Notes under the pieces: model-generated
What the model was told of the DNA's origin: nothing
The model's database searches: none
The model's input: only the letters and a program-made list of their open reading frames with translations
Assembly: GCA_964537895.1 (NCBI GenBank)
Contig: CAZIDK010000003.1
Location: 1,171 to 65,170 of the forward strand
Origin: an uncultured Gammaproteobacteria bacterium
GTDB lineage: Bacteria > Patescibacteriota > Microgenomatia > Levybacterales > UBA12049
Reading direction: 5' to 3'
Length of the DNA stretch: 64,000 bases
Shown here: positions 1 through 64,000 of the stretch, one piece after another
Numbering within the stretch: position 1 is the stretch's first letter
How the letters are laid out: each line of letters begins with the position of its first letter
Program-made: the position numbers and the translations under genes

Positions 1-98
1 GCTCTCCTTAGGCTACGTAGTAATCCTTTTTTTTCTGTAGGTTGAGTTGGTTCTTGAGTTATGATTTGTTCTGCTTCAATACTGGGCATATGACTCAT
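1..98 (-). CDS. N-terminal fragment of an unknown ORF running off the left edge (MSHMPSIEAEQIITQEPTQPTEKKGLLRSLRRA...)
   Basis: Open frame on the minus strand from ATG at 96-98 to position 1. Too short to classify. Confidence 0.2.
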   Translation of the reverse strand, partial: MSHMPSIEAEQIITQEPTQPTEKKGLLRSLRR

Positions 99-178
99 TT
101 TATTGTATCAAACTATAACTTATTTTATGCTATCATGAGCAAATTTATCTGTCAAGTAAACAAATAATCTAAAATAGC

Positions 179-206
179 TTGACTCAAGGCTATAAAGTTG
201 TATAAT
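179..206 (+). promoter_or_regulatory. sigma70-like promoter (TTGACT-N16-TATAAT) ending 10 nt before the ATG at 217; implies a leaderless or near-leaderless mRNA
   Basis: TTGACT at 179-184 and TATAAT at 201-206, read directly from the sequence. Confidence 0.4.
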
Positions 207-216
207 TAGCTACATT

Positions 217-513
217 ATGTCAGAAACATCAGTTATTAGGGAACCAAGGGGTAGAGTTCTAAGAGGAAACGAATTCAGTCCCGTACCTCTTAGGGTATCA
301 AGTATAAAGGGAGACTATAACGGAAATTCATTGGCGTTGACGGTTGGTAGAGCTGGAGATGTGCAAATAGAGATTGCGGATCCGGTTAAAGGCATTGTCG
401 TTATGGGCTTTATGCCAACTTCTCGTAATGGTATAAATCCCGAAGTGACCGATAGACTTGTATCGCTTACCAGAGAGTTGGCAAGTCTTATCGAGTCGGA
501 AAAATTAAGGTAA
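217..513 (+). CDS. hypothetical protein; GC-richer than its surroundings
   Basis: 98-aa ORF preceded by a near-consensus promoter. No recognisable motifs. Confidence 0.45.
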   Translation: MSETSVIREPRGRVLRGNEFSPVPLRVSSIKGDYNGNSLALTVGRAGDVQIEIADPVKGIVVMGFMPTSRNGINPEVTDRLVSLTRELASLIESEKLR

Positions 514-557
514 GTTGTTCATGCAGGATTGTATCCGCTTATTTGTTTGAATCTAAT

Positions 558-1184
558 TTATTTATTAAATTTGTGACCTGGAATATAGTTAACATTAACT
601 GCTTTTAAAGTTGCTCCGTTTGTAGTGTAAAAGATTTGTAAGAAACTGCCTTTAGGAACCTGGTTTGCAAATGCATCAAGAGTATAAGTTTGTCCATTAT
701 CTAATGTTCCTCCGTTTTTTGCGTTCGAGTTAGGATTAGCTATTAAGCTTTGTAAAATAGTGTTTGAGTCAACGGCAAAAGTCATTTTTCCTTCTGAAGT
801 TTCAGCCTCTAAATTATTTTGATTAAATCCTGTAAAAATTGCGCTTATTACTGTTTGTTTTAAGTCTGAATTATAAGTTGGTTTATCCAAATTTTTTGCA
901 TACTTGGCGTAATCTTCTAAAAATTGCTGAGGATTTTTAGTTGACATAGGAACGGTTGCGTTGGGTTTGTTAAGATTTGAGGATGTTGCTTGGTGGGGGA
1001 GGAAGCCGAGTTGGTTAGGGTAAAGCGCGGAAAGGGAGAGAATGTTGAAATAATTTAAGGTTCCGAAAATAACAACAATGAAAATAAGCACAAAGCTTAT
1101 TTCAAACAGTCCCACTTCCAGAAAAACCAATCTCCTTTTTCTGTTTTGGCTTTTTAAAATGTCCGCGGAATTAAACTCTTCCAT
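558..1184 (-). CDS. single-pass membrane protein, last gene of the pilus operon (possible pilus assembly accessory protein)
   Basis: One N-terminal TM helix (FEISFVLIFIVVIFGTL) followed by a polar extracytoplasmic domain. Sits immediately downstream of the pilin-like genes on the same strand. Confidence 0.5.
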   Translation of the reverse strand: MEEFNSADILKSQNRKRRLVFLEVGLFEISFVLIFIVVIFGTLNYFNILSLSALYPNQLGFLPHQATSSNLNKPNATVPMSTKNPQQFLEDYAKYAKNLDKPTYNSDLKQTVISAIFTGFNQNNLEAETSEGKMTFAVDSNTILQSLIANPNSNAKNGGTLDNGQTYTLDAFANQVPKGSFLQIFYTTNGATLKAVNVNYIPGHKFNK

Positions 1185-1246
1185 AGATTTATGGTAAAAG
1201 AGAAGATAAGCAATGTCAAGGCCCCCCCAGGCTAACAGAGCTTTGG

Positions 1247-1876
1247 CTAGAGATTCCTGTTTCTTATCGTAACCGAGGTCTGAAACGGGACGCTTGCCTT
1301 TTTTTCTGCAAAATTACCTGGATTATTGTCGGATAGGGTCAGATTTATTCCAATCGTAGGGGCTTGGCCAAAATTAGTCTGCGTACAGGTAAAAGAGCAC
1401 AAAACAAGCGAAACGGCTGAGGTGTCTATAAGAGATGCGCCGTTTGAGGCAATCGTTGAACCATTACAGGAAAATATTGTCTGACCGCTGTCAAATGAAG
1501 TTATTTTTATATACTGATAGGCAATTGGAGCAGGAGTAGGTGAAGGAGAGGGAGGAATTGCTTGGGTACAATTAGTTTTGTAAAAAACGCCGTCCGTACT
1601 CACACCGTTAAAGTTTTGAGCATAAATAATCATTTTTGACATTTGCGTAATTGCATCGTTGCCGTTTTGCCTAACACTATCCAAAACATTAGATTTACTT
1701 CCTCCGCGCAAGGAAGAAATAAGAATACCGGCTACGATAACACCAACAACAACCACAATTGCCATAACTGCCAAAAGTTCTACCAATGTATAACCCTTCT
1801 CGGAATTGAAAATTGAAAATTGCCCGCCCCGCTTCACTTGGCGAGGCCGGGGAAAATTGAAAATTCGTTTTTTCAT
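1247..1876 (-). CDS. prepilin-type N-terminal cleavage/methylation domain protein (pilin-like, 'pseudopilin'); the leader peptide contains an in-frame repeat-element insertion
   Basis: Has the G|YTLVELLAVMAIVVVVGVI class III signal. Unusually long leader MKKRIFNFPRPRQVKRGGQFSIFNSEKG. PSPSPTPAP linker further in. Confidence 0.75.
   Translation of the reverse strand: MKKRIFNFPRPRQVKRGGQFSIFNSEKGYTLVELLAVMAIVVVVGVIVAGILISSLRGGSKSNVLDSVRQNGNDAITQMSKMIIYAQNFNGVSTDGVFYKTNCTQAIPPSPSPTPAPIAYQYIKITSFDSGQTIFSCNGSTIASNGASLIDTSAVSLVLCSFTCTQTNFGQAPTIGINLTLSDNNPGNFAEKKASVPFQTSVTIRNRNL
1803..1867. repeat. GC-rich palindromic element (core CCCGCCCCGCTTCACTTGGCGAGGCCGGGG) flanked by GAAAATTGAAAATT repeats, inserted in frame in the pilin leader
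   Basis: Near-identical copies at 6280-6338 and 37868-37985; all are translated in the same orientation. Confidence 0.7.
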
Positions 1877-2406
1877 GGTACTACAACATTACTATTAAGA
1901 TTAGACAAACACGAATTAAGCTTAACATTATGGCAATAGACATTGCTTGGGTCTGTACACTTACCATCAGACCAGGAAACTATTACCGTAACGCCAATGC
2001 TTTCATTGGAGCAAGAAACATCAGAACCTTGAGCAATATCCACCTCGCGCACAAAAATTCCGTAGTTTTGTCCGCAAGATGTTGCAGAACTCAAACTACA
2101 GGAACCGGTTGAAGAACCAAGAATACAAGGAGCCGTATCTCCCTGGGCAAGACAATACCTGCGGGCATTATATGCAGAAAATGTTCCCCAACTGGACTGG
2201 CTTATTTGACGCATAACTTCTATTCCTTGTTGGGCGTATTGAGTCGCCTGATTCTGATTTTTTGTATATTGAGTGTTATTAAGAGCCGAAATAACAGCCA
2301 CCGCTATGGCGGATAAAACAAGAACCGCCGCTCCTAAAGCAACTAAAGTTTCGATTAATGTTTGGCCTTTTTCTGTCATAGTCATATTATTTAATATTTC
2401 CCTCAT
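1873..2406 (-). CDS. pilin-like protein with prepilin N-terminal motif (GQTLIETLVAL)
   Basis: Class III signal peptide motif, hydrophobic N-terminal helix, Cys-rich C-terminal half. Overlaps its neighbours by 4 and 20 nt. Confidence 0.75.
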   Translation of the reverse strand: MREILNNMTMTEKGQTLIETLVALGAAVLVLSAIAVAVISALNNTQYTKNQNQATQYAQQGIEVMRQISQSSWGTFSAYNARRYCLAQGDTAPCILGSSTGSCSLSSATSCGQNYGIFVREVDIAQGSDVSCSNESIGVTVIVSWSDGKCTDPSNVYCHNVKLNSCLSNLNSNVVVP

Positions 2407-2875
2407 TGTCTATTTTTATTGTTTTTGCTTGACCGTATGCTGTCAGAACTATATTTCCCCCACCTTGTACGCCGCTGGTAATAACCGGAAAGAAAATAGA
2501 CGTAGTGGTTGTTTGTCCGGAAGCAAGGTTAAATTTAATATTTCCATTATCCGGCAGTGTTATTGTTTGAATCAAATAAGTTCCCAGACAAACGGCGCTT
2601 AAGCTGTACGTTGTGTCGGAAAGAATGTCTACCCGATATCCGCTAAGCGCCTCATTTGAGCACTGGTTTGGTTTTACCTGGGAACTCGCGCTGGATTTGG
2701 CCAAATTTAAAGTTGACGCTAAACTTGCACCCGCAGTTTGAAGCGATTGAGCTCTGCTGTAATTAACAAATGATGCAATACCGATTGTCGAAAGAATTGA
2801 AATTACCGTAAAAACAATAATCAGTTCAAGAAACGTAAATCCTGAAGATAAACTTAATCTTTCTTTTATGTGCAT
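2387..2875 (-). CDS. pilin-like protein (GFTFLELIIV); close paralog of the N-terminal half of 3427..4227
   Basis: Prepilin motif. About 365 bp (2441-2805) is near-identical to 3718-4082. Confidence 0.75.
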   Translation of the reverse strand: MHIKERLSLSSGFTFLELIIVFTVISILSTIGIASFVNYSRAQSLQTAGASLASTLNLAKSSASSQVKPNQCSNEALSGYRVDILSDTTYSLSAVCLGTYLIQTITLPDNGNIKFNLASGQTTTTSIFFPVITSGVQGGGNIVLTAYGQAKTIKIDNEGNIK

Positions 2876-2959
2876 AGATTAAGTATGATAAAGATAAATA
2901 ATTATGTCAATAAAGCTAATGTAAAGAGCTTGAAAGGATTGATTTTGATATTATTTAGC

Positions 2960-3433
2960 CTACAACGTAACCCCTAAGCCTGCTGGATTAAGGGAAGTAT
3001 CACTTAGTGTATTGGCAGGACTCTCTATTACCGTTCCACAGTTTCCTGCATTCCAATACGGATTGTTTGTTCCTGAAGCATTTTTCCAGTAAACCCTGTT
3101 TCCTGTAACTGAATGTCCGGAACATGTACCGGTTGACTGATTCCAGATATACATACCAACATTAGAGTTTGTTCTTTGACCTTGGTAGATTATATTATTC
3201 TCAATCTTGCTGTTTGTTCCTCCCCCGGCTCCCGAGACCGTTACCGTTGTGCCTCCCGAATTTGCCTCATCCGTATCTTTTACTCCGTTTCTGTTTGAAT
3301 CTATTATATATACGTTGCCGTTTATTGTATAGGTTGCGGGGATTGACGTTGGGGTAGGGTAGGGCCAACAGGTGTTGCAGTTGATGCAGGCGTTGATGTA
3401 GTAATACAAACTTCGCCGCTGCACACCTAACAT
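2960..3433 (-). CDS. Cys/Pro-Thr-rich, beta-helix-like repeat domain ORF with no signal of its own; probably the frameshifted C-terminal continuation of pilin 3427..4227
   Basis: Its frame opens only 7 codons before its ATG and lies -1 relative to the upstream pilin's stop. It begins CINCNTCWPYPTPTSIP, continuing the Cys/PT-rich tail of the upstream protein. Repeats such as NNIIYQGQRTNSNVGMYIW and NRVYWKNASGTNNPYW look like parallel beta-helix turns. Confidence 0.45.
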   Translation of the reverse strand: MLGVQRRSLYYYINACINCNTCWPYPTPTSIPATYTINGNVYIIDSNRNGVKDTDEANSGGTTVTVSGAGGGTNSKIENNIIYQGQRTNSNVGMYIWNQSTGTCSGHSVTGNRVYWKNASGTNNPYWNAGNCGTVIESPANTLSDTSLNPAGLGVTL

Positions 3434-4227
3434 CCCGAGCCTGTGCAGCTTTGACTAAACGAGCTTGGGGTACAGGCTCCTCTACCTGTGTAATAATTGT
3501 AGGTGCAGGTTTGCAAGCCCGTTCCGCACTGAACACTGCAGGAACCGCAGGAAGCGCCGGTATTGCAGATTGGTGTAGGCGTTGGGGTTGGAGACGGAGT
3601 CGGTATCGTAGTTGGAGGCGGGGTTGGAGCAGGGGTAGGGGTATTTACGATATTTGTTTTCCCTAAGGTTATAATGCCTTGCGGATTAACTGTTATTGTT
3701 TTTGTTTGATCATGCCCTGTCAGGACTATATTTCCCCCACCTTGTACGCCGCTGGTAATAACCGGAAAGAAAACAAAAGTAGTGGTTGTTTGTCCGGAAG
3801 CAAGGTTAAATTTAATATTTCCATTATCCGGCAGTGTTATTGTTTGAATCAAATAAGTTCCCAGACAAACGGCGCTTAAGCTGTACGTTGTGTCGGAAAG
3901 AATGTCTACCCGATATCCGCTAAGCGCCTCATTTGAGCACTGGTTTGGTTTTACCTGGGAACTCGCGCTGGATTTGGCCAAATTTAAAGTTGACGCTAAA
4001 CTTGCGGCCGCAGTTTGAAGCGATTGAGCTCTACTGTAATTAACAAATGATACAATGCCTATGGTCGAAAGAATTGAAATAACAGAAAAAACTATTATTA
4101 ACTCTAGAAGAGTAAATCCTTCACTTTTTATTAATCTCGGAAAGTGAAGGGTAAACCCTCTATTGCTGAGCTGTTGAATTGCTGAATTGTTGAAATTAGT
4201 TTTCATAGCAATGTAATAATTTAACAA
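3427..4227 (-). CDS. pilin-like protein with a C-terminal PT-rich linker and Cys-rich module (tip-adhesin-like pilin)
   Basis: GFTLLELIIV prepilin motif, then TPTPAPTPPPTTIPTPSPTPTPTP, then CxxC-rich C-terminus. N-terminal 170 aa are a near-duplicate of 2387..2875. Confidence 0.7.
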   Translation of the reverse strand: MLNYYIAMKTNFNNSAIQQLSNRGFTLHFPRLIKSEGFTLLELIIVFSVISILSTIGIVSFVNYSRAQSLQTAAASLASTLNLAKSSASSQVKPNQCSNEALSGYRVDILSDTTYSLSAVCLGTYLIQTITLPDNGNIKFNLASGQTTTTFVFFPVITSGVQGGGNIVLTGHDQTKTITVNPQGIITLGKTNIVNTPTPAPTPPPTTIPTPSPTPTPTPICNTGASCGSCSVQCGTGLQTCTYNYYTGRGACTPSSFSQSCTGSGC

Positions 4228-4236
4228 TGTTTTCGC

Positions 4237-4701
4237 TTACGGGTTTTGTACGGTATAAGACCAATTGGCTGTACCATTACACGGTGATACGTTTGCCGCA
4301 TCTTTTTGACTATCATTTGTGTTTTCCAAACAAGCAATTATCGAATATGTGGCGCCTGTAGAAGAAAAAGTATAACTTCCTCCTAAAGCATCGCATGGAA
4401 TCTTTTGCATATACGTTGTTGTGTTATATGTAAAAGGTAACCCGCAAGTTGGTAAGGACAGCGGATAACTGCTATTGTCTGCTCTGTAAATTTCGAGGGC
4501 AGATTGTATTTGCCTTAAATCTGATTTTTTTTGCGCATCCCTTGCCCTTTGCCTTACGCCTATAAAATTGACCATAAGAAGAGTTGCCAAAACGCCAATA
4601 ATAGCAACAACTATAAGAAGCTCTATAAGCGTAAAACCTTTTTTAAAATTCTGAATTTTGTCCTGAGCTTGTCGAATGGATGAATTATAAATTATTTTCA
4701 T
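4237..4701 (-). CDS. GspG/PulG-like pilin (major pseudopilin-type)
   Basis: KKGFTLIELLIVVAIIGVLA, with the downstream motif LRQIQSALEIYRADNSSYP typical of GspG/ComGC-like pilins. Confidence 0.8.
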   Translation of the reverse strand: MKIIYNSSIRQAQDKIQNFKKGFTLIELLIVVAIIGVLATLLMVNFIGVRQRARDAQKKSDLRQIQSALEIYRADNSSYPLSLPTCGLPFTYNTTTYMQKIPCDALGGSYTFSSTGATYSIIACLENTNDSQKDAANVSPCNGTANWSYTVQNP

Positions 4702-5234
4702 GGTGTGACATTTGGAGTAGATACTCCAAAATTACAAGTTCCTCCGCAAGCGTTAAAAGAAATACCGTTTATTGTTAGACTGGAACAGGCATTTCCACTG
4801 TTACACGCCCCTGGATCGCTACTGCCTCTATCCAGAGAGGCATAAAGATAATAAGATTGTCCAGTAGAGTAGTAAACGTAATTTTTAGAAGCTGTCGGGT
4901 CTTTAGGCAAAAGATTCATGTATGGCTGCCACGATTTCCCCCAATCAATAACTGTTGAACCGGGCGGAACAGTTATTCTGTAAAGCGGTGAGCTTACAGA
5001 AGACAATGGATATTTACCATTATCTTGATAATAGGCCTCTAAGGTTTTTTGCACCTGGGATAAATCCGATTTCCTTCTTGAATCATTTGCCTTTTGAAAT
5101 TGAGCAACAGGATTAAGGGCAACTATTGAGCCCGCAGCCAAGATGGATAATATACCGACAACAACTATTAGTTCTATAAGGGTAAAACCCTTGCTCCGAT
5201 TTGAAATTCTTTTAATCATTTTTATTGTGTACAT
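4698..5234 (-). CDS. GspG-like pilin paralog
   Basis: SKGFTLIELIVVVGILSILA, then LSQVQKTLEAYYQDNGKYP. Confidence 0.8.
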   Translation of the reverse strand: MYTIKMIKRISNRSKGFTLIELIVVVGILSILAAGSIVALNPVAQFQKANDSRRKSDLSQVQKTLEAYYQDNGKYPLSSVSSPLYRITVPPGSTVIDWGKSWQPYMNLLPKDPTASKNYVYYSTGQSYYLYASLDRGSSDPGACNSGNACSSLTINGISFNACGGTCNFGVSTPNVTP

Positions 5235-6091
5235 AAGTTACCGCTGCAAGTTGTAGCTCCCGGTCCGGAATAACAAGTTAGGGTCCCTCCGTATATTGTA
5301 CACTGGTTAGATGTTACACTGTTACAGAGTCCGGCGCTGACCGCAAAGTAATTCGGACTGCAATTAAACGGCGTAGGCGTAGGCGTAGGCGTAGGCGTTG
5401 GGGTAGGAATTCCGCTTCCTGTTGGGGTAGGGATAGGGGGGGTTGGCGTTGGGGTAGGTGTTGGAACAGGCGTTGCGAATAAAGGAGCTGGCAATGAGTT
5501 TGCGGATATGTAAGCGCAATCTACTTTTCCCGATAGCACGCAATAATTATAACCTGAACTTTGATAATCTACCGGCAAACAGTTAGATAGCTCTGTTAAA
5601 GGACAGGAGGTTTGCACGTCTTGGGCTGAAGATAATTTAGCAAATAGCACGTTCCACTGCGGACATTGAGTTGTATCTGTTTGGTAAAGATATGACGGAT
5701 TAGAGCCATTTGAAAAATCCGGATCTTGAGGAACTTTTTGCATATACACTATTGAACCGCTGCTAAACGGAGCTCCCATTGTTAACGAAATAGGATAACA
5801 GTTTTTATCACTATAGTAAGCATCAAGAGAGTTTCTTATTTGGAATACATCATGCTGACGCTGTGCATCTCTTGCTTTCTGGAGCTGCCTTATCGGATTA
5901 ATAGTCACTATTAGAAAGGTGATAAGCACAGACAATATAATAATTACAACTACTAATTCTATTAGGGTAAACCCAAAAAAATTATTATTTTTGGAATTAA
6001 TAAATCTCCATAAAAGAGGGCTAAAATTGTACCTAATATTAAAAAGGGGCCAAAAGGAATTGTGTCTTTTATAGACCTTTTTTTTCGCCAT
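5222..6091 (-). CDS. pilin-like protein with a long leader, GspG-like N-domain, long PT-repeat linker and Cys-rich C-terminal module
   Basis: FGFTLIELVVVIIILSVL; (TP)n linker TPVPTPTPTPTPPIPTPTGSGIPTPTPTPTPTPTP; C-terminal CxxC-rich segment. The annotated start overlaps the peptidase gene by 130 nt, so the true start is uncertain. Confidence 0.65.
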   Translation of the reverse strand: MAKKKVYKRHNSFWPLFNIRYNFSPLLWRFINSKNNNFFGFTLIELVVVIIILSVLITFLIVTINPIRQLQKARDAQRQHDVFQIRNSLDAYYSDKNCYPISLTMGAPFSSGSIVYMQKVPQDPDFSNGSNPSYLYQTDTTQCPQWNVLFAKLSSAQDVQTSCPLTELSNCLPVDYQSSGYNYCVLSGKVDCAYISANSLPAPLFATPVPTPTPTPTPPIPTPTGSGIPTPTPTPTPTPTPFNCSPNYFAVSAGLCNSVTSNQCTIYGGTLTCYSGPGATTCSGNLCTQ

Positions 6092-6831
6092 ATAATTAGT
6101 ATGATACCTATAATTGCTCCTGTCAAGAAAGCTAAATACAAGGCTAAAATTATCTTCGGAAAACCCAGTATGAGCCCAAGCAAAAACGACAGTTTTACGT
6201 CTCCAAAACCCATACCTTTACCCTTGGTAATCAAGAATAGAATAAGAAAAAAAACGAATGCCCCAATAGCGGAAAAAACAAAATTGAAAATTGAAAATTG
6301 CCCGTCCCGAGTGAAATCGAGGGGAAAATTGAAAATTAAATAAATAGAGCTTACGATTATTGCCGGGAAGACTACTTTATCCGGAATAATTCCAAATTTT
6401 AAATCTTCAAAAAAAATAACAATAAAACTTGAGACAATAAATAAATAATAAACCAGGCTGATTAAAGATTGAAGATTAAAGATTAAAGAATTAGAAATTG
6501 ACCCGCCTGCAACGCTTTGCATAGCAATGCGGGCAGGAAATTGAAAATTAAGTCCATAAACAAACATAAATGTGGTTAAGAATAAAATTCCCGTAGAAAA
6601 CTCTATGATAGGGTAGAATATACCAATGGACTTATGACAGTATCTGCATTTTCCCTTCAGCATTAAAAACGAGAGTAGGGGAATGAGATCATACCAAGCA
6701 AGTTCTTTTTTACAAAACTCGCAATGTGATCTCCCTTTTGCAATTGTTTCCTTACGAGGCAATCTGTCGATAGCTACATTTAAAAAGGAGCCGATGAAAA
6801 CTCCTATTGCAAATATGAATAAAAACTCCAT
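5962..6831 (-). CDS. pilD: prepilin peptidase (A24 family, PilD/ComC-like) carrying two in-frame repeat-element insertions
   Basis: N-terminal CxxC..CxxC (CEFCKKELAWYDLIPLLS..GKCRYCHKSI), multiple TM helices and a GFGDVKL-type motif. Confidence 0.8.
   Translation of the reverse strand: MEFLFIFAIGVFIGSFLNVAIDRLPRKETIAKGRSHCEFCKKELAWYDLIPLLSFLMLKGKCRYCHKSIGIFYPIIEFSTGILFLTTFMFVYGLNFQFPARIAMQSVAGGSISNSLIFNLQSLISLVYYLFIVSSFIVIFFEDLKFGIIPDKVVFPAIIVSSIYLIFNFPLDFTRDGQFSIFNFVFSAIGAFVFFLILFLITKGKGMGFGDVKLSFLLGLILGFPKIILALYLAFLTGAIIGIILIIWRKKRSIKDTIPFGPFLILGTILALFYGDLLIPKIIIFLGLP
6280..6338. repeat. GAAAATTGAAAATT-flanked GC-core element (variant core CCCGTCCCGAGTGAAATCGAGGGG) in frame inside pilD
   Basis: Encodes FNFPLDFTRDGQFSIFNF. 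Same flanks and orientation as the copy at 1803-1867. Confidence 0.65.
6494..6552. repeat. second element type (core CCCGCCTGCAACGCTTTGCATAGCAATGCGGGCAGG, GAAATTGAAAATT flanks) in frame inside pilD, followed by AGATTAAAG x3
   Basis: Encodes LNFQFPARIAMQSVAGGSISNSLIFNLQSL. The same 36-nt core recurs in intergenic DNA at 43794-43829 and, as a variant, at 18113-18152. Confidence 0.65.
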
Positions 6832-6868
6832 TTTTATTAGTATAACAAATCAGAAGAAAAAATGAGGC

Positions 6869-7501
6869 TTATTTTGTGCACCAGTAGCATTGAGTTGTCC
6901 CGCCATTTCCTTCACAAGCTGTTTGAGGACTGGCAACTGGTGTTCCATCTTTATTATATATAGTAGCTAAAGATTTTCTCTGAGATGTCGATTGCGGCCT
7001 ATAACAGCCTGTAAGCGTATTGGCAGCCAGATCATAAGTAACAAATATTTCTTTCAAGATAGTTGTTGCAGTTTGAAAGCCGGATTTTAATTCTTTTTCA
7101 TTAACAAGTGCTGTCGTACAGGTATTAAGAGGGGTATCGTTTAAGGAAATATTCGGATTGGTTGCTGCGCTTGGGGCCACGCCTCCATTACATGCTGATC
7201 CGCCATTAGCAATGGTATCCCATGGAAAGGTATTACGCGTTGTGTAATATCTTACATTAGCATTAAGATACTCAACTAAAGCATTTTTTGTGTTTGCATC
7301 CTGCGCTTTTTTAAGCTGTTCAAAAGGATCAATTGTTGCAACGAGTGCTGCTGCCAAAACGCCGAGGATTCCGATAACAACCAGAAGTTCGATGAGGGTA
7401 AAGCCTGCGGTCTTTTTTGATAATCCTAATAATTTCTTTAACTTCTCTATCAATTTTTTCATGTCTATATCAAATGTAAACATTTTTAAATTCCTTGTCA
7501 A
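6869..7501 (-). CDS. type IV pilin, major-pilin-like; the likely true start is Met14 at 7462 (MKKLIEKLKKLLGLSKKTAG|FTLIELLVV)
   Basis: Canonical G|FTLIELL cleavage/methylation site and hydrophobic helix. Sits between pilC and pilD. Confidence 0.8.
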   Translation of the reverse strand: MTRNLKMFTFDIDMKKLIEKLKKLLGLSKKTAGFTLIELLVVIGILGVLAAALVATIDPFEQLKKAQDANTKNALVEYLNANVRYYTTRNTFPWDTIANGGSACNGGVAPSAATNPNISLNDTPLNTCTTALVNEKELKSGFQTATTILKEIFVTYDLAANTLTGCYRPQSTSQRKSLATIYNKDGTPVASPQTACEGNGGTTQCYWCTK

Positions 7502-7522
7502 GTACCAATCTGAAGCTAAATT

Positions 7523-8728
7523 TTACTGTATTGACGATATCAAACTGTAAATCGGCGTAATAACGGAAATTATTAAAAAAGCAACGCCAATGCCCAAAAC
7601 AACCATAATAAAAGGCTCCATTGCCGTTGTTAAGGTTTTAACTGTTTGATCAACATCTCTTTCGAAATATTCCGAGGCTTTTGCCAAAGATTCATCTACT
7701 TTTCCGGTCTGCTCTCCGATTTTTACAAGCTGGATAAGGATTGACGGAAAAAGGGGATAAACAGACATTGCGTCTCCTATCGTAACGCCTTTTTCTACCT
7801 GCTTGGAAACGTCTTTAATCGCATTTCTATAATGTATGTTTCCGGCCGTATCGGCGGTTTGCAACAGGGCATCAACAACCAGGGTTCCTGTTCCCACCAA
7901 AAGACCAAAGGTTCTTGAGAATTCGGCCAGTATTGTCTGTCTTATAAGTTTTCCAAAAACCGGAAGTTTTAAAATTAAACTATCTGTTATAAGCTGTCCC
8001 TCAATTGTTTTGTGCCAACGTCTAAATAAGACTACCCCTCCCACAAGCAGTATTAACATGATTGGCCAAAAAGTTTGAATAAAATCAGAAAATCCTATTA
8101 CTATTTGTGTTGGGAGGGGAAGGGGGACATTAAGATTTTGGTACAAAACCGTAAGCTGGGGAATAACAAAAATCATCATAATAAACATAACTACAACCAT
8201 AAGAATTATTACTATGACAGGGTACATAAGCGCGGATTTTATCGTGCCTTTTAGCTTTGCCTCTTTTTCAAGATTATCGGCAAGTCTTACGAGAACCTTA
8301 TCCAAGAGCCCTGACGCTTCTCCCGCTTTAATAAGGGAAACATAGATAGTCGAAAAAACAGCCGGATATTTTGCTATCGAAGAAGAAAAAGGCTTACCCT
8401 CTTCGACATCGTTAATAATACTGTTTACTACTTCCTGCATGGCCGCGCTTTGCACTTGATCTTTTAAAATTGCTAAGGCCCGCATTAGCGTAAGACCGGA
8501 AGAAAGCATTGAGGAAAGCTGTCTTGTAAAAATGATTAGGTCTGTCGACTTTACCTTGCTAAACATCGGCAAAATTTTAGATATGGGGTTTTCCTGTTCT
8601 TTTAGAATATGAATAGGCATCAGGTCTTTACTGCGGAGATATAAAGCCGCAGCGTTTATATCGTTAGCGTCAATTAAACCCTGTTCTATTTTACCCGTCT
8701 TTGTTGCGGCTTTATAACGAAGTTTCAT
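7523..8728 (-). CDS. pilC: type IV pilus / T2SS platform protein, GspF/PilC family
   Basis: 401 aa, two T2SSF-type repeats, three TM segments. Adjacent to pilT and pilB. Confidence 0.88.
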   Translation of the reverse strand: MKLRYKAATKTGKIEQGLIDANDINAAALYLRSKDLMPIHILKEQENPISKILPMFSKVKSTDLIIFTRQLSSMLSSGLTLMRALAILKDQVQSAAMQEVVNSIINDVEEGKPFSSSIAKYPAVFSTIYVSLIKAGEASGLLDKVLVRLADNLEKEAKLKGTIKSALMYPVIVIILMVVVMFIMMIFVIPQLTVLYQNLNVPLPLPTQIVIGFSDFIQTFWPIMLILLVGGVVLFRRWHKTIEGQLITDSLILKLPVFGKLIRQTILAEFSRTFGLLVGTGTLVVDALLQTADTAGNIHYRNAIKDVSKQVEKGVTIGDAMSVYPLFPSILIQLVKIGEQTGKVDESLAKASEYFERDVDQTVKTLTTAMEPFIMVVLGIGVAFLIISVITPIYSLISSIQ

Positions 8729-8731
8729 AAT

Positions 8732-9799
8732 TTAACCGACCAGACGCAGCAAGTCATCGGGACGCAAAGAATAGCTTTTCGCCATCTCAAGACTGACACT
8801 GCCTGATAAAACCAGCGACGCAAGTGAAGATTCCAGGGTAATCATTCCGGCGTCTTGAGAAGTTTGAATAATCGAATCTATAAGATGCGTTTTCCCTTCT
8901 CTTATGGTGCTTGCTATTGCCGTGCTTCCAAGCAAAACCTCGACAGCCGGTATCCTTCCGCCGTTTATTTGGGGCAAAAGTCTTTGTGAGATTATACCTT
9001 TAAGAGTTGAAGCAAGCTGGGTTTTTATCTGTCCCTGCTGGGTTGAAGGAAAAGAATCTATAATTCTGTCTACTGTTTGCGCGGCAGAATTAGTGTGCAA
9101 TGTTGAAAATACCAAATGCCCGGTTTCCGCAATTGTTATTGCCGAGGCAATTGTCTCGGAATCTCTCATTTCTCCAACCAAAACAACGTCCGGATCTTCT
9201 CTAAGGGCAGATTTTAAAGCCGTCGGCCACGAATGAGTATCAATGTCCATTTCTCTTTGGGAAATTATGCTTTTTCCGGCAGGATAAATATATTCAATCG
9301 GATCCTCGATGGTTAAGATATGAGCAGACCTTTTAAGATTTATTTCATTGATAATTGCGGCCAGAGTTGTTGATTTTCCGTGGCCGGTTGGTCCCGTAAG
9401 TAAAATAAATCCCTGTTTTAAATCCGCAAAAGAATGAAGTATTTTTGGTAAACCAAGTTCCTCAACTGTTCTGATGTTTGGCATCAGGAAACGCAGCGCA
9501 GCGCTTAAAAAACCTCTTTGATAATAAATATTTACCCTGAATCTGCCCAAATTTCCGTAATCGCCTCCGCCAAACCCAAAAGAAAAATCAAGTTCTTTAT
9601 TATTTAGAACAAGTTCTTTCTGCTGGGGCGTAAGCAGAGAAAAAATCATGTTTTCTACAACCTCATGAGTCAATGCGGCATAATTTGAAATATATCTCAA
9701 TGACCCGTCTATTCTAATAACAGGTGGTATTCCCGGTAAAATGTGCAAGTCAGACGCATTATTTTTTATTGTTAAATTTAACAGTTCGTTAATATCCAT
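8732..9799 (-). CDS. pilT: PilT-family pilus retraction ATPase
   Basis: 355 aa. Walker A GPTGHGKSTT. N-terminal ASDLHILPGIPPVIRIDGSL matches PilT/PilU. No N-terminal GspE_N domain. Confidence 0.85.
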   Translation of the reverse strand: MDINELLNLTIKNNASDLHILPGIPPVIRIDGSLRYISNYAALTHEVVENMIFSLLTPQQKELVLNNKELDFSFGFGGGDYGNLGRFRVNIYYQRGFLSAALRFLMPNIRTVEELGLPKILHSFADLKQGFILLTGPTGHGKSTTLAAIINEINLKRSAHILTIEDPIEYIYPAGKSIISQREMDIDTHSWPTALKSALREDPDVVLVGEMRDSETIASAITIAETGHLVFSTLHTNSAAQTVDRIIDSFPSTQQGQIKTQLASTLKGIISQRLLPQINGGRIPAVEVLLGSTAIASTIREGKTHLIDSIIQTSQDAGMITLESSLASLVLSGSVSLEMAKSYSLRPDDLLRLVG

Positions 9800-9873
9800 A
9801 CTTTAGTCATTAGTTAATTAGTTATTAGTTAGTTAGTAACTGATTTACTAACTACTAGTAACTAGCAACTGAT

Positions 9874-11601
9874 TTATTCCTGTGCTACTCTTAGAACTTC
9901 TTCTACGGTTGTTATGCCCTGAAGTACTTTAATATACCCATCCTGTTTCATTGTAATCATTCCCTCTGAAATTGCCTCTTTTTCTATTGTACTACTATCA
10001 GGATTTGATAATACAAGTGCCGAGATTTTATCACTGACGGGAAGCGTCTCGAAAATTCCTATCCTTCCTAAATAACCGGAGTTTCCGCAATCTTCACAGC
10101 CTTTTCCTTTATAAAGCTTAAGTTCACCGTTTTGAGCAGGAAAAAGATTGCCTAAAACAGATTTCATTTCGGTAACTATCTGGGGAAGGGGAGCGTAACT
10201 AACCTTGCAATGACTGCAAATTTTTCTGACAATTCGTTGTCCTAAAATGGCCGTCATTGTGGAAGCCAATAGAAATCTTTCCGCTTTTAAATCCACGAGA
10301 CGGGGCAAAGCTCCCGCAGCGTTTGAGGTATGAAGGGTTGAAAAAACCAAGTGCCCTGTAAGAGCAGCCTGAATAGCCAATTCCGTAGTTTCCTGATCGC
10401 GGATTTCTCCGACAAGAATAATATTCGGATCTTGTCTAAGAAACGACCTAAGGCCGGTTGCAAAAGTAAGGCCTACGGCAGGGTTTATCTGTACCTGATT
10501 AATTCCCGGCATTTGATACTCAACCGGATCCTCCAAAGTCATAATATTTACCCTTGTCGTATTAAGTTTGTTTAAAACAGAGTAAAGAGTTGTGGTTTTA
10601 CCACTTCCGGTAGGCCCTACAACCGTAACAATTCCGTGCGGTTTTAACATTGCGGTTTCAAGATTTTTCAGTGAAACACCGGTTAAACCTAACTCCTGAA
10701 GCGAAGGCACGCCGCCTGATTTCCGCAAAAGCCTCATAACTATTTTTTCACCAAAAACCGTGGGAAGAACCGAGATGCGAAGGTCAACCTCTTTATCTTC
10801 CACTCTAAAATTAAAACGGCCGTCTTGGGGAGTACGATGTTCGTCTATTTTCATTTCTGACAAAATTTTTATTCTGGAAAGAACTGATTCCTGAACGCTT
10901 TTAGGAAGAGAGAGTCTGTCGTATAAAATTCCGTCAATTCTGTAACGCACCCTAACCCTGTCTTCTTGGGGCTCAATGTGAACGTCGGATGCCCTGCTGG
11001 TTACCGCATATTCAAGAATTGTCGAAACAATTTTGGCAACCGGAGCCGATTTTATAATTAGCGCTATATCTTTGCTATCAACTGTTTTGATTTTATTGTA
11101 TTCCTCCGTTTCCTTTATTGCTTCTCCAACCTGTCCGACTATTTCCTGTCTGTATTGCTGATTAATTGCGCGGGCTACGTCCGTTGGGCCGGCCGCAAAA
11201 GATTTTACCGTAAGTCCTGTTTTCTGGCGGACAAAAGAAAGGGCATCCAAATCTACGGGATTACTCATTGCAATGGAAAGAACTTTTGTTTTGTCGTCGT
11301 ACATAAAAGGTACGACTAAAAATCTTTCGGCAACCGCTCTTGGAACAAGAGCTAAAGCCTGCGGAGAAAAAGACGTACTTTCCAAATCTATAAACGGAAT
11401 TCCCAAAAGTTTTGCTTTCGCTTCCGTTAAGTTTTGTTCGCTAACATAATTAGAGGAGGTTAGAATTGACTCGTCCGAAACATTTTGAGTTGCGCTTTTT
11501 ACCCTTACATCGTTATACTGCTCCTGGGTTAACAGGTGCTGTGCGAGTAAAACATCGCTTAATGTTTGATTTTTTGTCGGAGTTTGTGAATCACTGGGCA
11601 T
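9874..11601 (-). CDS. pilB: type IV pilus assembly ATPase, GspE/PilB family
   Basis: 575 aa with an N-terminal T2SSE_N-like domain. Walker A GPTGSGKTTT. Tetracysteine CSHCK..CEDCGNSGY. Confidence 0.9.
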   Translation of the reverse strand: MPSDSQTPTKNQTLSDVLLAQHLLTQEQYNDVRVKSATQNVSDESILTSSNYVSEQNLTEAKAKLLGIPFIDLESTSFSPQALALVPRAVAERFLVVPFMYDDKTKVLSIAMSNPVDLDALSFVRQKTGLTVKSFAAGPTDVARAINQQYRQEIVGQVGEAIKETEEYNKIKTVDSKDIALIIKSAPVAKIVSTILEYAVTSRASDVHIEPQEDRVRVRYRIDGILYDRLSLPKSVQESVLSRIKILSEMKIDEHRTPQDGRFNFRVEDKEVDLRISVLPTVFGEKIVMRLLRKSGGVPSLQELGLTGVSLKNLETAMLKPHGIVTVVGPTGSGKTTTLYSVLNKLNTTRVNIMTLEDPVEYQMPGINQVQINPAVGLTFATGLRSFLRQDPNIILVGEIRDQETTELAIQAALTGHLVFSTLHTSNAAGALPRLVDLKAERFLLASTMTAILGQRIVRKICSHCKVSYAPLPQIVTEMKSVLGNLFPAQNGELKLYKGKGCEDCGNSGYLGRIGIFETLPVSDKISALVLSNPDSSTIEKEAISEGMITMKQDGYIKVLQGITTVEEVLRVAQE

Positions 11602-11642
11602 TACTATTATAGTAAGATAAAATATGATATAAAGTCAATATA

Positions 11643-12296
11643 ATGCAGAGCTTTTTAATTATAGGAAAGCCAATTGACAAAGCAAAAAATTACGCTTTTG
11701 ATTTTTGTTTAAAAAACAAGATAGATACGCTTGATATAAGTCTTATTGAATCCGAAAAAGCAGTGGGAATTGCGCAAGTCAGGGACTTTCAAAAGAGAAT
11801 TTTTCTTAAGCCTTTTAAAAGCAATCAGAAAGCGGTAATTTTGGAAGCTAGTAATGGATTAACGCTTGAGTCACAAAACGCGTTATTGAAAGTTTTGGAA
11901 GAGCCGCCAAAGAATACTATTATAATACTACTTGTAGAATCAGACGAATCGGTTCTGCCGACTATCCTTTCCAGATGTAAAATTATTTCGCTTGATAAAG
12001 ATAATGTTGAGCAAAAAGATTTAGCGGAATACGAAAAAATCTTGCTGTCTTTAAAAAACGCAGGGGTGGGGGATAGATTAAGATTGGCTCAAGACAAATC
12101 GAAAGATAAAGAAACTGCTTTGCAGTTTGTCGAAGGTTTGATTTTGGCTTCCGAAGTTCTTCTTAGGAATTCGAAAGATAAAGAATTTGTGGGAGCAATA
12201 AAACTTATGCAAAAAACCTATACGGAAATAAAATCAACAAATTCTAATCTTCGTTTGGCAATGGAAAACTTGCTTTTGAACCTAAAAATGGTCTAA
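11643..12296 (+). CDS. holB: DNA polymerase III delta-prime subunit-like (short HolB)
   Basis: Sensor/box motifs LLKVLEEPPKNTIIILL and TILSRCKIIS with no Walker A. Divergent from pilB with only a 41-nt spacer. Confidence 0.65.
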   Translation: MQSFLIIGKPIDKAKNYAFDFCLKNKIDTLDISLIESEKAVGIAQVRDFQKRIFLKPFKSNQKAVILEASNGLTLESQNALLKVLEEPPKNTIIILLVESDESVLPTILSRCKIISLDKDNVEQKDLAEYEKILLSLKNAGVGDRLRLAQDKSKDKETALQFVEGLILASEVLLRNSKDKEFVGAIKLMQKTYTEIKSTNSNLRLAMENLLLNLKMV

Positions 12297-12304
12297 TTAA
12301 CTTC

Positions 12305-12601
12305 ATGAGTCAAACAGAAATAGGCGCACCAACTACGCCAACAGAAGCTAGGGAAACGCAGAGCCCCGAACGACGTCTAGTCTATGGGATCATGAGAAGA
12401 ATAGATAGGAGAGTAGAAAGAACTCTTGCCAATCCAAACTTAACACCCGATCAAATGCAAGAGCTTCTTCTACTTGCTAATCTTACGAAACTTGCCTTGG
12501 AATTAAGATGTCTAATGCCAGCAGTAAGATTTGGCGAAGAACTTGTTGAGCTATCCGATCCCTTAATGATTCCTGAAGCAACTCCCACAGAGCTAGGATA
12601 A
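12305..12601 (+). CDS. hypothetical protein; GC-rich orphan
   Basis: 98-aa ORF starting 9 nt after the holB stop. Markedly higher GC than the flanks. No motifs. Confidence 0.35.
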   Translation: MSQTEIGAPTTPTEARETQSPERRLVYGIMRRIDRRVERTLANPNLTPDQMQELLLLANLTKLALELRCLMPAVRFGEELVELSDPLMIPEATPTELG

Positions 12602-12602
12602 C

Positions 12603-12900
12603 CTCGGGGAAAATTTGAGTTTGAATAAAATGTTTCCACGTATCGATACATCACAACAAAACATTATTACTGTAAGTATACTAGTATATTAGTAATTAGT
12701 TCGACGGAAATAAATCTCAAACTCAGAAAACTAAATAACACAGGGGTCAAAAAAAATTGTGGGGAAAATTTGGGGTTGAATAAAATGTTTTCACGTATCG
12801 ATACATCACTACAAAGCTTTTAGGGGTTCAACCCCTAAAATAGATTGATAATTCAACAAGAACCGAGTAAGTGAAAAATTAAACTGGAGGGGAAAATTTG
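12603..12900. repeat. cluster of interspersed repeats: GGGGAAAATTTG(A/G)GTTGAATAAAATG units, palindromes GTATCGATAC and TATACTAGTATA, REP-like GGGGTTCAACCCC
   Basis: Units at 12605, 12763 and 12892. The block 12630-12695 is about 85% identical to the reverse complement of 54790-54870 and 55640-55720. Confidence 0.7.
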
Positions 12901-12926
12901 GGGTTGAGATTTTTACTTAAAACCGT

Positions 12927-13172
12927 TTATTTTCTGTTTCGGTCTTCAATTTGACGCAATTTACTACCAACAACAAACCCAAAACCCAAAGCAAGTCCCC
13001 ACGACCCAACAAACACAACAGCATCTTCTACGCTATGTATTCCCTTATCAGCTGCGCTTTTCCCTACAATTGCACTCGCTATAGCACTAACACCCGATAC
13101 AACTATAACAGCTTCGTCTCTTTTTATGACCTCCGTTATCCTATGTCTTAGTCCTGGGTTTCTTTCGCTCAT
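12927..13172 (-). CDS. small hydrophobic hypothetical protein
   Basis: 81-aa ORF with two hydrophobic segments, inside the repeat island. Confidence 0.3.
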   Translation of the reverse strand: MSERNPGLRHRITEVIKRDEAVIVVSGVSAIASAIVGKSAADKGIHSVEDAVVFVGSWGLALGFGFVVGSKLRQIEDRNRK

Positions 13173-13256
13173 AAACGGAATTATAGCATGAGGATTTTCT
13201 AAAGCAAATTGGGTGGAAAATTTGGATTTGCTCGCACCGACCCCTGGGGTTGAAAG

Positions 13257-13847
13257 CTAGTCTTCGAAAACTAACTCTTTTACTTGAACTGCTTCTGCTT
13301 CCGAAATGTCATATTCAGTAAATTGTTTATAATCTTTTGCCGGATTATTCGCAGCAAAATAATTAAGTATGTACGAAGAATCTACTAGGTCATCTTTCTT
13401 ACCATCAATATAAGCTGTGTAGCTTGACCAAGGATAAAGCGCAAGCTCAACCCCAGGGGTTGAAATTGGAATCGGATTTCGGTGTATATAGCGGGATACT
13501 TGTAGGAGATACTCATCTGAATCTATTAATTTTGCCTTAAAGCGGCCTTGGAAAAGACTTCCTACTTCATTATATTTAATATTAAAATATTTCGCAAAAC
13601 TGGTCGCCAATCTTAGCATAAAAAACGTGATAGGTAAGTCTGTGTCTTGCCTAAGAAGAAAATGAAAATGATTTGGCATTAAACAATATCCCAAAACGGT
13701 TACTCCAAATTTATCTTTATATTCTCTCGCTCGTTCCAAAAACCTCTTGTAATCTCTATTCTGAAGAAAAATATTTTGCTTTCTATTACCTCTGTTGTAA
13801 ACATGATAATAAGAGTCCTTTCGAAAATATCTAGGAGGAGTAGCCAT
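13257..13847 (-). CDS. HUH/Y1 tyrosine transposase, IS200/IS605-TnpA or REP-associated (RAYT)-like; the ORF is open to 14009 but Met55 at 13847 is the more likely start
   Basis: YHVYNRGNRKQNIF, then the HuH motif LMPNHFHFLL, then catalytic Tyr context SRYIHRNP. GGGGTTGA/TCAACCCC palindromes flank it at 13239-13252 and 13877-13891, and one lies inside at 13447-13461. Confidence 0.6.
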   Translation of the reverse strand: MATPPRYFRKDSYYHVYNRGNRKQNIFLQNRDYKRFLERAREYKDKFGVTVLGYCLMPNHFHFLLRQDTDLPITFFMLRLATSFAKYFNIKYNEVGSLFQGRFKAKLIDSDEYLLQVSRYIHRNPIPISTPGVELALYPWSSYTAYIDGKKDDLVDSSYILNYFAANNPAKDYKQFTEYDISEAEAVQVKELVFED

Positions 13848-14009
13848 GTTCTTAGTAAAACACGAAAGTCTTTCAGCGTCAACCCCAGGGGTTGACGCAT
13901 GGAGATAACTCTTTAAGACGTTTGACGTTTTGGAAAGTTTGGGAGAAAAAGCAGGTTGGCAGGTCGAAGATGCCCTGTGGGTAAAAATTTGGTTTTGAAA
14001 TTTTTGCAC

Positions 14010-14038
14010 TTGACAAGCGTATATACAATGTATATACT
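14010..14038 (+). promoter_or_regulatory. promoter TTGACA-N17-TATACT overlapping the palindrome GTATATACaatGTATATAC; likely autoregulatory operator for the toxin-antitoxin pair
   Basis: Read directly from the sequence, 10 nt upstream of the dinJ ATG. Confidence 0.45.
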
Positions 14039-14047
14039 TTACATATT

Positions 14048-14350
14048 ATGAATACTGCGGTAATCAATATCAAAACTCAACCTGAAACGAAAATAAAAGC
14101 TCAACTGGTCGCAAAAGAACTAGGGCTTAATTTGAGTTCTATTATTAATGCATACCTTACTCAGTTAATAAAAACTAAAACTGTTGCTTTTAGCGTAAGA
14201 GAAGAACCTACTAAATATCTTTTAGAAATGCTTAAGCAGTCACGAAAAGAGATTAAGACCGGAAAAATATCTCGAAGTTTTAGTAAGGCAAGCGATGCAA
14301 TTGGGTATTTGGACAAAATGATTAAAAATGAAAAAAATCAACAGAATTGA
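14048..14350 (+). CDS. dinJ: DinJ/RelB-family antitoxin (type II toxin-antitoxin system)
   Basis: N-terminal ribbon-helix-helix pattern INIKTQPETKIKAQLVAKELGLNLSSIINAYLTQLIKTKTVAF. Overlaps the toxin gene by 23 nt. Confidence 0.7.
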   Translation: MNTAVINIKTQPETKIKAQLVAKELGLNLSSIINAYLTQLIKTKTVAFSVREEPTKYLLEMLKQSRKEIKTGKISRSFSKASDAIGYLDKMIKNEKNQQN

Positions 14351-14609
14351 TTTTTCCGGCCCTTTTGATAAACAACTTAAAAAGGCGCCGCTTAATATAA
14401 AGATTGCTTTCAAGAATAGGCTTACAATATTTATAAAAGACCCATTTAATTCTCAACTAAGAAACCACCAGCTTACAGGAAAACTCAAAAATTACAGAAG
14501 CATAAACATAACAGGCGACTGGCGCGCTTTGTATTCAACAAATGAAATTGATAAAGAAAACGTTGTAATATTCGAAATCCTCGGAACCCACAGTCAGTTA
14601 TATAAATAA
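14328..14609 (+). CDS. yafQ: YafQ/RelE-family toxin (mRNA interferase)
   Basis: 93 aa. HQLTGKLKNYRSINITGDWRALY...VVIFEILGTHSQLY matches the RelE/YafQ fold signature. Confidence 0.7.
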   Translation: MKKINRIDFSGPFDKQLKKAPLNIKIAFKNRLTIFIKDPFNSQLRNHQLTGKLKNYRSINITGDWRALYSTNEIDKENVVIFEILGTHSQLYK

Positions 14610-14643
14610 AATAACCCCGGAAAATTTGGTTTTGAAAGTTAAT

Positions 14644-15030
14644 CTATCTCGATTTCTTTATTGGTTCACTTTTTGAAATCTCCTCGTATAATTTAAGTAG
14701 GCTTATTTTATAAAGTTCCAAAATTTTGCTATGGAGCCCTTGCCAATCTTCCCTTAGGTAAAATTCGTTAAGATTGTTCTCTTTTAAAACTTTTACCAAG
14801 GTTTTTTCGTGGTCAGGATGTCCGAATAAATTCACTATTTGATTTACGGTTCTCATTCCGAAAACATCAAATTTTATCGGCAATCCTAAAGCATAAAGAA
14901 ATATGTATAAACTATTTATAGGTTTTAAAAAATCATCCTTGTTAATTTTAGGTAATAGCTTGACCATATCTTCTTCAGAAAATCCATGTTGCTTTGTTTG
15001 CGAACTTATATCGGTAAATAAAGTTCGCAA
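14644..15030 (-). CDS. hypothetical protein; second gene of a two-gene orphan operon
   Basis: 128-aa ORF with no motifs. Confidence 0.4.
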   Translation of the reverse strand: MRTLFTDISSQTKQHGFSEEDMVKLLPKINKDDFLKPINSLYIFLYALGLPIKFDVFGMRTVNQIVNLFGHPDHEKTLVKVLKENNLNEFYLREDWQGLHSKILELYKISLLKLYEEISKSEPIKKSR

Positions 15031-15188
15031 GGTTATACATTTACTAATTAGACTATCTTTGCTGTTTACTATTTCCTGCTGTCCAATTAAAAGTTCGCTA
15101 TCGTTAAGTAATTTAAATCCGATTTTGCTATGGGAAAGAGAGATTGAATTTATATTGTTTCTTATCTTACTTATTTCCGTAATCGTTT

Positions 15189-15983
15189 TTATATTTGCGT
15201 ATTTCTCCTTCTCTTTCTCTTTCTCTTTTTCTCTTCTTTTTCCCCTCTGTTTTCTTCTGCTGATAGAATCTCTTGTGCCCTACCATTGCCATTTTCTTTT
15301 ATAATCCTAGTCAACTCTGTTATCAATTGTCCTTTCCATGTAATCAAAGTTTTTGCAAGAATAATATCTAGGTCATCCTCTTTTAATTCCGCGTAGTTAT
15401 CTATGAAATATTTTATTTCTGGAGTCGGATTGCTTCTCCATAAATACTGAAGAGATATTTTTCTTACATCAAATTCAAATTTGTTACTAATGACAATCTT
15501 TCTTAAACTTTCCGATACGTCTTTTACGCTATTAACCTTTATTAAATAGTCACATACTGTGGCTATTGAGAAATGATAGAGCTCTCCTCTGCCGGTTTCT
15601 GAATTAGCAAAATCTACTATTAAGCTTAATGCGTATTTTATAATTTCTCCATCTGAATAATTAAATTTTGTAAAAATTTCATAACACCATATTTTGTCTT
15701 TCGTGCTTACCGCCTCTTTCCAAATTTGAATACCCACCCTCAATACCTCACCAGACTGTATCCTAGAAAGCGAGGATATGAAATAATGTGAGGAAGGACT
15801 ATATTTTGAATTGTGTTTTTGCCAAGCTGAATAAATAGGATAAATAAAAACGGGGCTACCTATCTCTTCCATTTCGCGTAAAATACGCTCGTTCTCATCA
15901 TCTGAAATGTTTTCGTATAATTTCGCTATTATCTTTGAATTGTATTCATCAGCCATATGAATTATTATACTCTGTGCGATCAA
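15189..15983 (-). CDS. hypothetical protein with a strongly basic/acidic C-terminal tail (EKEEKKRKRKRRRNTQI) encoded by a CT-rich microsatellite
   Basis: 264-aa ORF. The tail is encoded by the imperfect (TCTCTT)n tract at 15196-15260. Confidence 0.45.
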   Translation of the reverse strand: MIAQSIIIHMADEYNSKIIAKLYENISDDENERILREMEEIGSPVFIYPIYSAWQKHNSKYSPSSHYFISSLSRIQSGEVLRVGIQIWKEAVSTKDKIWCYEIFTKFNYSDGEIIKYALSLIVDFANSETGRGELYHFSIATVCDYLIKVNSVKDVSESLRKIVISNKFEFDVRKISLQYLWRSNPTPEIKYFIDNYAELKEDDLDIILAKTLITWKGQLITELTRIIKENGNGRAQEILSAEENRGEKEEKKRKRKRRRNTQI

Positions 15984-16103
15984 TCATTACTATCTAACTA
16001 CCTAGCCCCTAGAAATTCTTCTCTATATTTGTTCCTTCGACTCCGCTCAGGATCTCCATCATCCTTAAATTTTCTACTAGAAATTTAAGTCTGATTCTGA
16101 TAA

Positions 16104-18086
<1,983 letters not shown>

Positions 18087-18112
18087 ATTTGACATTTTGA
18101 TGTTAGAAGTTA

Positions 18113-18152
18113 CCCGCCTGCAACGCTTGATGCGTAGCATCTGCGGGCAGGG
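18113..18152. repeat. variant of the CCCGCCTGCAACGC...GCGGGCAGG element, intergenic between gyrB and alkA
   Basis: Same ends as the copy at 6502-6537; the central segment differs. Confidence 0.5.
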
Positions 18153-18254
18153 ATTTTCTTGAACTTGAATTTTTGATTTCTAGAATTCAAGATTATCAAA
18201 TTATCGAGTTCTCAAGATCAAAAACATCAAGATAAGTCCAACGTCAAAAAATCT

Positions 18255-18839
18255 ATGTTTAAAGATCCAATCCTCAAAAAACTTTATAAAAAATATGGAC
18301 CGCATGGGTTTGAAGACAGAACTGAATTTTTGTACGAAGAACTGGTCGAGTCAATTATAGGCCAGCAGTTAAGCGGCAAAGCCGCCGATACTATATTTAA
18401 AAGATTTCTCGGTCTTTACAAAAACAGTAAGTTTCCAAGACCTGAAGAATTACTAAAAACCAATACTGAAAAATTAAGAAGCGCCGGCATGAGCTATAGC
18501 AAAGCTTCTTATATTAAGAATATCGCTCAAGCGTTTGAAAACGGAGATTTAGATATCAAAACATTAAGAAAAATGAATGATGAAGAGGTAAAAAAAGAAC
18601 TGACCAAAATAAAAGGGGTGGGTAATTGGACCGCGGAAATGATTTTAATTTTTACTTTTAAGAGAGAGGATGTTTTTTCGCTAGGCGACGCGGGTTTAAG
18701 ACGCGCTATTAAAAATTTGTACAACGTTGAGAAAGAAAAAGATATTTTAAAGTTGTCTGAAAACTGGAAACCGAACAGAAGTTTTGCTTGCTGGTACCTG
18801 TGGAGGAGTCTCGACAACGAGCCCCTTCCAAATGATTAA
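18255..18839 (+). CDS. HhH-GPD DNA glycosylase (AlkA / 3-methyladenine glycosylase II-like)
   Basis: KIKGVGNWTAEMILIF...DVFSLGDAGLRRAI, a helix-hairpin-helix with the catalytic Asp. Confidence 0.7.
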   Translation: MFKDPILKKLYKKYGPHGFEDRTEFLYEELVESIIGQQLSGKAADTIFKRFLGLYKNSKFPRPEELLKTNTEKLRSAGMSYSKASYIKNIAQAFENGDLDIKTLRKMNDEEVKKELTKIKGVGNWTAEMILIFTFKREDVFSLGDAGLRRAIKNLYNVEKEKDILKLSENWKPNRSFACWYLWRSLDNEPLPND

Positions 18840-18891
18840 TGATGAGGGATTAATGATTAATGATTTTTTATTCTTTGCTATACTCTATTAG

Positions 18892-19191
18892 GTGAAATTA
18901 AAAAACGATAAATATAGAAAAACTAGAGGCGGATATTCAAGACTTCTGGAGCTTAGATGTTCACACTGCAATGCTTTTCTGTGCTTATACCAAAAAGATG
19001 GTTCTGGAGTTTTAAAAAGGCTATACGTTGATAGGATATATAATCCAACAAAAACAGATGACAAAAAATTTATTTGTAATAACTGCAATAGGATACTTGG
19101 AACTTGGGGAATATATGAAAAAGAAAACAGGCCCGCTTATATGCTTTTACCTGGTTCTATCAGCAAAAAAATAATTAAAGCAAACAATTAA
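18892..19191 (+). CDS. small zinc-ribbon protein
   Basis: CSHCN...CNNCN, i.e. two CxxC pairs. ORF starts with TTG. Confidence 0.35.
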   Translation: MKLKNDKYRKTRGGYSRLLELRCSHCNAFLCLYQKDGSGVLKRLYVDRIYNPTKTDDKKFICNNCNRILGTWGIYEKENRPAYMLLPGSISKKIIKANN

Positions 19192-19330
19192 ATATCTTTC
19201 CAACTCCAACTTCACGATCCAACTTCTGACATCCACTGCGTTTCATCAACTCCCTCAATTTATGCCTTGAAAAGGCCGCCGGATTACCTTATAATTGATA
19301 GGCCTCCGCCAACCGGCGGGGCAAGTTGAT

Positions 19331-21367
19331 ATGAACTTATCTTTTATTTTGGACCACAAACTTATTGTTTCCGTTGCCGCGGGAATCCTCTCCATTTTAT
19401 ACGCAGTTTTCTTAAGCTACAGAGTTTTGTCACATGAACGGGGTGACAAAAAAATGAATGATATTTCCGACGCAATAGAAGAAGGCGCAGTTGCCTACAT
19501 GAAAAGACAATATACCGTAGTTGCCGCAATCGGTGCCATCGTTTTTGCAATTTTATATTTTGTTTTTAATCCAATAACTGCAATTGGATTTGCAGTCGGC
19601 GCTGTTTTTAGTACCATCGCAGGCGTTATCGGAATGTCTATTGCCGTTAGAAGTAACATAAGAACCGCACAAGCAGCTAAAAAAGGCCTTGCTGCGGCAT
19701 TTAATTTGGCTTTCCAGGGCGGAGCGGTAACAGGGCTGATGGTTGCAGGACTTGCTCTTTTAGCAGTTTCCGGATTTTATTTTGTTTTAGAAAGATATGC
19801 CCCGGGAAATCTCCAACCGTTAATTGCCTTAGGTTTCGGAGGAAGTTTGATTTCTGTTTTTGCCAGACTTGGAGGGGGAATCTTTACAAAATCTGCCGAT
19901 GTAGGAACAGATATGGTTGGAAAACTGGAGAAAGGAATTCCGGAAGACGATCCAAGAAATCCCGGAGTTATTGCGGATTTGGTAGGGGATAATGTCGGAG
20001 ATGATGCCGGAATGGCAGCGGACTTATTTGAAACTTATGTAATTACGGCAGTCGCCGCTATGATTTTAGGAAATTTAACTTTTCCGGGAAACCAAGCAGT
20101 TTTATTTTACCCGATGTTAATCGGAGCAATTTCTATTGTTGCCTCGATTATCGGAACTTGGTTTGTAAGACTGCGCGGAACAGGAATAATGAACGCTTTG
20201 TATCAAGGTCTAATTGCCTCAATACTTGTTTCCTTGGTAGGATTTTATGCAATAACCGCCGCTGTTTTTCCAAATGGAATCGGAAATATACCAACGCTAA
20301 ATCTTTTTTATGCGTCTATGATTGGCCTGATTGTTACAATCGGAATGGTTGTAATTACGGAATATTTTACTTCCAAAAAATTCTCACCCGTTAGAACAAT
20401 CGCCAACGCATCTTCCACAGGACACGGAACAAATGTAATCGCGGGTTTGGCAGTTTCCATGAAATCCACAATGGCTCCGATTCTTTTAATTGCAGGAGCA
20501 ATTTTAGTTTCGTTTAATCTGGCAGGACTTTATGGAATCGCAATTGCCGCAATGAGCATGTTATCTTTGGCAGGAATTATTGTTGCAATCGATGCTTTCG
20601 GACCAATAACCGATAACGCAGGCGGAATTGCCCAAATGGCCGGTATGGATAAAAAAGTTAGAGACATTACAGATCCTTTGGACGCAGTCGGAAATACGAC
20701 CAAGGCAATTACTAAAGCTTATGCAATCGGGTCTGCGGGACTTGCAGCATTAGTTTTATTTGCAAGCTACACACAAGAATTAAGCAGAAATGGAAGGGTA
20801 TTGGATATGGCAGCATTTTCACTTTCCGATCCAAAAGTAATTATCGGATTATTTATCGGCGGTGCATTACCATACCTTTTTGCAGCCCTTGCAATGGAAG
20901 CTGTTGGAAAAGCCAGCGTTGCAGTTGTTGATGAAGTCAGAAGACAATTCAGGGAAATCAAAGGTCTTATGGAAGGCAAAGCAAAACCCGAATATGCAAA
21001 AGCAGTTGATATTGTAACTCGCGCCGCAATCAAAGAAATGATTTTACCAACTGCAATTACGCTTTTAGCGCCAATTGTTGTTGGTTTTGGTTTAGGCCCA
21101 ACAGCCTTGGGGGGGATGTTAGTCGGAAGCATTGTCACAGGTCTATTCTTAGGAATTTCTATGACTACCGGCGGAGCAGCCTGGGATAACACCAAAAAAT
21201 ATATTGAAGAAGGAAATTTGGGCGGCAAAGGAAGCTTTGCGCACCAAGCGGCAGTTACGGGAGATACTGTTGGCGACCCTTACAAAGATACCGCTGGGCC
21301 TGCAATCAATCCAATGATTAAGGTTTTGAACATTGTAGCTCTCTTAATCGCAGGCTTCCTTGTTTAG
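19331..21367 (+). CDS. hppA: membrane-bound proton-translocating pyrophosphatase; the ORF is open from TTG at 19295 but ATG 19331 (MNLSFIL) is the more likely start
   Basis: Hallmarks [20 protein letters not shown] and [21 protein letters not shown], with about 15 TM helices. Confidence 0.93.
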
Positions 21368-21448
21368 ATACTAGTTACTAGATACTAGAAACTAGTTGAT
21401 AATTTAGGAGAACTAATAACTAATCAACTAGCAACTAATCACTAATTT

Positions 21449-23917
21449 ATGGCAGATATTGGTAAACTTTTAAAAGCAGAAATCTCTACGGAAATGAAGC
21501 GCGCGTACCTTGATTACGCAATGTCTGTTATCGTTTCGCGTGCACTTCCCGATGTAAGAGACGGTTTAAAACCTGTCCACAGACGCATTCTCTTTGCCAT
21601 GCACGAAATGAATTTAACCCACAGCGCAAAATATTCAAAAAGCGCAAAAATTGTCGGAGAGGTAATGGGAAAATACCATCCGCATGGAGACATACCAATT
21701 TATGATTCTTTAGTAAGACTGGCTCAGGATTTTTCCATGCGTTACCCGTTAATTGACGGGCAGGGAAACTTCGGCTCCATGGACGGGGATCCGCCGGCCG
21801 CAATGCGTTATACGGAAGCAAGAATGGCCACGATAACTAACGAAATGATGTTAGACATGGAAAAAGAAACCGTTGATTATCTTGATAACTTTGATGCAAC
21901 TTTAAAAGAACCTGTTTTTCTTCCGAGCCTTTTGCCAAATCTCTTGTTAATGGGAAGTGAGGGAATTGCTGTGGGAATGGCAACGAAAATTCCTCCTCAC
22001 AATTTATCCGAAGTCATTGATGCAACAATGTTTATTATTCAAAAAACAAAAGTTACGCTTGAACCTTTTTCTCTTACTTCTACGGCAACTATTGACGAAC
22101 TTTTGGAATTTATAAAAGGCCCTGATTTCCCAACGGCCGGGGCAATTTACGACATTAACGAAATAAAAAACGTTTACACAACAGGAAAGGGAAGAGTGCT
22201 TATAAGAGGGAGGGCAGAAATTGAAGATATCGGTCAGGGAAAATCGGCAATTATTATAACCGAGCTTCCATACCAAGTAAATAAAGCGCTTTTAGTGGCA
22301 AGAATTGCAGATTTAGCCAAGGAGAAAAGAATTGAAGGAATATCCGATTTAAGGGACGAGTCGGACAGGCACGGAATAAGAGTTGTTGTTGAGCTAAAAA
22401 GAGACGCCGCTCCTAAAAAAGTATTGAATAATTTATTCAAACATACCAGCCTTCAAACAACTTTCTCCGCCAATGTGGTAGCGTTAGTTGACGGCACTCC
22501 TCAAACGCTTAACCTTAAAACAATTTTGGAAGAATTTCTTAAACATAGATATTTGGTTGTTAAAAAAAGAAGTGAATTTGAATTAAGGCAAGCAAAAGCC
22601 AGACTTCATATTCTGGAAGGGTTAAAAATTGCAGTGGACAACATAGACGCTGTTATAAAAACAATCAGAGAATCTAAAGACCAGGAAGAAGCAAAGAAAA
22701 ACTTAATTGCAAAATTTAAACTTTCCGAAATCCAAGCAACGGCAATTTTAGATATGCAGCTAAGACGTTTGGCGGCTTTAGAAAGACAAAAAATAGAAGA
22801 CGAGTACCAAATGGTTAAAGAAACTATTGCCTATCTTGAAGACTTACTCGCACATCCGGCAAAAATTCTTATTGTTATAAAAGAAGAACTAACAAAACTT
22901 AAAGAAAAATACGGAGATGAGAGAAGAACAAAAGTTTACAAAAGCAAAGTCGGAGAATTTTCCGACGAAGATTTAATCCCTAATGAACCGACCGTAATAA
23001 CTCTAACCGACACGGGTTATGTTAAACGTCAAAGCTTGCTAAGCTTTAAAACGCAACAAAGAGGCGGAAAGGGAATAAGAGGAATGACAACCAAAGAAGA
23101 AGACAGCATTGCCCATATCCGCTATTCCGAAACACACGACAATCTCCTTTTCTTTACAAATAAAGGCAAGGTTTACCAACTAAAAGCTTATGAAATTTCC
23201 GAATCGCAAAGAACGAGCAAAGGTACCGCAATCGTTAACTTATTAAATATCGAAGCAGGCGAAAAAGTTGAATCGTTTATAAATTACAGAAAAGACATAA
23301 AAGGCTCTTACATTTTTTTAACAACCAGAACCGGAACCGTTAAAAAATCTAAAATTTCCGATTTTGAAAATATCAGAAGAAGCGGAATTTTGGCTATTAA
23401 GCTTGATAAAAAAGATGAACTTGTCTGGAGTAAATTAACAAGCGGGGAAGACGATATCTTAATCGTAACCAGAAACGGCAAATCAATAAGATTTTCCGAA
23501 AAAGCGGTCAGACCAACAGGCAGAAACACAATGGGAGTCAGGGGAATTAAAATTGCCCCGGATGATCAGGTTATACAAATGGACATTATTATAAAAGGGG
23601 ACAAATCCGAATTTTTAACCATAATGGAAGCTGGAGTTGGTAAAAAATCCCCGGTTAATAATTTTCCAAAACAGGGCAGGGGAGGACAGGGAGTAAAAGT
23701 TGCCCAGATTACGCAAAAAACCGGAAAAGTTGCAGCCGCCCAAATAATTCCCGCTAACAGTCATGAATTAATAATTACTTCCAAAAAAGGCCAGATTGTC
23801 CAGATTAATATTTCCTCTATTCCGAGCCTATCCAGAGCTACGCAAGGAGTAATTCTTATGCGCTTTTCCAATCCAAATGATCACGTTGCTTCGGCAACCT
23901 GCATTGAAAAAGACTAA
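21449..23917 (+). CDS. gyrA: DNA gyrase subunit A
   Basis: [26 protein letters not shown] with catalytic Tyr, HPHGD quinolone-resistance region, C-terminal beta-pinwheel repeats. Confidence 0.97.
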
Positions 23918-23998
23918 AAGATAGCGTATAGGAAATAGCGTATAGGGTATAGTTAACCAGACACTAAACGCTAGACGCTAATAACTAATCACTGATTT

Positions 23999-24832
23999 AT
24001 GATAATAGATGGCAAAAGCATTGCTTCCCAAATCCTCGAAAGTCTAAAAGCGCAAGTTGAAAAACTAAAGAGAAAAGGCATTATTCCTCACTTGCATATA
24101 ATTATTTTTTCCGAAGACTCTTCTTCCGCTTCTTACGTCAGACAAAAAATCTTAAAAGGGAGATTGATTAGCGCAAAAATAACCGTAGTTAAAAAAAATC
24201 CTAAAATTAACACTGTAGATTTGGTTAAGAAAATAGAAAAACTAAATAAAGATAACTCTATACATGGAATTATTGTTCAAAGACCAATGCCCAAACAGCT
24301 TAACGAAGAGGACATAACCCTAGCTGTTGATCCTAAAAAAGATGTTGACGGTTTTCATCCGCAATCAAGATTTGGCATTCCTGTTGTCCTGGCAGTTTTA
24401 AAAATATTGGAAACGGTTCACGAAACAGAATTTGAGACCTGGCTCAAATCACAAAAAATTGCTGTTATCGGTAAGGGATTAACTGCCGGAAAACCCATTG
24501 CAAATTTTTTACGTAAATTAGGGGTTCAACCCCTAATTATAGATAGTGAAACTAAAAATAAGAAAGAACTTTTAAAAAATTCAGATATTATAATAAGCGC
24601 GGTTGGAAAGCCAGATGTTTTTGATAGTTCTGAAATTAAAAACGGCGCAGTATTAATAGGCGTTGGTTTACATAAAGAAACCGACGGAAAGTTTCACGGA
24701 GATTACAACGAAGAAAAAATCAAAAATATTGCCGGCTTTTACACACCGACTCCCGGCGGAGTGGGGCCGGTTAACGTTACGATGTTATTAAAAAACCTGG
24801 TCGAATCTGCCGAAGATAATTTAACTACTTAG
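23999..24832 (+). CDS. folD: bifunctional methylenetetrahydrofolate dehydrogenase/cyclohydrolase
   Basis: DVDGFHP and PGGVGPVNVTMLLKN motifs. 277 aa. Confidence 0.9.
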   Translation: MIIDGKSIASQILESLKAQVEKLKRKGIIPHLHIIIFSEDSSSASYVRQKILKGRLISAKITVVKKNPKINTVDLVKKIEKLNKDNSIHGIIVQRPMPKQLNEEDITLAVDPKKDVDGFHPQSRFGIPVVLAVLKILETVHETEFETWLKSQKIAVIGKGLTAGKPIANFLRKLGVQPLIIDSETKNKKELLKNSDIIISAVGKPDVFDSSEIKNGAVLIGVGLHKETDGKFHGDYNEEKIKNIAGFYTPTPGGVGPVNVTMLLKNLVESAEDNLTT

Positions 24833-25718
24833 ACCATCTGGCAAAAATCCCGGTTGAAAGAAGTCTATCTCCATCTTTTTCCTGCAAAGCCAATTCCCCG
24901 TATTCAAAATTTCCTCCCAAATCACTTAAGTAATCTTGTAAAACATTATTAAGCATTATTGACGACGAAGAAATTGCGTAAGCGTTAACAATAACAAATA
25001 GGGAATTCTCGGATAAGATATTTTTACAAATTTCCATAAGTTTTGGGAACGACTCGTTGAAATCCCATTTTTCCCCCTCCGGTCCGTGCCCATAAATAGG
25101 AGGATCCATAATTATGGCGTCGTATTTCACATTTCTTTTTACTTCTCTTTGAGTAAATTTTATAGCATCATCTATTATCCAACGGATGGGTTTTTGTAAA
25201 AGCCCCGACGCCTCCTGATTTTCCCGCGCCCAGGAGATAGACGGTTTCGAAGCATCAACGTGTGTCACTTTTGCTCCGTTTGCTGCACAAACTAACGAAG
25301 ATATTCCGGTGTATCCAAACAAATTTAGAACACTAATTTCTCTCTTGTCCTGCCTGCCCGCCTCTGGAGGGAGCTGCCGAAGGGATATTTTTTCTTCCAT
25401 AAAATCCCAGTGCAAAGATTGTTCGGGAAAAACACCCGTGTGTTTAAAAGGGGTAAGCTTGCAAAAAAAAGATAAGTTTTTATATTTTAAAAGCCATTTC
25501 TCCGGAACCTTACCCCTGTTGTCCCAACTTCCCTTATTGCCGTTTTGAATATAGATAGCATCGGCTTTTTCCCAAACGCTATTATCTTTTTTGGGCTTCC
25601 AAGTAATTTGCGGGTCGGGTCTAACTAGCACATATTTTCCAAAGCGCTCTAATCTTTGGCCGTTACCGCTATCAATAAGTTCGTAATCCTCAAAGCCTTT
25701 CGTCGAAAGAACATTCAT
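24825..25718 (-). CDS. class I SAM-dependent methyltransferase with DPPxY motif and a PUA-like N-terminal domain (RlmI/RlmL-like rRNA methyltransferase)
   Basis: FGYTGISSLVCAANGAKVTHVDAS (motif I) and IIMDPPIYGHG (motif IV). Confidence 0.55.
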   Translation of the reverse strand: MNVLSTKGFEDYELIDSGNGQRLERFGKYVLVRPDPQITWKPKKDNSVWEKADAIYIQNGNKGSWDNRGKVPEKWLLKYKNLSFFCKLTPFKHTGVFPEQSLHWDFMEEKISLRQLPPEAGRQDKREISVLNLFGYTGISSLVCAANGAKVTHVDASKPSISWARENQEASGLLQKPIRWIIDDAIKFTQREVKRNVKYDAIIMDPPIYGHGPEGEKWDFNESFPKLMEICKNILSENSLFVIVNAYAISSSSIMLNNVLQDYLSDLGGNFEYGELALQEKDGDRLLSTGIFARWSK

Positions 25719-26674
25719 ATTAGTCTTTCTTTAAGAAACTGCTTAAAATCAGCAATACTTTTTTCGTTGTAGATAGAAATTGTCAAAACCGGCTTTTCAA
25801 ATTTTTTCAATTTGCTTATATTTTTTTCTAACGCGTTCTCATCTACAAGATCTGTTTTTGTTAAAAGTATTATTTCCGGTTTGGCAATTAAAATTTTGTC
25901 GTATTCCTTAAACTCATTTCTAACCGTTTTATATGCCTTAACAACGTCCTCTATTGTGGAATCTATGCAGTGAATAAGAAGCTCTGTTTTTTCAACGTGT
26001 TTAAGAAATTTTATCCCCAAACCCCTGCCTTTCGATGCTCCTTCCATTAAACCGGGGATATCGCCAAGAACAATTCCATCAAGAACTCCCAAGTTTGGTT
26101 CAAGCGTTGTAAACGGATAATTACCGATTTTAGGATGCGCATTGGTTAGCTCTTTAAGCAAACTGCTTTTACCTGCATTCGGAAATCCGATAAAGCCAAC
26201 TTGAGCGATAAGTCTCAATTCCAGACGGACGACTTTTTCTTCTCCGCGGGTCCCGTCCTCGGCTTGCATTGGAGCCTGATTTGTTGCGGATTTAAACTCG
26301 TTATTGCCTCTGCCGCCTTTACCTCCCAAAGCTAAAACAACTTGCGTTGTTATATCTGTAATTTCGTAAGCCTTACCTGCTGCCTCTGTAATCCTTGTTC
26401 CCAAAGGAACTTTTATAATAATATTTTCTCCGTTTCTGCCGTATAGGTTTTGTTTTTTCCCAGGAATTCCATTTTCCGCATAAATTTTCTTCTTATACCT
26501 AAATTCACCAAGATCAAAAACATCGGTTGACCCTTGGAAAAAAACACTTCCGCCATTTCCCCCATTGCCTCCATCGGGACCGCCTCTTGCCGTCCTTGCA
26601 TTTCTCATAAAAGAAACGGAACCATTGCCGCCGTCGCCGGCTTTTATCATTATGGTAATATCGTCTATTAACAT
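25715..26674 (-). CDS. obg: GTPase Obg
   Basis: Glycine-rich Obg fold GDGGNGSVSF..GGPDGGNGGNGGSVFF, then the G1 motif GFPNAGKSSLL. Confidence 0.92.
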   Translation of the reverse strand: MLIDDITIMIKAGDGGNGSVSFMRNARTARGGPDGGNGGNGGSVFFQGSTDVFDLGEFRYKKKIYAENGIPGKKQNLYGRNGENIIIKVPLGTRITEAAGKAYEITDITTQVVLALGGKGGRGNNEFKSATNQAPMQAEDGTRGEEKVVRLELRLIAQVGFIGFPNAGKSSLLKELTNAHPKIGNYPFTTLEPNLGVLDGIVLGDIPGLMEGASKGRGLGIKFLKHVEKTELLIHCIDSTIEDVVKAYKTVRNEFKEYDKILIAKPEIILLTKTDLVDENALEKNISKLKKFEKPVLTISIYNEKSIADFKQFLKERLI

Positions 26675-26699
26675 GCCTGTATTGTATCATTAATAGGGG

Positions 26700-27302
26700 G
26701 TGAAAAATCATTACAAATATAGTAAAATAGTTATCATGACAAAAAACTTTATTCTCGGCATTGTTTTTATAGCTGTAGTCCTTGGTCTTGGCGGGCTTTT
26801 TATAATGCAGCAAACGAGTCAGAAAAATCCCTTGGAAAATAATAATATTACAAGTTCGACAGCTCCTGCGCCCTCGTCAAACGCGGCTGACGCAACACAG
26901 ACTCCAACTATTCAGATTACCCAAACTCCAGAACCAATCGAACAAAATAGTTCTCAAAGTGGTAGTATGATAACTATGCCGGACGGATTAAAAATTCAAG
27001 ATCTTAAAGTAGGCGGGGGGCAAGAAGCAAAATCGGGAAGTACTGTTACGGTAAATTATCTTGGGACTTTGGAAAACGGAACAAAATTTGATAGTTCTTA
27101 CGACAGAAACCAACCCTTTACTACCCAAATTGGGGTAGGAACAGTTATTAAAGGCTGGGACGAGGGCATAGTGGGAATGAAAATCGGCGGAAAAAGAAAA
27201 TTAATAATTCCTGCTGAACTTGGCTACGGCGCGCAAGCCGCGGGAACAATTCCTCCAAACTCGGTTTTAGTCTTTGAAGTAGAATTACTGGACGTAAAAT
27301 AG
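26700..27302 (+). CDS. FKBP-type peptidyl-prolyl cis-trans isomerase, membrane-anchored
   Basis: N-terminal TM segment, then the FKBP domain TVNYLGTLENGTKFDSSYDRNQPFTTQIGVGTVIKGWDEG. Confidence 0.85.
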   Translation: MKNHYKYSKIVIMTKNFILGIVFIAVVLGLGGLFIMQQTSQKNPLENNNITSSTAPAPSSNAADATQTPTIQITQTPEPIEQNSSQSGSMITMPDGLKIQDLKVGGGQEAKSGSTVTVNYLGTLENGTKFDSSYDRNQPFTTQIGVGTVIKGWDEGIVGMKIGGKRKLIIPAELGYGAQAAGTIPPNSVLVFEVELLDVK

Positions 27303-27345
27303 ACCTAATATTGACATAAAAGGTAAAATCATTTACGATTAATTT

Positions 27346-28173
27346 ATGACCTCTTGGTTTGAAAAATATCAAAAACCGTTTGTTATTATCTTTCTTTTTT
27401 TTGCAGGCCTCTTTTTATATACCAAACTTGCGGGCCCCATTCCTTTTTACATAAATAGCGTCAACACAACCAAAACCGACCTTTTTAGCTCAAGTGGGGA
27501 AGGGCGCGCCTCCGCAGTTCCCGATACTGCTTCTGTAAGCTTAGGGATAACCCAACAAGCAGCTACGGTTTCCGAAGCGCAAAATAAAACAAATGAAACG
27601 GCAGATAAAATCATCGAGAGCATTAAAAAACTTGGGATTTCCCAAAAAGATATAAAAACTACAAATTATTCTGTTAATCCTAATTATGGTTCTAATATTA
27701 GACCTCTTCAAGAGGATGGAGTAAGTGGGGCAGAAATTCAAATGTATCCTGTTCCCCCTACCCGAGGAAGCGAACAACCAATAATAGGATATACGGTAAC
27801 ACAGAATTTAGAGATAAAAGTAAAACCTGTTGATAAAGTAAATCAGGTAATTGATGCTTCAACTAAATCGGGAGCAAATCTTGTCGGAGGAGTCAATTTT
27901 ACATTTTCAGACGACTTAAAAAAATCATTGGAAAATAAAGCAAGAAAAGAAGCGGTAGATGCCGCAAGAGCAAAAGCGCAAAGCTTAGCAAGCGCAGCCG
28001 GAGTAAGACTTGGAAAAGTAGTAAACGTTGTTGAAAATTCTAATTTCCCTTATTACCCCGTTGCTTTAAAAACAGAGGCAGGGCAAGGTGGGGACCAACC
28101 TATATCTTCTAATGTTACACCCGGAGAAAACGAAGTTTCAATTAATGTTGTTATCTACTACGAAACCTATTGA
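27346..28173 (+). CDS. SIMPL/DUF541-domain protein
   Basis: N-terminal TM segment and a pattern typical of SIMPL (ASVSLGITQQAATVSEAQNK...). Confidence 0.55.
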   Translation: MTSWFEKYQKPFVIIFLFFAGLFLYTKLAGPIPFYINSVNTTKTDLFSSSGEGRASAVPDTASVSLGITQQAATVSEAQNKTNETADKIIESIKKLGISQKDIKTTNYSVNPNYGSNIRPLQEDGVSGAEIQMYPVPPTRGSEQPIIGYTVTQNLEIKVKPVDKVNQVIDASTKSGANLVGGVNFTFSDDLKKSLENKARKEAVDAARAKAQSLASAAGVRLGKVVNVVENSNFPYYPVALKTEAGQGGDQPISSNVTPGENEVSINVVIYYETY

Positions 28174-28958
28174 ACGGCTTTCTTTGCAGCAAGATTTGAG
28201 GGTATTTTCCTATCGGGGAAAATATCGTCTGCAATAATCCACATATCAAGTCTTTTTTGAGCAAGTTTTTCACTTCCTGTAAATAAAGAGAAAGTGTTGA
28301 ATATGGCTTTTTCTTTTCCCAGCTCGCCATATAATTCCATATTCGGAGCCATTATTGCCGCTGCTCCGGCTATTTCCATAGCATCACCTTTGTGATTTGT
28401 TGGAATTTCCTCCAAATATTCAAGTCCGCTAAACGCTTTTATTACAAATTCGTCTGTCCAAATTTCCTGATTTCTCTGCATTCCACCGACATATGGATAA
28501 GTACTTCCATCAAATGCCTTACTGCCCATTGCAGAAGCTCCGCTTTCCATCATGTGAGTTATCCATAACATTTTCCAATCAATTCCAAATTTTTCAGAAG
28601 CGGAAATGTAAATAGAACCATACATTTTAAGAGCAGCTATCCACTTATCACTAAATTTACCTGATTCTTCCGCTATTTTTGCATATTGTTCTGTTTTATT
28701 TTGAAGATCTAATATTTTTTGTTCAACGGGAGAAAGGCTCGGCTCAGGAGAAGGGGACGGGGAAGGGGAAAGAGTTTCCAAATCAGGATCACCTATTTCT
28801 ACGGGCTTAAAATTAAGCCGGGAATAATCGAAAGGCTTAGAGGGTGGTATACCCGAAGTATCTCTTGTTACTAAAACATTAATAGCCCCCGCAATAGTTG
28901 CAGCTCCCGCAGCTTTTAGGAGGTCTCTTCTTGATATTGTTGGTTCTCTATCCTTCAT
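28167..28958 (-). CDS. Tat-signal secreted protein, possibly lytic transglycosylase (SLT)-like
   Basis: Twin-arginine motif SRRDLLKAAGAATIAGA. MMESGAS...GGMQ resembles the SLT catalytic region. Has a PSPSPSPEPS linker. Confidence 0.35.
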   Translation of the reverse strand: MKDREPTISRRDLLKAAGAATIAGAINVLVTRDTSGIPPSKPFDYSRLNFKPVEIGDPDLETLSPSPSPSPEPSLSPVEQKILDLQNKTEQYAKIAEESGKFSDKWIAALKMYGSIYISASEKFGIDWKMLWITHMMESGASAMGSKAFDGSTYPYVGGMQRNQEIWTDEFVIKAFSGLEYLEEIPTNHKGDAMEIAGAAAIMAPNMELYGELGKEKAIFNTFSLFTGSEKLAQKRLDMWIIADDIFPDRKIPSNLAAKKAVQ

Positions 28959-29079
28959 AAGGTTAATTTAAATACTAGATACCTATTATATGTACGCTGT
29001 AAACGCGGAAATTAAATTGAAAATATCCCTGGGGGATGAAGCTATTATAGCTTATTTTGATTCTTCCCGCAACCTTTGA

Positions 29080-30057
29080 CTACTTATTACCAGAATGAAA
29101 TGATTTGTGGACGTCGTGAAGCTGTTTATTGGTGATGTGAGTGTAAATTTGCGTTGTGGCTATATTCTTGTGCCCCAGCATTTCCTGAACACTTCTAATA
29201 TCCGCTCCGTTTGTCAGAAGGTCTGTTGCGAATGAGTGGCGGAATGTGTGAACGGTTGCGTCAACCGGAATTCTGGCACTCCTTACATATTTTTTTACCA
29301 AGCGCTCAACGCTTCGGGCTGTTAACCTCATTTTTTCCCCTCCGTTTTCTTGGATAATTGCTCCGGAATACCTGATAAAAAGAGGTTTAAAACTATCCTC
29401 GCGTTTATCAAGATAACGCTTTATCCATTCCGCAGCCCTGCCGGAAACAAAAACCAGCCTTGATTTCCCGCCTTTTCCAATAACCCCAAATTCTCGCCTT
29501 TCCAAATTTATTCTATCCCTGTTTAATCCGACAAGTTCCGAAACCCTAAGCCCGGTGGAAAAGAGAAGCTCCATTATCGCTCTGTCCCTTAAGCCTTCCT
29601 CTTTTGACGTATCTGTCGCTGTTACAAGCCTGTCAACTTGTTCTTTTTCTAAAAATTTTAGACTGCGGCTTTCGGTTCTTGGAAGATCAATTTTTGAAGG
29701 CTCCAGGGTTTCGTGGTCGTTTTTTATTAAAAATCTAAGGAATGACCGGAGGGCAATAACGTAATAATTCTGCGTAACACGCATTAAGGTTAAGCCTTTA
29801 GCATCGGCCCTATTTGCCAAAAAAACTCTATATTTTCTAACCGTGGCCAAATCTAAAGTTTCTAAAGTTTTTCCGTGTGAGGTAGTGGAGAACCATTGAT
29901 TAAAAACATCCAAATAATGTCTGTAATCCCGAATAGTAAGCTTAGAACAATTTTTTTCTATTTCAAGATATTCCAAAAATTCGTCTATGAACCCCGAAAG
30001 AGCAGTATTTTCTTCCATAAATCTAAAAATTAACCGTTTTGGTAAAGCTAGCTTCAT
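29080..30057 (-). CDS. tyrosine recombinase XerC/XerD-like
   Basis: C-terminal HTFRHSFATDLLTNGADIRSVQEMLGHKNIATTQIYTHI with the catalytic R..H..R..Y. Confidence 0.85.
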   Translation of the reverse strand: MKLALPKRLIFRFMEENTALSGFIDEFLEYLEIEKNCSKLTIRDYRHYLDVFNQWFSTTSHGKTLETLDLATVRKYRVFLANRADAKGLTLMRVTQNYYVIALRSFLRFLIKNDHETLEPSKIDLPRTESRSLKFLEKEQVDRLVTATDTSKEEGLRDRAIMELLFSTGLRVSELVGLNRDRINLERREFGVIGKGGKSRLVFVSGRAAEWIKRYLDKREDSFKPLFIRYSGAIIQENGGEKMRLTARSVERLVKKYVRSARIPVDATVHTFRHSFATDLLTNGADIRSVQEMLGHKNIATTQIYTHITNKQLHDVHKSFHSGNK

Positions 30058-30198
30058 TTTGCGACGCTTGTGTTGTAAAATGAAGCAAACATAAACACCA
30101 TCTATAATCTATTGTGCGACGCTACTTATTATCAGTATGAAGCTAGTGGGAGAATTTGTCAAATTGACAATAAATCATTGAACTGTTAATCTAATATT

Positions 30199-30729
30199 AT
30201 GGATGCAAGATACAATGAAAGACCGCCAATGGCACACCCGCAAGAACCAAGACTGGATACAGGAGGCGAAAAACCGCCGGTTAGGACTCAGGCGCATCAG
30301 CCTTTATCACGCAGAATTAGAGGCGCTTTGGGACAACTCCGTGAAACATTTGTAGCAATAGATAAAAAAATTCCGCCGGAAGATATTACTTTACAAAAAA
30401 CAGCAGACGTTATCAACGAGTATGTTTCTCATCCAAGCAACGAAAGACGGGGATTTCGTCCGGAACAAATACCTTTCGATATAACAGATATGCTTGTTCA
30501 GATGGGTTATGGAGCAACATTCTTGCAAACGGGCGACTTTATGGAAAAACACCAGCAAGCATACAGCATAGTTAGAAGAAGGCTATCGGAAGCTTCCCAA
30601 ATGGGAGGCGTTCAGATGGAAGAATTATCTGTACCATCATCCCACGGAGAAACAATTGCTTATCACGTTTCCAACCTTGAAATTCTTAGGAAAATAGCCT
30701 CGGGAGAAATTAAACCACCAAGCGCGTAA
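30199..30729 (+). CDS. hypothetical protein; GC-rich orphan
   Basis: 176-aa ORF with clearly higher GC than the genome background. No motifs. Confidence 0.4.
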   Translation: MDARYNERPPMAHPQEPRLDTGGEKPPVRTQAHQPLSRRIRGALGQLRETFVAIDKKIPPEDITLQKTADVINEYVSHPSNERRGFRPEQIPFDITDMLVQMGYGATFLQTGDFMEKHQQAYSIVRRRLSEASQMGGVQMEELSVPSSHGETIAYHVSNLEILRKIASGEIKPPSA

Positions 30730-30743
30730 ACCCTAGCTGCATA

Positions 30744-31196
30744 ATGAATAATATTTACTTCACCAACCAGGGAATCGAAAAGGTAAAAAAGGAATACGAA
30801 GAATTAATTTTAAAAAGAAAAGACGCCGTTTATACGTTAAAAAGAGCCAGGGAAATGGGGGATTTATCGGAAAATGGATTATACAAAGCGGCAAAATTTG
30901 AACTTGGCAATATAGACAGAAATATACGAAGGGTTAAATTTTTTCTTACCAAAGGAAAAGTAACGAATACGCCTCAAAAAGGAGTTATTGGGATTGGCTC
31001 AAAAATTATTATTAATGATAACACGGGAAAAAGAGAATTTAATATTGTCGGTAATTACGAATCAAATCCATCCGAAAACAAAATTTCGCACATTTCGCCT
31101 TTAGGCAAGGCTCTGCTTAATAAAAAGGTTGGGGAGACTATTGAAATTAAAACCCCTAGCGGCAAAAGAACCTACAAAATCCTCAAAGTCTCTTAA
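30744..31196 (+). CDS. greA: GreA-family transcription elongation factor
   Basis: N-terminal coiled coil, GDLSENGLYKAAKFE, FKBP-like C-domain. Confidence 0.8.
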   Translation: MNNIYFTNQGIEKVKKEYEELILKRKDAVYTLKRAREMGDLSENGLYKAAKFELGNIDRNIRRVKFFLTKGKVTNTPQKGVIGIGSKIIINDNTGKREFNIVGNYESNPSENKISHISPLGKALLNKKVGETIEIKTPSGKRTYKILKVS

Positions 31197-31261
31197 GTTA
31201 TTTTACCATTCAGATAAACCCATAGTTTGATTTTTGGGTTCAATCAGTATATAATACCACC

Positions 31262-32485
31262 GTGAGACCGGAAATTTTTAAACGCCATCATACAGAAGTT
31301 GGAAGTTCAACAGACCCTAATTTTATAAAACGAGAGCTTTTTAGAAAAGTTCCAAAAGAAGTGCTTCCCGGATTAAAAGAAGCCGTTATTTTCGCTGAAC
31401 AAGCCCACAAAGGGCAACGAAGAGAACAGGAAGACGGACCTGTTATAATCCACCCTTTAAGAGCTACTTATTCTATGGTCTTAGACGGAGTTACGGACAT
31501 TGAAGCTCTCCAAACCTGCGTCTTGCACGATGTCCTTGAAGATAACCCAACTATTGCACCCGAAGAGATAGAAGATAGATTTGGAAAAAAAGTAAGAGAC
31601 AACGTAGTCTTATTATCCAAGGAAATACAAGGAGTATTTAAAGATCTGGACGAATATAACTCCGATTTAGAGTCACATCCGGAAGTAGGAGAAATCAAGA
31701 TTTATGACAGAACTGATAATATGCAGGCTTGGGCAAGGTTTGAGGGAAAAGATACTAAAAGGGATTATAAAATACTTGAAACCCTGCATTTTATTTTTCC
31801 TCTTGCAGGATCGAATGAGGTGCTTCTTTCAAGGCTTAAAGCAGCGTTGCAAGCCGCAGACGCCAAATCAAGCAGAAAAAGAATAACCGAAGCAGATGTA
31901 GCGCTTGAGGAACCATTCTTGCGCGAAAGATTAAGGTCTCACGGAATAAATGTGGATTTATGGGGACAAGGTGCCACACGAACCGTAAGAGACTTGGCAA
32001 GAGAACTTCTAACGAAAGAAAGCACGCTTGAAGAAGGAAACGACGGAAGCCTTTTAAGAAGAACAAGCATTGTATCTGTTGATGTAATATTTGAAGATCC
32101 CAATATCGGTAAAACTTATCACTTAAAAGAAGATTATCAGAAGTTTCGGGGCGGCGCCAAAAGAAAAAGGCCCATTCCAAGGTCTTTATCAGAAAAACTT
32201 CGCTCTTATGACAGCGCTGATATCTTAAGCACAATAAGAAGAACCTGCGCAGAAGAGCTTCAGATTTTTAACATCGACGAAAGAGACGTTGCTATTGGAA
32301 ATATGGAAACAGAAACAAGAGTCTCCAAAGGATACTCCGGCCTAACTACCACTTTTAAGATATGCCCTGCAGTAGTCCGGCTAAGACCTTCGCAGTTTAA
32401 ACCGGAAGGATACTCGGAGACCCAACCAGACAAATCCACCTATTTCGCTTGGACTGAGTCCTCTCAAGACGGAGCTTCAGTTTGA
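31262..32485 (+). CDS. HD-domain protein of the RelA/SpoT (p)ppGpp-hydrolase type fused to an about 230-aa C-terminal region of unknown function
   Basis: AHKGQRREQEDGPVIIHPL...LHDVLED...IYDRTDNMQ matches the SpoT hydrolase HD signature. No clear synthetase motifs. GTG start. Confidence 0.5.
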   Translation: MRPEIFKRHHTEVGSSTDPNFIKRELFRKVPKEVLPGLKEAVIFAEQAHKGQRREQEDGPVIIHPLRATYSMVLDGVTDIEALQTCVLHDVLEDNPTIAPEEIEDRFGKKVRDNVVLLSKEIQGVFKDLDEYNSDLESHPEVGEIKIYDRTDNMQAWARFEGKDTKRDYKILETLHFIFPLAGSNEVLLSRLKAALQAADAKSSRKRITEADVALEEPFLRERLRSHGINVDLWGQGATRTVRDLARELLTKESTLEEGNDGSLLRRTSIVSVDVIFEDPNIGKTYHLKEDYQKFRGGAKRKRPIPRSLSEKLRSYDSADILSTIRRTCAEELQIFNIDERDVAIGNMETETRVSKGYSGLTTTFKICPAVVRLRPSQFKPEGYSETQPDKSTYFAWTESSQDGASV

Positions 32486-33125
32486 AACCCTCTGATATCA
32501 ATTTTCTTCGGAGAAGTGAAAAATTATTAAAATTTAGCCTCAATTAGCCTCAAAAAATTCATCTGCATTAGTCCTGTAGTAGGGAAGACTATAAAGCTGT
32601 AAAAAACGGGGACTTAATCTGAAACATAGCGTACCAAGAGTTGAAATGTTTTTAAATATATGCTGAAAAATAAGACGCCGGAAGAGGTCTTCTCCCAGGC
32701 ATTGAGCCTAGCTGGCGTCGTAAAAGTATTATTGTGCGACATAATCAATTACCCTCGCCCAGCTGCTTATAACACTAAATTTTCTCCCTAACACCCGCCG
32801 GGGTACAATATTAGTTATTAGCTACTAGATATTAGTTAGTAGTTAGTGCTCTCTTCAAATAAACCGCTAAATTATCTAACTACTGCGAGTCGTACAAGAC
32901 CCTCTCTCCACCGAGCCGGCACGTAGTTGAATTTAGCCCGTTATTATAAGCTAATCGCGTAATTTTAGCCTCAAAAATGTTGAGTATAGCAATTATACAT
33001 ACTAATCCTTAGAAAGAGAACGCGCCATAAGAGGCATTCGTATTTTTTTCATTAGAAACAGTTTACGATCCGCCTTTAGGCGGGAGTAGTTACTGTTTCT
33101 TATGTCCGCCGATGATTCGCTCTTT

Positions 33126-33176
33126 GCGCCGTATACGAATAGTACTGAAAAGGCGCAAAGTAAGATTAGGCGGACC
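33126..33176. repeat. nested-hairpin element GCGCCGTATACGAATA..AAAGGCGCAAAGTAAGATTAGGCGG inside a roughly 1-kb noncoding region
   Basis: Related to the copies at 36915-36980 and 43765-43868. Perfect 9-bp stem CTTTGCGCC/GGCGCAAAG. Confidence 0.5.
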
Positions 33177-33495
33177 AAACAGAGAGAAGACATGGGTAAG
33201 CCCGGTACGGTGTGAAAAGTCGAGTATATTTCCGTGAAAATAAAAAAGTTATCCACACCGGCCTCAAAATAAGTCCTATAATATTAAATTGGTTAGAGTA
33301 TCAAACTATATCACGTTCGTCGCTGCGCTCCTCAGTGCAAGCCCAAAGGACTCCTCCTCTCCCCTCCTTCCCTGTTTCTTTAAAAAAATTCCCGAAGCTA
33401 ATTGAAGCTAAATTAAATATAATTTAAGAAGATTTGTGCGTGCGTCAGAAACTATCAGCTATTTGCCATTAGCCAAAAACCGAAGCTGTGCTTCC

Positions 33496-34338
33496 CTAGC
33501 CCCAAGTGGTAAATAATACGAGAACGATAAATACAACTAATGCAACCCAAACGTATTCAACAATCACACTTTTGAAAAGTCTTTTTTCAAACCAGGCCTG
33601 AGACAATCCGACAATACTGTAGAAAAGTCCGGTTAGAAAAAGCGCAATAACCGTAGGACTGCTAGGCCAAAACCACAAAAGAATCACAACTTCAAAAAGG
33701 CAAAGGGCTAAGGAGAAAACCCATAAAGCGTTTGCGAATAGTTTTCTCTCAAGCGAATAAATCCAGATAGAATTTAAGACGAGAGGAAAACTGAAGCCAA
33801 AAATAAGAAGAAGCGTTAAAACAACGTTTATATGAAAAGTAAAAATTACATTAGCAAGAAAAAAGTAGGACAAAAGAGTTAATGTAAACACAACCGTTCT
33901 CGCGCTTGATAAAAGAGCTATCGTACGAACCGCGGACACGATAAAAATATTTTGGCTTAAAAAAAGTGAATAAAGACCTAACGCGTATAAGGAAGTCATA
34001 GCAATTCTTGTTAAAAGGCGCGCCGGAACAAGAAAGTAAAAAAGTCCGAAAGCAAGACTATAAAAAAACGGCAGTATAAAAATCTGCGGCCAAAAATTAT
34101 CTTTTAAATCTTCCTTCAGGGATAAAAACAAAAGAATGTCGGTTATGATAGAAAGCCCAATAATTATATAGAGCGCGGATTTGCCTAAAAAATATTCCGT
34201 AATAAAAAGTCCTAGAGAAAGAAGGATTACCGAAACTATCAGCCGCTGTCTTTTGCTTAAAATCTTAAACTTATTTAATCTGTTACGGGTAAGACGTGAA
34301 AAACCTTTATATGTAGATTTATTTCTGCCGTTAATCAT
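33496..34338 (-). CDS. polytopic membrane protein, function unknown
   Basis: About 8 hydrophobic helices. Confidence 0.55.
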   Translation of the reverse strand: MINGRNKSTYKGFSRLTRNRLNKFKILSKRQRLIVSVILLSLGLFITEYFLGKSALYIIIGLSIITDILLFLSLKEDLKDNFWPQIFILPFFYSLAFGLFYFLVPARLLTRIAMTSLYALGLYSLFLSQNIFIVSAVRTIALLSSARTVVFTLTLLSYFFLANVIFTFHINVVLTLLLIFGFSFPLVLNSIWIYSLERKLFANALWVFSLALCLFEVVILLWFWPSSPTVIALFLTGLFYSIVGLSQAWFEKRLFKSVIVEYVWVALVVFIVLVLFTTWG

Positions 34339-35063
34339 AAACTAACATTCATATTTGAGTATACTTTTTGTACATCATCCAATTCCTCCAAAGTGTTTAA
34401 AAATGCCTCTATTTTGTCAAACTTCTCCCTATCTGTAATTTCCATCAAAATCACCGGCTGTCTGACTAAACTTGCTTCAACTACTTCTAAACCCTTTGAC
34501 ATAAGAGCATTTTTTACTTTGGTAAGATCTTGTAAGTCGGTATAAATAAATAGCTCATCTCCTGCGTCTTCCAAATCCTCCGCTCCGCTTTCAACCGCAA
34601 TCGTAAAAATATCGTCGTAAGATTTATCTCCTTTTTTAACAATTATTTCTCCGACGTGTTTAAACTGATACGAAACCGACCCTGGTTGTCCAAAGCTTGC
34701 TCCCGCTTTATGAAAAATACTTTTTATTTCGGCAGTTGTTCTCATTGGATTATCTGTAAATGCTTCAACCATTACCGAAACTCCTCCCTGAGCAAAACCT
34801 TCATAGGTAACCTCGTGGAGCTCCCCTGCTTCTTTGCTGGTGGCTCTATGTATTGCTCTTTCGATGTTGTCTTTGGGCATATTCGCGGCTCTTGCGGCGT
34901 CGATAGAAAGCCTTAGTCGGAAGTTAGAACCAGGATCGGCTATTCCCCCACCCTGCTTTACGGCAATAGTTATGGCATTTGACAATTTGGTAAATGTTTT
35001 GCCGCGCTTTTGATCGTTTATACCTTTTTGTCTTTTAATTGATGACCATTTTGAGTGTCCGCT
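34335..35063 (-). CDS. yebC: YebC/PmpR-family DNA-binding regulator; true start at MSGHSKW, ORF open to 35075
   Basis: MSGHSKWSSIKRQKG signature; roughly 242-aa protein. Confidence 0.9.
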   Translation of the reverse strand, partial: SGHSKWSSIKRQKGINDQKRGKTFTKLSNAITIAVKQGGGIADPGSNFRLRLSIDAARAANMPKDNIERAIHRATSKEAGELHEVTYEGFAQGGVSVMVEAFTDNPMRTTAEIKSIFHKAGASFGQPGSVSYQFKHVGEIIVKKGDKSYDDIFTIAVESGAEDLEDAGDELFIYTDLQDLTKVKNALMSKGLEVVEASLVRQPVILMEITDREKFDKIEAFLNTLEELDDVQKVYSNMNVSL

Positions 35064-35211
35064 CATACGTAGCAACTAGCCACTAGAACTTAGCAACTAG
35101 TTGTTAACTGAATGCTAAATGCTGAAGGCTAGATGCTGATATTATACCTTTTCTACCTTGACTTTTGCAATTGATTTGTAGTAAAATTTTCCAATCGATT
35201 TTATCTCCTAA

Positions 35212-35940
35212 ATGATGTCTTTAAAATTACAAGCAATACAAACAGCATTAACCGGTGATTGGAAAAACGCTATTAGTTTAAACAAAAAACTTCTTGATGA
35301 AAATCCCCAAAATATTGATACCCTGAACCGCTTGGCTCTTGCCTACGCTATTTCCGGCAAAGCAAAAGATGCAAAAGATACCTATCAAAAAGTTTTAGAT
35401 ATCGACCCTTTAAATCCAATTGCGCTTAAAAACGCCAAAAAATTAAAAGAGAGAACGTTTTCAGCCAATAAAACCGGCAACGCAGTTTTGCAAATAAGCA
35501 ATAACTTCTTGGAAGAAACAGGAAAAACCAAGGTGATTGAGCTCGTTAATACTGCCCAGCCGAAGATTATCCAAACCCTAAGAACGGGACAATTCGTTTC
35601 TCTTTCTATAAAAAGATCAAGAATCTTTGTCCTTGATAACGAAAATCAATACATTGGGGTTTTGCCCGACGACATAGGAAAAAGACTTATTAAGTTTTTA
35701 AAAAGCGGGAATAGATACGATGCCTATATCAAATCCGCCAATCCCCACCATGTTGTTATTTTTATCAAAGAAACAAAAAGATCTTCCCGCTACAAAGACC
35801 ATCCGTCATTTTTAAACGCTAACGATGCGGTTCTTGCCTTTGACAAAAACGGCAAAATAAAAAACAGCGCCAAAAAACAAGCCGAGGCTGAAAAAGAAGA
35901 AGACGCGGAAGGTTACGAATCGGAAGAAGAAGCAGAATGA
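35212..35940 (+). CDS. TPR-repeat protein with an acidic C-terminal tail
   Basis: TPR-like helices in the N-terminal 80 aa, E-rich C-terminus. Confidence 0.4.
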   Translation: MMSLKLQAIQTALTGDWKNAISLNKKLLDENPQNIDTLNRLALAYAISGKAKDAKDTYQKVLDIDPLNPIALKNAKKLKERTFSANKTGNAVLQISNNFLEETGKTKVIELVNTAQPKIIQTLRTGQFVSLSIKRSRIFVLDNENQYIGVLPDDIGKRLIKFLKSGNRYDAYIKSANPHHVVIFIKETKRSSRYKDHPSFLNANDAVLAFDKNGKIKNSAKKQAEAEKEEDAEGYESEEEAE

Positions 35941-36078
35941 CTTTGAAAAATTACCCTGTTTTTATTAAGCTTTTTTCTTAGCTTATCAACGTCCGGTTTT
36001 GAATTTACTCCCCTTACCGACCACATGGCCAGAAGAATTGAAATTACCGCAATTATCAAAACAACTTGCAAAAACATA

Positions 36079-36915
36079 TTAAAATTTCAGATCCCTTAAA
36101 GCATCTTTACCGATAATTATTGTAACATCCGAAATGTCTCTTTGGGAAGACTTAACTGGTTTTACCCTCAAAAATGAAGCCAGTCTTTTAACCGTGTAAT
36201 TTAAGTCGCCCGAGTATAAAATCTGAGAGTTATCTTGAGGTTTATCCGAAGAAGAGACCAAAACTACATCTCCGCCTATATTGGCAATAAGAAACGCCAG
36301 TCTATTTGCCAATCCGTAAACTCTTGTAGCATTAATAATCTCTACCGTTGTTTTTTCATTTGCTATTGCCGAGTCTATAAAAAAAGATGAAACAAAAGCA
36401 TTAATAGTCAGAGTATCGCTGCTTAAAGCATCTCTTTGGTAAATAAAATCTATAGAAACATCTTTAGCAAAAAGCCAGAGTCTTAGGGCGTCAATAATTG
36501 TTAGGCTCGTATCTTGATCGCTGTATTGAAATAAAATTCTTGACATATCCAACGCAAGATTTTTCTTATCAATTATCATCTTGTTTGTCTTAAGCGTTGC
36601 ATCTATGGGAAGACCTATATATTGACTTATATTGTGATTGGAGAATTTACCTTTCAAATTAATAACCGCAATCGAGCGGGTTGCCGGTGAAAAAGAAACA
36701 ACCGAAACTTGAGTATCTTGAAATATACCTACATTAAATCTATTTTGACCGTCAAAACTGCTATTTTTTATTAAAATTAGAGTTTTTACGGCAATTGACA
36801 TTAAAATCAATAAAAATACCAAAGCACAAAAAACAATAGCAACGCTTAAGGTTTTACCTTTCTGTTTTTTCCGTTTCATAAGGATTAGTCTTTCTTTGAG
36901 CCCAACTAAAATCAC
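36079..36915 (-). CDS. membrane-anchored protein with a LytR_C-like C-terminal domain; start uncertain (GTG at 36915 or ATG at 36879)
   Basis: VEIINATRVYGLANRLAFLIANIGGDVV resembles the LytR C-terminal domain. One TM helix. Confidence 0.45.
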   Translation of the reverse strand: MILVGLKERLILMKRKKQKGKTLSVAIVFCALVFLLILMSIAVKTLILIKNSSFDGQNRFNVGIFQDTQVSVVSFSPATRSIAVINLKGKFSNHNISQYIGLPIDATLKTNKMIIDKKNLALDMSRILFQYSDQDTSLTIIDALRLWLFAKDVSIDFIYQRDALSSDTLTINAFVSSFFIDSAIANEKTTVEIINATRVYGLANRLAFLIANIGGDVVLVSSSDKPQDNSQILYSGDLNYTVKRLASFLRVKPVKSSQRDISDVTIIIGKDALRDLKF

Positions 36916-36980
36916 TCCGTGAACCGTATTCGAATAGAATAGAAAGGCGAACGGTAAGATTAGGCGGGTTTCTTTTTTGA
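36915..36980. repeat. intergenic element CTCCGTGAACCGTATTCGAATA..AAAGGCGAACGGTAAGATTAGGCGGG followed by a T-run
   Basis: Shared with 43765-43868 and partly with 33126-33176. Confidence 0.55.
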
Positions 36981-37150
36981 TACTATTTCAGGCATTTGAA
37001 ATACAGGAGAGCCTCCAGTAGCTATATTTTTTGTTGTTTTATCTTTTTTAGGTTTTTTCTTTTCTCCCTTATAAAAACCTCCGAAACTTCCCATAAAATC
37101 ACCTCCTTAATATACTAAATAACATTTTGGCCTTCCTGTCAATGTTTTTT

Positions 37151-37288
37151 GCACGTTCGATGCGACTCAGTACAAAAAATGCTGAGCGCAGTCGCACGTT
37201 CGATGCGACTCAGTACAAAAAATGCTGAGCACAGTCGCACATTCGACAATGCTCAGTGCGATACTGAGTTTATCGAACGTATCGAAGG
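37151..37288. repeat. tandem 43-bp hairpin repeat (2 full units plus an inverted partial unit)
   Basis: GCACGTTCGATGCGACTCAGTACAAAAAATGCTGAGC(G/A)CAGTC twice; the third unit ends with inverted TCGAACGT. Confidence 0.7.
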
Positions 37289-37299
37289 TATTTTTGTGC

Positions 37300-38091
37300 T
37301 TATTGGCTGATTACCTTACTCAATTCCCCAGGCAATGGAGACTCTAATAAGACTTGCTTATTGGTTATTGGGTGTATGAATGAAATTTTGTGTGCGTGCA
37401 AGAAAACGCGCTTGAGAATTTTTCTGTCCTGCCTTGAGGTTTTTCTTCCCGCATATAAAAAGTCAGCAAAAATAGGATGACTAAAATACTTTAAGTGAAC
37501 TCTTATCTGATGCGTTCTTCCTGTTTCCGGATAAAGCTCCAGGAGGCTCATCGGCTCTTCTTTTTTTCCCGATACTAAATACTTAATACTTAATACTTTA
37601 TACTTCGTAACCGCTTCCCTACCGCCTGCCAAAACCCCAAACTTTTTTCTGTTCCAAGGCAGTCTTCCGACAGGAACATTTATTTCTCCTATCTCCGGCA
37701 CAACTTTCCCGTGGCAAAGCGCAAGATAAGTTTTTTTTATAACTCTTTCTTTAAACTGTTTTTGCAGATTTTCAAAAGCCGGAAGGGTTTTGGCAACAAG
37801 TAAAATTCCCGAAGTTTCTTTATCAAGCCTATGAACTATTCCGCTTCTTTTATAAAAATCCGACTCCTCGTCAATTCTGAATTCTGCCCGCCCCGCTTCG
37901 CTTGTCGAGGCTGGAGAACTCTGCCCGCCCCGCTTCGCTTGTCGAGGCCGGGGAACTCTGAATTTACTGTCCAGCCAATCCTGTACCGTTTCCTCCCCTA
38001 TCGTAGTATCGGAACGATTAACAGTTATTCCCGCGGGCTTATCCAAAACCAAAACGTCATCGTCCTCGTAAATTATTTTAATATTACTCAT
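37300..38091 (-). CDS. RluA-family pseudouridine synthase with an in-frame tandem repeat-element insertion
   Basis: HRLDKETSGILLVAKT catalytic motif. The insert encodes RVPRPRQAKRGGQSSPASTSEAGRAEF just before the catalytic loop. Confidence 0.85.
   Translation of the reverse strand: MSNIKIIYEDDDVLVLDKPAGITVNRSDTTIGEETVQDWLDSKFRVPRPRQAKRGGQSSPASTSEAGRAEFRIDEESDFYKRSGIVHRLDKETSGILLVAKTLPAFENLQKQFKERVIKKTYLALCHGKVVPEIGEINVPVGRLPWNRKKFGVLAGGREAVTKYKVLSIKYLVSGKKEEPMSLLELYPETGRTHQIRVHLKYFSHPIFADFLYAGRKTSRQDRKILKRVFLHAHKISFIHPITNKQVLLESPLPGELSKVISQ
37868..37985. repeat. two tandem copies of the GC-core element CTGCCCGCCCCGCTTCGCTTGTCGAGGC(C/T)GG(G/A)GAACT flanked by GAATT repeats, in frame inside rluA
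   Basis: Core is near-identical to 1818-1850. The copies are 40 nt apart, so they are read in two different frames. Confidence 0.7.
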
Positions 38092-38780
38092 TTCAAAACT
38101 CTTTTCTTCCCCACTACCTCCTGTTTTAAAATAAGCGCAACCGAAACAATAAAGAGAACAAGTATGGTAAAATTTTCTAAAGATATTATGTTAAAACTTT
38201 TGAAGTTTGAAATAATTCCCGATAAAAAAGTGACTATTGAAAAATAAAGCAAAAAGATTGTTCCAAGGCTTCCGCTTTTAATTATTCCTCTAAAAGAAGC
38301 AGGCAGGGCAACCTTTATAAAAATAAGAAAAAGGATTGAATAAATTAAAAAGGAAAAAATAAAAGCCGGAAAATAACTTTTACCCGCCAAGATAAAAAAT
38401 CCTAAGAATCCTATGGGAAGACAGCTTAAAAATGCAACCGCAAAAAAATCAAATATTTTTGCAACAGGGAGCTTTTGACTTTTAGCATAAGCTGTTAAAA
38501 AAATTGAGCCTCCCAAAACTCCCCCAAGTAAGGAAAGACCGGGAAAATACGGAAAGAGAAGAAATCCTAAAGGGCTAAAAAAAACTTCTCTGGGGTAAAA
38601 AATTACGTAGAAAAATCTGGCGAAAAAAAGCGCGGCAACCGCTGTTAAAAATGCTGTATTGAAAACCCTATCCATTGGCAGATCTTTTCTGATAATTATC
38701 AAATCGTCGTTTGCCAAAAAATAAAGACTAAACAAAAATATAAAAAAACAGATAATGAGCACGAAAATTAACAAATGCAT
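38088..38780 (-). CDS. polytopic membrane protein, possibly prolipoprotein diacylglyceryl transferase (Lgt-like)
   Basis: FPGLSLLGGVLGGSIF and FFARFFYVIFYP resemble Lgt motifs. Confidence 0.4.
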   Translation of the reverse strand: MHLLIFVLIICFFIFLFSLYFLANDDLIIIRKDLPMDRVFNTAFLTAVAALFFARFFYVIFYPREVFFSPLGFLLFPYFPGLSLLGGVLGGSIFLTAYAKSQKLPVAKIFDFFAVAFLSCLPIGFLGFFILAGKSYFPAFIFSFLIYSILFLIFIKVALPASFRGIIKSGSLGTIFLLYFSIVTFLSGIISNFKSFNIISLENFTILVLFIVSVALILKQEVVGKKRVLK

Positions 38781-38783
38781 ATC

Positions 38784-40064
38784 TTACTTTCCTTTGGAAA
38801 AAACAATACGAAATCCCGCAATAACAAGAACGATTACGCCAATTCCCGTTAGTACTCCCTTAATTCCAATTAAATCGGCAAGGCTTCCAACCAAAATTAT
38901 TGGCAGAAGCGAAAATAAACCGACCAAAGTACTCAACGCTCCATAAACTTTACCTCTAAATTCATCCGAAGTTTCTTCCTGCAAAATTGTATTGGCCGGA
39001 ACAAAAACTAAAGCATTTGCAATTCCCATTACAAAAGCCAAGACAATCATAATATGAAAAGTATTTATTTTTAAAAAATAAGGAAGATATATGTTTATTG
39101 CCTGAACGATTTCCCTTGATTCAACCTTTGAACCATAAGGAAGTAAAAGAATGGATAAGCCCAATAAAACTAAACCTATTTTCGTAATCCTCTCTTTTGA
39201 AGCATTATGAAAAAAACTTCCTAATAAAATAGCTGCCAAAGCCATACCGATAATTGCAGGGGTTACAAAAAGAAACGGAAAATCTTCTACCCTTATTTTT
39301 AAAACGTGTTGTGCATAACCGGGGCCTATAACCGCCAAAACTAGAATAATTACCTGCGCCAGAGTCAAAAGAAAAAGTGCTCTATAAATTACCTTTGTTT
39401 TTGCCATTATTGAAATTGCAAGCTTTATTTCATTAGCAAGGCTTACGTTTTCAATAACATCTTTTGCCGATAGTCTCTTTTTTTCAGGTTCTTTTACTTT
39501 AATAAGAAAGGCGAAAAAAGCACCGATTAGGAAAAGGAAGGCAAAAACAAAAAAAACATTTGTTCTGCCAAAAATAAGAAGCACTGGTCCGGAAAGCGCA
39601 TAGGCAACAAATATTGAACCGTAAATACCGATACCAAAAAGCGCATTGGCGGATAAAAGCTGATCTTTTTTAACCAGGCGCGGAATTATCGGAGTTTCCG
39701 CAGGAATAAAAAACTGCGTAATAAAAGCTACAGCAAACGTAACTATATATATAACAAAAATGTTAGTGTGCAAAAATGCAAGCGGCAAAACAAAAAGAGC
39801 GCGGAGAACGTTTGTCGTAAATAGGACTTTCTTTTTGTTTTTTTTATCGACAATCACTCCTGCCATTATTCCGAATAGTAACGACGGGAGAATAAATGAG
39901 AGAACAACTCCTGAAACAGCCGCATTCGAGTTTGCCACTGTAAAAGCAACTATTACGAGAACAAAATTGAGCATGTTTATTGCCATTTGAGAAAAAATTT
40001 CCGATACCAAAAGGTAAAAAAATGGCCGCACCGCAAGAACTTGTAGGATTTTATTGTTCTTCAT
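38784..40064 (-). CDS. MFS transporter
   Basis: 426 aa, about 12 TM helices, with a D(K)KNKKK-like loop after TM2. Confidence 0.75.
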   Translation of the reverse strand: MKNNKILQVLAVRPFFYLLVSEIFSQMAINMLNFVLVIVAFTVANSNAAVSGVVLSFILPSLLFGIMAGVIVDKKNKKKVLFTTNVLRALFVLPLAFLHTNIFVIYIVTFAVAFITQFFIPAETPIIPRLVKKDQLLSANALFGIGIYGSIFVAYALSGPVLLIFGRTNVFFVFAFLFLIGAFFAFLIKVKEPEKKRLSAKDVIENVSLANEIKLAISIMAKTKVIYRALFLLTLAQVIILVLAVIGPGYAQHVLKIRVEDFPFLFVTPAIIGMALAAILLGSFFHNASKERITKIGLVLLGLSILLLPYGSKVESREIVQAINIYLPYFLKINTFHIMIVLAFVMGIANALVFVPANTILQEETSDEFRGKVYGALSTLVGLFSLLPIILVGSLADLIGIKGVLTGIGVIVLVIAGFRIVFSKGK

Positions 40065-40069
40065 AAATT

Positions 40070-40627
40070 CTAGGCTTTTTCGCTGTAGGCTCCGGTTCTC
40101 GTATCAACCCTGATTCTGTGTCCCGTGTTAACAAAAAGGGGCACCTTAATTTTTAAGCCATTTTCTAAAATTGCGTCTTTAAAAACATTTGTGGCAGAAT
40201 TTCCCTTAACTCCGAGGGCCGTTTCGGAAACTTCAAATTCCATTTTCGGAAGAAGAGTAAGCGAAAGCGGTTCGTCTCCTAAAAAGCTGATTGAAAAATT
40301 GTACCCTTCTTTCAAATAATCCTTTTCATAATTAATAAGTTTAAGCGGAACGTCTATTTGTTCAAAAGTCGAAGGATTCATAAAATACGCAGATTCTTCA
40401 TCTTTATATAAATACTGAAGATCTTTCTTAAAAACATTAACGTTATTTACTTTTGCTCCGTTTATAAAGCTTTTATCAATAGTTGTACCTGTTCTTAGGT
40501 TTTTAACTTTTACTTTAATATTGGCGCTTCCCCGCCCCATTTTAATATGCTCGTAAGACAGAACTCCTAAAAGATTTCCATTTTCCTCAAAAATTGTTCC
40601 TGCTCGAAGCTCTGTTACGGAAATCAT
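40070..40627 (-). CDS. efp: elongation factor P; ORF is open to 40735 but the real start is MISVTEL
   Basis: KMGRGSANIKVKVKNLRTGTTIDKSF is the KOW-like domain I. Stop overlaps pepA by 4 nt. Confidence 0.9.
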   Translation of the reverse strand: MISVTELRAGTIFEENGNLLGVLSYEHIKMGRGSANIKVKVKNLRTGTTIDKSFINGAKVNNVNVFKKDLQYLYKDEESAYFMNPSTFEQIDVPLKLINYEKDYLKEGYNFSISFLGDEPLSLTLLPKMEFEVSETALGVKGNSATNVFKDAILENGLKIKVPLFVNTGHRIRVDTRTGAYSEKA

Positions 40628-42144
40628 GATAATAAGTTTAGAACGGTTCTGACGCCGTGTCCGGTACCTCCTTTTGGTCCTAAATCGGTAGCCTTTGACG
40701 CAAAAGCAGGTCCTGCGATATCCATGTGCGCCCAAGGCTTTCCATCTACAAATTCTTGCAAGAAAAGCGCTGCCGTTATTGCACCCCCGTAGCGTGAGTT
40801 TGGAATATTGGCAATGTCTGCCACTTCACTTTTATTCATATCTTTGTATTCTTTTTCCAAAGGCAGTTCCCACATTTTTTCTCCGGCGGCAAAAGCGGCC
40901 TTTTTTATTCTTTCTGTTAAATCATGATTGTTTGAGAAAAAACCGGTAATATCGTTTCCCAAAGCTACATGGCAAGCACCTGTAAGCGTTGCGAAATCAA
41001 TGATTTTTGAAGCTCCTTCTTTAACGGCATAAGAAAGACTATCCGCCATTGTTACACGCCCTTCGGCATCGGTATCTAAGATTTCTATTGTTTTGCCGTT
41101 CATGGCACGAACTACATCCCCGGGAACGAGCGATGTACCCGATATCGAATTCGGCGTTGCGGCAATAAGACCCATAACCGGAAAATCAGGCTTAATTGCT
41201 GAAATTACCGAAAAGACTGCTAAAACAATTGCCGCCCCTGCCATATCCATTTTCATATCCTGCATACCGCTTCCCGTTTTAACATTGATTCCTCCACTGT
41301 CAAAAGTTATCCCTTTTCCTACAATTGCCAATTTTTCCTTGGCTTGCCCAGCGGAGCCTTGGCGAAGTTGGGGTTTGTATTCTAAATGAATAAATTTCGG
41401 AGGAGTAGCCGAAGCCCTGGCAATTCCCAAAAAAGCACCCATTCCGAGCTTTTGGGCTTTGGCTTTGTCATAAATTTTACAAGTAATGTTTTCATCTTTC
41501 TTGGCAAGGTTTAATGCCAATTCGGCAAGAAAAGTCGGTGTCGCAACGGAAGATTGTTCGTTAACTAAATCACGGGCTAAAATTGCTGCCTGGGCGTAAA
41601 GCTTTGCTTTTTCAATCCCCTCTTTTACGCCTTTAGCGTTTGCTTTTGAAATTATAACTGTTGATAATTTCCTCTCACCCTTTTCTTCTTTAGCCTGATA
41701 TTTATTAAACTCATAGCTTCCCAAAAGCAGCCCTTCCCCTATTAGCTGAATTATCATTGAAGCGGGAAAAGACATTTCATTTTCGGTTGGCAAAGATAAA
41801 GTTATTGAATCAACCTTCTTTTTCATTTTCATCGACAAAGAGCCCGTTGCCCTTCTTAAATCGTCTGCTGTAAACTCGTTTTTTCTACCAAGACCCAGAA
41901 CAATAATCCATGAGGCAAGAACGCCTGTTTGCGGAAAAATATTCAGTGTCTCGCCCCGTTTTGCGCCAAATTTTGAGGTTTGGGCAATTTTACTAAGGAC
42001 TCCCTTAAGTACTTTATCTAAGGTTGAAAAGTCAGCAAGAGGTTGATACTTTAGCGCTTTTCCTTTTTCGTTTTGAAAAGCAAACACTACGATTGCGTCG
42101 GCCGAAATTTTACTCAATGAATTATCCGAAAACTCAAATTCCAT
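40624..42144 (-). CDS. pepA: leucyl aminopeptidase (M17); the ORF extension to 42258 is spurious and would overlap the tRNA
   Basis: GKGITFDSGG and DTDAEGRV motifs. Real start MEFEFSD. Confidence 0.9.
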   Translation of the reverse strand: MEFEFSDNSLSKISADAIVVFAFQNEKGKALKYQPLADFSTLDKVLKGVLSKIAQTSKFGAKRGETLNIFPQTGVLASWIIVLGLGRKNEFTADDLRRATGSLSMKMKKKVDSITLSLPTENEMSFPASMIIQLIGEGLLLGSYEFNKYQAKEEKGERKLSTVIISKANAKGVKEGIEKAKLYAQAAILARDLVNEQSSVATPTFLAELALNLAKKDENITCKIYDKAKAQKLGMGAFLGIARASATPPKFIHLEYKPQLRQGSAGQAKEKLAIVGKGITFDSGGINVKTGSGMQDMKMDMAGAAIVLAVFSVISAIKPDFPVMGLIAATPNSISGTSLVPGDVVRAMNGKTIEILDTDAEGRVTMADSLSYAVKEGASKIIDFATLTGACHVALGNDITGFFSNNHDLTERIKKAAFAAGEKMWELPLEKEYKDMNKSEVADIANIPNSRYGGAITAALFLQEFVDGKPWAHMDIAGPAFASKATDLGPKGGTGHGVRTVLNLLS

Positions 42145-42206
42145 AGTGCATATTGTAACATTTGCACTTCGAAAAATAAAGCCTTTCTGGTATAATATGT
42201 GCGTTA

Positions 42207-42289
42207 GGGCAAGTGGCGGAATGGTATACGCGGTAGTCTCAAAAACTACTGGTCGCAAGGCCGTGAGGGTTCGACTCCCTCTTTGCCCA
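42207..42289 (+). tRNA. tRNA-Leu (anticodon CAA), class II with long variable arm
   Basis: Acceptor GGGCAAG/UUUGCCC + A73. Three-bp D stem. Anticodon stem GUAGU/ACUAC with loop CUCAAAA. Variable arm UGGUCGCAAGGCCGU. T arm GAGGG-UUCGACU-CCCUC. A TATAAT lies at 42191-42196. Confidence 0.88.
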
Positions 42290-42304
42290 CTAGGGTTCGC
42301 CGGG

Positions 42305-43237
42305 TCAAGATATCTTTGAAGTGTTAGGCTGAACTAATTTATCTTCCGATCGGCTACGTAAAGCGCTTGGATCAATTCTTTTTATCAACTTTGTTAAAAC
42401 GTCTCCGGCTCCAACCTCTATATATTCTCCTACACCGTCCTTTTGCATAAGTCTTACTGAATCTAGCCATAGAACCCTTCCTGTTAATTGATCTACTAAG
42501 CCTCGTCTAATTTGCTCTCCTGTAGACGCATAATTTCCGGTTATATTTTGAATAAAAGGTACTTTTGGATCGGCAATAGGTTCTTGTTGAAGCAACAATT
42601 CCATATTTTGTCTCGCGGGCTCCATCAAAGAACAATGCGATGCGATACTTACTCGTAAGCGTTTTACTTTTCTGTCTCCAAGTCTATCTACAACGTATGT
42701 AACCGAATCATTGCTTCCGGATATAACTATCTGCGTGTAGCTATTTATATTTGCGATTTCCGCTCCCGATTCTTCACATATTTTCTCAACCTCAGAAAGT
42801 TCTAGTCCTAAAACTGCTGCCATTCCTCCTGGATTTATTCGTCCGGCGGATTCCATAAACTTACCCCTCGCGTTTACCAAACTTACTGCCTGCGCGAAGC
42901 TTAAAGCTTCTGCAGCAACAAGCGCAGAGAATTCTCCTAAGCTATGTCCAGCAACTACATCTGGTTTTAAATCGTAATAACCAAGTGCTCTCAAGGCAGC
43001 AATACTTGTTACTAGGATTGCCGGTTGGGTAATTTCTGGCCTGTCTAATTCTTCATCTGGACCATTCAAGCACAATGAGCTTAGATTTGTTTGTAAAATA
43101 TCATCGGCTTCTTCATAAAGTCTGCAGGTCAAAGTAGATATATCCGGGTTTCTAAATAAAAACTCTGACATTCCTGTGCGTTGTGTCCCTTGTCCTGGAA
43201 AAACAAATGCTTTGCGATATTCTTTTTCTGCGTACAT
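42305..43237 (-). CDS. fabD: ACP S-malonyltransferase
   Basis: GHSLGEFSALVAAEALSF active-site Ser motif and GQGTQ near the N-terminus. Confidence 0.88.
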   Translation of the reverse strand: MYAEKEYRKAFVFPGQGTQRTGMSEFLFRNPDISTLTCRLYEEADDILQTNLSSLCLNGPDEELDRPEITQPAILVTSIAALRALGYYDLKPDVVAGHSLGEFSALVAAEALSFAQAVSLVNARGKFMESAGRINPGGMAAVLGLELSEVEKICEESGAEIANINSYTQIVISGSNDSVTYVVDRLGDRKVKRLRVSIASHCSLMEPARQNMELLLQQEPIADPKVPFIQNITGNYASTGEQIRRGLVDQLTGRVLWLDSVRLMQKDGVGEYIEVGAGDVLTKLIKRIDPSALRSRSEDKLVQPNTSKIS

Positions 43238-43345
43238 GAGGGGATTATAGCAAAAACATTTTTATTAAACTCCTTTTTCCCAAAATTAAACCAACCCCGA
43301 ACAATGTCGAAGGGTTGGTTAAATTTAAATCTTCAAAGTTGACTA

Positions 43346-43594
43346 TTAAGCCACACCTTGAGTACCACCCTGATTATCTCCTCCTGCGGGAGGGGTTGCT
43401 GGCGGGACAGGTTCCTGGCTTGGAACTACGGTTGGCTCCTGCATTGGAGGCACAACCGGCGTAACCGGAGCTTGCGGCTCGGGCGCAGCAGGAACTACCG
43501 GTTCAGCTGGCGGAGTATAAACTCCGGGCTGTACAGGTTCCGGTACTGGATTTGACTGTGGTACTCCTGGTACTTGGTTTTGCGTATCATCCAT
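43346..43594 (-). CDS. small Pro-rich, GC-rich hypothetical protein
   Basis: 82 aa, about 30% Pro. Preceded by a hairpin-rich leader and an AAGGGGGG ribosome-binding site. Confidence 0.35.
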   Translation of the reverse strand: MDDTQNQVPGVPQSNPVPEPVQPGVYTPPAEPVVPAAPEPQAPVTPVVPPMQEPTVVPSQEPVPPATPPAGGDNQGGTQGVA

Positions 43595-43764
43595 TAATTA
43601 TTCACCCCCCTTCGCCACGTCTGACGTGGCTTCGCCCCGCAAAGTTCTGCATTACAGAACGACGTGGGGTTCCCTTTATATAATATTCGTGAATTGAAAA
43701 TCATAGCTTTATTGCACAAACCATTGCTTCGGGAGAACAAGTCCCCCCTGTCCGACTTAAAACG

Positions 43765-43868
43765 CTCCGTGAGCCGTATTCGAATAAAATTGACCTGCCC
43801 GCATTGCTATGCAAAGCATTGCAGGCGGGAAAGGCGAACGGTAAGTTTAGTCGGATTCCCGTTTTTTG
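43765..43868. repeat. composite element: the CCGTATTCGAATA..AAAGGCGAACGGTAAG..T-run element with a nested CCTGCCCGCATTGCTATGCAAAGCATTGCAGGCGGG element inserted inside
   Basis: Outer part aligns with 36915-36980. Inner 36 nt (43794-43829) is the reverse complement of 6502-6537. Confidence 0.6.
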
Positions 43869-45169
43869 TCTACGTTATAAAATCTTATCCTATCTCCTCT
43901 AAAAAGTAAATCTATTTCCCCAAGCGGACCGTTTCTGTGTTTGGCGATTAACAGTTTTGTTTGCATAATGTTGGACAATTCAGCGTCGGGACGGTATAAA
44001 AACATAACGACATCGGCATCCTGCTCTATGGCACCCGACTCTCTTAAGTCCGCAAGCTGAGGTTTTTTCTCTCCCCTATGCTCCACAGCGCGGGACAGCT
44101 GAGAAACCGCAAGCACGGGGATTTTTAATTCTCTTGCCAAATTCTTAAGCCCTTGGGAAACAATGGAAACTTCCTGAACTCTGTTGTCATAGCGTCTTCC
44201 GGGATCGGCAAGCTGTAAGTAATCAACAATCAGAAGCTCTATTTTCTGCTCCAGCTGAAGCCTTCTTGCTTTTGTACGCATCTCAGAAATAGTTATTCCT
44301 GGAGTATCGTCTATAAAAAGCGGCGCATCTGCCAATTCTCCCATCGCTGTAGATAGCTTGGCAAAATCACTCTCTGCCAGTCTTCCTGTTTTTAGTTTCC
44401 AAGCGTCAACATCGGCTTGCCCTATTAAAAACCTGTCTACCAGTTCTTCCTGGCTCATTTCCAAGGAAAATATTCCAACGGGTTTTTTTTGATTAACCGC
44501 TACGTTTTGAGAAATATTTACAACCATCGCGGTTTTTCCCTGTCCGGGACGCGCCGCTAAAATTAAAAGGTTGGAAGCCTGCATTCCGGATAAAACATTA
44601 TCAAGATCGACAAAGCCTGTTTGTACCCCTCTAAAACCCGACCCCTTTTTATGAAGCTCGTCAATTCTATCAAAGCTTTCGGCCAGACCCTCTTTTATGG
44701 GTACGAAGCCTTTTATATTATGGCCTTGGGAAACGGCAAAAATCGAAGACTCCGCTTTGTCAAGAAGCTCAACAGACTCCTTTTCCTCCTGATATCCCAT
44801 TTCCGCAATTTGTGTTCCGATATGAATAAGCGCTCTTTTTGTCGAAGCTTCCTTAATCATTTCCGCATAATGCTCGACGTTTGCGGCCGTTGGAACCTCG
44901 TCAATCAAATCGGTAAGATAAGACGGTTCAATTTTATCGCTTAATTTATTTTTCTTAAGTCTGGTTGTTAAAGTTAATAAATCTATCGGTTTTCTTTCGT
45001 CGTACAAAGAAAGCATTGCTTTATAAATAATTCCGTTAATGTCGTTGTAGAAATCTTTTGGGGAAATAGTTTCCGAAACCAGGTTAATTGCATCCTTATC
45101 GATGAGGATTGCGCCTAAAACTGACCTTTCGGCTTTTTCGTTATTTGGGGGAACTTTTACGTTAACCAT
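43847..45169 (-). CDS. dnaB: replicative DNA helicase DnaB
   Basis: N-terminal DnaB domain, Walker A AARPGQGKTAMVVN, RecA-like motifs. Confidence 0.93.
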   Translation of the reverse strand: MVNVKVPPNNEKAERSVLGAILIDKDAINLVSETISPKDFYNDINGIIYKAMLSLYDERKPIDLLTLTTRLKKNKLSDKIEPSYLTDLIDEVPTAANVEHYAEMIKEASTKRALIHIGTQIAEMGYQEEKESVELLDKAESSIFAVSQGHNIKGFVPIKEGLAESFDRIDELHKKGSGFRGVQTGFVDLDNVLSGMQASNLLILAARPGQGKTAMVVNISQNVAVNQKKPVGIFSLEMSQEELVDRFLIGQADVDAWKLKTGRLAESDFAKLSTAMGELADAPLFIDDTPGITISEMRTKARRLQLEQKIELLIVDYLQLADPGRRYDNRVQEVSIVSQGLKNLARELKIPVLAVSQLSRAVEHRGEKKPQLADLRESGAIEQDADVVMFLYRPDAELSNIMQTKLLIAKHRNGPLGEIDLLFRGDRIRFYNVDKKRESD

Positions 45170-45283
45170 AACACTCCTTTTACTCGTAAATCCGAAATTC
45201 GAATATCGAAATCCGAAACTTTTTGAATTTTTGTCATTTGAATTTGTTTCGAAATTGGTGCTTCGTGCTTCGAGCTTATTGTT

Positions 45284-45805
45284 TTACTTAAGTAAAACAA
45301 CTTGCATTTCTTCCGGTAACTTACCTTCAAAAGCGCTAAATTTTTGTAAAACCTGAGCGTCTTCTTTACCCAAAGCTTTAGCCGCGTCGTTTGCTTTTTC
45401 CCCGTAAAGGATGACAACCCTTGGCTCCAGAGCTGTAACGACTGTCTGATTTATTTCCGAATCAACGTTAAAAATCACTATCTGATATTCCTTAAGTTTT
45501 TCGGAAACCTTTGTAATCGAACTTGTTTTTGCCAAAAGAACATCAATATTATCAACTGTTAAGCCGTAAACCGTTGAGCCTTCCATATCTATGGCGGACA
45601 CCTTAATCCCTCCGACTTCATACTCGCCCGCTGATTTAATAATAACTCTATAATCCGTAACTTTTGACAAATCAACACTACCCTTGGAAAGAATAAGAAC
45701 TGCGTCAGTTGGAGTTTTTGACAATTTTTCAAAAGGATCCACAACCAAATTCGTATGCTTACTTTTAATTCTTAAAGAGGTTTTATCAAGCAGTGCTACT
45801 TCCAT
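45284..45805 (-). CDS. hypothetical protein (possibly a degenerate MBL-fold-like protein)
   Basis: 173-aa ORF upstream of dnaB. No catalytic His motifs. Confidence 0.35.
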   Translation of the reverse strand: MEVALLDKTSLRIKSKHTNLVVDPFEKLSKTPTDAVLILSKGSVDLSKVTDYRVIIKSAGEYEVGGIKVSAIDMEGSTVYGLTVDNIDVLLAKTSSITKVSEKLKEYQIVIFNVDSEINQTVVTALEPRVVILYGEKANDAAKALGKEDAQVLQKFSAFEGKLPEEMQVVLLK

Positions 45806-45868
45806 TGCGTCATAGTATCACATCTTTTTTACCTTGACAAGATAATTATTTTTTCGTATCATGCCTCA

Positions 45869-46294
45869 ATGAAACAAGAAAGAGTGATACTCTCTTTTAT
45901 TATGGTTGTAATCGGTCTTCTGGTAGCCGGTGTCGCATTCTATGTTTACCAGGGAACAAAAACAATCCCCGGTTCAAAAACAACAGTTTCGGTTGCAACT
46001 CCAACACCTACTCCAATAGGCGCTTCCGTTTATCTAAGCCTTAACAGTCCTGTAAACGAAAGCGTTGTGGACAATAAAACCGTTACTGTTTCCGGAAAAA
46101 CAACACCCGACGCAACAATTGTGATTATTACAAATTCCGACCAGAAAGTGGTACAGCCCTCCGGACAGGGTGATTTCTCAACCACTGTAATAATTACAAG
46201 TGGAACAAATTTGATTCGGGTAACCGCTTTTGGCTCTGACGGTCAATCTGAAACCATGCAAAGAACAATTACCTACTCTACCGAAGATTTTTAA
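45869..46294 (+). CDS. membrane-anchored protein with a beta-rich (Ig-like) extracytoplasmic domain
   Basis: N-terminal TM helix, then a Thr/Val-rich beta pattern. Confidence 0.4.
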   Translation: MKQERVILSFIMVVIGLLVAGVAFYVYQGTKTIPGSKTTVSVATPTPTPIGASVYLSLNSPVNESVVDNKTVTVSGKTTPDATIVIITNSDQKVVQPSGQGDFSTTVIITSGTNLIRVTAFGSDGQSETMQRTITYSTEDF

Positions 46295-46297
46295 ATT

Positions 46298-47074
46298 ATG
46301 AAAAAAAGTTTTTTTACTATTGCTTTGTTTTTAATTTTAACAGCCGGCGTTTTAAAAAATGTTTATGCCGCAACGCCTACTCCCGTAACAACTCCGAGCC
46401 AAGGAGACATTCGGCAAATTGATGATTTGAAAAACCGTATTGCCTCAAGGGTTGCCCAGCTTAAACTCGTTGAAAAAAAGGGGATAATCGGAACGGTAAC
46501 GGACGCTGCTAACCTGCAGATTACCTTAACCGACGTTGGCGGAGACACAAGGTTTGTCGACGTGGATGAATTTACAAAATTTTCAAATCCTAATGCTACG
46601 GGCACATCTTTTGGCATATCGGACATAAACAAAGGCATGAAGCTGGGTGTTTTGGGACTCTATAATAAACAATCCCGAAGAATTTTGGCAAGACAAGTCG
46701 ATGTTCTAACTTTGCCTAAAATCTTAACAGGTGCAGTTTCTTCCATAGACGGCAAAAAATTTAGCTTTTACATCGTGTCCGAAGATAACAAGCAAACCCT
46801 TGTTGACGTTGAAACGGTAACAAAAACCTACTCTTACACTGCGGGAGAAACGCTCGTAAGCGCAGGATTTTCAAAAATAAAAGTTGACGAAAGTGTTATC
46901 GTAATCGGTTTTCCCGATAAACAAAACCCCGAGAATATAATCGCCTCACGAATTCTTTTGTTCCCAGATGTTCCGAAAAGTCCTAAAATAATTTATGTTC
47001 CCGCATTAAACCAGGGAACATCCATTGTTCCTTCGACCGGCTCGGGCAGAAAACTTACTCCGATAATAAGATAA
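46298..47074 (+). CDS. secreted hypothetical protein
   Basis: Signal peptide ending VYA|ATP. Begins 4 nt after the previous stop. Confidence 0.45.
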   Translation: MKKSFFTIALFLILTAGVLKNVYAATPTPVTTPSQGDIRQIDDLKNRIASRVAQLKLVEKKGIIGTVTDAANLQITLTDVGGDTRFVDVDEFTKFSNPNATGTSFGISDINKGMKLGVLGLYNKQSRRILARQVDVLTLPKILTGAVSSIDGKKFSFYIVSEDNKQTLVDVETVTKTYSYTAGETLVSAGFSKIKVDESVIVIGFPDKQNPENIIASRILLFPDVPKSPKIIYVPALNQGTSIVPSTGSGRKLTPIIR

Positions 47075-47079
47075 GCTAC

Positions 47080-48198
47080 ATGGCAAACGACCGATTAGAA
47101 AAATTAAAAAAAGAGATCCAAAAAATGGGCCTTGATGGTATTTTGGTTTCTGATCCGGCAAATATTTTCTATCTTTCAGGCATCACATTTTTTGAGCCGA
47201 CAGAACGTGAAGGATTTCTACTTATCACTACTAACAAAAATTATGTTATTACCAGCAGTCTTTACACTGAGGCAGTGCAAAAATATCTTAGGGGGTTTAC
47301 TCTTTTAGAGACAACGATCAAAAAATCGCTTGAAAAAAATCTAAGGGGGATTTTTAAAATAACCCCATTGAAAAAGATTGGGTTTGAGGAAGCAAGTTTG
47401 ACAGTTTCTGAATACAATATTTTTAAAAAAACCTTTAAACTTTCTCCTGCGGGTGGTCTCGTAGAAAAACTAAGAGCTATAAAAAACCAAGGTGAAATCG
47501 AAAAAATTAAAAAAGCCTGTCGGGTAACAGACGAAGCGTTCGATTATATTCTTTCGGAAATAAAAGAGGGGGGAACCGAAAGGGAGATTTCTGATAAGCT
47601 TGAGAGATTTTTTAGAAATAAGGACATGTCGTCCTCTTTTAGTCCCGTTATAGCCTTCGGACCCAACTCTTCCCGCCCACATCATATAAGTGGGAACACT
47701 AAGCTTAGTAGGAATCAAATAATCCTTATGGATTTCGGCGTAAGGAACGGGGGGTACTGCTCAGATTTTACAAGAACAGTTTTTTTCGGCTCCCCCACAG
47801 CGAAATTCAAAAAAATTTACCAAACTGTTCTTGATGCTCAAAACAAAGCAATTGAATTTATCAATAGTCAATTGTCAACCCCGATTCAATCGGGGTCAAT
47901 GGTAAATAATCAATTATTTGCGCATGAAGTCGATAAAATAGCAAGAAACCATATTATTGAGAGAGGCTTTCCATCCATCCCTTACAGCCTGGGACACGGA
48001 ATTGGAATAGATGTTCACGAATCTCCAAGCCTATCTCCAAAATCAAAAAGCGGATTAAAAAACGGTATGGTATTTTCAATAGAACCCGGAATTTATCTAA
48101 ACGGTTGGGGCGGAGTTAGAATTGAGGATCTTTTCCTACTGGAAGAAAACTCTTTGAAAAAAATTACCTATTCCGCTTCCGAGATTATTAGTCTATAA
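47080..48198 (+). CDS. pepP: M24-family Xaa-Pro aminopeptidase/dipeptidase
   Basis: Creatinase-like N-domain and pita-bread domain with GHGIGIDVHESP and metal ligands. Confidence 0.8.
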   Translation: MANDRLEKLKKEIQKMGLDGILVSDPANIFYLSGITFFEPTEREGFLLITTNKNYVITSSLYTEAVQKYLRGFTLLETTIKKSLEKNLRGIFKITPLKKIGFEEASLTVSEYNIFKKTFKLSPAGGLVEKLRAIKNQGEIEKIKKACRVTDEAFDYILSEIKEGGTEREISDKLERFFRNKDMSSSFSPVIAFGPNSSRPHHISGNTKLSRNQIILMDFGVRNGGYCSDFTRTVFFGSPTAKFKKIYQTVLDAQNKAIEFINSQLSTPIQSGSMVNNQLFAHEVDKIARNHIIERGFPSIPYSLGHGIGIDVHESPSLSPKSKSGLKNGMVFSIEPGIYLNGWGGVRIEDLFLLEENSLKKITYSASEIISL

Positions 48199-48205
48199 TA
48201 AAGTT

Positions 48206-49228
48206 ATGCTGGACGACTTAAAAAAAGAGCTTACCTCTTTTAGGCTGCTGGCAATTCTTTTAACCATTGCCGTTTCTCTTTATCTTTTTCAGATTGCCTG
48301 GCAGGTATTGGGCAATTTTTCCGATGTAATCGTAATTATTGTCTGCGCTTGGCTTTTAAGTTTTATTCTGGAACCCGCGGCTTTTAAAATTTCAAAAATT
48401 GCAAAACTTTCAATGGTTTGGTCGGCTTTGATAGTTTACGTTATTATTGCCGCTATATTTACGGTTGCAACTATTATATTTATACCTACTGTTATCGCAC
48501 AGCTTCAGACTTTATCTGCAGTCGCTCCAGTATATCTGTCGTATGCTCCAAAAGCTGTTCAAAGCTGGAATTATAACTTTGCATCTGCTTTTGATAACTT
48601 TATAAATTATATTCCCTCCGTTGCTCAATCTCTTGTTTCGATATTAATGATCTTAATTCTTTCTTTTTATTTTATTGTTGATAAAGCAAGAATTAACGCT
48701 GAAATTTACAACCTGGCTCCGAAAAAATGGCACGAAAATTTAAAGTTTATACAAAAAGTAATCGATGATACTTTTGCATCGTTTTTAAGAGTCCAGGTGC
48801 TATTTGGACTTTTGGCAGGTATATCAACATGGATAGTATTAACTGTTTTCGGAGTTAATTTTGCCGCCTCAACATCCTTAATTGCCGGATTATTAAATAT
48901 AGTTCCTCTTATAGGACCGCTTTTAGGCATAATTCCGGCCGTATTAGTAGTTTTGGTTTCCGATCCAACCAACCCGACAAAGGCTCTTCTTGTTTTTGTA
49001 ATCTTACTTCTTATCCAGCAAATCACCTTTAATGTTATCGGACCAAAGCTTATGGGAAAAGCCTTTAAACTTCATCCTATTATTATTCTTCTTTCGTTTG
49101 TTGTTGGAGCAAAAATTGCCGGACCTTTGGGCGCCGTATTTGCAATTCCTGTTCTTGGAATTATAGGAATAATCTTCAGAGAGCTTGGCCACTACTTCAT
49201 TAATCCCACAAAGCCTTCGGAAAAATAA
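48206..49228 (+). CDS. AI-2E family transporter (UPF0118/PerM-like)
   Basis: 340 aa, 7-8 TM helices, conserved C-terminal region. Confidence 0.7.
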   Translation: MLDDLKKELTSFRLLAILLTIAVSLYLFQIAWQVLGNFSDVIVIIVCAWLLSFILEPAAFKISKIAKLSMVWSALIVYVIIAAIFTVATIIFIPTVIAQLQTLSAVAPVYLSYAPKAVQSWNYNFASAFDNFINYIPSVAQSLVSILMILILSFYFIVDKARINAEIYNLAPKKWHENLKFIQKVIDDTFASFLRVQVLFGLLAGISTWIVLTVFGVNFAASTSLIAGLLNIVPLIGPLLGIIPAVLVVLVSDPTNPTKALLVFVILLLIQQITFNVIGPKLMGKAFKLHPIIILLSFVVGAKIAGPLGAVFAIPVLGIIGIIFRELGHYFINPTKPSEK

Positions 49229-49231
49229 ATT

Positions 49232-49260
49232 TGACAAAAATAATCAGTATGATACAATCT
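49232..49260 (+). promoter_or_regulatory. promoter TTGACA-N16-TACAAT driving a short leader or small RNA
   Basis: Read directly from the sequence. Confidence 0.4.
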
Positions 49261-49354
49261 GTTATATGAAAAGTAATTTAGTATTAAATCATCATATCCG
49301 TCTTAAAGGCGGATGTGATTTTTGTGTTTAAAAACTAAATTTATCTAAAATCGC

Positions 49355-49379
49355 AACCGCCGAAGAGGCGGTTTTTTTA
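49355..49379 (+). terminator. Rho-independent terminator (AACCGCC-GAAGA-GGCGGTT + T7), 24 nt upstream of the next gene's RBS
   Basis: Perfect 7-bp GC-rich stem followed by TTTTTTT. Confidence 0.7.
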
Positions 49380-49402
49380 TTGGAAAAGGAGGTAACGAAG
49401 AT

Positions 49403-50074
49403 ATGACAGAAGTTGGAAATTTTTATAAACCAGAAGAAATTAAGCAGCTTTATAGCGAAATCGTTCCTGTGTATCAAATGGCGTTTGCTGGAGAACCATG
49501 GTTTGAAGTTAGCAAATGCGTAGACGCTTTGAGCATTCAAAGGTGCGTAGGGGGATTATCTTCCTTACGCTTGGGCCAATTATGCAAATTGTGTGGAAAT
49601 TATCCAATTCGTACCGCTTATGAAAAAAATGAATTGATAGCCAACTTCGAGGCATTTGCAAAAACTAGACCAACAGCCTGGTATTTAGAAAGAAATGAAT
49701 TAGGAATTACTCTTGCCGCAATTGCCTGGTCTGCAAAGGCAGATACCGTAGCAGATGAAAAATATTCAGATGTTCCAGAGATTAAATCATGGATGATTTC
49801 AAAACTGGGGACACAATCAATCGCGTGGCTGGACGAGGTCTTTGCTGATCGAATTAAGAAACCCAAGAGTAATCTTAAAAATTTTGGAGATATGTGTATT
49901 GGATTGGCGGAGCAACTCCAAGTCGACACCATTGCTTTTAGAACTATTAATGAACGCATGACTGCAGCTGCGATAAGAGATTTTGGATCTGCAGCTTCAG
50001 TTTTTAATAGAACTACTGGCGTTCCTGACCGAAGAGATTTTGTAATTATTAATTTAGGAGGTAATAAAAAATGA
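49403..50074 (+). CDS. hypothetical protein; first gene of an operon with an AstE/AspA-family enzyme
   Basis: Strong RBS GGAAAAGGAGG. 223-aa ORF with moderately elevated GC and no motifs. Confidence 0.5.
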   Translation: MTEVGNFYKPEEIKQLYSEIVPVYQMAFAGEPWFEVSKCVDALSIQRCVGGLSSLRLGQLCKLCGNYPIRTAYEKNELIANFEAFAKTRPTAWYLERNELGITLAAIAWSAKADTVADEKYSDVPEIKSWMISKLGTQSIAWLDEVFADRIKKPKSNLKNFGDMCIGLAEQLQVDTIAFRTINERMTAAAIRDFGSAASVFNRTTGVPDRRDFVIINLGGNKK

Positions 50075-50781
50075 GAATTTTGATAATTGGCGGTATGCAC
50101 GGCAATGAGCCTTTGGGTATAAAGCTTGTGAAAAAGTTTATAGATAACCCTGTGGAAAATGTGAATGCGGTTTTTGCTAACGAAAAAGCAATGGAACTGA
50201 ATTGTCGATTTGCAAATCAAGATTTAAACAGATCTTTTCCAGGAAATAGAAATAGCAACAATTATGAGATAAAAAGGGCGGCATATTTGATTAATCTGTG
50301 TAAAAAATATGATATTGTATTTGATTTCCACAACACACATTGCCCAAATAATAATTGTGCTTTTGTAGGAGAATCAGCAAGAGATAGCTTGTATAACGTT
50401 TCCTCCTGGCTTGGAATTAAGAAAATTATCATTGCAGACTATGACTGTATAAACAAATATGTTAGCAATTGTGCATCTATAGAAATCAGTTTGAATAGCA
50501 AGTTGATGAATCCGGATATTTGGTATAGAAAAATATGTCAATTTTCCCAGATGGGAAGAATTCTAAAAGCGAAAGCTATTATCGAGAAATATCGTTTTGT
50601 TTATAGAATTACCCTTGAAGACAGAGATAGATTAAAATTACCGGAAAAAAATCTCAAAGCTTTTAGGAAAATTTCAAAAAAACTAGCCTGGGAGATGGGG
50701 ATTAAGGATCCAGCTTATCCAATCTTTATTGCAGACGAGTACACTCCATATAATTATGGTGGTTTATTACACAAAATTTGA
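50071..50781 (+). CDS. succinylglutamate desuccinylase/aspartoacylase (AstE/AspA) family zinc hydrolase
   Basis: IIGGMHGNEPLG, DLNRSFPG and FDFHNT zinc-ligand pattern. Start overlaps the previous stop (ATGA). Confidence 0.6.
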   Translation: MRILIIGGMHGNEPLGIKLVKKFIDNPVENVNAVFANEKAMELNCRFANQDLNRSFPGNRNSNNYEIKRAAYLINLCKKYDIVFDFHNTHCPNNNCAFVGESARDSLYNVSSWLGIKKIIIADYDCINKYVSNCASIEISLNSKLMNPDIWYRKICQFSQMGRILKAKAIIEKYRFVYRITLEDRDRLKLPEKNLKAFRKISKKLAWEMGIKDPAYPIFIADEYTPYNYGGLLHKI

Positions 50782-50793
50782 TATGATTAGTAT

Positions 50794-51975
50794 ATGAACA
50801 TACAAACTTTAAAGGGTTTTCGTGATTTTTTGCCTAAAGACGCAAAAAAACGTGAGTACGTAATAAACACTTTAAAAACAGTGTTTGAGTCCTATGGCTT
50901 TGAACCCTTAGAAACCCCAAGCCTTGAATACGAAGAAATTTTAGCGGGAAAATACGGAGAAGAAGGCGATAAATTAATGTATAAATTTGAGGACAACGGT
51001 AAAAGAAAAGTTGCGCTTCGCTATGACCAAACTGTTCCCCTGGCCCGTGTTGTTGCGCAGTATCAAAACGAACTTCCAATGCCTTTTAAAAGATACCAAA
51101 TTCAAAATGTCTGGAGAGCCGAGAACACACAAAAAGGCAGATACAGGGAATTTACGCAATGCGATATCGATACTGTCGGCTCCCCTTCTCTAATGTCGGA
51201 TGCGGAAGTAATTTCTTGTGCTTTGGAAACAGTTAAAAAATTAGGATTTAAAAATGCTAAAGTTTTAATAAACGACCGCTCTGTATTTGATAATTTAAAG
51301 CCGCAATTTATTTCTGCAATTGATAAGCTGGAAAAAATCGGAAAAGACGGAGTAACCAAAGAACTTATCAAAAAAGGAATGAGTAAGCCCAACGCTCAGA
51401 AGCTTATTAACTCGTTTGAGGGTAATAAACCGGTACCAAATATCATTAGCTTGTTTAAAAATTTGGAAAAGTTTGGACTTGAAGAAAATAAGGATTTTGT
51501 TTTTAAATCAAGCCTCGCAAGGGGGCTTGATTATTACACTTCTACAGTTTTTGAGATTGCTTCCGAAGACTACATTTATGGCTCCTTGGCCGGTGGCGGA
51601 AGATATGATAATCTAATAGGAATTTTTGCGGGAAAACAAATTCCGGCTGTTGGCTTTTCTTTTGGATTTGATAGAGTTATCGAAGCAATGAGTGAATTAA
51701 ATTTGTTTCCCGCAGGTCTTTCGGTTACAAAAGTTCTGGTAACGAATACCGATGAGAAAAAAGCTTTGGGAACTGCAAAAACCTTGAGGGAAAATGACAT
51801 CAATACGGAAATTTATCTGGATGAAAAAGATTTGGAAAAACAATTAAAATATGCCGACAAAAAAGATATTCCTTTCTCAATTATTTTTGACAAAGATAAA
51901 TTAATTCTTAAAGACATGATTCGAAGAACACAGGAAACTTTAACATTGGAAGAAATAATTAAAAAAATTAAGTAA
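50794..51975 (+). CDS. hisS: histidine--tRNA ligase
   Basis: Class II motifs (FRDFLP, ..RYDQTVPLAR.., GGGRYDNL) and a C-terminal anticodon-binding domain. Confidence 0.85.
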   Translation: MNIQTLKGFRDFLPKDAKKREYVINTLKTVFESYGFEPLETPSLEYEEILAGKYGEEGDKLMYKFEDNGKRKVALRYDQTVPLARVVAQYQNELPMPFKRYQIQNVWRAENTQKGRYREFTQCDIDTVGSPSLMSDAEVISCALETVKKLGFKNAKVLINDRSVFDNLKPQFISAIDKLEKIGKDGVTKELIKKGMSKPNAQKLINSFEGNKPVPNIISLFKNLEKFGLEENKDFVFKSSLARGLDYYTSTVFEIASEDYIYGSLAGGGRYDNLIGIFAGKQIPAVGFSFGFDRVIEAMSELNLFPAGLSVTKVLVTNTDEKKALGTAKTLRENDINTEIYLDEKDLEKQLKYADKKDIPFSIIFDKDKLILKDMIRRTQETLTLEEIIKKIK

Positions 51976-51982
51976 ATCCTAA

Positions 51983-52924
51983 ATGCCCTTTAGAAATTTT
52001 CTAATATCACAAAACAAGACAAGACTCGCAATTTTAGCGCTTATCTTTGCAAATATTATTTGGGGCGCAGGACTTCCTATTTACAAGTGGACACTTGAAG
52101 TAATTCCCCCATTTACTTTTGCTTTTATAAGATTTTTTTTGGGAGCGGTTATTCTTATTCCGTTTGTTTTTAAAAATTTTAAATTCGCAAGAGAAGACAT
52201 ACCAAAACTTTTCTTTGCGTCAATAATCTCTATAACTCTTCAAATACCCCTTCTTTTATTCGGATTAAAATTAGCACCAAGTATTAACGCTCCAATTATA
52301 ATTTCCGCAGGCCCCATAATCCTTCTAGGAGCTTCGATAATTTTTTTTAAAGAGAAAATATCAACAAAATTACTTGCAGGAACGCTTATTAGTCTTTTGG
52401 GGGTTTTAATATTAATCTTTAAACCCGCCTTAGAAGCCGGATTTTCAAGCGGAGTTTTGGGAAATTTTCTTATTTTTCTTGCAACTATCTGCGGCGTAAT
52501 TCAAGCACTTGTTGTTAAAAAAATAATGAAAAGAAATGGTCCTCTGGTAACTGTTTTTCTTACTTTTATTATCGGTTCTCTTTTTCTTTTACCCGGCGTT
52601 TTAATAGAGTATAATTCAACCGGTTTCTTCGCATTAAATATGCAGGCAATTTTAGGAATTATTTATGCAGTTATATTCGCATCGGTATTAGCGCATTATT
52701 TTTTATTTTTTGGCTTAAAAAATATAAAAGTTTCAGAAACAGGTGTTTTTACGTATGTTGACCCTATTGCAACAATTTTAGTCGCGATTCCCCTATTGCA
52801 TGAAACTATTTCCGAATCTTATGTAATTGCAGCAGTACTGGTGTTTTTAGGAATTTATGTTGCGGAAGGAAGAATTCATTACCACCCTTTCCATCTTCTA
52901 AGAAAACAGGCTTCGGAGTTTTAA
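51983..52924 (+). CDS. DMT-superfamily (EamA) transporter
   Basis: 10 TM helices, two EamA repeats. Confidence 0.75.
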   Translation: MPFRNFLISQNKTRLAILALIFANIIWGAGLPIYKWTLEVIPPFTFAFIRFFLGAVILIPFVFKNFKFAREDIPKLFFASIISITLQIPLLLFGLKLAPSINAPIIISAGPIILLGASIIFFKEKISTKLLAGTLISLLGVLILIFKPALEAGFSSGVLGNFLIFLATICGVIQALVVKKIMKRNGPLVTVFLTFIIGSLFLLPGVLIEYNSTGFFALNMQAILGIIYAVIFASVLAHYFLFFGLKNIKVSETGVFTYVDPIATILVAIPLLHETISESYVIAAVLVFLGIYVAEGRIHYHPFHLLRKQASEF

Positions 52925-52931
52925 AAAGTAA

Positions 52932-53729
52932 TTAATTGAATTCCAAAAATAAAGGCAGATGGTCGGAGACCTCATCTTGCAAAACTTTAAAATTTAAAAC
53001 TTTTACATCTTTTGACACTAATACATAGTCGGCATATTTATCTTTTCTTGTATGCAGGTTACTTCTTGTACTTTTAACATTATACTTCTTAATTAGATTA
53101 ACCATTTCCTCTTCCAGTACAAACATGCTCTTCGTGTTCGGGTTTAGATTAAAATCCCCGCAAAGAATTTTTCTATGTTTATATGAATCCAGGAATTTTG
53201 TTATTTTGTCCGATTGTTCCAATCTTTCCGGTGTATCTTCTTTTGATTCGGAAATCCAATATCCATGCAGATTAGCAATCAAAGTTTCTTTTTTATCTTT
53301 CTCTATATTAACAAAATGGATGTTCCTTGGAAAATCCATAAACTGCCCATTCCTTACGGGTTTTGTGTGCTCTTGACCATACGAGCCATAAACAAAAATA
53401 TCTCCTTCGGATAAAACCTTTATTGATTTTCTGACAAAAGTAGCCTGTCCAAAAAATAGCTCAAAATCTACCTTTTCCTTAGTATCGTGTCCTGCAAACA
53501 TCGGGACGAAATAACCATTGTAATCTTTTAAAATATTGGCAATATCGGAATAAATATTCGTCTTTATATCATTATGAAAAATATTTCTGTCGGATTTGAA
53601 TACTTCCTGAAAGCAGAAAATGTCAACCGTTTCACTTTGTTTTTTTAAAAAACTTATCAGCGGTTCGTAAACTTGCCCTCCCCAAATATTTAACGTAATT
53701 AATTTCATTTTTATTCTTTTCCTTCCCAT
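52932..53729 (-). CDS. endonuclease/exonuclease/phosphatase (EEP) family protein
   Basis: LITLNIWGG motif with Asp/His catalytic residues. Its start overlaps the upstream gene's 3-prime end by 19 nt. Confidence 0.7.
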   Translation of the reverse strand: MGRKRIKMKLITLNIWGGQVYEPLISFLKKQSETVDIFCFQEVFKSDRNIFHNDIKTNIYSDIANILKDYNGYFVPMFAGHDTKEKVDFELFFGQATFVRKSIKVLSEGDIFVYGSYGQEHTKPVRNGQFMDFPRNIHFVNIEKDKKETLIANLHGYWISESKEDTPERLEQSDKITKFLDSYKHRKILCGDFNLNPNTKSMFVLEEEMVNLIKKYNVKSTRSNLHTRKDKYADYVLVSKDVKVLNFKVLQDEVSDHLPLFLEFN

Positions 53730-54364
53730 TCTTTAAAGAATTTCTGAAGAAACTCTTCCATATATTTATGTCTTCCTAGTGCGATTTGTCTTGCGGTTTC
53801 AGTATTCATTCTGTCTTTTAAAAGCAGCAGTTTTTCATAGAAATGATTTATGGTCGGGCTCTTGCTGTTTTTATATTCTTCAAATGAATTATGCAGAATC
53901 GGTTTTAAGTTTGGGTTGTGGATTTCGTGCCCCATTTTTCCTCCATATGCGAAAGTCCTGGTAATTCCAATTGCGCCAATCGCATCCAGCTTATCCGCGT
54001 CCTGCACAACCATCCCCTCTTTTGTTTTCATTTGAGATTTTACGTTTGCTCCCCTAAAACTTATATCTTTTATAATTTGACAAACGTGCACAATATATTT
54101 TTCTTCGACATTAAGCGTTTTCAGCCACTTCCTTGCGGTTTTTGGTCCGATTTCTTCGTTCCCTCCGTGTAATTTCCAGTCGGCGATATCATGCAAGAGG
54201 GCGGCTACTTCTACTACAAACATATCAACCTTTTCTGTTTTTCCGATATGTTTTGCCATTTTCCAAACCCTATAAACATGCCACCAGTCATGTCCGCTCG
54301 CCTCCCCTTCCAGGATTTTTTTGGCATAATCCGCAGTTTTTTGAATTATTATTTTTTTATCCAT
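53711..54364 (-). CDS. HD-domain phosphohydrolase (YedJ-like)
   Basis: H..HD...LLHDIAD motifs. Confidence 0.7.
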   Translation of the reverse strand: MDKKIIIQKTADYAKKILEGEASGHDWWHVYRVWKMAKHIGKTEKVDMFVVEVAALLHDIADWKLHGGNEEIGPKTARKWLKTLNVEEKYIVHVCQIIKDISFRGANVKSQMKTKEGMVVQDADKLDAIGAIGITRTFAYGGKMGHEIHNPNLKPILHNSFEEYKNSKSPTINHFYEKLLLLKDRMNTETARQIALGRHKYMEEFLQKFFKEWEGKE

Positions 54365-54407
54365 CGATGTTGATTATATCACGCAGAAAACTTGCGGGAG
54401 GGAAAAT

Positions 54408-54752
54408 TTATATTTCCATTTTATCTTTTATTTTTTCAAGTCCGGCTTTAGTCATTTTCCCTTCTTTTATTAACTTTTTTATTCTTTCCTTATTACTCTC
54501 CGATAAATTGCTTTTTTCTTTTCTTGGGGTAAATCTGCCGGCAAATGTTTCCCTATCAATCCCCTTTTCTATGCTATCTATCCAGCCAAAACAAAGAGCT
54601 TCTTCAACCGCATCGTTATAGGAAATTGTTGGTTTTCCTGTTGTTTTCTTGTAATAGATAAGCCAAATCTCCTTTTCCTTATCGTAGTTTTTAGAAAACC
54701 ACTTTCTCCACTCTTTCCTATTTGTTACATAAAGAGTTTTTCCAATATTCAT
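54408..54752 (-). CDS. YdeI/OmpD-associated (OmdA) family protein
   Basis: W..W......EIWLIYYKK..GKPTISYNDAVEEALCFGWIDS, the family signature. Confidence 0.6.
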   Translation of the reverse strand: MNIGKTLYVTNRKEWRKWFSKNYDKEKEIWLIYYKKTTGKPTISYNDAVEEALCFGWIDSIEKGIDRETFAGRFTPRKEKSNLSESNKERIKKLIKEGKMTKAGLEKIKDKMEI

Positions 54753-54756
54753 AAAC

Positions 54757-54906
54757 CAATTATACCACGGGAAAATTTGAAACTAAAGAAAAAATAGATT
54801 ACTGCAGATATACTAGTATACTTGTAATAAAAGGATTATGTAGTGATGTATCAATACATTAAAACATAATCAACTAAATAAATATCGGGGTGAAAATAAA
54901 CGCGGG
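54757..54906. repeat. 150-bp module (copy 1) holding an extended -10 promoter TGGTATAAT (minus strand) 6 nt from the ATG plus palindromes TGTATCAATACA and TATACTAGTATA
   Basis: About 95% identical to 55598-55748. Both copies abut the start codon of a minus-strand gene. Confidence 0.75.
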
Positions 54907-54969
54907 AGAAATTGGTTTTGCTAATCATAAAGTTTTGGCATATAATAAAATTAAAGGAGGTGATTTGAA

Positions 54970-55176
54970 ATGCTAGACGAAAGAGGAGAAACTCCGCGTC
55001 CCCCGGAAGTTCCTGAAAAAGCTCCCGAGTCCGGAGCTACACCGCCAGTTCTTCCTAAACCTGAGGCTGAAACATCAGTTCCTAAACCAGATTCATTATT
55101 AGACAAGCTGCAATCAGAAGCGACTAGGACAATTGGCGCAGGAAAAAGCGGACAAAGCGGCAGCTCCCATACTTAA
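54970..55176 (+). CDS. small Pro-rich hypothetical protein
   Basis: Strong RBS AAAGGAGGTG. 68-aa GC-rich ORF. Confidence 0.35.
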   Translation: MLDERGETPRPPEVPEKAPESGATPPVLPKPEAETSVPKPDSLLDKLQSEATRTIGAGKSGQSGSSHT

Positions 55177-55240
55177 ATCTTGAGTAGATTATAACATGTG
55201 GAGAAGGTTGAGGCGGGAAAACTTGCGGGAGAGAAAATTT

Positions 55241-55594
55241 CTATGAAACCATTATCTTATCGTCTGCTACCGAAGGAAATCTGATAGTTTGAACAACGAT
55301 TTCATCGCTCAAAACTTTTTTTATGCAAACTGTGATCTTTGGCGGAATAATTAAATAATCCCCCTCATTCATTTCTACTTCCTGTCCGTCGACCTCCCAA
55401 ATTCCCTTTCCATTCCAAATAATATCAAGTTTCGTTGAGGTCTTATTAAAATGGGGCTTGGATGAAAAAGATTTATCAAGCTTTGCTATTTTTATTTCTG
55501 CCCTATCATCTTTCGCTAAACCTTCCGGCATAAAACTTCCATAAATCCACCCGTTTCTTTCTTTTTCTTCGAATGCATTTCCTTTTTTATACAT
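55241..55594 (-). CDS. cupin-like small protein
   Basis: 117 aa with a beta-rich pattern including G.W.V.G.....EGDYLIIPP. Confidence 0.4.
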   Translation of the reverse strand: MYKKGNAFEEKERNGWIYGSFMPEGLAKDDRAEIKIAKLDKSFSSKPHFNKTSTKLDIIWNGKGIWEVDGQEVEMNEGDYLIIPPKITVCIKKVLSDEIVVQTIRFPSVADDKIMVS

Positions 55595-55597
55595 AAG

Positions 55598-55748
55598 TTG
55601 ATTATACCACGGGGAAATTTGAAACTAAAGAAAAATAGATTACTGCAGATATACTAGTATACTTGTAATAAAAGGATTATGTAGTGATGTATCAATACAT
55701 TAAAACATAATCAACTAAATAAATATCTGAGTGAAAAATAACTCGGGA
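55598..55748. repeat. 150-bp promoter/operator module (copy 2)
   Basis: See copy 1 at 54757-54906. Confidence 0.75.
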
Positions 55749-55782
55749 GGAATTGGGAGAAGACGTAATACGATCGTAATCC

Positions 55783-56478
55783 CTACTCAGATTTTACATT
55801 TTCCCCTAGTTCTTTAACATCACCATGTTGTCTATGGAATAAATAATGCATGAATCCTCCCATCCTTTTTCCTTCTTTATCAATAGTTTTTTTATCTAGA
55901 GATATGAAGCTAAATGTGCCCATAATTGGTTGCAAATTCATTATCTCCTTCTCTATTACAAAACCTTGCTCCACCATATACTCGTCATTATTAAAATTAC
56001 TGAAATATACTACAGCAGTTAGTCTACTTCTCAATCCACCCCTTGAGTCTTCTTTGTATCTTATGTTTTCGAAATCTTTTTTGGGTATATGAATATGAGT
56101 TTTGGAACTAACTCCTCTTTCTATATAGTCTATCGAGTGTTCCGATACTGCTACGATTTCGCTTGTTTCCCTATCATAAAATTCTACTTGAATTTCAAAC
56201 GCTGGACCATTTCCAATATTTTTTAAGCTACATTCTACACAATACGTATCTTGCTTAAATTTTTTGTTTTCACTTCCGATGTTAAATTCCTCAGCTATAA
56301 CCAATGGGAGCATGCTGTCTTTTCTTTGTTTTGATATTTCCCTAACGGTAGCTCTAGTTTGATATGCGTAATAAATAGTTACCAAAATCAGCACAACTGT
56401 TGAGAAAGACTGTACTGCTGTTAAAGCTATAATGGGATTCATGGAGACAATATTAGAACTATTAACTATAATTGTCAA
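55783..56478 (-). CDS. membrane-anchored hypothetical protein
   Basis: N-terminal TM helix; 231 aa. Confidence 0.45.
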   Translation of the reverse strand: MTIIVNSSNIVSMNPIIALTAVQSFSTVVLILVTIYYAYQTRATVREISKQRKDSMLPLVIAEEFNIGSENKKFKQDTYCVECSLKNIGNGPAFEIQVEFYDRETSEIVAVSEHSIDYIERGVSSKTHIHIPKKDFENIRYKEDSRGGLRSRLTAVVYFSNFNNDEYMVEQGFVIEKEIMNLQPIMGTFSFISLDKKTIDKEGKRMGGFMHYLFHRQHGDVKELGENVKSE

Positions 56479-56520
56479 TAATTGTTGTGTTAAGCTCGAT
56501 TTTCCTGTATAATAAATCTA

Positions 56521-56808
56521 ATGAAACAGCAAATTCATCCGCAATATTTTGAACAGGCGCAGGTTATTTGTGCCTGCGGAAACAGATTTACAACCGGCTC
56601 AACGCAGGAAGTAATTAAAGTGGAACTCTGCAGTAAATGCCACCCCTTTTATACGGGCGAACAAAGATTTATTGATTCAGGTTCAAAGATTCAAAAATTC
56701 CAGGCTAAGCAGGAAGCCGCAAAAGAATATGTTGCCAAGAAAAAAGAAGTTAAAAAAGACGATTCCGGACCGCAGACACTCCGCGAAATGCTTGACGCAT
56801 TAAAATAG
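56521..56808 (+). CDS. rpmE: 50S ribosomal protein L31
   Basis: MKQQIHPQY...Cx[11 protein letters not shown] zinc ribbon. Confidence 0.85.
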
Positions 56809-56826
56809 CTAACGCGGATACCCCCA

Positions 56827-57732
56827 ATGGATTACAGAGAAACTCAATTAAGTGAACTTAATAAGAAAATTGAAGAAACAAAAACTCTTCTTTCCGATCC
56901 CTCTTTGATTGAGATGGCAAAAGCAGAAATTGAGGATTTAGCAAAACAAAAAGCAGAAATTGAGGCAACTTTCCAAATTAGCAAGGAAGAAGCAAACGAT
57001 TCTTTGGATACAAGGAACGTAATTATCGAAGTTTCGGGTGCGGCCGGAGGCGAAGAAGCAAAAATCTGGGGGCAGGATCTACTGCGGATGTATTCAAGAT
57101 TTGCCCAGATTAAGGGATTTAAAATTGAAACGTTGGACGAAAACGTAATTAAAGTGGAGGGAACAGGAGCTTTTGAATTATTTAAATATGAGGCCGGAGT
57201 TCACAGGGTGCAAAGAACTCCCGAGACTGAAAAACGGGGCAGAATTCACACTTCTACCGCAACCGTTTCTGTTTTGCCGGAACTTGAAGATATTGATTTA
57301 CACATCAACCCCGACGATATTACTTTTGAAGCTTTTAGAAGCGGCGGACACGGAGGGCAAAATGTCAATAAAGTTTCAACAGCCGTAAGGCTTATTCATA
57401 AACCAAGCGGCATTATTGTTACCTGTCAAACTCAAAGGTTTCAGGCGCAAAACCGGGAACTGGCAATGGAAATGTTAAGGGCAAAACTTTGGGAAGCCGA
57501 AGTAGAAAAACAGCACGGAGAAATTTCAAGCTTAAAAGCAACCCAGGTTGGCCGCGGCATGCGGGCCGAAAAAATAAGAACGTATAATTTTCCCCAAGAC
57601 AGGCTTACAGATCATAGAATTAACAAATCGTGGCATAATCTTGAGGCAATTTTAGAGGGAAACTTTAACCAAGTTATTACCGACATGAAGGTTTTAGAAA
57701 CTACTGCAGATACCTTAAGTCCTTCTCTCTAA
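56827..57732 (+). CDS. prfA: peptide chain release factor 1 (short form)
   Basis: GGQ motif [11 protein letters not shown]. The tripeptide codon-recognition region reads RTPETE, i.e. a PxT-type motif, which is RF1-like. Confidence 0.8.
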
Positions 57733-59386
57733 GTTTTTCTATATTTTCTAAAGAGTTTTCGGCAATAATTTTTGCGATTTGTCTTCCCCCTGCCAAATGA
57801 GGCAAAATAACATAATCTGCCCCAAGACTGTAAAGCTCCCTGGCATCGTGAGTATCAAATGCCATCATAATAACTTTTGCTTTTCTGTTTTCTTTTTTTA
57901 ACGAGTTCAACAAAATTGTATTATCTTCCAAATCGGGAACCGTTGAAACCACTAGCTTTGCATTATTAATTTGAGCTTTTTCCTGAATATCGACATCAGA
58001 TATGTCTCCAAAAAGATATAGAAGATCTTGATCTTTGAATTTAGAAATCATATAGGGGTCAAAATCAACTACCACAAGCTTTTCTCCCTTACTTTCCAGA
58101 GCCTCTATTATGCTTTGTCCCATCTGGTCTCCTCCAATTATTACTACATGATTATTAAGATTATCAAACTCATCGCCGGAAATAACGTGATCCCCTCTTA
58201 GCTTTTTTCTCTCAAAAATATTAAGATAAGGACTTAAGTATTTATATAAATAATTGCCGTTTAAAATCATGTATGAAGAAATAGTAAATGTTATTATTCC
58301 CACTAATGTAATTAACGACACAACTTCGTCCGATAAATGGCCAAGTTTATTTCCTAAAAATATAAGTATAAGACTAAACTCAGATATTTGAGCAACTGTT
58401 AGGCCAGCTAAAAAACCAATCCTTTTTTTGTATCCAAGCGCTCCAATTATTATCATTACTATTAAAGGATTTCCAATTAGTATAAATGCGGAAAATATAA
58501 TTGCCGGAATAAGTATTTGGGAGATGTTTGCAAGCGCAAGGCTTGTTCCTAAACTTACGAAGAAAAGTATAATAAAAAAATCTCTTAAGGACCTAACTCT
58601 AGCAACGATTTGAAAACTCTCCACCGAATTAGCAAGAGCAAGTCCTGCAAGAAATCCGCCGATCTCAATTGAAAAACCCACAAACGGTGAGCTGACCAAA
58701 AAAGATATGGCAAATGCCCATGCAAGACTAAATAGAAAAAGCGTTTCCGAGCTATGGGGAATTTTTTCAATTATCTTGGGGAGAATAGCTTTACTTAGAT
58801 ATATTACTCCGGCAAAAAGCAAAATGCCTTTTATAATAACCAAAACAAATTCTCCTGGATCTATTGAAATACTACCCGTACTAAAGCCTGAAAGAAAAAT
58901 TAAGGCCAATATTGCAACAAAGTCTTGTACCAACAAAAAGCCTACCGATATTTTTCCATAAAGACTTTTTAAATCTCTTTTATCAGACAAAAGTTTGACA
59001 ATAATAATTGTGCTTGAAAATGTTAAAGCAATACTTATATAAACGGAGGCAATAACATCAAATCCAAGCATTAAAGATATAAAAAATCCGATAATTGAGG
59101 TAAAAACAATCTGACCCATTCCTGTAATAACCGCTACCCTACCTACAGCCTTTAGCTCGGAAAATCTTAATTCCAATCCGACCATAAATAAAAGCAGCGT
59201 AATACCAATTTCCGACAACGACCTGATAACTTCAGGATTATTAATTTTTTCGCCGGCCAACGGACCCAAAATAATCCCTGTTAATATATAAGCCAAAATA
59301 GCCGGTTGTTTTAAAATTTTAAAAATTATTGAAAGAAATGCAGCAAGACCTGTAATTATTGTTATATCAAGGAAAAGATTACCCAT
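57701..59386 (-). CDS. cation:proton antiporter (CPA2/KefB-like) with a C-terminal RCK/TrkA-N domain
   Basis: About 12 TM helices, then Rossmann motif [11 protein letters not shown]. Confidence 0.8.
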
Positions 59387-59466
59387 TAGATTATTTATAC
59401 TATTAAATCCGTTTATCAGTCAATCACGAGCTTTACATAAAATTCAATACTTGTTATATTAATAAA

Positions 59467-60096
59467 ATGGAATTGACGCTCATTGAAAAAAGGCAGGAAA
59501 CCCTAGACGCTGTTTCGTTTTTTTTCAAACCATCCTTCCCTATTTTATGGACTCCCGGGCAGTTTCTAATTTACACTCTTGAGCATAAAAATCCGGATAT
59601 CAGAGGAAAAATGCGTTTTTTTACAATTTCCACGGCACCTTTTGAAAACCATATTGCAATTACTACTAAAATTGACGACAAAACTCCCAGCAGTTTTAAA
59701 AAAGCATTAAGCCAAATGCCAATTGGCGGAAAAATCGAAGGAAAAGGACCGGACGGAAATTTTGTTCTGGAAGACGTATTTGCAGAGTATGTTTTTATTG
59801 CCGGCGGAATAGGAATTACGCCGTTTAGACCGATTATTCTTGATTTGGCAAACGATAAATCTCCGATAAACGTTACGCTTTTATATGCAAATAAAACCGG
59901 AGACATTCTTTTCAAGAATGAGCTTGAAGAAATTGCAAAATCAAACCCAAACTTTAAAATTAATTATTTTATAAGCCCAAATCACATTACTGAGGATTCT
60001 ATCAAGAAACTTGTACCCGATTCAAAACAGCCTTTATATTATATTTCCGGACCAAATAATATGGTTGAAGATTTACTGGCCATATTAAAAAAATAG
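59467..60096 (+). CDS. FNR-like FAD/NAD(P)-binding oxidoreductase domain protein
   Basis: FAD-binding beta-barrel (RFFTIS) and NAD-binding FIAGGIGITPF. Confidence 0.6.
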   Translation: MELTLIEKRQETLDAVSFFFKPSFPILWTPGQFLIYTLEHKNPDIRGKMRFFTISTAPFENHIAITTKIDDKTPSSFKKALSQMPIGGKIEGKGPDGNFVLEDVFAEYVFIAGGIGITPFRPIILDLANDKSPINVTLLYANKTGDILFKNELEEIAKSNPNFKINYFISPNHITEDSIKKLVPDSKQPLYYISGPNNMVEDLLAILKK

Positions 60097-60148
60097 GAGT
60101 TGAAGACAAGAGAATAAAACTTGACTATTTCCACGGCTACGAAAAAAT

Positions 60149-60418
60149 TTAATTATTGCTTCCCGTTTTTACCTGTCCCTCGGTTAAAGCCAGTATTTTC
60201 CCAAGCTCTGCCGTAAGTTTTTTAGCCTGTTCCCTGCTCATTCCAACTCTTGCAACAACTCTAACTTGATTTGTGTTAGCCAGACGCTGAGTAATATCTA
60301 AAACAACGCCATCGGGATTTACCGTAATCATTACGTTATCCGTATATAGAATTGGAGTTGTATCCAAATTAATATTAACTGCCAATTCTTGTTTTTTCTT
60401 TTCATCCATTATTATCAC
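60149..60418 (-). CDS. small hypothetical protein (DUF3467-like)
   Basis: 89-aa ORF. Confidence 0.3.
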   Translation of the reverse strand: MIIMDEKKKQELAVNINLDTTPILYTDNVMITVNPDGVVLDITQRLANTNQVRVVARVGMSREQAKKLTAELGKILALTEGQVKTGSNN

Positions 60419-60464
60419 CCCGCAGTCCGCCGCTAAAGCGCTCCCCGATTTAATCGGGGCAAGC

Positions 60465-61421
60465 TTAGGCGGGCCCTAAATACATTATTTCTTCTTCCAA
60501 TTCAATATTGAATTTTTCTCTGACCGCATTTTTGGCAAAAATAATTAAAGTTTTTACATCGCTTGAAGTCGCATTGCCCAAATTGACAATAAAATTAGGG
60601 TGCTTATCGGAAATCATCGCCTCTCCTTCTTTTTTACCTTTAACGTTTGCAAGAAAAAGTAATTTGGCAGAAGGAATAAGAGGAAACGGGTCATTTTTTA
60701 TGTATTGAGCGAGCTCTCTTTTCCAATTTTCCGGAACGGACTCGACTTTTACATTTTTAAAAGTACTGCCGATGTTTGGATATTCCATCGGATGTTTTGT
60801 ATTTCTGTAATCTATTTTTTCTTGAATTGAGTTTTTTATCGCTTCTTTATCACCGGTTTGCAAACCAAGAGCCACCGATAAAATAATCTCATTTTTCCCC
60901 TGCTCCGATTTAAAGAAACTGTAACGATAATCAAAAAGGCATTCCAGATTTGTTCTTTTCTTTTCCTCAAAGGTGTTAAAATTTAAGCTTACTACTTCTT
61001 TTACGCTATCCCTTATTTCACCCATAAAAGCTCCGGCATTCCCCCTAACAGCACCGCCAATTGTTCCAGGTAATCCTCCTGCCCACTCTAAACCGGATAA
61101 TTGATTTTCAATGCAAAAACTTAAAATTTGCAAAACTAAAACTCCGGCTCCGACAATCAAACCTTCTTCTTTTTTTTCTATCCCCGAGATATTATTATAA
61201 ATAACTAAACCCTCAAAACCCTTTTCGCTTATTAAAATGTTCGTTCCTTTTCCTAAAACAAAAATTCTTTTTTTATTGTCCGGAAAAGCTGACGAAATCT
61301 CTTTCCATTTCCTTAGGCCTTCTAACAACTGCTCTTTTGTTGAAATTTCGAGGAAATAAGATGCGGGTCCGCCTATTTTGTAATTGCTGTAATCTTTAAG
61401 GGGAACATTTTGTCTAATCAT
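60465..61421 (-). CDS. murB: UDP-N-acetylenolpyruvoylglucosamine reductase
   Basis: FAD-binding N-domain (LGKGTNILIS) and GGLPGTIGGAVRGNAGAF. Confidence 0.85.
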   Translation of the reverse strand: MIRQNVPLKDYSNYKIGGPASYFLEISTKEQLLEGLRKWKEISSAFPDNKKRIFVLGKGTNILISEKGFEGLVIYNNISGIEKKEEGLIVGAGVLVLQILSFCIENQLSGLEWAGGLPGTIGGAVRGNAGAFMGEIRDSVKEVVSLNFNTFEEKKRTNLECLFDYRYSFFKSEQGKNEIILSVALGLQTGDKEAIKNSIQEKIDYRNTKHPMEYPNIGSTFKNVKVESVPENWKRELAQYIKNDPFPLIPSAKLLFLANVKGKKEGEAMISDKHPNFIVNLGNATSSDVKTLIIFAKNAVREKFNIELEEEIMYLGPA

Positions 61422-61571
61422 GACTTGATTTTATCACAAAAACTAATAGAAAGATTTTACATTTAACATTTGCCATTCACCATTGATTACCTCATTGTCT
61501 AATTTTTCAATGTTAAATAAATGAAAAATGGAAGATGGAAAATGATAGATAATGATTACCTGTTGGGGATT

Positions 61572-62852
61572 TTATTTTAACAATTCCTCTATGGCTCTTT
61601 CAAGCTGAGTATCGCGGCTTGGATCTTTTGGATTAAGCGCTACCAAAATATCGGGAGTCAAGCCCTTACCGTTAACCCACGTTCCTTTTGGAGTAAGCCA
61701 TTTTGCAATTGTTACATGCAGTCCGGCTCCTTGGCCTAAGTCCTCGGCCTCCTGTATAGTTCCTTTTCCAAATGAAGTTTCTCCGATTAATTTTGCCCTG
61801 TTATTGTCCTTAAGCGCTCCCGCAACTATTTCGCTTGCCGACGCACTTCCTTTATTTATTAAAACAACAATCCGAATATTCGTAAAAACTCCCCGTCTTG
61901 AAGCGTAAAGAGTCTTTTTGTCGCCCGGAATGCCGGTTTCCTGCGAAACTACAGGCAATCCCTGATTTATAAACTCGGAGGCAATAAAAGTAGCATCTGT
62001 TAAATAACCGCCGGGATTATTTCTCAAATCCAAAATCAAACCCTTTACGTTTTTGTTTTTCTTTATCTGAGAGTTTAACTTGTTAACAAGCGTTAACCAT
62101 TCCTGATTGGTGTTATCACCAAATTGCGAAAGTCTTATATAAGCAACTTCGCCGGAATTGGCCTTGGCTTTTGATAAATCAATTACCTGGCATTTATTAC
62201 TGCAATCGACAGGCTTTACCCAGCCGTCAACGCTTTTAATGGTGATCGTATCTCTTATAATTTTAATTTCTTTGGGAGAATTTTCATCTTTATGTAAAAT
62301 TGTTAAGGAAACATCCGTACCTTTAGGCCCCCTTATCTTATCAACCGCCTGCCTTAAGTCCCATCCATTCGTTGATTGACCGTCAACGCCCATTATGGAA
62401 TCTCCTGGTTTTATTCCCGCTTTTTCGGCAGGACTTCCTGTTAAGGGAGCAATAACAATAATTTGTTTATCTTTCATCCCCAGTTCCGCCCCAATTCCTG
62501 AAAATTGTCCCGCTAAACCCTGCTTAAAGTTATTATTTTGAACCGGAGGAAGATATAATGTAAATGGGTCACCCAAAGTCTGCACCATGCCTGCAATGGC
62601 GCCGTTTAGCATCTTTTGGGTATCAAGCTTAGACTTATCGTAATAGTTTGTCTGGAGCTTCTCCCAAACCGTCCACAAAGGCGTGGCATCAATTGCAATT
62701 ACGCCCGCTGGAGGCTCTTTGTTTACAATTTGAAACTTGGGTTTGTAATTTTTCCATTCATAATTTATTTTATTAATGCCAAAAAAATAACCTACTAAAA
62801 GAGAGATTAAAATTACCAAGCTAATTTGTATTTTAAAATTCCTGTTTTTCAT
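61572..62852 (-). CDS. ctpA: C-terminal processing peptidase (S41)
   Basis: PDZ domain and the S41 catalytic region GSASASEIVAGALKD..GETSFGKG. Confidence 0.88.
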   Translation of the reverse strand: MKNRNFKIQISLVILISLLVGYFFGINKINYEWKNYKPKFQIVNKEPPAGVIAIDATPLWTVWEKLQTNYYDKSKLDTQKMLNGAIAGMVQTLGDPFTLYLPPVQNNNFKQGLAGQFSGIGAELGMKDKQIIVIAPLTGSPAEKAGIKPGDSIMGVDGQSTNGWDLRQAVDKIRGPKGTDVSLTILHKDENSPKEIKIIRDTITIKSVDGWVKPVDCSNKCQVIDLSKAKANSGEVAYIRLSQFGDNTNQEWLTLVNKLNSQIKKNKNVKGLILDLRNNPGGYLTDATFIASEFINQGLPVVSQETGIPGDKKTLYASRRGVFTNIRIVVLINKGSASASEIVAGALKDNNRAKLIGETSFGKGTIQEAEDLGQGAGLHVTIAKWLTPKGTWVNGKGLTPDILVALNPKDPSRDTQLERAIEELLK

Positions 62853-63607
62853 AAAATAATTAAGGATTTGTTTTCCGGATCAAGATAAACCTGCTTTTTA
62901 CTATGCTTAACCAATTTATCAAAATCTTCTTCTTCTATTTGCACAACCGGCGATTTTATTGCTTTTTCCTCCAAGTCTTCAAAGTCGCTTTCCCTTATTT
63001 GGGCGCCAATTACCCCCAATGCCCCAAGAGCAAATACTTTAAAAATTGAACCTTTTACGAAGTTTTTACCTAAAACTATCTTTTTGGCAACTTCCGCAGT
63101 TATCTTACTAAAATCTATCTCTTCATCCCCTATTACAAACAACTCCCCCCTTACCTCTTGCCCCCCTGCTCTTTTTGCAACTATGGCCTGCTTTTCTGTT
63201 TTTATGACGATTTTATCATTATTACAAAAATCAACAATTCCATCAACGGGAGAAATGATGGTAATTAAATTTCTCTCTCCCGAATCAGTACGAATTAATA
63301 CATCTCCCTTTTCCTCATCAATTTTAATTATTGTTCCTGAAAATTCGCTGATAATTTTTTTTGTTCCAAGTCCCAAACGGCCTTTTTTTACTGCCAAAAT
63401 ATCTCCTTTGGAAACGCTGTCTCCCAAATTTTTTCTTAAAGTTTTTGCGATTTTTTTAGGAGAAATGCGCAGAATTTGAAAAACGTGGATAACCTCTTCG
63501 ATGCCCTTTTCTTTTTTTTCTGCAATAATTTGGCCTGCCGTTAACTTATCGTTAACAGAAACTTTCGGAGTAAAGCCTTCTGGAAGAAGAACCGGCAGTA
63601 AAGTCAT
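62849..63607 (-). CDS. hypothetical protein with a beta-strand repeat pattern (weakly bactofilin-like)
   Basis: Alternating G.V/I repeats. No peptidase motifs. Stop overlaps the ctpA start by 4 nt. Confidence 0.3.
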   Translation of the reverse strand: MTLLPVLLPEGFTPKVSVNDKLTAGQIIAEKKEKGIEEVIHVFQILRISPKKIAKTLRKNLGDSVSKGDILAVKKGRLGLGTKKIISEFSGTIIKIDEEKGDVLIRTDSGERNLITIISPVDGIVDFCNNDKIVIKTEKQAIVAKRAGGQEVRGELFVIGDEEIDFSKITAEVAKKIVLGKNFVKGSIFKVFALGALGVIGAQIRESDFEDLEEKAIKSPVVQIEEEDFDKLVKHSKKQVYLDPENKSLIIL

Positions 63608-63628
63608 TATTATATTATTATCCTTTTG

Positions 63629-63874
63629 CTATCTTACTATAAAAGGCAAAAGTGCTAAATGTCTTGCGCGCTTTATTTCAACAGTCAGCGCTTTTTGGTG
63701 ACTGGCGCAAAGTCCTGATCTTACTCTTGAAATAATCTTACCTCTTTCGGTAAGAAATCTTTGCAAGACGGCAATTTCGGAGAACGCAGGCTGTTTCTTC
63801 TCATCACAAAAATAACACTTTTTGGGAGCATTATTTTTTTGAATTTTTCTTCTTGGTGTTTTAGCTTTTGCCAT
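63629..63874 (-). CDS. rpsR: 30S ribosomal protein S18
   Basis: CYFC...LQRFLTERGKI..R..SGLCASHQKALTVEIKRARHLALLPF. Confidence 0.9.
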   Translation of the reverse strand: MAKAKTPRRKIQKNNAPKKCYFCDEKKQPAFSEIAVLQRFLTERGKIISRVRSGLCASHQKALTVEIKRARHLALLPFIVR

Positions 63875-63960
63875 ATATTTTTAGCCATCAGCCATTAGCG
63901 TCTAGCTTTTAGTTTAACTAATTGCTAGTTGCTAGTTGCTAGCGGCTAATTACTGGTTAG

Positions 63961-64000
63961 AACGGTATATCGTCGGGCACTATTTCTTCGGATTCGTCCT
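63961..64000 (-). CDS. ssb: 3-prime end of the single-stranded DNA-binding protein gene (partial)
   Basis: The minus-strand frame ends ...DESEEIVPDDIPF-stop, the SSB C-terminal acidic tip. Sits just upstream of rpsR as in the conserved rpsF-ssb-rpsR cluster. Confidence 0.55.

Follow-up and report, generated by a model that had tools for sequence, protein, structure and literature searches.

A RAYT-like Y1 gene and its probable cognate hairpin in a Patescibacteria genome

The 64-kb window (the whole stretch of DNA analysed here) contains one gene for a Y1 HUH tyrosine nuclease/transposase, RAYT-like, at 13257..13847 on the minus strand, with a palindrome, CAACCCCWGGGGTTG, before, inside and after it. 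We consider it likely that this is a domesticated, vertically inherited HUH single-stranded DNA (ssDNA) nuclease/transposase of the RAYT/TIRYT kind and that CAACCCCWGGGGTTG is its cognate hairpin. Known REP/RAYT systems come mainly from Proteobacteria, Cyanobacteria and Bacteroidetes, and from larger genomes. The host here, unlike the usual RAYT hosts, is a Patescibacteria genome of roughly 38% GC, and non-IS tnpAY1 genes are reported to be commoner in larger genomes (PMC6006769). On RAYT or REP in Patescibacteria/CPR the literature that we searched contains nothing relevant. The system is of a known kind, in a lineage and a form without description in that literature; it extends the current understanding and does not overturn it.

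The original prediction saw an HUH motif and a catalytic tyrosine context in this reading frame, and both are confirmed. The frame is intact, with NHFH (HUH) at residues 59-62 and a YIHRNP, and H60, H62 and Y120 are invariant in an alignment of 24 homologs, as is a WSS near the C-terminus. The extension to a GTG start at 14009, proposed at the same time, is unsupported because the homologs are 194-201 aa long. Profile searches of the 196-aa protein give a divided answer: Pfam Y1_Tnp (PF01797) matches at 53.3 bits (cut-off 23) over profile positions 4-121 of 121, but the NCBIfam RAYT equivalog (NF047646, REP_Tyr_transpos) reaches 50.2 bits, below its cut-off of 80, and in this the protein differs from known RAYTs. 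Neither a second Pfam domain nor an HTH-like C-terminal domain is found in it, and no identical protein record was found. In the AF2 model (pLDDT 83) Y120 lies within a helix (residues 111-123), and after residue 143 there are short helices only. The best Foldseek match of the model in the PDB is 4er8_A (E = 2.5e-7, TM 0.73 normalised to the target), which is the E. coli TnpAREP with a bound REP hairpin; IS608, ISDra2 and IS200 TnpA come next, and every one of the top 28 PDB matches is a Y1 transposase. Searched against the PDB, the single protein gives no match with phmmer and a profile gives marginal ones only (E about 0.03).

RAYT/TnpAREP proteins with a REPtron include the E. coli TnpAREP, Bertels groups 2 and 3 and Quentin subclasses 2.2, 2.4 and 2.5. 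The window's protein resembles them in its Y1 HUH core, in 4ER8 as best structural match and in the Y---NP signature of class 2 (Quentin et al. 2018, PMC6006769), here YIHRNP. With the IS200/IS605 TnpA proteins (IS608, ISDra2, IS200) it has the HUH/Y1 fold and a hairpin on each side of the gene in common and, presumably, the recognition of a single-stranded hairpin; unlike them it carries Y---NP, not the Y---Q of IS200 subclass 1.1 (PMC6006769, Table 1), a 60-aa C-terminal extension and no tnpB, a gene that is absent among the called genes of the window and of every homologous locus with listed genes. By its motifs and its predicted fold, the Y1 protein is an HUH enzyme of RAYT-like class and not a standard IS200 TnpA.

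The palindrome CAACCCCWGGGGTTG stands at three places at the gene, all three unstranded features. The upstream copy (13876..13898, GCGTCAACCCCAGGGGTTGACGC) is centred 41 nt before the ATG and as ssDNA is predicted to form a 10-bp stem (-12.1 kcal/mol, z = -5.4). The internal copy (13447..13463, TCAACCCCAGGGGTTGA), with TPGV as its coding core, encodes S-T-P-G-V-E, residues 129-134, which form a surface loop in the predicted model (DSSP), behind the catalytic helix and 9-14 residues past the catalytic Tyr. The downstream copy (13237..13253, CCGACCCCTGGGGTTGA) is centred 11 nt past the stop and is degenerate; its hairpin is weak (-2.8 kcal/mol), no better than those of shuffles. Since TCAACCCCAGGGGTTGA recurs at 13879-13895, there are, with the degenerate copy, three matches against 0 expected. 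The octamer GGGGTTGA has 8 of its 11 window occurrences within 12.77-13.90 kb (1.6 expected window-wide), in keeping with the repeat-packed stretch described originally. That description also put two palindromes at the gene ends and inside the gene, which is right for TCAACCCCAGGGGTTGA and wrong for GGGGTTCAACCCC, which lies some 420 nt past the 3' end. The dyad symmetry of the palindrome would fit a dimeric double-strand DNA-binding role equally well.

We compare this layout with that of eight close relatives, fetched individually, whose Y1 proteins are 66-88% identical to that of the window (one of them, P0077, without DNA sequence). The three-copy layout is kept in 8 loci. The upstream palindrome lies at -41 to -48 in seven of the eight relatives and at -21 in L170; the downstream centre lies at +11 past the stop in 7/8 loci, and the L170 copy overlaps the gene's 3' end. 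The spacings between palindromes are 432-440 and 210-216 nt in the window, in the relative L081 and in four further relatives. The codons of the internal copy, ACC/GCC-CCW-GGG-GTT, are kept in all eight (8/8), and GGG and ACC are otherwise rare in these genes. The Y1 gene adjoins holB in 6/8 close relatives, and in the four whose contigs reach gyrB it lies in the holB-gyrB spacer. The other two, L168 and P0077, have it in another gene context, and therefore some relocation occurs. The divergence of the Y1 protein from that of the window keeps close to that of the pilB product across relatives (Y1/pilB identities of 74/72, 70/78, 67/69, 68/68 and 66/66 %), and its identity is higher than that of holB (38-54 %) and folD (49-54 %). 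With L081 the Y1 module (13232-13908) is 87% identical in nucleotides, and this homology block stops within a few nt of the outer palindromes. Judged by these sequence comparisons, the Y1 gene is single-copy in the window and vertically inherited in its lineage. RAYTs are described as low-copy, vertically inherited and housekeeping-like genes (PMC5581495), and the gene studied here, single in 64 kb, syntenic, tracking pilB and free of tnpB, resembles them. A RAYT-like system is thereby found in streamlined Patescibacteria genomes as a core-gene-like element that is no less conserved than the pilB ATPase and keeps its place on the chromosome.

Could the same locus be an ordinary minimal IS200-type insertion sequence, a tnpA alone of about 660 bp with end hairpins, which moves as a whole and homes to the holB-gyrB spacer? 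The hairpin-gene-hairpin layout (13237-13898, about 660 bp) has this form, the fold is like that of IS608, ISDra2 and IS200 TnpA, two of the eight close relatives have the gene elsewhere, 13 loci have a second, divergent Y1 paralog, and in L084 and L085 the flanking palindrome copies are direct repeats about 30 nt long. Such elements are, however, known as many near-identical copies, often with tnpB and with Y---Q (PMC6006769), and here a single, syntenic gene diverges in step with core genes. The 64-kb window has one copy, no locus has near-identical copies, the paralogs are 31-47% identical to the query, and tnpB is absent; the Y motif is that of class 2 and not of subclass 1.1 (PMC6006769). 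The homology block ends near the outer palindromes, but the site is common to the window and L081, as expected of an old resident gene. Conserved synteny, pilB-like divergence and the absence of tnpB together argue for a RAYT-like gene and against an ordinary IS200, and we regard the insertion-sequence reading as decidedly improbable. Of the two outcomes named beforehand as speaking against a RAYT, an IS200 TnpA with tnpB and palindromes without enrichment, neither applies.

The domesticated RAYT-like reading also draws on the wider family. We analyse 158 loci with distant homologs (34-51% identity) among the matches listed in scans of genome and metagenome contigs, and call a palindrome shared, strictly, when the same lineage-specific palindrome lies no more than 130 nt from the gene on both the upstream and the downstream side. 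This is so in 89 of the 158 loci among the matches listed (56%) vs 7 of 985 control ORFs, some of the seven being Y1 paralogs themselves; the other 69 of the 158 listed loci fail. There are at least 82 distinct palindrome sequences, a different one per lineage. They are perfect and short (median stem 9), and GT[AG]G or C[TC]AC stands at the foot in only 5 of the 82. An internal copy is always the lineage's own palindrome and takes one of only two sites: 25 follow the Tyr by 9-32 aa, 14 precede the HuH by 16-33 aa, and none lies between. Extra copies in the surrounding sequence number 56 in 1.05 Mb, against 4-11 in cross-locus permutations, an about tenfold enrichment; 30 of the 89 loci have at least one, the overall density in relatives is about 1 per 19 kb, and they are often doublets, 16-36 nt apart. 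As in RAYTs, lineage-specific palindromes of its own flank the gene, with copies elsewhere in the relatives' genomes. The motifs hold as well: Y-x-x-x-NP occurs in 136 of the 158 listed loci, nearly all as YIHxNP (YIHLNP in 56, YIHRNP in 38), NHFH in 151, and FQ is the commonest variant of the W motif. These 82 palindromes, each coupled to one gene and often also found within it at two fixed protein sites, amount to a clean natural experiment in the co-evolution of Y1 enzyme and hairpin, and yield directly testable hairpin/enzyme pairs. The flanking palindromes as parts of longer terminal inverted or direct repeats are rejected, as flank similarity is random (7/24 in either orientation), apart from a few loci where similarity beyond the palindrome is above random. 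Scans of viral contigs for the unit (described below) and the palindrome give isolated matches only, with no Y1 gene near.

The family-wide pattern also bears on whether the palindromes are purely regulatory, that is, an upstream operator, a downstream mRNA-end or terminator and an internal attenuator, bound by the Y1 protein or a host factor while the DNA stays unmoved. On the gene strand a conserved TTGACG hexamer is formed by the right arm of the upstream palindrome plus 2 nt, and it is followed after 17-19 nt by an A/T-rich stretch and then by the ATG, without a Shine-Dalgarno; this, the fixed distances in close relatives (about -41 from the start, +11 from the stop) and the few or no dispersed copies in the window are what such a role would lead one to see. 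Against it, a promoter scan calls none at the upstream palindrome, no T-tract follows the palindromes, the palindromes are enriched elsewhere in the relatives' genomes, often as doublets, and one such doublet lies in frame in the folD gene of L085. We hold the purely regulatory reading to be unlikely; it is also compatible with the RAYT-like one, as autoregulation and rare mobilisation can coexist.

Under the preferred reading of a hairpin-recognising RAYT-like enzyme, the Y1 protein would bind the hairpin when single-stranded DNA extrudes it, as on the template of the lagging strand for instance, would cut next to it through a 5'-phosphotyrosine link and could rejoin the strands, as modelled on IS608 TnpA and E. 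coli TnpAREP. Cutting and rejoining may occasionally copy or move the palindrome, and binding at the upstream copy may also regulate the gene's own expression, possible because that copy overlaps the conserved TTGACG. By analogy with these enzymes we infer catalysis and mobilisation by the Y1 protein. The system appears nearly quiescent in this genome: the window has the three copies at the gene, a related hairpin 420 nt off and units that bear a half-site, and no dispersed CAACCCCWGGGGTTG copy outside the island in 64 kb, so that any activity in this genome is putative.

The forecast of a RAYT/REP-like system stands in part, namely in the Y---NP motif, the TnpAREP-like predicted fold and the palindromes of its own; those palindromes are no canonical REPs, nor are they dispersed in the window. 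No window palindrome has a GT[AG]G foot, and across the family the short perfect stems differ from the long, bulged ones of canonical REPs. Copy numbers differ too, with the density in relatives given above and 0 dispersed copies in the window vs the tens to hundreds per replicon of proteobacteria. TIRYTs, which correspond to Quentin subclass 2.1 and Bertels group 1, are a second comparison. TIRYTs/TIRtrons are RAYT-like genes with non-GTAG repeats at fixed distances (Di Nocera et al. 2013, PMC3733652), and the gene here is flanked likewise; some of the TIRYT repeats are self-complementary and fall into moderately abundant families with a dimer arrangement (PMC3733652). The second signature of subclass 2.1 is NH[YF]H / FQ / Y[IV]HLNP with an SS tail motif (PMC6006769, Table 1), and NHFH / FQ / YIH[LR]NP with the C-terminal WSS agrees with it, a subclass match at motif level only. 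Unlike subclass 2.1, near whose genes no REP-like structures were found (PMC6006769), 56% of our loci carry flanking palindromes; the protein has 196 aa vs a median of 238, the long C-terminal HTH-like domain is not found in it, and the TIRYT consensus GGGGWSAS does not fit GGGGTTGA. Subclass 2.4 has palindromes in frame within the gene itself (PMC6006769), but between HuH and Tyr, and here they lie before HuH or after Tyr.

In-frame palindromes lead us to folD. The Rickettsia palindromic elements (RPEs) are palindromic repeats in frame within coding genes. Intragenic REPs are of the same nature (PMC3733652). The copies in the Y1 gene and in the L085 folD are like both in being tolerated in protein loops, and unlike both in that the inserted unit, of just 15-35 nt, goes with a Y1 gene dedicated to it. 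The L085 folD contains TPGVDAQKPQ as an insertion in frame, a palindrome doublet; small in-frame palindromes are thus documented in essential genes (folD) of these organisms. In the other genes of the window no in-frame insertion of the cognate palindrome is seen. An GGGGTTCAACCCC-type sequence had been reported inside the window's folD; it is there (24521-24533, in addition to 12823-12835), but as an insertion it is rejected, since LGVQPL aligns ungapped to MNIEPI, KGIEPT and LEVKPL of three other folD proteins. The proposed motif link between the repeats and in-frame elements elsewhere falls away. The GAAAATTGAAAATT motif, which flanks GC-rich hairpins at 1808-1865 and 6279-6549, has only the A/T-rich heptamer GAAAATT in common with the units, and at up to 2 mismatches it has 11 matches vs 7.5 expected, which is no enrichment.

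The island between holB and gyrB, small and variable, carries a further repeat. Six GGGGAAAATTTGGGGTTGA-type units, at 12606, 12761, 12889, 13213, 13979 and 14617, all on the plus strand, are recovered at the places first listed to within 0-4 nt, and the GGGGAAAATTTGGGGTTGA unit has 3 matches at up to 3 mismatches vs 0.09 expected. The first unit, followed by AATAAAATGTTTCCACGTATCGATACA, opens a 60-nt direct repeat (12606..12665, +) that is 90% identical to the second copy (12761..12820, +), which starts with GGGGAAAATTTGGGGTTGA. Unit copy 3 (GGGGAAAATTTGGGGTTGA, 12889..12907, +) borders a cassette with an 81-aa ORF (12927..13172, minus strand), a cargo between two units that has no family match and is absent from L081. 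Copy 4 (GTGGAAAATTTGGATTTGC, 13213..13231, +) lies right at the edge of the Y1 module that L081 also has; nucleotide homology begins at 13232, and L081 has a unit at the corresponding place (4430-4450). Copy 5 (GGGTAAAAATTTGGTTTTGA, 13979..13998, +) separates the Y1 module from the relB promoter, a promoter-like TTGACA-17-TATACT (14010-14038) matching at 11/12 positions. Behind it a cargo cassette (14048..14609, +) encodes a RelB/DinJ antitoxin (14048-14350) and a YafQ/RelE toxin (14328-14609; Pfam RelB 3.6e-07, YafQ_toxin 2.7e-09; NCBIfam RelE_StbE 37.4 bits, cut-off 27.9), and copy 6 (CCGGAAAATTTGGTTTTGA, 14617..14635, +) follows directly past the toxin stop codon. Units as promoters or UP elements in general are rejected: only the 13979 copy precedes a good promoter-like site, and three copies have no downstream gene on their own strand. 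The 19-nt GGGGAAAATTTGG units (19-27-nt GGGGAAAATTTGGWTTTGAAA) are a separate, lineage-specific repeat at the borders of cassettes in the holB-gyrB island, and this unit-punctuated island may offer a simple model of how cassettes turn over in CPR genomes.

One may then ask whether the whole nest of repeats is a scar left where some different recombination process exchanges cassettes at a hot spot, with the Y1 gene a mere resident of the island and the repeats having nothing to do with it. In the holB-gyrB spacer the window and L081 have only the Y1 module, one hairpin and the units in common, and the other genes differ. All units, six in the window and five in L081, point the same way and are intergenic, and they are absent from more distant relatives that keep the palindromes. 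Such a scar would account for the units but not for the palindromes, which follow the Y1 gene family-wide. The units at 12761 and 12889 contain the palindrome half-site GGGGTTGA, and the repeat blocks tie the two kinds of repeat together: the block at 12606..12665 is homologous to the one directly upstream of the L081 Y1 gene, and the sequence after the 12761 unit to that abutting the L081 upstream palindrome, and therefore units and palindromes have recombined with each other. The island encodes no recombinase besides the Y1 protein, and PADLOC and PHROGs give nothing useful on its ORFs. An unrelated hot spot thus has very little likelihood in our view. A bolder possibility joins all parts, namely that a large Y1 clade centred on Patescibacteria/CPR is a vertically inherited hairpin-editing system with self-copy, in-frame writing and cassette exchange. 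The enzyme's own target hairpin in one of two permissive loops of its coding sequence would serve as a self-recognition or autoregulatory site, the enzyme would occasionally write the hairpin in frame into other genes, and it would drive cassette exchange at the GGGGAAAATTTGGWTTTGAAA units in this lineage. If true, the holB-gyrB island would be an HUH-based analogue of the integron; taken jointly, these propositions seem to us a long shot.

Between the units lies a second hairpin (12818..12840, unstranded, TTTTAGGGGTTCAACCCCTAAAA), with a 10-bp stem (-8.6 kcal/mol, z = -4.4). Rfam has no match in 12300-16200 at E <= 1, and therefore the repeat blocks are not a known RNA. The hairpin is terminator-like on the minus strand and is the sole terminator-like site in 12500-14750. 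Like the cognate palindrome it contains GGGGTT/AACCCC, and L081 has it too, 106 nt upstream of its Y1 gene.

The reverse-strand ORF at 13257-13847 (the Y1 gene) encodes a protein of 196 aa that matches Pfam Y1_Tnp at 53 bits (cut-off 23) and the NCBIfam RAYT equivalog at 50 bits, which is under the cut-off of 80. The homologs are 194-201 aa long, so we place the start at the ATG at 13847; the same length range rules out the GTG at 14009. Against the PDB, the sequence alone gives a marginal match. The AlphaFold2 model, built from 24 homologs (pLDDT 83, pTM 0.83), finds as its top match the E. coli TnpAREP with bound REP hairpin (PDB chain 4er8_A, E = 2.5e-7, target-normalised TM 0.73), followed in the ranking by the IS608, ISDra2 and IS200 transposases. 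The protein carries the motif set NHFH, FQ, YIH[LR]NP and WSS. Judged from these motifs, it fits class 2 (Y---NP) of Quentin et al. 2018; within that class, the second of the signatures for subclass 2.1, the equivalent of Bertels group 1 and most TIRYTs, appears to be the nearest (Quentin et al. 2018).

The gene is accompanied by a palindrome, CAACCCCWGGGGTTG, with copies before, inside and after it. The 17-nt form TCAACCCCAGGGGTTGA, or a close variant, occurs 3 times in the window against 0 expected, with its centres (on the gene strand) 41 nt ahead of the ATG, at position +391 of the gene and 11 nt past the stop. The octamer GGGGTTGA, a half-site of this palindrome, has 8 of its 11 window copies inside 1.2 kb. 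Another palindrome that had been placed at or in the Y1 gene, GGGGTTCAACCCC, is actually found at 12823-12835, about 420 nt past the 3' end.

We fetched eight close relatives singly (66-88% protein identity to the window Y1), and the three-copy layout is fixed in all of them. In most, the upstream copy is placed at -41 to -48, and ACGC always follows it; the internal copy occupies +385 to +397, and the downstream copy has its centre at +11, behind TAG-CYTT. The window, its closest relative (locus L081) and four further relatives have copy-to-copy spacings of 432-440 and 210-216 nt. In 8 of 8 genes the internal copy codes for (S)TPGV(E) through ACC/GCC-CCW-GGG-GTT, while elsewhere in these genes GGG makes up 10% of the Gly codons and ACC 14% of the Thr codons. 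The retention of rare codons at this place in every gene argues that the DNA sequence is constrained, beyond the peptide alone. Residues 129-134, which this internal palindrome encodes, are modelled by AlphaFold2 as a loop past the Tyr-bearing helix (111-123). Part of the upstream copy coincides with a conserved TTGACG hexamer located about 30 nt from the ATG, and a Shine-Dalgarno sequence is absent (13848-13900 on the gene strand; 3761-3808 in L081). This combination of spacing and missing Shine-Dalgarno sequence suggests a leaderless or very short-leader Y1 transcript. A promoter scan called no promoter at the upstream palindrome.

Is this arrangement a property of the family? Among the matches listed, we surveyed 158 distant-homolog loci (34-51% identity), mostly from Patescibacteria, with some records labelled Omnitrophota, DPANN archaea and other phyla. 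In 89 of the 158 loci an identical palindrome stands on both sides of the Y1 gene, upstream and downstream, each time no more than 130 nt away, whereas the same test is positive for 7 of 985 other ORFs (at least 150 aa, same loci). Several of these 7 are themselves second Y1 paralogs or directly adjoin one. The 82 distinct palindromes (median stem 9 bp) differ in sequence with the lineage, so that gene and palindrome co-vary, and their centres in the flanks fall some 41 nt ahead of the start and some 20 nt past the stop. The original prediction of a RAYT-like HUH enzyme amid its own palindromes is thus borne out, now with family-wide support. Every in-gene copy matches the palindrome of its own lineage, and only two protein sites are occupied, 9-32 residues beyond the catalytic Tyr (n=25) or 16-33 residues ahead of the HuH motif (n=14); none lies between the HuH and Tyr motifs in the 158-locus survey.

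Two side observations concern the surveyed genomes. A second divergent Y1 paralog lies no more than 10 kb from the first in L084 (9879-10547) and in 12 more loci (L009, L016, L040, L044, L047, L056, L065, L070, L092, L102, L149, L161). Many of the closest genome-collection homologs, among the matches listed, are MAGs titled "uncultured Gammaproteobacteria" or Nanoarchaeia/Bathyarchaeia (L001, L009, L015, L017, L020 and other loci) in a family that is otherwise Patescibacteria-centred; these labels could reflect a mismatch between label and organism, or lateral transfer.

Cognate palindromes are also enriched away from the gene in the relatives. Once the gene and the 200 nt around it are set aside, 56 extra copies are found in 1.05 Mb, compared with 4-11 in cross-locus permutations, and they are frequently doublets 16-36 nt apart. 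One such doublet is an in-frame insertion of 10 residues (TPGVDAQKPQ) in the folD of locus L085 (2168-2203), which neither the window folD nor that of L170 has; the proposed extension of the palindromes to the window's folD does not hold. The same loop in the folD of L082 carries an unrelated 32-residue insertion, also absent from the window folD. The 64-kb window contains no dispersed cognate copy and its downstream hairpin is degenerate, and the system looks quiescent here.

By analogy with IS608 TnpA and E. coli TnpAREP, the Y1 enzyme would bind the hairpin in single-stranded DNA, cut beside it via a phosphotyrosine intermediate and be able to rejoin the strands, a reaction that might occasionally duplicate the palindrome. 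Because the upstream copy covers part of the conserved hexamer, hairpin binding may also regulate the Y1 gene.

An ordinary IS is the alternative to be weighed. The gene calls include no tnpB, either for the window or for any locus with listed genes, and the window has one copy of the Y1 gene, two-Y1 loci carrying divergent paralogs. The gene adjoins holB in 6 of the 8 close relatives, with gyrB on the far side where the contig extends there. Its identity to the window tracks that of pilB (Y1/pilB per genome: 74/72, 70/78, 67/69, 68/68 and 66/66%) and exceeds that of holB (38-54%) and folD (49-54%) in the same genomes. These observations speak against an ordinary IS; the Y1 gene is inherited like a core gene. 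RAYTs behave the same way in copy number and inheritance, being single-copy, housekeeping-like and vertically transmitted (PMC5581495).

The palindromes had been regarded as REPs, which in the strict sense they are not, since the GT[AG]G hairpin foot that is the hallmark of canonical REPs is found in 5 of the 82 only. For subclass 2.1 no REP-like structures are reported, and in-gene REP insertions are described for subclass 2.4 only, between HuH and Y (Quentin et al. 2018). TIRYT genes are flanked by non-GTAG repeats, some self-complementary and moderately repeated (Di Nocera et al.). The system is of a known kind, here in a Patescibacteria-centred clade that combines non-GTAG perfect palindromes, in-gene copies at two new positions and a fixed chromosomal location. 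The searchable literature holds no description of such a Patescibacteria-centred system.

We turn to the surroundings of the gene. The 12.6-14.64 kb region sits within a 3.8-kb island, adjoining pilB, that is bordered by holB (DNA_pol3_delta2-like, 11643-12296) and gyrB (16116-18086). Besides the Y1 gene, the window island carries as cargo an 81-aa ORF without family match (12927-13172, reverse strand), a RelB/YafQ toxin-antitoxin pair (14048-14609, forward strand) and two more unknown ORFs. A blastn comparison with the L081 island (window 12300-16115 vs L081 888-5470) finds in common holB, the Y1 module (13232-13908, 678 nt, 87% identity), a hairpin at 12818-12840, the GGGGAAAATTTGGTTTTGAAA-type repeat units and gyrB. 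None of the remaining genes is shared; L081 instead has genes for a methyltransferase, a nucleoside deoxyribosyltransferase-like protein and a DUF4325 protein, among others. The spacer between holB and gyrB constitutes a variable island.

The units are a second repeat, distinct from the cognate palindrome. The 19-nt unit GGGGAAAATTTGGGGTTGA has 3 matches in the window at up to 3 mismatches, with 0.09 expected; like the palindrome, it is a real repeat beyond chance, as had been claimed, and the repeats are present at positions 0-4 nt off those first assigned. A looser search finds six copies, all on the forward strand, with the GGGGAAAATTTGG-type consensus AAnTAACCnnGGGGAAAATTTGGWTTTGAAA. Units are found only in the window (n=6) and in L081 (n=5), and are absent from more distant relatives that still carry palindromes. 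Every copy is intergenic and in a single orientation, and one abuts the end of the common Y1 module (13231/13232). Since the two islands share units but not cargo genes, we infer that the units mark cassette borders. The half-site is present in two units (12761 and 12889), and a 60-nt block after the 12761 unit (with a duplicate at 12606) is homologous to the L081 sequence abutting the upstream palindrome, which indicates that units and palindromes have recombined with one another.

The motif GAAAATTGAAAATT, which had been thought to tie these repeats to other in-frame elements, belongs to a different element. It brackets a separate family of GC-rich hairpins (e.g., CCCGCCCCGCTTCACTTGGCGAGGCCGGG; 1808-1865, 6279-6337 and 6500-6549) that lie in frame within a pilin-like gene (1247..1876, reverse strand) and a prepilin peptidase gene (5962..6831, reverse strand), the brackets translating to IFNF...QFSIFNF. 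The core CCCGCCCCGCTTC appears again in a 37-nt tandem repeat (37879-37960), and a 43-nt tandem repeat at 37151-37257 (2.2 copies, 96% identity, consensus GCACGTTCGATGCGACTCAGTACAAAAAATGCTGAGCACAGTC) has a short hairpin inside.

Follow-up and report, generated by a model that had tools for sequence, protein, structure and literature searches.

The closest known analogue of the repeats described here is probably the SDR elements of cyanobacteria, with the RPEs and the REP/RAYT systems as partial analogues. SDR1-8 of Nostoc/Anabaena (Elhai et al. 2008, cited in PMC3116915) are reportedly tiny hairpin repeats of a few tens of nucleotides that form several families of unrelated sequence and similar fold. 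They are said to be often embedded, also in nested form, in tandem heptameric repeats or palindromes, and reportedly are precisely present or absent at orthologous sites of close relatives. We know of no enzyme for the SDRs, whose way of moving has, to our knowledge, been unknown since 2008.

RPEs (Rickettsia palindromic elements) are palindromic repeats that lie in frame in unrelated housekeeping genes and that the protein fold accommodates (PMC10969869). REPs are found outside genes and bear a GTAG or CGTC tag (PMC3733652), and the features of RAYTs used here for comparison are those already published (10.1101/2022.05.22.493013; PMC3337134). Tandem arrays of period 7 have been reported as over-represented, with a preference for about four units (PMC4692102; PMC4679880), the heptamer repeats of Xanthomonas and Nostoc combining this four-unit preference with under-representation in ORFs (PMC4692102). 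In the literature we found no description of elements such as those below in Patescibacteria/CPR, nor of such small mobile units outside heterocystous cyanobacteria. We read the doublet of GC-rich cores that we analyse here, within a window of 64,000 nt (the whole stretch of DNA under study), as a member of a widespread SDR-like family of mini-elements which in Patescibacteria reside in coding heptamer arrays. If real, these elements rank with the smallest mobile DNA units described so far.

The rluA cassette and its alleles

The host of the doublet is a gene for a pseudouridine synthase of the RluA/RluD family (37300..38091, minus strand), whose 263-aa product matches PF00849 (E=8.5e-31) and has RluD, RluC and RluA as PDB homologues; its orthologues are syntenic, with lgt upstream and a 45-aa ORF and LytR_C downstream. 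The initial annotation had reported two adjacent copies of an element inside this gene, just N-terminal to the HRLDKETSG motif, with the reading frame open across both, and all of this is borne out. The 37-nt unit CTGCCCGCCCCGCTTCGCTTGTCGAGGCYGGRGAACT, for which the chance expectation of matches is zero, lies in two abutting head-to-tail copies at 37884-37920 and 37921-37957 which are identical at 35 of 37 positions and which TRF returns as an array of period 37 with 2.2 copies. The ORF runs through them and gives the peptides originally proposed, 14 residues ahead of HRLDKETSG. That the second copy is read in another frame also stands; the 40-nt spacing given for it does not, the period being 37 nt. 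On the coding strand the layout is AAATT CAGAGTT [CCCCGGCCTCGACAAGCGAAGCGGGGCGGG] CAGAGTT [CTCCAGCCTCGACAAGCGAAGCGGGGCGGG] CAGAATT CAGAATT GAC, so that each 37-nt unit consists of a 30-nt GC core and one heptamer. The whole cassette (37873..37960, minus strand), delimited by sequence and allele comparison, comprises four heptamers (CAGAGTT, CAGAGTT, CAGAATT and CAGAATT) and a 30-nt core at each of junctions 1 and 2, that is 4x7 + 2x30 = 88 nt. What actually hosts the cores is the heptamer array, which the initial annotation had missed.

Core 1, the 5′ one in rluA (37924..37953, minus strand; CCCCGGCCTCGACAAGCGAAGCGGGGCGGG), is read as PRPRQAKRGG in what we call frame A and equals both the family consensus (CCGG) and the copy at junction 1 of the related locus L002. 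Core 2 (37887..37916, minus strand; CTCCAGCCTCGACAAGCGAAGCGGGGCGGG) is read as (S)PASTSEAGRA in frame B and has a derived A (A5; CCAG) which is also present in the copy that L001 carries at the same junction 2. The translation across the doublet is ...RVPRPRQAKRGGQ SSPASTSEAGRAE..., and core 2 is read one frame over from core 1 because the spacing of 37 is 36+1, the different frames thus arising from the 7-nt offset between the junctions. The core corresponds to 10 codons and, as read from its sequence, lacks stops in all six frames. The frame is therefore kept for any number of cores, 30 nt being stop-free in six frames and entering without target duplication; what the cassette demonstrates at the level of sequence is that any core inserted in a coding heptamer array would automatically be in frame and simply be translated, and that which of three peptides results is set by the junction that was hit. 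The open frame had earlier been read as a sign of selection or of recent insertion, neither of which is needed to account for it given such a core. A second heptamer array in rluA (37572..37605, minus strand; ATACTTA x4.9 by TRF) is translated as KYKVLSIKYLV and has no core in the window; in the orthologue P0043 the aligned site carries a GC insert.

Orthologues of RluA from Patescibacteria differ mainly at the cassette loop. Comparison of the window at the DNA level with six syntenic orthologous loci recovers in related genomes the single-copy and empty-site alleles that the initial annotation had envisaged. L004 is empty, with (CAGAATT)x4 and no core; L002 has a single core at junction 1 (H1 [core] H2 H3 H4), L001 a single core at junction 2 (H1 H2 [core] H3 H4), and the window a core at both (H1 [core] H2 [core] H3 H4). 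The heptamer count is four in each of these alleles and their lengths step by exactly 30 nt, a filled allele differing from an empty one by the length of the core only. This series demonstrates that gain and loss of the core involve precisely 30 nt, 5′ of CA, and leave no target-site duplication. The idea that the three extra heptamers are target duplications is ruled out, as the empty L004 already has four. As to direction, precise deletion of ancestral cores would give the identical allele pattern.

At the remaining loci the site is occupied otherwise: L006 has four CAATTTT units with a different 24-nt core, L003 a CAAAATT-type array only, and L005 only (CAAATGG)x4 without cores, while in more distant rluA orthologues the array is absent altogether. 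Whatever the unit (CAGAATT, CAAAATT, CAATTTT or CAAATGG), every array at the cassette site has four units and leaves the frame intact. The array type does not agree with the gene phylogeny. L005 is the closest genome, with 97.5% identity to the window outside the insert, yet it has a wholly different array; the differing patch is sharply bounded, and 16 nt upstream within it match L006. Judged from these sequences, whole cassettes appear to be swapped or rewritten, and the replacement of the entire patch in L005 is not accounted for by simple core insertion. A strict metagenome scan for same-species rluA alleles gave 0 matches, a looser flank pattern returned 11 metagenomic loci that are mostly more distant orthologues, and a search for contigs encoding the exact RluA of the window gave no match. 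The double allele is recorded in one assembly only (once in a protein-cluster look-up, NCBI only).

The proposal that the insert sits in a surface loop agrees with the structural comparison. PDB homologues are unaligned over residues 26-79 of the window RluA, and an AlphaFold model built from the orthologue alignment has an intact fold (pTM 0.73); its residues 47-71, which fall between helix 36-43 and the catalytic strand, stay under a pLDDT of 50. In this model the insert forms a disordered surface loop, one that is not conserved, and RluA is predicted to tolerate the 20 additional residues before its catalytic strand. For RluA the core is most likely selfish or neutral.

Cores and arrays in the window and across Patescibacteria

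The window holds further cores. The same 30-nt core with three substitutions (1823-1852) lies between CAATTTT heptamers (1804..1866, minus strand) in the type IV pilin-like leader (PF07963) of ORF 1247..1876; taking out the core leaves a heptamer-coded stretch, and without the array the leader would read MKKRIFNSEKG followed directly by YTLVELL. Its peptide, PRPRQVKRGGQ, is identical to that of RluA at 10 of 11 residues, and not the same peptide as had first been stated. The prepilin peptidase gene (5962..6831; PF06750 and PF01478) carries two cores of other families, both in frame on the minus strand: the 24-nt core B (6301-6324; coding-strand sequence CCCCTCGATTTCACTCGGGACGGG), flanked by CAATTTT heptamers (6280..6338), at a site that varies among orthologues, and the 36-nt core C (6502-6537) adjoining a GATTAAA heptamer array (6460..6550). 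A second copy of core C, at 43794..43829 on the plus strand, is non-coding and falls within a conserved 3′-end motif just downstream of dnaB. The 21-nt core E (GTCAACCCCGATTCAATCGGG) lies in frame between GTCAATn units (47866..47907, plus strand) of ORF 47080..48198. At its site (47876) the window has the core, L006 and L083 lack it, and the same five-unit array is present in all three; this provides a second, independent clean pair of filled and empty alleles from a different core family.

Core lengths in clear heptamer arrays are 21, 24, 30 or 36 nt, and the 21-, 24- and 36-nt families behave like the 30-nt core. Cores A-D have in common a terminal tag, G(G/A)CGGG at the core end followed by CA, and are otherwise unrelated. 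The window contains 18 arrays of period 7 where about 2.1 would be expected, roughly a nine-fold excess; the intergenic ones contain stops (CTAG-type units) and the genic ones do not. The 30-nt core has 3 copies per 64 kb, and a reading as DNA uptake sequence was set aside because of the low copy number. A G-quadruplex reading was also set aside, each core having only two G-runs.

A scan of 596 Gb, one genome per species, with the pattern CCTCGNCAAGNGAAGCGGNGCGGG (about 0.3 chance matches expected) located the 30-nt core at 67 loci in about 45 species-level genomes, nearly all of them Patescibacteria (Levy-, Gottesman-, Curtiss-, Kuenen-, Falkow- and Portnoybacteria, and Parcubacteria), with a few core-bearing genomes labelled non-CPR. 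Identical 24-30-mers of the core are present in class-level-divergent Patescibacteria, an invariance which is partly imposed by the pattern, since this requires near-identity and favours intact copies. Among viral contigs of IMG/VR the core had 0 matches, so a phage carrier was not found there, and no Rfam family matches it in the window or in five core-bearing loci. Forty-four copies sit between site-specific heptamers such as CAAAACT, CAAATTT, CAAAAGT, CAACCTA or CATTTTC. The arrays mostly have 4-5 units in total with the core near the middle; CA comes next after the core in 42 of the 44 copies and T precedes it in 35. In the remaining copies the core occupies the tip of an inverted repeat that is GC-rich and particular to the site, some of these repeats being the loop of another small hairpin element, that is, a nested insertion.

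Most of the heptamer-flanked copies (39 of 44) are in sense orientation within open frames of at least 100 codons, where all three frames are used (7/16/16) and the peptide is PRPRQAKRGG, PASPSEAGRA or PGLAKRSGAG according to frame and junction. The sense to antisense ratio of 39:4 is explained by the CAnnnnT units, since an array of these contains TGA on the complementary strand whatever the frame. By Pfam match the hosts include LeuRS (at three different sites) and another class I synthetase; GyrA, RpoB, SecA, DnaK and DnaG; PGK, PurD, LepA, ribosomal protein L3 and GatB; and UvrC, an AddA-like helicase, transketolase, Pol X and MltG. The earlier remark that a housekeeping enzyme carries the same element as the pilus genes holds, but it misses that the cores occur throughout the phylum and have no special tie to pilus genes.

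The reduced genomes of Patescibacteria would tolerate repeated insertions in RpoB, GyrA, aminoacyl-tRNA synthetases, L3 and others, and through the cores conserved proteins may acquire disordered loops. The cores account for many odd low-complexity CPR peptides (FSIFNFQ, PRPRQAKRGGQ, SPASPSEAGRA), and can mislead alignments, phylogenies and the placing of domain boundaries.

Comparison with described repeat systems

The likeness to the SDRs extends to several features. The cores of Patescibacteria are 21-36 nt long, dispersed and predicted to form a hairpin; they lie between heptamers (44 copies) or at the tips of inverted repeats, some of them nested; and they are precisely present or absent, both at the rluA site (with no core, one at either junction, or two) and at the 47876 site. 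The hosts differ, heterocystous cyanobacteria in the one case and Patescibacteria in the other, in a comparison that covers the features just named. The cores here also differ in lying mostly in protein-coding genes, essential ones included, where they are read in three frames, and in that one core is near-identical across class-level lineages.

With the RPEs the cores have in common an in-frame position in protein-coding genes and, for RluA, a fold that is predicted to be preserved. However, RPEs are about 100-150 bp long, some five times the 30 nt of the core; each RPE family gives one conserved peptide in one frame, whereas the core gives three peptides depending on frame; and RPEs are not known to be associated with heptamer arrays or to occur outside Rickettsia. 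The REP/RAYT systems resemble the present one in their GC-rich imperfect palindromes of 20-40 nt, in a short end tag common to families with different hairpins (here the tag ending at CA), and in a single-copy, vertically inherited Y1 gene flanked by palindromes. Unlike the extragenic REPs, the cores flanked by heptamers are for the most part inside long ORFs, and GTAG and CGTC are absent from the core on either strand; moreover, the palindrome beside the Y1 gene is not the dispersed core, and the Y1 protein scores below the NCBIfam RAYT cutoff.

Filled and empty alleles with the same heptamer count that differ by the core length set these elements apart from MITEs, for lack of a target-site duplication. 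For the PATEs derived from IS200/IS605, which insert without duplication next to a short specific sequence and have hairpins at both ends and a cognate TnpA, the comparison is mixed: duplication is absent here and CA follows the core in 42 of 44 copies, each core has one hairpin, and the search of 772 kb of core-bearing loci gave no cognate TnpA. Phase-variable SSRs differ in that the recovered alleles show no variation in unit number that would switch the frame. Over-represented period-7 tandem arrays are known also from the cyanobacterial STRR, from GGGNATC of Xanthomonas/Nostoc and from TAACTGA of Beggiatoaceae, which use one or few units per genome and are mostly intergenic, whereas here the unit of an array is particular to it and stems from the local sequence, and many arrays are in ORFs and host GC cores.

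Origin of the doublet and candidate agents

We consider it probable, with some reservation, that each half of the doublet is a copy in its own right of a non-autonomous miniature hairpin element, the two occupying adjacent junctions of a pre-existing four-unit heptamer repeat. The element would be the 30-nt GC-rich core CCCCGGCCTCG(A/C)CAAGCGAAGCGGGGCGGG, and its host repeat the four-unit heptanucleotide array coding for the RluA surface loop. The double allele may have arisen when an allele already filled at junction 2 received a second insertion, or through an equal crossover of one allele filled at junction 1 with another filled at junction 2. Replication slippage, by which one 37-nt unit would have been duplicated locally and recently, is improbable. 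The copies are indeed adjacent, head to tail, nearly identical and recognized by TRF as an array, but a step of +37 breaks the frame and would call in addition for the loss of one heptamer; all alleles, the double one included, have exactly four heptamers; single-core alleles are known at each junction in different genomes (L002 and L001); and core 2 has CCAG as in L001 where core 1 has the consensus CCGG, so that a back-mutation would be required. As judged from the alleles, two insertions or an equal crossover fit better than a slippage duplication of 37 nt. The description of the locus as a tandem double copy accordingly holds for the repeated insert and fails for a simple tandem duplication, the heptamers always being four and core 2 having the A of L001.

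That the core is nearly identical in lineages so far apart would be surprising if it were nothing but a neutral parasite, and may reflect a function or constraint at the level of nucleic acid. That the core is selected rather than parasitic, being kept as a protein-bound hairpin, as a signal for recombination, uptake or replication, or as an mRNA structure for translation or decay, strikes us as unlikely, though the least so of the rival readings. It would explain why identical 24-30-mers recur in class-level-divergent Patescibacteria whatever the reading frame, and it accords with the stereotyped architecture (a central core and the CA rule), with the strong sense-strand bias, with the terminator-like position of the non-coding core C copy downstream of dnaB, and with the folding of the 106-nt mRNA-sense region, which beats shuffles (z=-2.8). 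Single units, however, have no folding advantage over shuffles (z -0.07 to -1.2), the CAnnnnT units account for the sense bias, and the invariance is partly a product of the exact-match search. Close relatives vary in the presence of the core at the same site without compensating change, Rfam gives no match, and 3 copies per 64 kb are few for an uptake signal. Two further readings are very improbable. One sees selection for the encoded peptide itself, an Arg/Lys-rich loop that would bind RNA or mediate interactions in RluA and other proteins, and can point to the basic frame A peptide PRPRQAKRGGQ beside the catalytic loop of an RNA-modifying enzyme and to the hypervariability of this loop among orthologues; it is at odds with the use of all three frames across hosts and two within RluA itself, with the functionally unrelated host proteins, with the absence of the insert from close orthologues and with the predicted disorder of the segment. 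The other, to which we give equally little credence, holds the heptamer array to be a contingency (phase-variation) locus switching rluA, pilin and PilD, with the cores as incidental passengers. Heptanucleotide repeats in ORFs do shift the frame unless changed by three units, and pilus genes are typical phase-variable targets; but all recovered alleles have four units and intact frames, and arrays are also found in RpoB, GyrA and LeuRS, where switching off would be lethal.

Returning to the reading of two inserted copies, the integration target may be a short single-stranded loop, in the form of a slipped heptamer or a hairpin tip, as tandem heptamers and the tips of inverted repeats can both extrude such loops. 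The chemistry could be a single-stranded DNA reaction of HUH/Y1 type (RAYT or IS200-like), with which the absence of duplication, the loop-forming targets and the common end tag would be in keeping. An RNA-templated route, which has reportedly been proposed for the cyanobacterial SDRs, would fit too.

A candidate for a mobilising enzyme, and a candidate only, is encoded in the window by a RAYT-like Y1 (HUH) tyrosine transposase gene (13257..13847, minus strand; PF01797, E=6e-14). Its product has the motifs NHFHFLL and SRYIHRNP and scores 49 bits against NF047646 (NCBIfam REP_Tyr_transpos), below the cutoff of 80. The gene occupies the same syntenic slot, with 65-69% identity, in L085 and L086, which belong to two other species, a pattern that points to vertical inheritance. 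On both sides the gene has a conserved palindrome, GTCAACCCC(W)GGGGTTGAC, that occurs at Y1 genes only, is not dispersed and is not the core. Over 772 kb of core-bearing loci, tblastn yielded a single further Y1 gene. The core has no enzyme linked to it, and a connection with Y1 is put forward as a lead and a working hypothesis, because the Y1 genes are not near cores and their flanking palindrome is not dispersed. More ambitiously, and in our estimate rather doubtfully, one could imagine a phylum-wide, actively maintained system of the Patescibacteria in which a host-encoded activity (a RAYT-like Y1 or an RNA-templated one) writes and erases hairpin cassettes of 21-36 nt at heptamer arrays in essential genes; such cassettes, which would then be smaller than any other mobile unit known, would continually remodel surface loops of core proteins or act as a conserved nucleic-acid signal, and the arrays would be products of this machinery or its landing pads. 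The syntenic RAYT-like gene offers a testable candidate enzyme, the rluA allele series is a ready natural experiment on the movement of the element, and peptides spanning PRPRQAKRGGQSSPASTSEAGRAE would mark translation through the cassette.

Heptamer arrays and repeats at the rluA locus

In the closest genome (syntenic rluA locus L005) the flanks of the cassette carried by rluA, a minus-strand gene for an RluA/RluD-family pseudouridine synthase, are 97.5% identical to those of the window (window 37872-37982 compared with L005 950-1000), while the L005 cassette itself consists of (CAAATGG)x4, a heptamer array wholly unlike that of the window. This patch has sharp boundaries, and its 16 upstream nt match L006, the syntenic locus of a distant lineage. 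The difference between L005 and the window looks like a mosaic replacement of the rluA cassette.

A second in-frame heptamer array of rluA, ATACTTA x4.9 (37572-37605), is translated as KYKVLSIKYLV and falls in a β-hairpin; the RluA orthologue P0043 has a 24-aa GC-rich insert at the matching site. In the intergenic region directly downstream of rluA a 43-nt unit, GCACGTTCGATGCGACTCAGTACAAAAAATGCTGAGCACAGTC, is repeated in tandem 2.2-2.5 times (37151-37257), and every unit includes a CTCAG...CTGAG hairpin.

Repeats at gene ends

Intergenic heptamer arrays with CTAG/TAG-containing units are found at 9803-9839, 21365-21446, 23921-23980, 32809-32845, 35070-35139 and 63918-63951. They present stops in all frames of both strands and are often paired side by side at gene ends. 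Three minus-strand genes share a conserved motif, CCGCCTAATCTTACCGTTCGCCTTT on the gene strand (33149-33173, 36943-36967 and 43830-43854), which overlaps the stop codon and is followed by TATTCGAATACGG. At dnaB the two halves are separated by an insertion of the 36-nt core C, a family separate from the 30-nt GC-rich hairpin core.

The Y1 transposase gene and dispersed repeats

The window encodes a RAYT-like Y1 (IS200-type HUH) transposase on the minus strand (13257-14009), with a conserved palindrome, GTCAACCCC(W)GGGGTTGAC, on both sides of the gene (13239-13256 and 13878-13897) and a third copy within the gene itself. At two further loci, L085 and L086, the Y1 gene occupies the identical syntenic slot (gyrB ... 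holB/T4P operon). Repeats of a family with GGGGAAAATTTG(G/A), similar to a core's 3′ end plus a heptamer (12598-12907, 13205-13231, 54746-54915 and 55588-55756), lie close to the Y1 gene and also upstream of a pair of small ORFs (54408-54752 and 55241-55594) that are paralogues of each other.

The core also occurs at three sites, all non-coding, in L030, an Ignavibacteriaceae contig whose label is non-CPR (CPR, Patescibacteria), where a longer, conserved repeat encloses it: ...CCTGTCCGTCCT[core]CTGGCGGATCAAGTTTACCCG.... Either a larger element carries these copies, or they point to horizontal spread.

Within the pilin-like gene cluster a 300-nt direct repeat (2416-2715 and 3693-3992; 97% identity, 1277 nt apart) looks like part of a minor-pilin gene that was duplicated recently.

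Follow-up and report, generated by a model that had tools for sequence, protein, structure and literature searches.

Leaderless transcription is well known in Actinobacteria, for instance in Mycobacterium tuberculosis. An entry on leaderless transcription in Actinobacteria is found as reference 58 in the list of PMC12641261, and no description of leaderless promoters in Patescibacteria was found in the literature that we searched. Putative mobile promoters (PMPs), which are highly similar upstream regions located before non-paralogous genes, were described by Matus-Garcia, Nijveen and van Passel in 2012 (commentary in PMC3575422). YerC, which is HisR, a TrpR-family repressor, has palindromic operators that are also found upstream of its own gene (PMC9413887).

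The window analysed here, a 64-kb stretch of DNA, carries two upstream regions, blocks A and B, which are ~95% identical over 157 nt and differ by one 1-nt indel (Table 1). This agrees with the initial annotation, which reported near-identical ~150-bp blocks at two start codons. Each block abuts, with no gap, the ATG (as reverse complement) of a minus-strand gene, and the minus-strand end of both is CGTGGTATAAT-N6-ATG. The duplication is real. Independent Logan assemblies include the junction between the OmdA-like gene and its block and end 67 nt into the latter, at a point where a repeat would make a de Bruijn graph fork. The DUF8412 (OmdA-like) and cupin genes have no DNA similarity, and no common repeat is found beyond the ATG-proximal bases. 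Look-up of the cupin protein returned no exact record. The blocks belong to a hypervariable array that extends from rpmE/prfA to Exo_endo_phos/EamA/hisS in a Patescibacteria (CPR) genome and in which small genes each have a promoter of their own.

Table 1. Features of the duplicated blocks, their surroundings and the related repeat island.
Feature	Coordinates	Strand	Remarks
Island copy 1	12606–12730	+	S motif, O2 at 12631–12658 (score 42.8), P1 at 12677–12688; no −10, no gene
Island copy 2	12761–12840	+	S motif, O2 at 12786–12813 (score 37.2); P1 absent
Y1 (IS200-like/RAYT-like) HUH transposase homologue	13257–13847	−	adjoins the island
HD-domain hydrolase gene	53711–54381	−	own TGATATAAT at 54373–54381, 8 nt before ATG
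28-nt repeat (plus strand GAAAACTTGCGGGAGGGAAAATTTATAT)	54386–54413	−	overlaps the OmdA-like stop codon; holds a third S motif
DUF8412 (OmdA-like) gene	54408–54752	−	114 aa; behind block A
Block A	54753–54915	−	~160-bp region upstream of the DUF8412/OmdA-like gene
Extended −10, TGGTATAAT	54759–54767	−	6 nt before the OmdA-like ATG; predicted TSS at or next to the A of ATG
Proximal S motif (gene sense CAAATTTTCCCG)	54768–54779	−	fused to the block A extended −10; block B equivalent at 55610–55621
P1, perfect palindrome TATACTAGTATA	54809–54820	.	TATACT on both strands; 18 nt from O2; wider imperfect inverted repeat at 54799–54830
O2, imperfect palindrome TGTAGTGATGTATCAATACATTAAAACA	54839–54866	.	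block A; YerC/YecD-flanking site family; score 33.9
Distal S motif (gene sense CCAATTTCTCCCGCG)	54901–54915	−	far boundary of block A; block B equivalent at 55742–55756
Unit after block A only	54916–55216	+	promoter TTGCTA-17-TATAAT, Shine-Dalgarno AAGGAGG, proline-rich ORF (68 aa, 54970–55176), convergent TGTTATAAT at 55188–55196
Second 28-nt repeat copy	55217–55244		overlaps the cupin stop codon; likewise holds a third S motif
Cupin gene	55241–55594	−	117 aa; weak Cupin_2 match; behind block B
Block B	55595–55757	−	region upstream of the cupin gene; ~95% identical to block A
Extended −10, TGGTATAAT	55601–55609	−	6 nt before the cupin ATG
P1 copy	55650–55661	.	block B
O2 copy	55680–55707	.	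block B; matrix score 33.9

PMPs are recognized by a similarity of at least 80% over at least 50 nt within one genome. Blocks A and B lie well within these limits and precede non-paralogous coding sequences (DUF8412 and cupin), and similar upstream regions before non-paralogous genes also occur in a related genome. The two blocks are probably a PMP pair, and hence of a known kind. In contrast to PMPs, whose definition covers positions −150 to −50 of leadered genes, the similarity here reaches to within 6 nt of the ATG, as would follow from the genes being leaderless. Scans of public genome and metagenome collections used a strict 25-nt core pattern, which samples close copies, and returned one genome and one metagenome contig. 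The block core was not found in an IMG/VR search, and a phage origin of the block was rejected on this basis.

Each gene would be transcribed from its own extended −10, which we propose it possessed before the block arrived. As the initial annotation stated, the −10 is found 6 nt from the ATG at both genes; it is placed at the start codon, and no Shine-Dalgarno sequence is present. With the hexamer ending at this distance, the mRNA would have its 5' end at the start codon or directly beside it and would be translated as a leaderless message. The geometry is general. The pattern TGnTAnAAT occurs 27 times in the window, and 8 of these occurrences are followed, at a distance of 6–8, by the start codon (ATG) of an ORF with 80 aa or more, while any other distance between 0 and 30 accounts for at most one such ORF. 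Most hot-spot genes of the relatives L005 and L011, including rpmE, have an extended −10 at 6–8 nt from the ATG, and the YerC/YecD genes show the same arrangement before the start codon. The OmdA-like orthologue of L011 (87% identity) carries its own TGGTATAAT-N6-ATG without a block, and the cupin orthologue of L005 (69% identity) carries CAATTTTCCCTGTGATATAAT-N6-ATG without the distal block.

The extended −10 hugging the start codon is the usual kind of promoter in this lineage and is not block-borne. Leaderless transcription of both genes, as proposed earlier, is well supported by the predicted promoter architecture, but the block is not its source, as orthologues in relatives have the promoter without the block. 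Similar to known leaderless extended −10 promoters, the −10 lies 6–8 nt before the start codon, no Shine-Dalgarno sequence is present and many genes are organized alike.

In gene sense, block A consists of the distal S motif, O2, P1, the proximal S motif, the extended −10 and a 6-nt spacer. Because each gene has a native core −10, the upstream part alone would have moved, and the copied part is the distal module of ~135 bp. The distribution of the module varies among close relatives. In the sister genome L001, it is found upstream of the HD gene, as a full block (92% identical to block A), and of the Exo_endo_phos gene (74–78% identical to blocks A and B). It is absent before those genes, and before the OmdA-like and cupin genes, in four of the five related genomes (L005, L011, L021 and L022), in which the HD gene has the extended −10 and, in part, the S motif, but no distal block. 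Block A is a mosaic. Its right end is that of the HD copy in L001, but its flank is that of the L001 Exo_endo_phos copy, namely the proline-rich ORF unit, which in L001 follows the Exo_endo_phos copy in its entirety. The switch occurs exactly after AATTGG.

The S motif (gene sense CAAATTTYCCC) bounds the module with one copy on each side. The GGGAAAATTTG-like motifs, which had been reported to be inverted at the block ends, are in direct orientation in both blocks, and a third copy in this orientation follows the 3' end of each gene, within the 28-nt repeat (Table 1). No terminal inverted repeats were found at the block ends, and no target-site duplications differing between copies were found, the four copies of the window and L001 being flanked by one and the same S motif. 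Although the presence/absence polymorphism typical of miniature inverted-repeat elements (MITEs) is observed, with the module at HD and Exo_endo_phos in L001 and at OmdA and cupin in the window, the lack of terminal inverted repeats and target-site duplications sets it apart from MITEs. The initial suggestion of a mobile, MITE-like promoter is therefore retained in a weak sense, as the genes behind the module differ between the two sister genomes and four other genomes lack it, but its MITE-like part is abandoned. We propose that the ~135-bp module was joined to promoters by recombination at the S motif, which is common to hot-spot promoters.

Gene-less relatives of the block are found in a repeat island. 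Identity to the block is 78% over 60 nt at 12630–12689 and 90% over 29 nt at 12785–12813. The island sequences had been taken for the same block. They are related to it and lack a gene, but are diverged, partial relatives without a −10. Inverted repeats of 9 bp enclose the first copy (TGAGTTTGA/TCAAACTCA) and the second (GGGGTTGAA/TTCAACCCC); 9-bp inverted repeats are seen only around these two copies. The adjoining RAYT-like gene encodes a protein that matches NF047646 weakly (50 bits against a cutoff of 80) and has no PDB match by sequence. It is flanked by S motifs (13213–13231 and ~13975–14005) and by CAACCCCWGGGGTTG palindromes.

These features bear on an alternative reading, which sees in the distal module a non-autonomous mobile element that is excised and inserted site-specifically at S motifs by an enzyme acting in trans, the S motifs serving as att-like or cleavage sites. 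The enzyme could be the RAYT-like Y1 HUH transposase, through single-strand "peel and paste", or a tyrosine recombinase. The "peel and paste" model is that of IS200/IS605-derived miniature elements. Every module lies between S motifs that are directly oriented and confined to a single strand; S motifs also flank the RAYT-like gene, both in the window and in L019, and O2-containing elements lie beside the RAYT-like gene in these two sequences, although on opposite sides. The differing presence of the module among close relatives, the mosaic junction exactly at the S boundary and the location of most RAYT-like homologues on short contigs also fit such an element. However, copies are few (two full and two partial in 64 kb, and two in the sister locus), the strict core is publicly found in one genome and one metagenome contig, and the blocks have neither terminal inverted repeats nor variable target duplications. 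The RAYT-like gene keeps its syntenic place beside holB and is thus not itself moving, the conserved palindrome that flanks it is a different one, and GTAG is not kept across the O2 family. Moreover, the cassette promoters of L005 simply include the S motif and are not accompanied by a module. We regard this reading as unlikely. The direct orientation of the S motifs at every module and at the RAYT-like gene is equally compatible with a site-specific mechanism and with homologous recombination.

As in REP/REPIN systems with RAYTs and in Correia/ERIC-type elements, the repeats are short, palindromic, intergenic and promoter-adjacent, and one cluster lies beside a RAYT-like gene. Unlike these elements, they have a low copy number within the 64 kb and no conserved 5' GTAG, and the RAYT-like gene is associated with a different palindrome. 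REP identity (GTAG plus hairpin) was rejected, as the GTAG position varies over 11 O2 sites (TGTAG, TGTTG, TGTTT). Terminal inverted repeats and TA-type target duplications are likewise absent from the blocks. The array also resembles integron arrays and Acinetobacter pdif modules, in that small genes in one orientation are split by a recurring short site and some modules have no ORF. The 28 bp of O2 permit an 11-6-11 division, as in Xer sites. Inner arms of the ATAA/TTAT type are typical of dif; they are absent in O2. In contrast to integrons, no integron integrase adjoins the array, and the sole tyrosine recombinase of the window, which is Xer-like, is encoded ~25 kb away (29080–30057). No attC-type R'/R'' boxes were seen by eye, and each cassette has its own promoter. 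We consider it doubtful and speculative that recombination or cleavage takes place at the S motif and that this lineage possesses a new type of integron-like cassette system. If true, direct S sites on one strand would delimit small leaderless-promoter genes, ORF-less O2–P1 modules and even the RAYT-like gene, and these would be shuffled between the holB–RAYT island and the rpmE–hisS hot spot by a domesticated Y1 HUH enzyme or a tyrosine recombinase.

Both palindromes reported upstream of the two genes are present, P1 being perfect and O2 an imperfect 28-bp site, and both are over-represented in the window: TATACTAGTATA occurs three times against 0.1 expected, and GTGATGTATCRATACRT four times against 0.02. 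P1 is the second palindrome of the module; it is absent at the YerC/YecD loci described below. The sole other P1-like sequence was noticed in the relB promoter, at 14022.

The palindromes might also indicate that the block is a structured RNA, either a small RNA, a cis-regulatory leader transcribed from an upstream promoter or an insulating intrinsic terminator. The whole block folds better than shuffled sequences (z = −3.7 on the plus strand and −2.9 on the minus strand), but such scores are already expected from two palindromes alone. A conserved T-run follows P1 in gene sense, and the P1 versions of L001 form stable hairpins (−7 to −15 kcal/mol), but the P1 hairpin of the window (−3.1 kcal/mol) does not surpass shuffles on either strand, so that stability is inconsistent among the P1-region folds of the four block copies. 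A consensus scan detected no terminators in the blocks, and an intrinsic terminator was rejected. Rfam gave no match to the block at the gathering threshold, nor any at E ≤ 1 over 54300–55900, and tRNA-Leu was the only hit of the window at the gathering threshold. Pairing between the variable arm positions of O2, analysed in 11 aligned sites, is not significantly above shuffles, which favours a protein operator with two half-sites over a hairpin. Given the negative Rfam result, the inconsistent P1 folds and O2 covariation at shuffle level, structured RNA was rejected as highly improbable.

The protein-operator view of O2 is supported by its occurrence elsewhere. The palindrome around TGTATCAATACA corresponds to the 28-bp site TGTTnnnATGTATYRATACATnnnAACA, of which four copies are found in the 64-kb window. 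Sites of this family lie upstream and just downstream of a Trp_repressor-family (YerC/YecD) gene in all four independent Patescibacteria loci considered, three of which (L014, L015/L016 and L017/L018) were fetched by protein and one (L002) by motif. The upstream site ends 7–16 nt before the extended −10 and is thus found, across genomes, at the promoter of the regulator itself, as are TrpR/HisR operators. A matrix built from six protein-derived sites scored all O2 copies of the window (Table 1) far above the maximum of 8.1 obtained in 20 shuffles of the window. O2 is most likely a YerC/YecD-type operator, and it is as a candidate that we treat it.

The likeness to sites of TrpR-family proteins and HisR (B. 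subtilis YerC) extends to layout, as the palindrome adjoins the promoter of the Trp_repressor-family gene and neighbouring operons. An autoregulation-type arrangement and the YerC/YecD branch are common to HisR and the present loci. The sites differ in sequence, however, the one described here being 28 bp long, that of HisR being the 20-bp cacTTTAnnnnnnTAAAgtg and that of TrpR TGTAcTnGTnnACnAgTACA. They also differ in neighbourhood, which comprises thyA/NUDIX/folA here and his genes for HisR. The thyA/folA neighbourhood has no obvious link to DUF8412 or cupin, and tblastn detected no YerC/YecD gene in the 64-kb window or the related loci.

In the blocks, O2 is remote from the promoter. It ends ~72 nt upstream of the extended −10 (~84 nt from the TGTATCAATACA core), and its centre lies ~100 nt before the predicted TSS; unlike HisR and TrpR-family operators, it neither overlaps nor abuts the promoter. 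Since the site is promoter-abutting at YerC/YecD genes, the block copies may be inactive or may serve another promoter, which possibly uses the TATACT of P1. If O2 is bound by YerC/YecD, as predicted, the module would tie the downstream genes to the regulon of this HisR-like, TrpR-family protein, and O2 may act from about −100. The common regulon of the initial annotation gains plausibility from the membership of the palindrome in the YerC/YecD-flanking family, but a position ~84 nt upstream of the −10 is atypical for a repressor.

The same distance would also fit a neutral origin of the blocks, through segmental duplication and gene conversion within a recombination-prone hot spot. Both palindromes would then be relics of their source regions, without a regulatory role at either gene. 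O2 and P1 are far from the functional −10, the block O2 sites are the most degenerate of the family (33.9 against 40–44), the island copies are decayed and gene-less, and absence of the module from four of five related genomes marks it as dispensable. On the other hand, block A is as conserved relative to the L001 HD copy (92%) as HD coding DNA (88%), while the neighbouring rpmE-proximal intergenic DNA is 71% identical. In addition, the O2–18 nt–P1 spacing is kept in the diverged island copy, and the island O2 scores equal those of regulator-gene sites. Neutrality is, in our judgement, distinctly unlikely. We favour, with moderate confidence, an upstream regulatory module that was spread by recombination in a variable cassette hot spot and whose O2 site would be bound by YerC/YecD.

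Nothing at this locus overturns current ideas. Under the favoured reading, it would represent a natural case of an upstream regulatory module moved between unrelated genes. It also supplies a candidate operator, 28 bp long, of the YerC/YecD branch of TrpR-family regulators, a branch that is here located beside thyA/folA instead of his genes. The promoter grammar, CGTGRTATAAT followed after 6–8 nt by ATG, predicts widespread leaderless expression in the lineage. Gene regulation in the CPR is almost unstudied, and the locus may offer concrete experimental entry points.

The two minus-strand genes encoding an OmdA-like protein and a cupin are unrelated, yet they are preceded by near-identical blocks (blocks A and B, respectively; see table), which share ~95% identity across 157 nt, interrupted by one indel of a single base. 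The duplication reported in the initial annotation is real. The junction between block A and the OmdA-like gene is reproduced by independent Logan assemblies that end 67 nt into the block, as a true repeat would cause. On the minus strand, each block terminates in CGTGGTATAAT, with 6 nt between it and the ATG. Both include the perfect palindrome P1 (TATACTAGTATA), found three times in the window against 0.1 copies expected, and O2, a longer imperfect palindrome centred on TGTATCAATACA. The block had also been placed in the repeat island; the island sequences are indeed related to it but are diverged, partial relatives (12630-12689, 78% identity over 60 nt; 12785-12813, 90% identity over 29 nt), neither of which has a -10 element or a gene.

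Coordinates of the blocks, their genes and associated sites (window positions unless a locus is named)
Feature	Coordinates	Strand	Remarks
Block A	54753-54915	minus-strand gene side	directly abuts start codon of 54408..54752
Block B	55595-55757	minus-strand gene side	directly abuts start codon of 55241..55594
OmdA-like gene	54408..54752	minus	114 aa, recorded as DUF8412; behind block A
Cupin gene	55241..55594	minus	117 aa, weak cupin matches; behind block B
28-nt repeat	54386-54413, 55217-55244		overlaps stop codon of OmdA-like and cupin gene, respectively
Repeat island	12600-13230		adjoins gene for 196-aa Y1 HUH protein
CAACCCCWGGGGTTG sites, window	13241-13253, 13447-13463, 13879-13895
CAACCCCWGGGGTTG sites, L019	3762-3777, 4195-4209, 4403-4417
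CAACCCCWGGGGTTG sites, L020	about 630-646, 1064-1078, 1278-1298
obg	25715..26674		extended -10 gene; Pfam assignment
Acyltransferase	42305..43237		extended -10 gene; Pfam assignment
murB	60465..61421		extended -10 gene; Pfam assignment
HD gene; 81-aa island gene			extended -10 genes; Pfam assignments

In the window, 8 of the 27 TGnTAnAAT motifs stand 6-8 nt ahead of the ATG of a long ORF (80 aa or more; five of these genes are listed in the table); elsewhere in the 0-30 nt range, no single distance has more than one case. In related genomes, almost all genes of the matching locus, rpmE included, have CGTGRTATAAT 6-9 nt ahead of the ATG. Given this peak and the shared layout, leaderless expression of the block genes is soundly inferred, and leaderless promoters would be the rule in this organism. 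The leaderless transcripts initially proposed thus stand as a reading of -10 geometry but not as a trait of the block, which does not confer the promoter. At 42188-42290, a compact back-to-back promoter pair is formed by tRNA-Leu(CAA), with TGGTATAAT 10 nt ahead of its mature 5' end, and a divergent gene on the other strand with TGTTACAAT 7 nt ahead of its ATG.

Loci related to this hot spot were obtained either by motif scan (L001, CAYIOB010000002.1, syntenic with the window, with core proteins 79-93% identical to their counterparts) or through HD protein homologues (L005, L011, L021 and L022). The set of small genes between rpmE/prfA and Exo_endo_phos/EamA/hisS differs in every relative. Orthologues of the OmdA-like gene in L011 (87% identical) and of the cupin gene in L005 (69% identical) have their own extended -10 at an unchanged distance from the ATG, and lack the distal block. 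The HD gene is preceded by a mere stub of the block in the window, by no block in the four loci found through HD homologues, and by a full block, 92% identical to block A, in L001, where a diverged copy (74-78% identical to blocks A and B) also precedes Exo_endo_phos. Judging from these comparisons, the mobile part is the ~135-bp distal module, excluding the core promoter.

Block A has a mosaic make-up: at its right end it matches the L001 HD copy, but its flank matches that of the L001 Exo copy, in which a promoter and a Shine-Dalgarno sequence accompany a 68-aa proline-rich ORF. The change-over lies exactly after ...AATTGG, which indicates that block copies have recombined with each other. 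Relative to the L001 HD copy, block A (92%) is conserved at least as well as HD coding DNA (88%) and far better than rpmE-proximal intergenic DNA (71%). Duplication and gene conversion are unlikely to have left the blocks behind as a neutral relic. The proline-rich ORF (within window 54916-55216 and L001 3298-3575) may be coding. It carries AAGGAGG, a strong Shine-Dalgarno sequence that is unusual amid leaderless genes; the L001 copy has an in-frame 9-nt indel, and the substitutions split 16/7/12 over the three codon positions. The ORF's 3' end faces a convergent, conserved extended -10, TGTTATAAT (55188-55196), directed antisense to it. L001 is titled 'uncultured Gammaproteobacteria bacterium', though homologues of its window-syntenic core proteins are labelled Patescibacteria; its label is probably wrong.

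O2 is also found outside the hot spot. A metagenome scan yielded a single short contig, L002, in which two O2 cores bracket a Trp_repressor gene (Pfam, E = 6.7e-12), and homologues of this protein, fetched independently of the motif, led to loci L014, L015/L016 and L017/L018, all featuring a 28-bp palindrome, TGTT[nnn]ATGTATYRATACAT[nnn]AACA. The upstream palindrome of these YerC/YecD-type genes ends 7-16 nt short of an extended -10 that serves a leaderless ATG; a second lies directly downstream, ahead of the next gene (Vut_1, HIT or DHFR). A matrix built solely from six protein-derived sites, which themselves score 40-44, gives 42.8 and 37.2 for island copies 1 and 2 and 33.9 each for blocks A and B and the L001 HD copy; the best of 20 window shuffles scores 8.1. 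Bases at the variable arm positions frequently fail to pair, and covariation is no better than in shuffles (35-68/500 reach observed values), so O2 behaves less like a conserved hairpin than like a protein operator with two half-sites.

The gene neighbourhood is thyA / NUDIX / regulator / folA. In Patescibacteria (L002, L014, L015, L017, L018), the YerC/YecD gene lies between thyA/NUDIX and folA, bracketed by two 28-bp palindromes, in an interval where Vut_1, an F420_ligase-like gene and HIT vary. This setting, with its bracketing palindromes, suggests a thymidylate/folate rather than a histidine regulon. YerC of B. subtilis is HisR, a TrpR-family repressor with palindromic operators also at its own gene (PMC9413887); the O2-family motif differs from the HisR and TrpR consensus sequences described there.

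Within the blocks, O2 stands off from the promoter, with its TGTATCAATACA core ~84 nt upstream of the -10. P1 follows O2 after 18 nt, both in the blocks and in island copy 1. It bears TATACT on both strands, making a second promoter under O2 control conceivable. The YerC/YecD loci lack P1, whose sole other relative lies in the relB promoter at 14022. The RelB/YafQ toxin-antitoxin pair (14048..14350, 14328..14609; window 13975-14609) has the promoter TTGACA-17-TATACT 9 nt ahead of the ATG and a tandem, GTATATAC-AAT-GTATATAC, similar to P1. As RNA, the L001 versions of P1 form a stable hairpin; the hairpin of window P1 (-3.1 kcal/mol) is unstable and no better than shuffles, and no Rfam family matched, which makes a structured RNA most improbable.

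Short S motifs (GGGAAAATTTG-like; gene sense C[C/A]AATTTYCYCCCG) occur beside the -10, at the far block end and 3' of each gene, all in one shared orientation and not inverted at the block ends as first described. The Y1 protein encoded beside the island matches Pfam Y1_Tnp, and its best NCBIfam match is the REP-associated tyrosine transposase (50 bits, below the cutoff of 80). Its gene adjoins holB, a synteny kept in L019, and is bracketed by S motifs in both loci, with an O2-containing element near it, on opposite sides of the gene in the two genomes. Site-specific or HUH-mediated mobilisation thus stays viable. A miniature element mobilised in trans at S is nevertheless rather unlikely, since GTAG is not conserved across the O2 family, copy number is low, the blocks lack the terminal inverted repeats and variable target duplications of the MITE-like element once proposed, and S in L005 is an ordinary part of cassette promoters without the module. 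An S-site-based cassette-shuffling system tied to a domesticated Y1 enzyme is quite improbable.

A block-unrelated palindrome, CAACCCCWGGGGTTG, recurs in three genomes ~35 nt ahead of the Y1 start, within the coding region (encoding TPGV) and right after the stop codon. GGGGTTGA has 11 window copies against 1.6 expected, 8 of them at the Y1 locus. The sole tyrosine recombinase in the window (29080-30057; Phage_integrase and SAM_1 domains, XerC/D-like) lies ~25 kb from the hot spot. Other repeats include a 55-nt unit present six times (60-73% identical; 1742-7406) at one end of consecutive minus-strand ORFs and a 300-nt repeat (2416-2715 and 3693-3992, 97% identical), which look like a family of paralogous small genes; three copies of GC-rich TGCCCGCCCCGCTTCRCTTGKCGAGGC (1821-1861, 37885-37962), of which two stand in tandem at about 37.9 kb; a perfect tandem duplication of 43 nt (37151-37236); and intergenic repeats with GAAAGGCGAACGGTAAGATTAGGCGG, 83-88% identical, at 36902-36978 and, ~6.9 kb away, at 43752-43865 (also 33149-33173).

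On balance, we lean towards the block being an upstream regulatory module, which would probably carry a YerC/YecD-type operator and would be spread by recombination among the individually promoted small genes of the hot spot. Spread before unrelated small genes, such a module would fit an already known class, the putative mobile promoters (PMC3575422).
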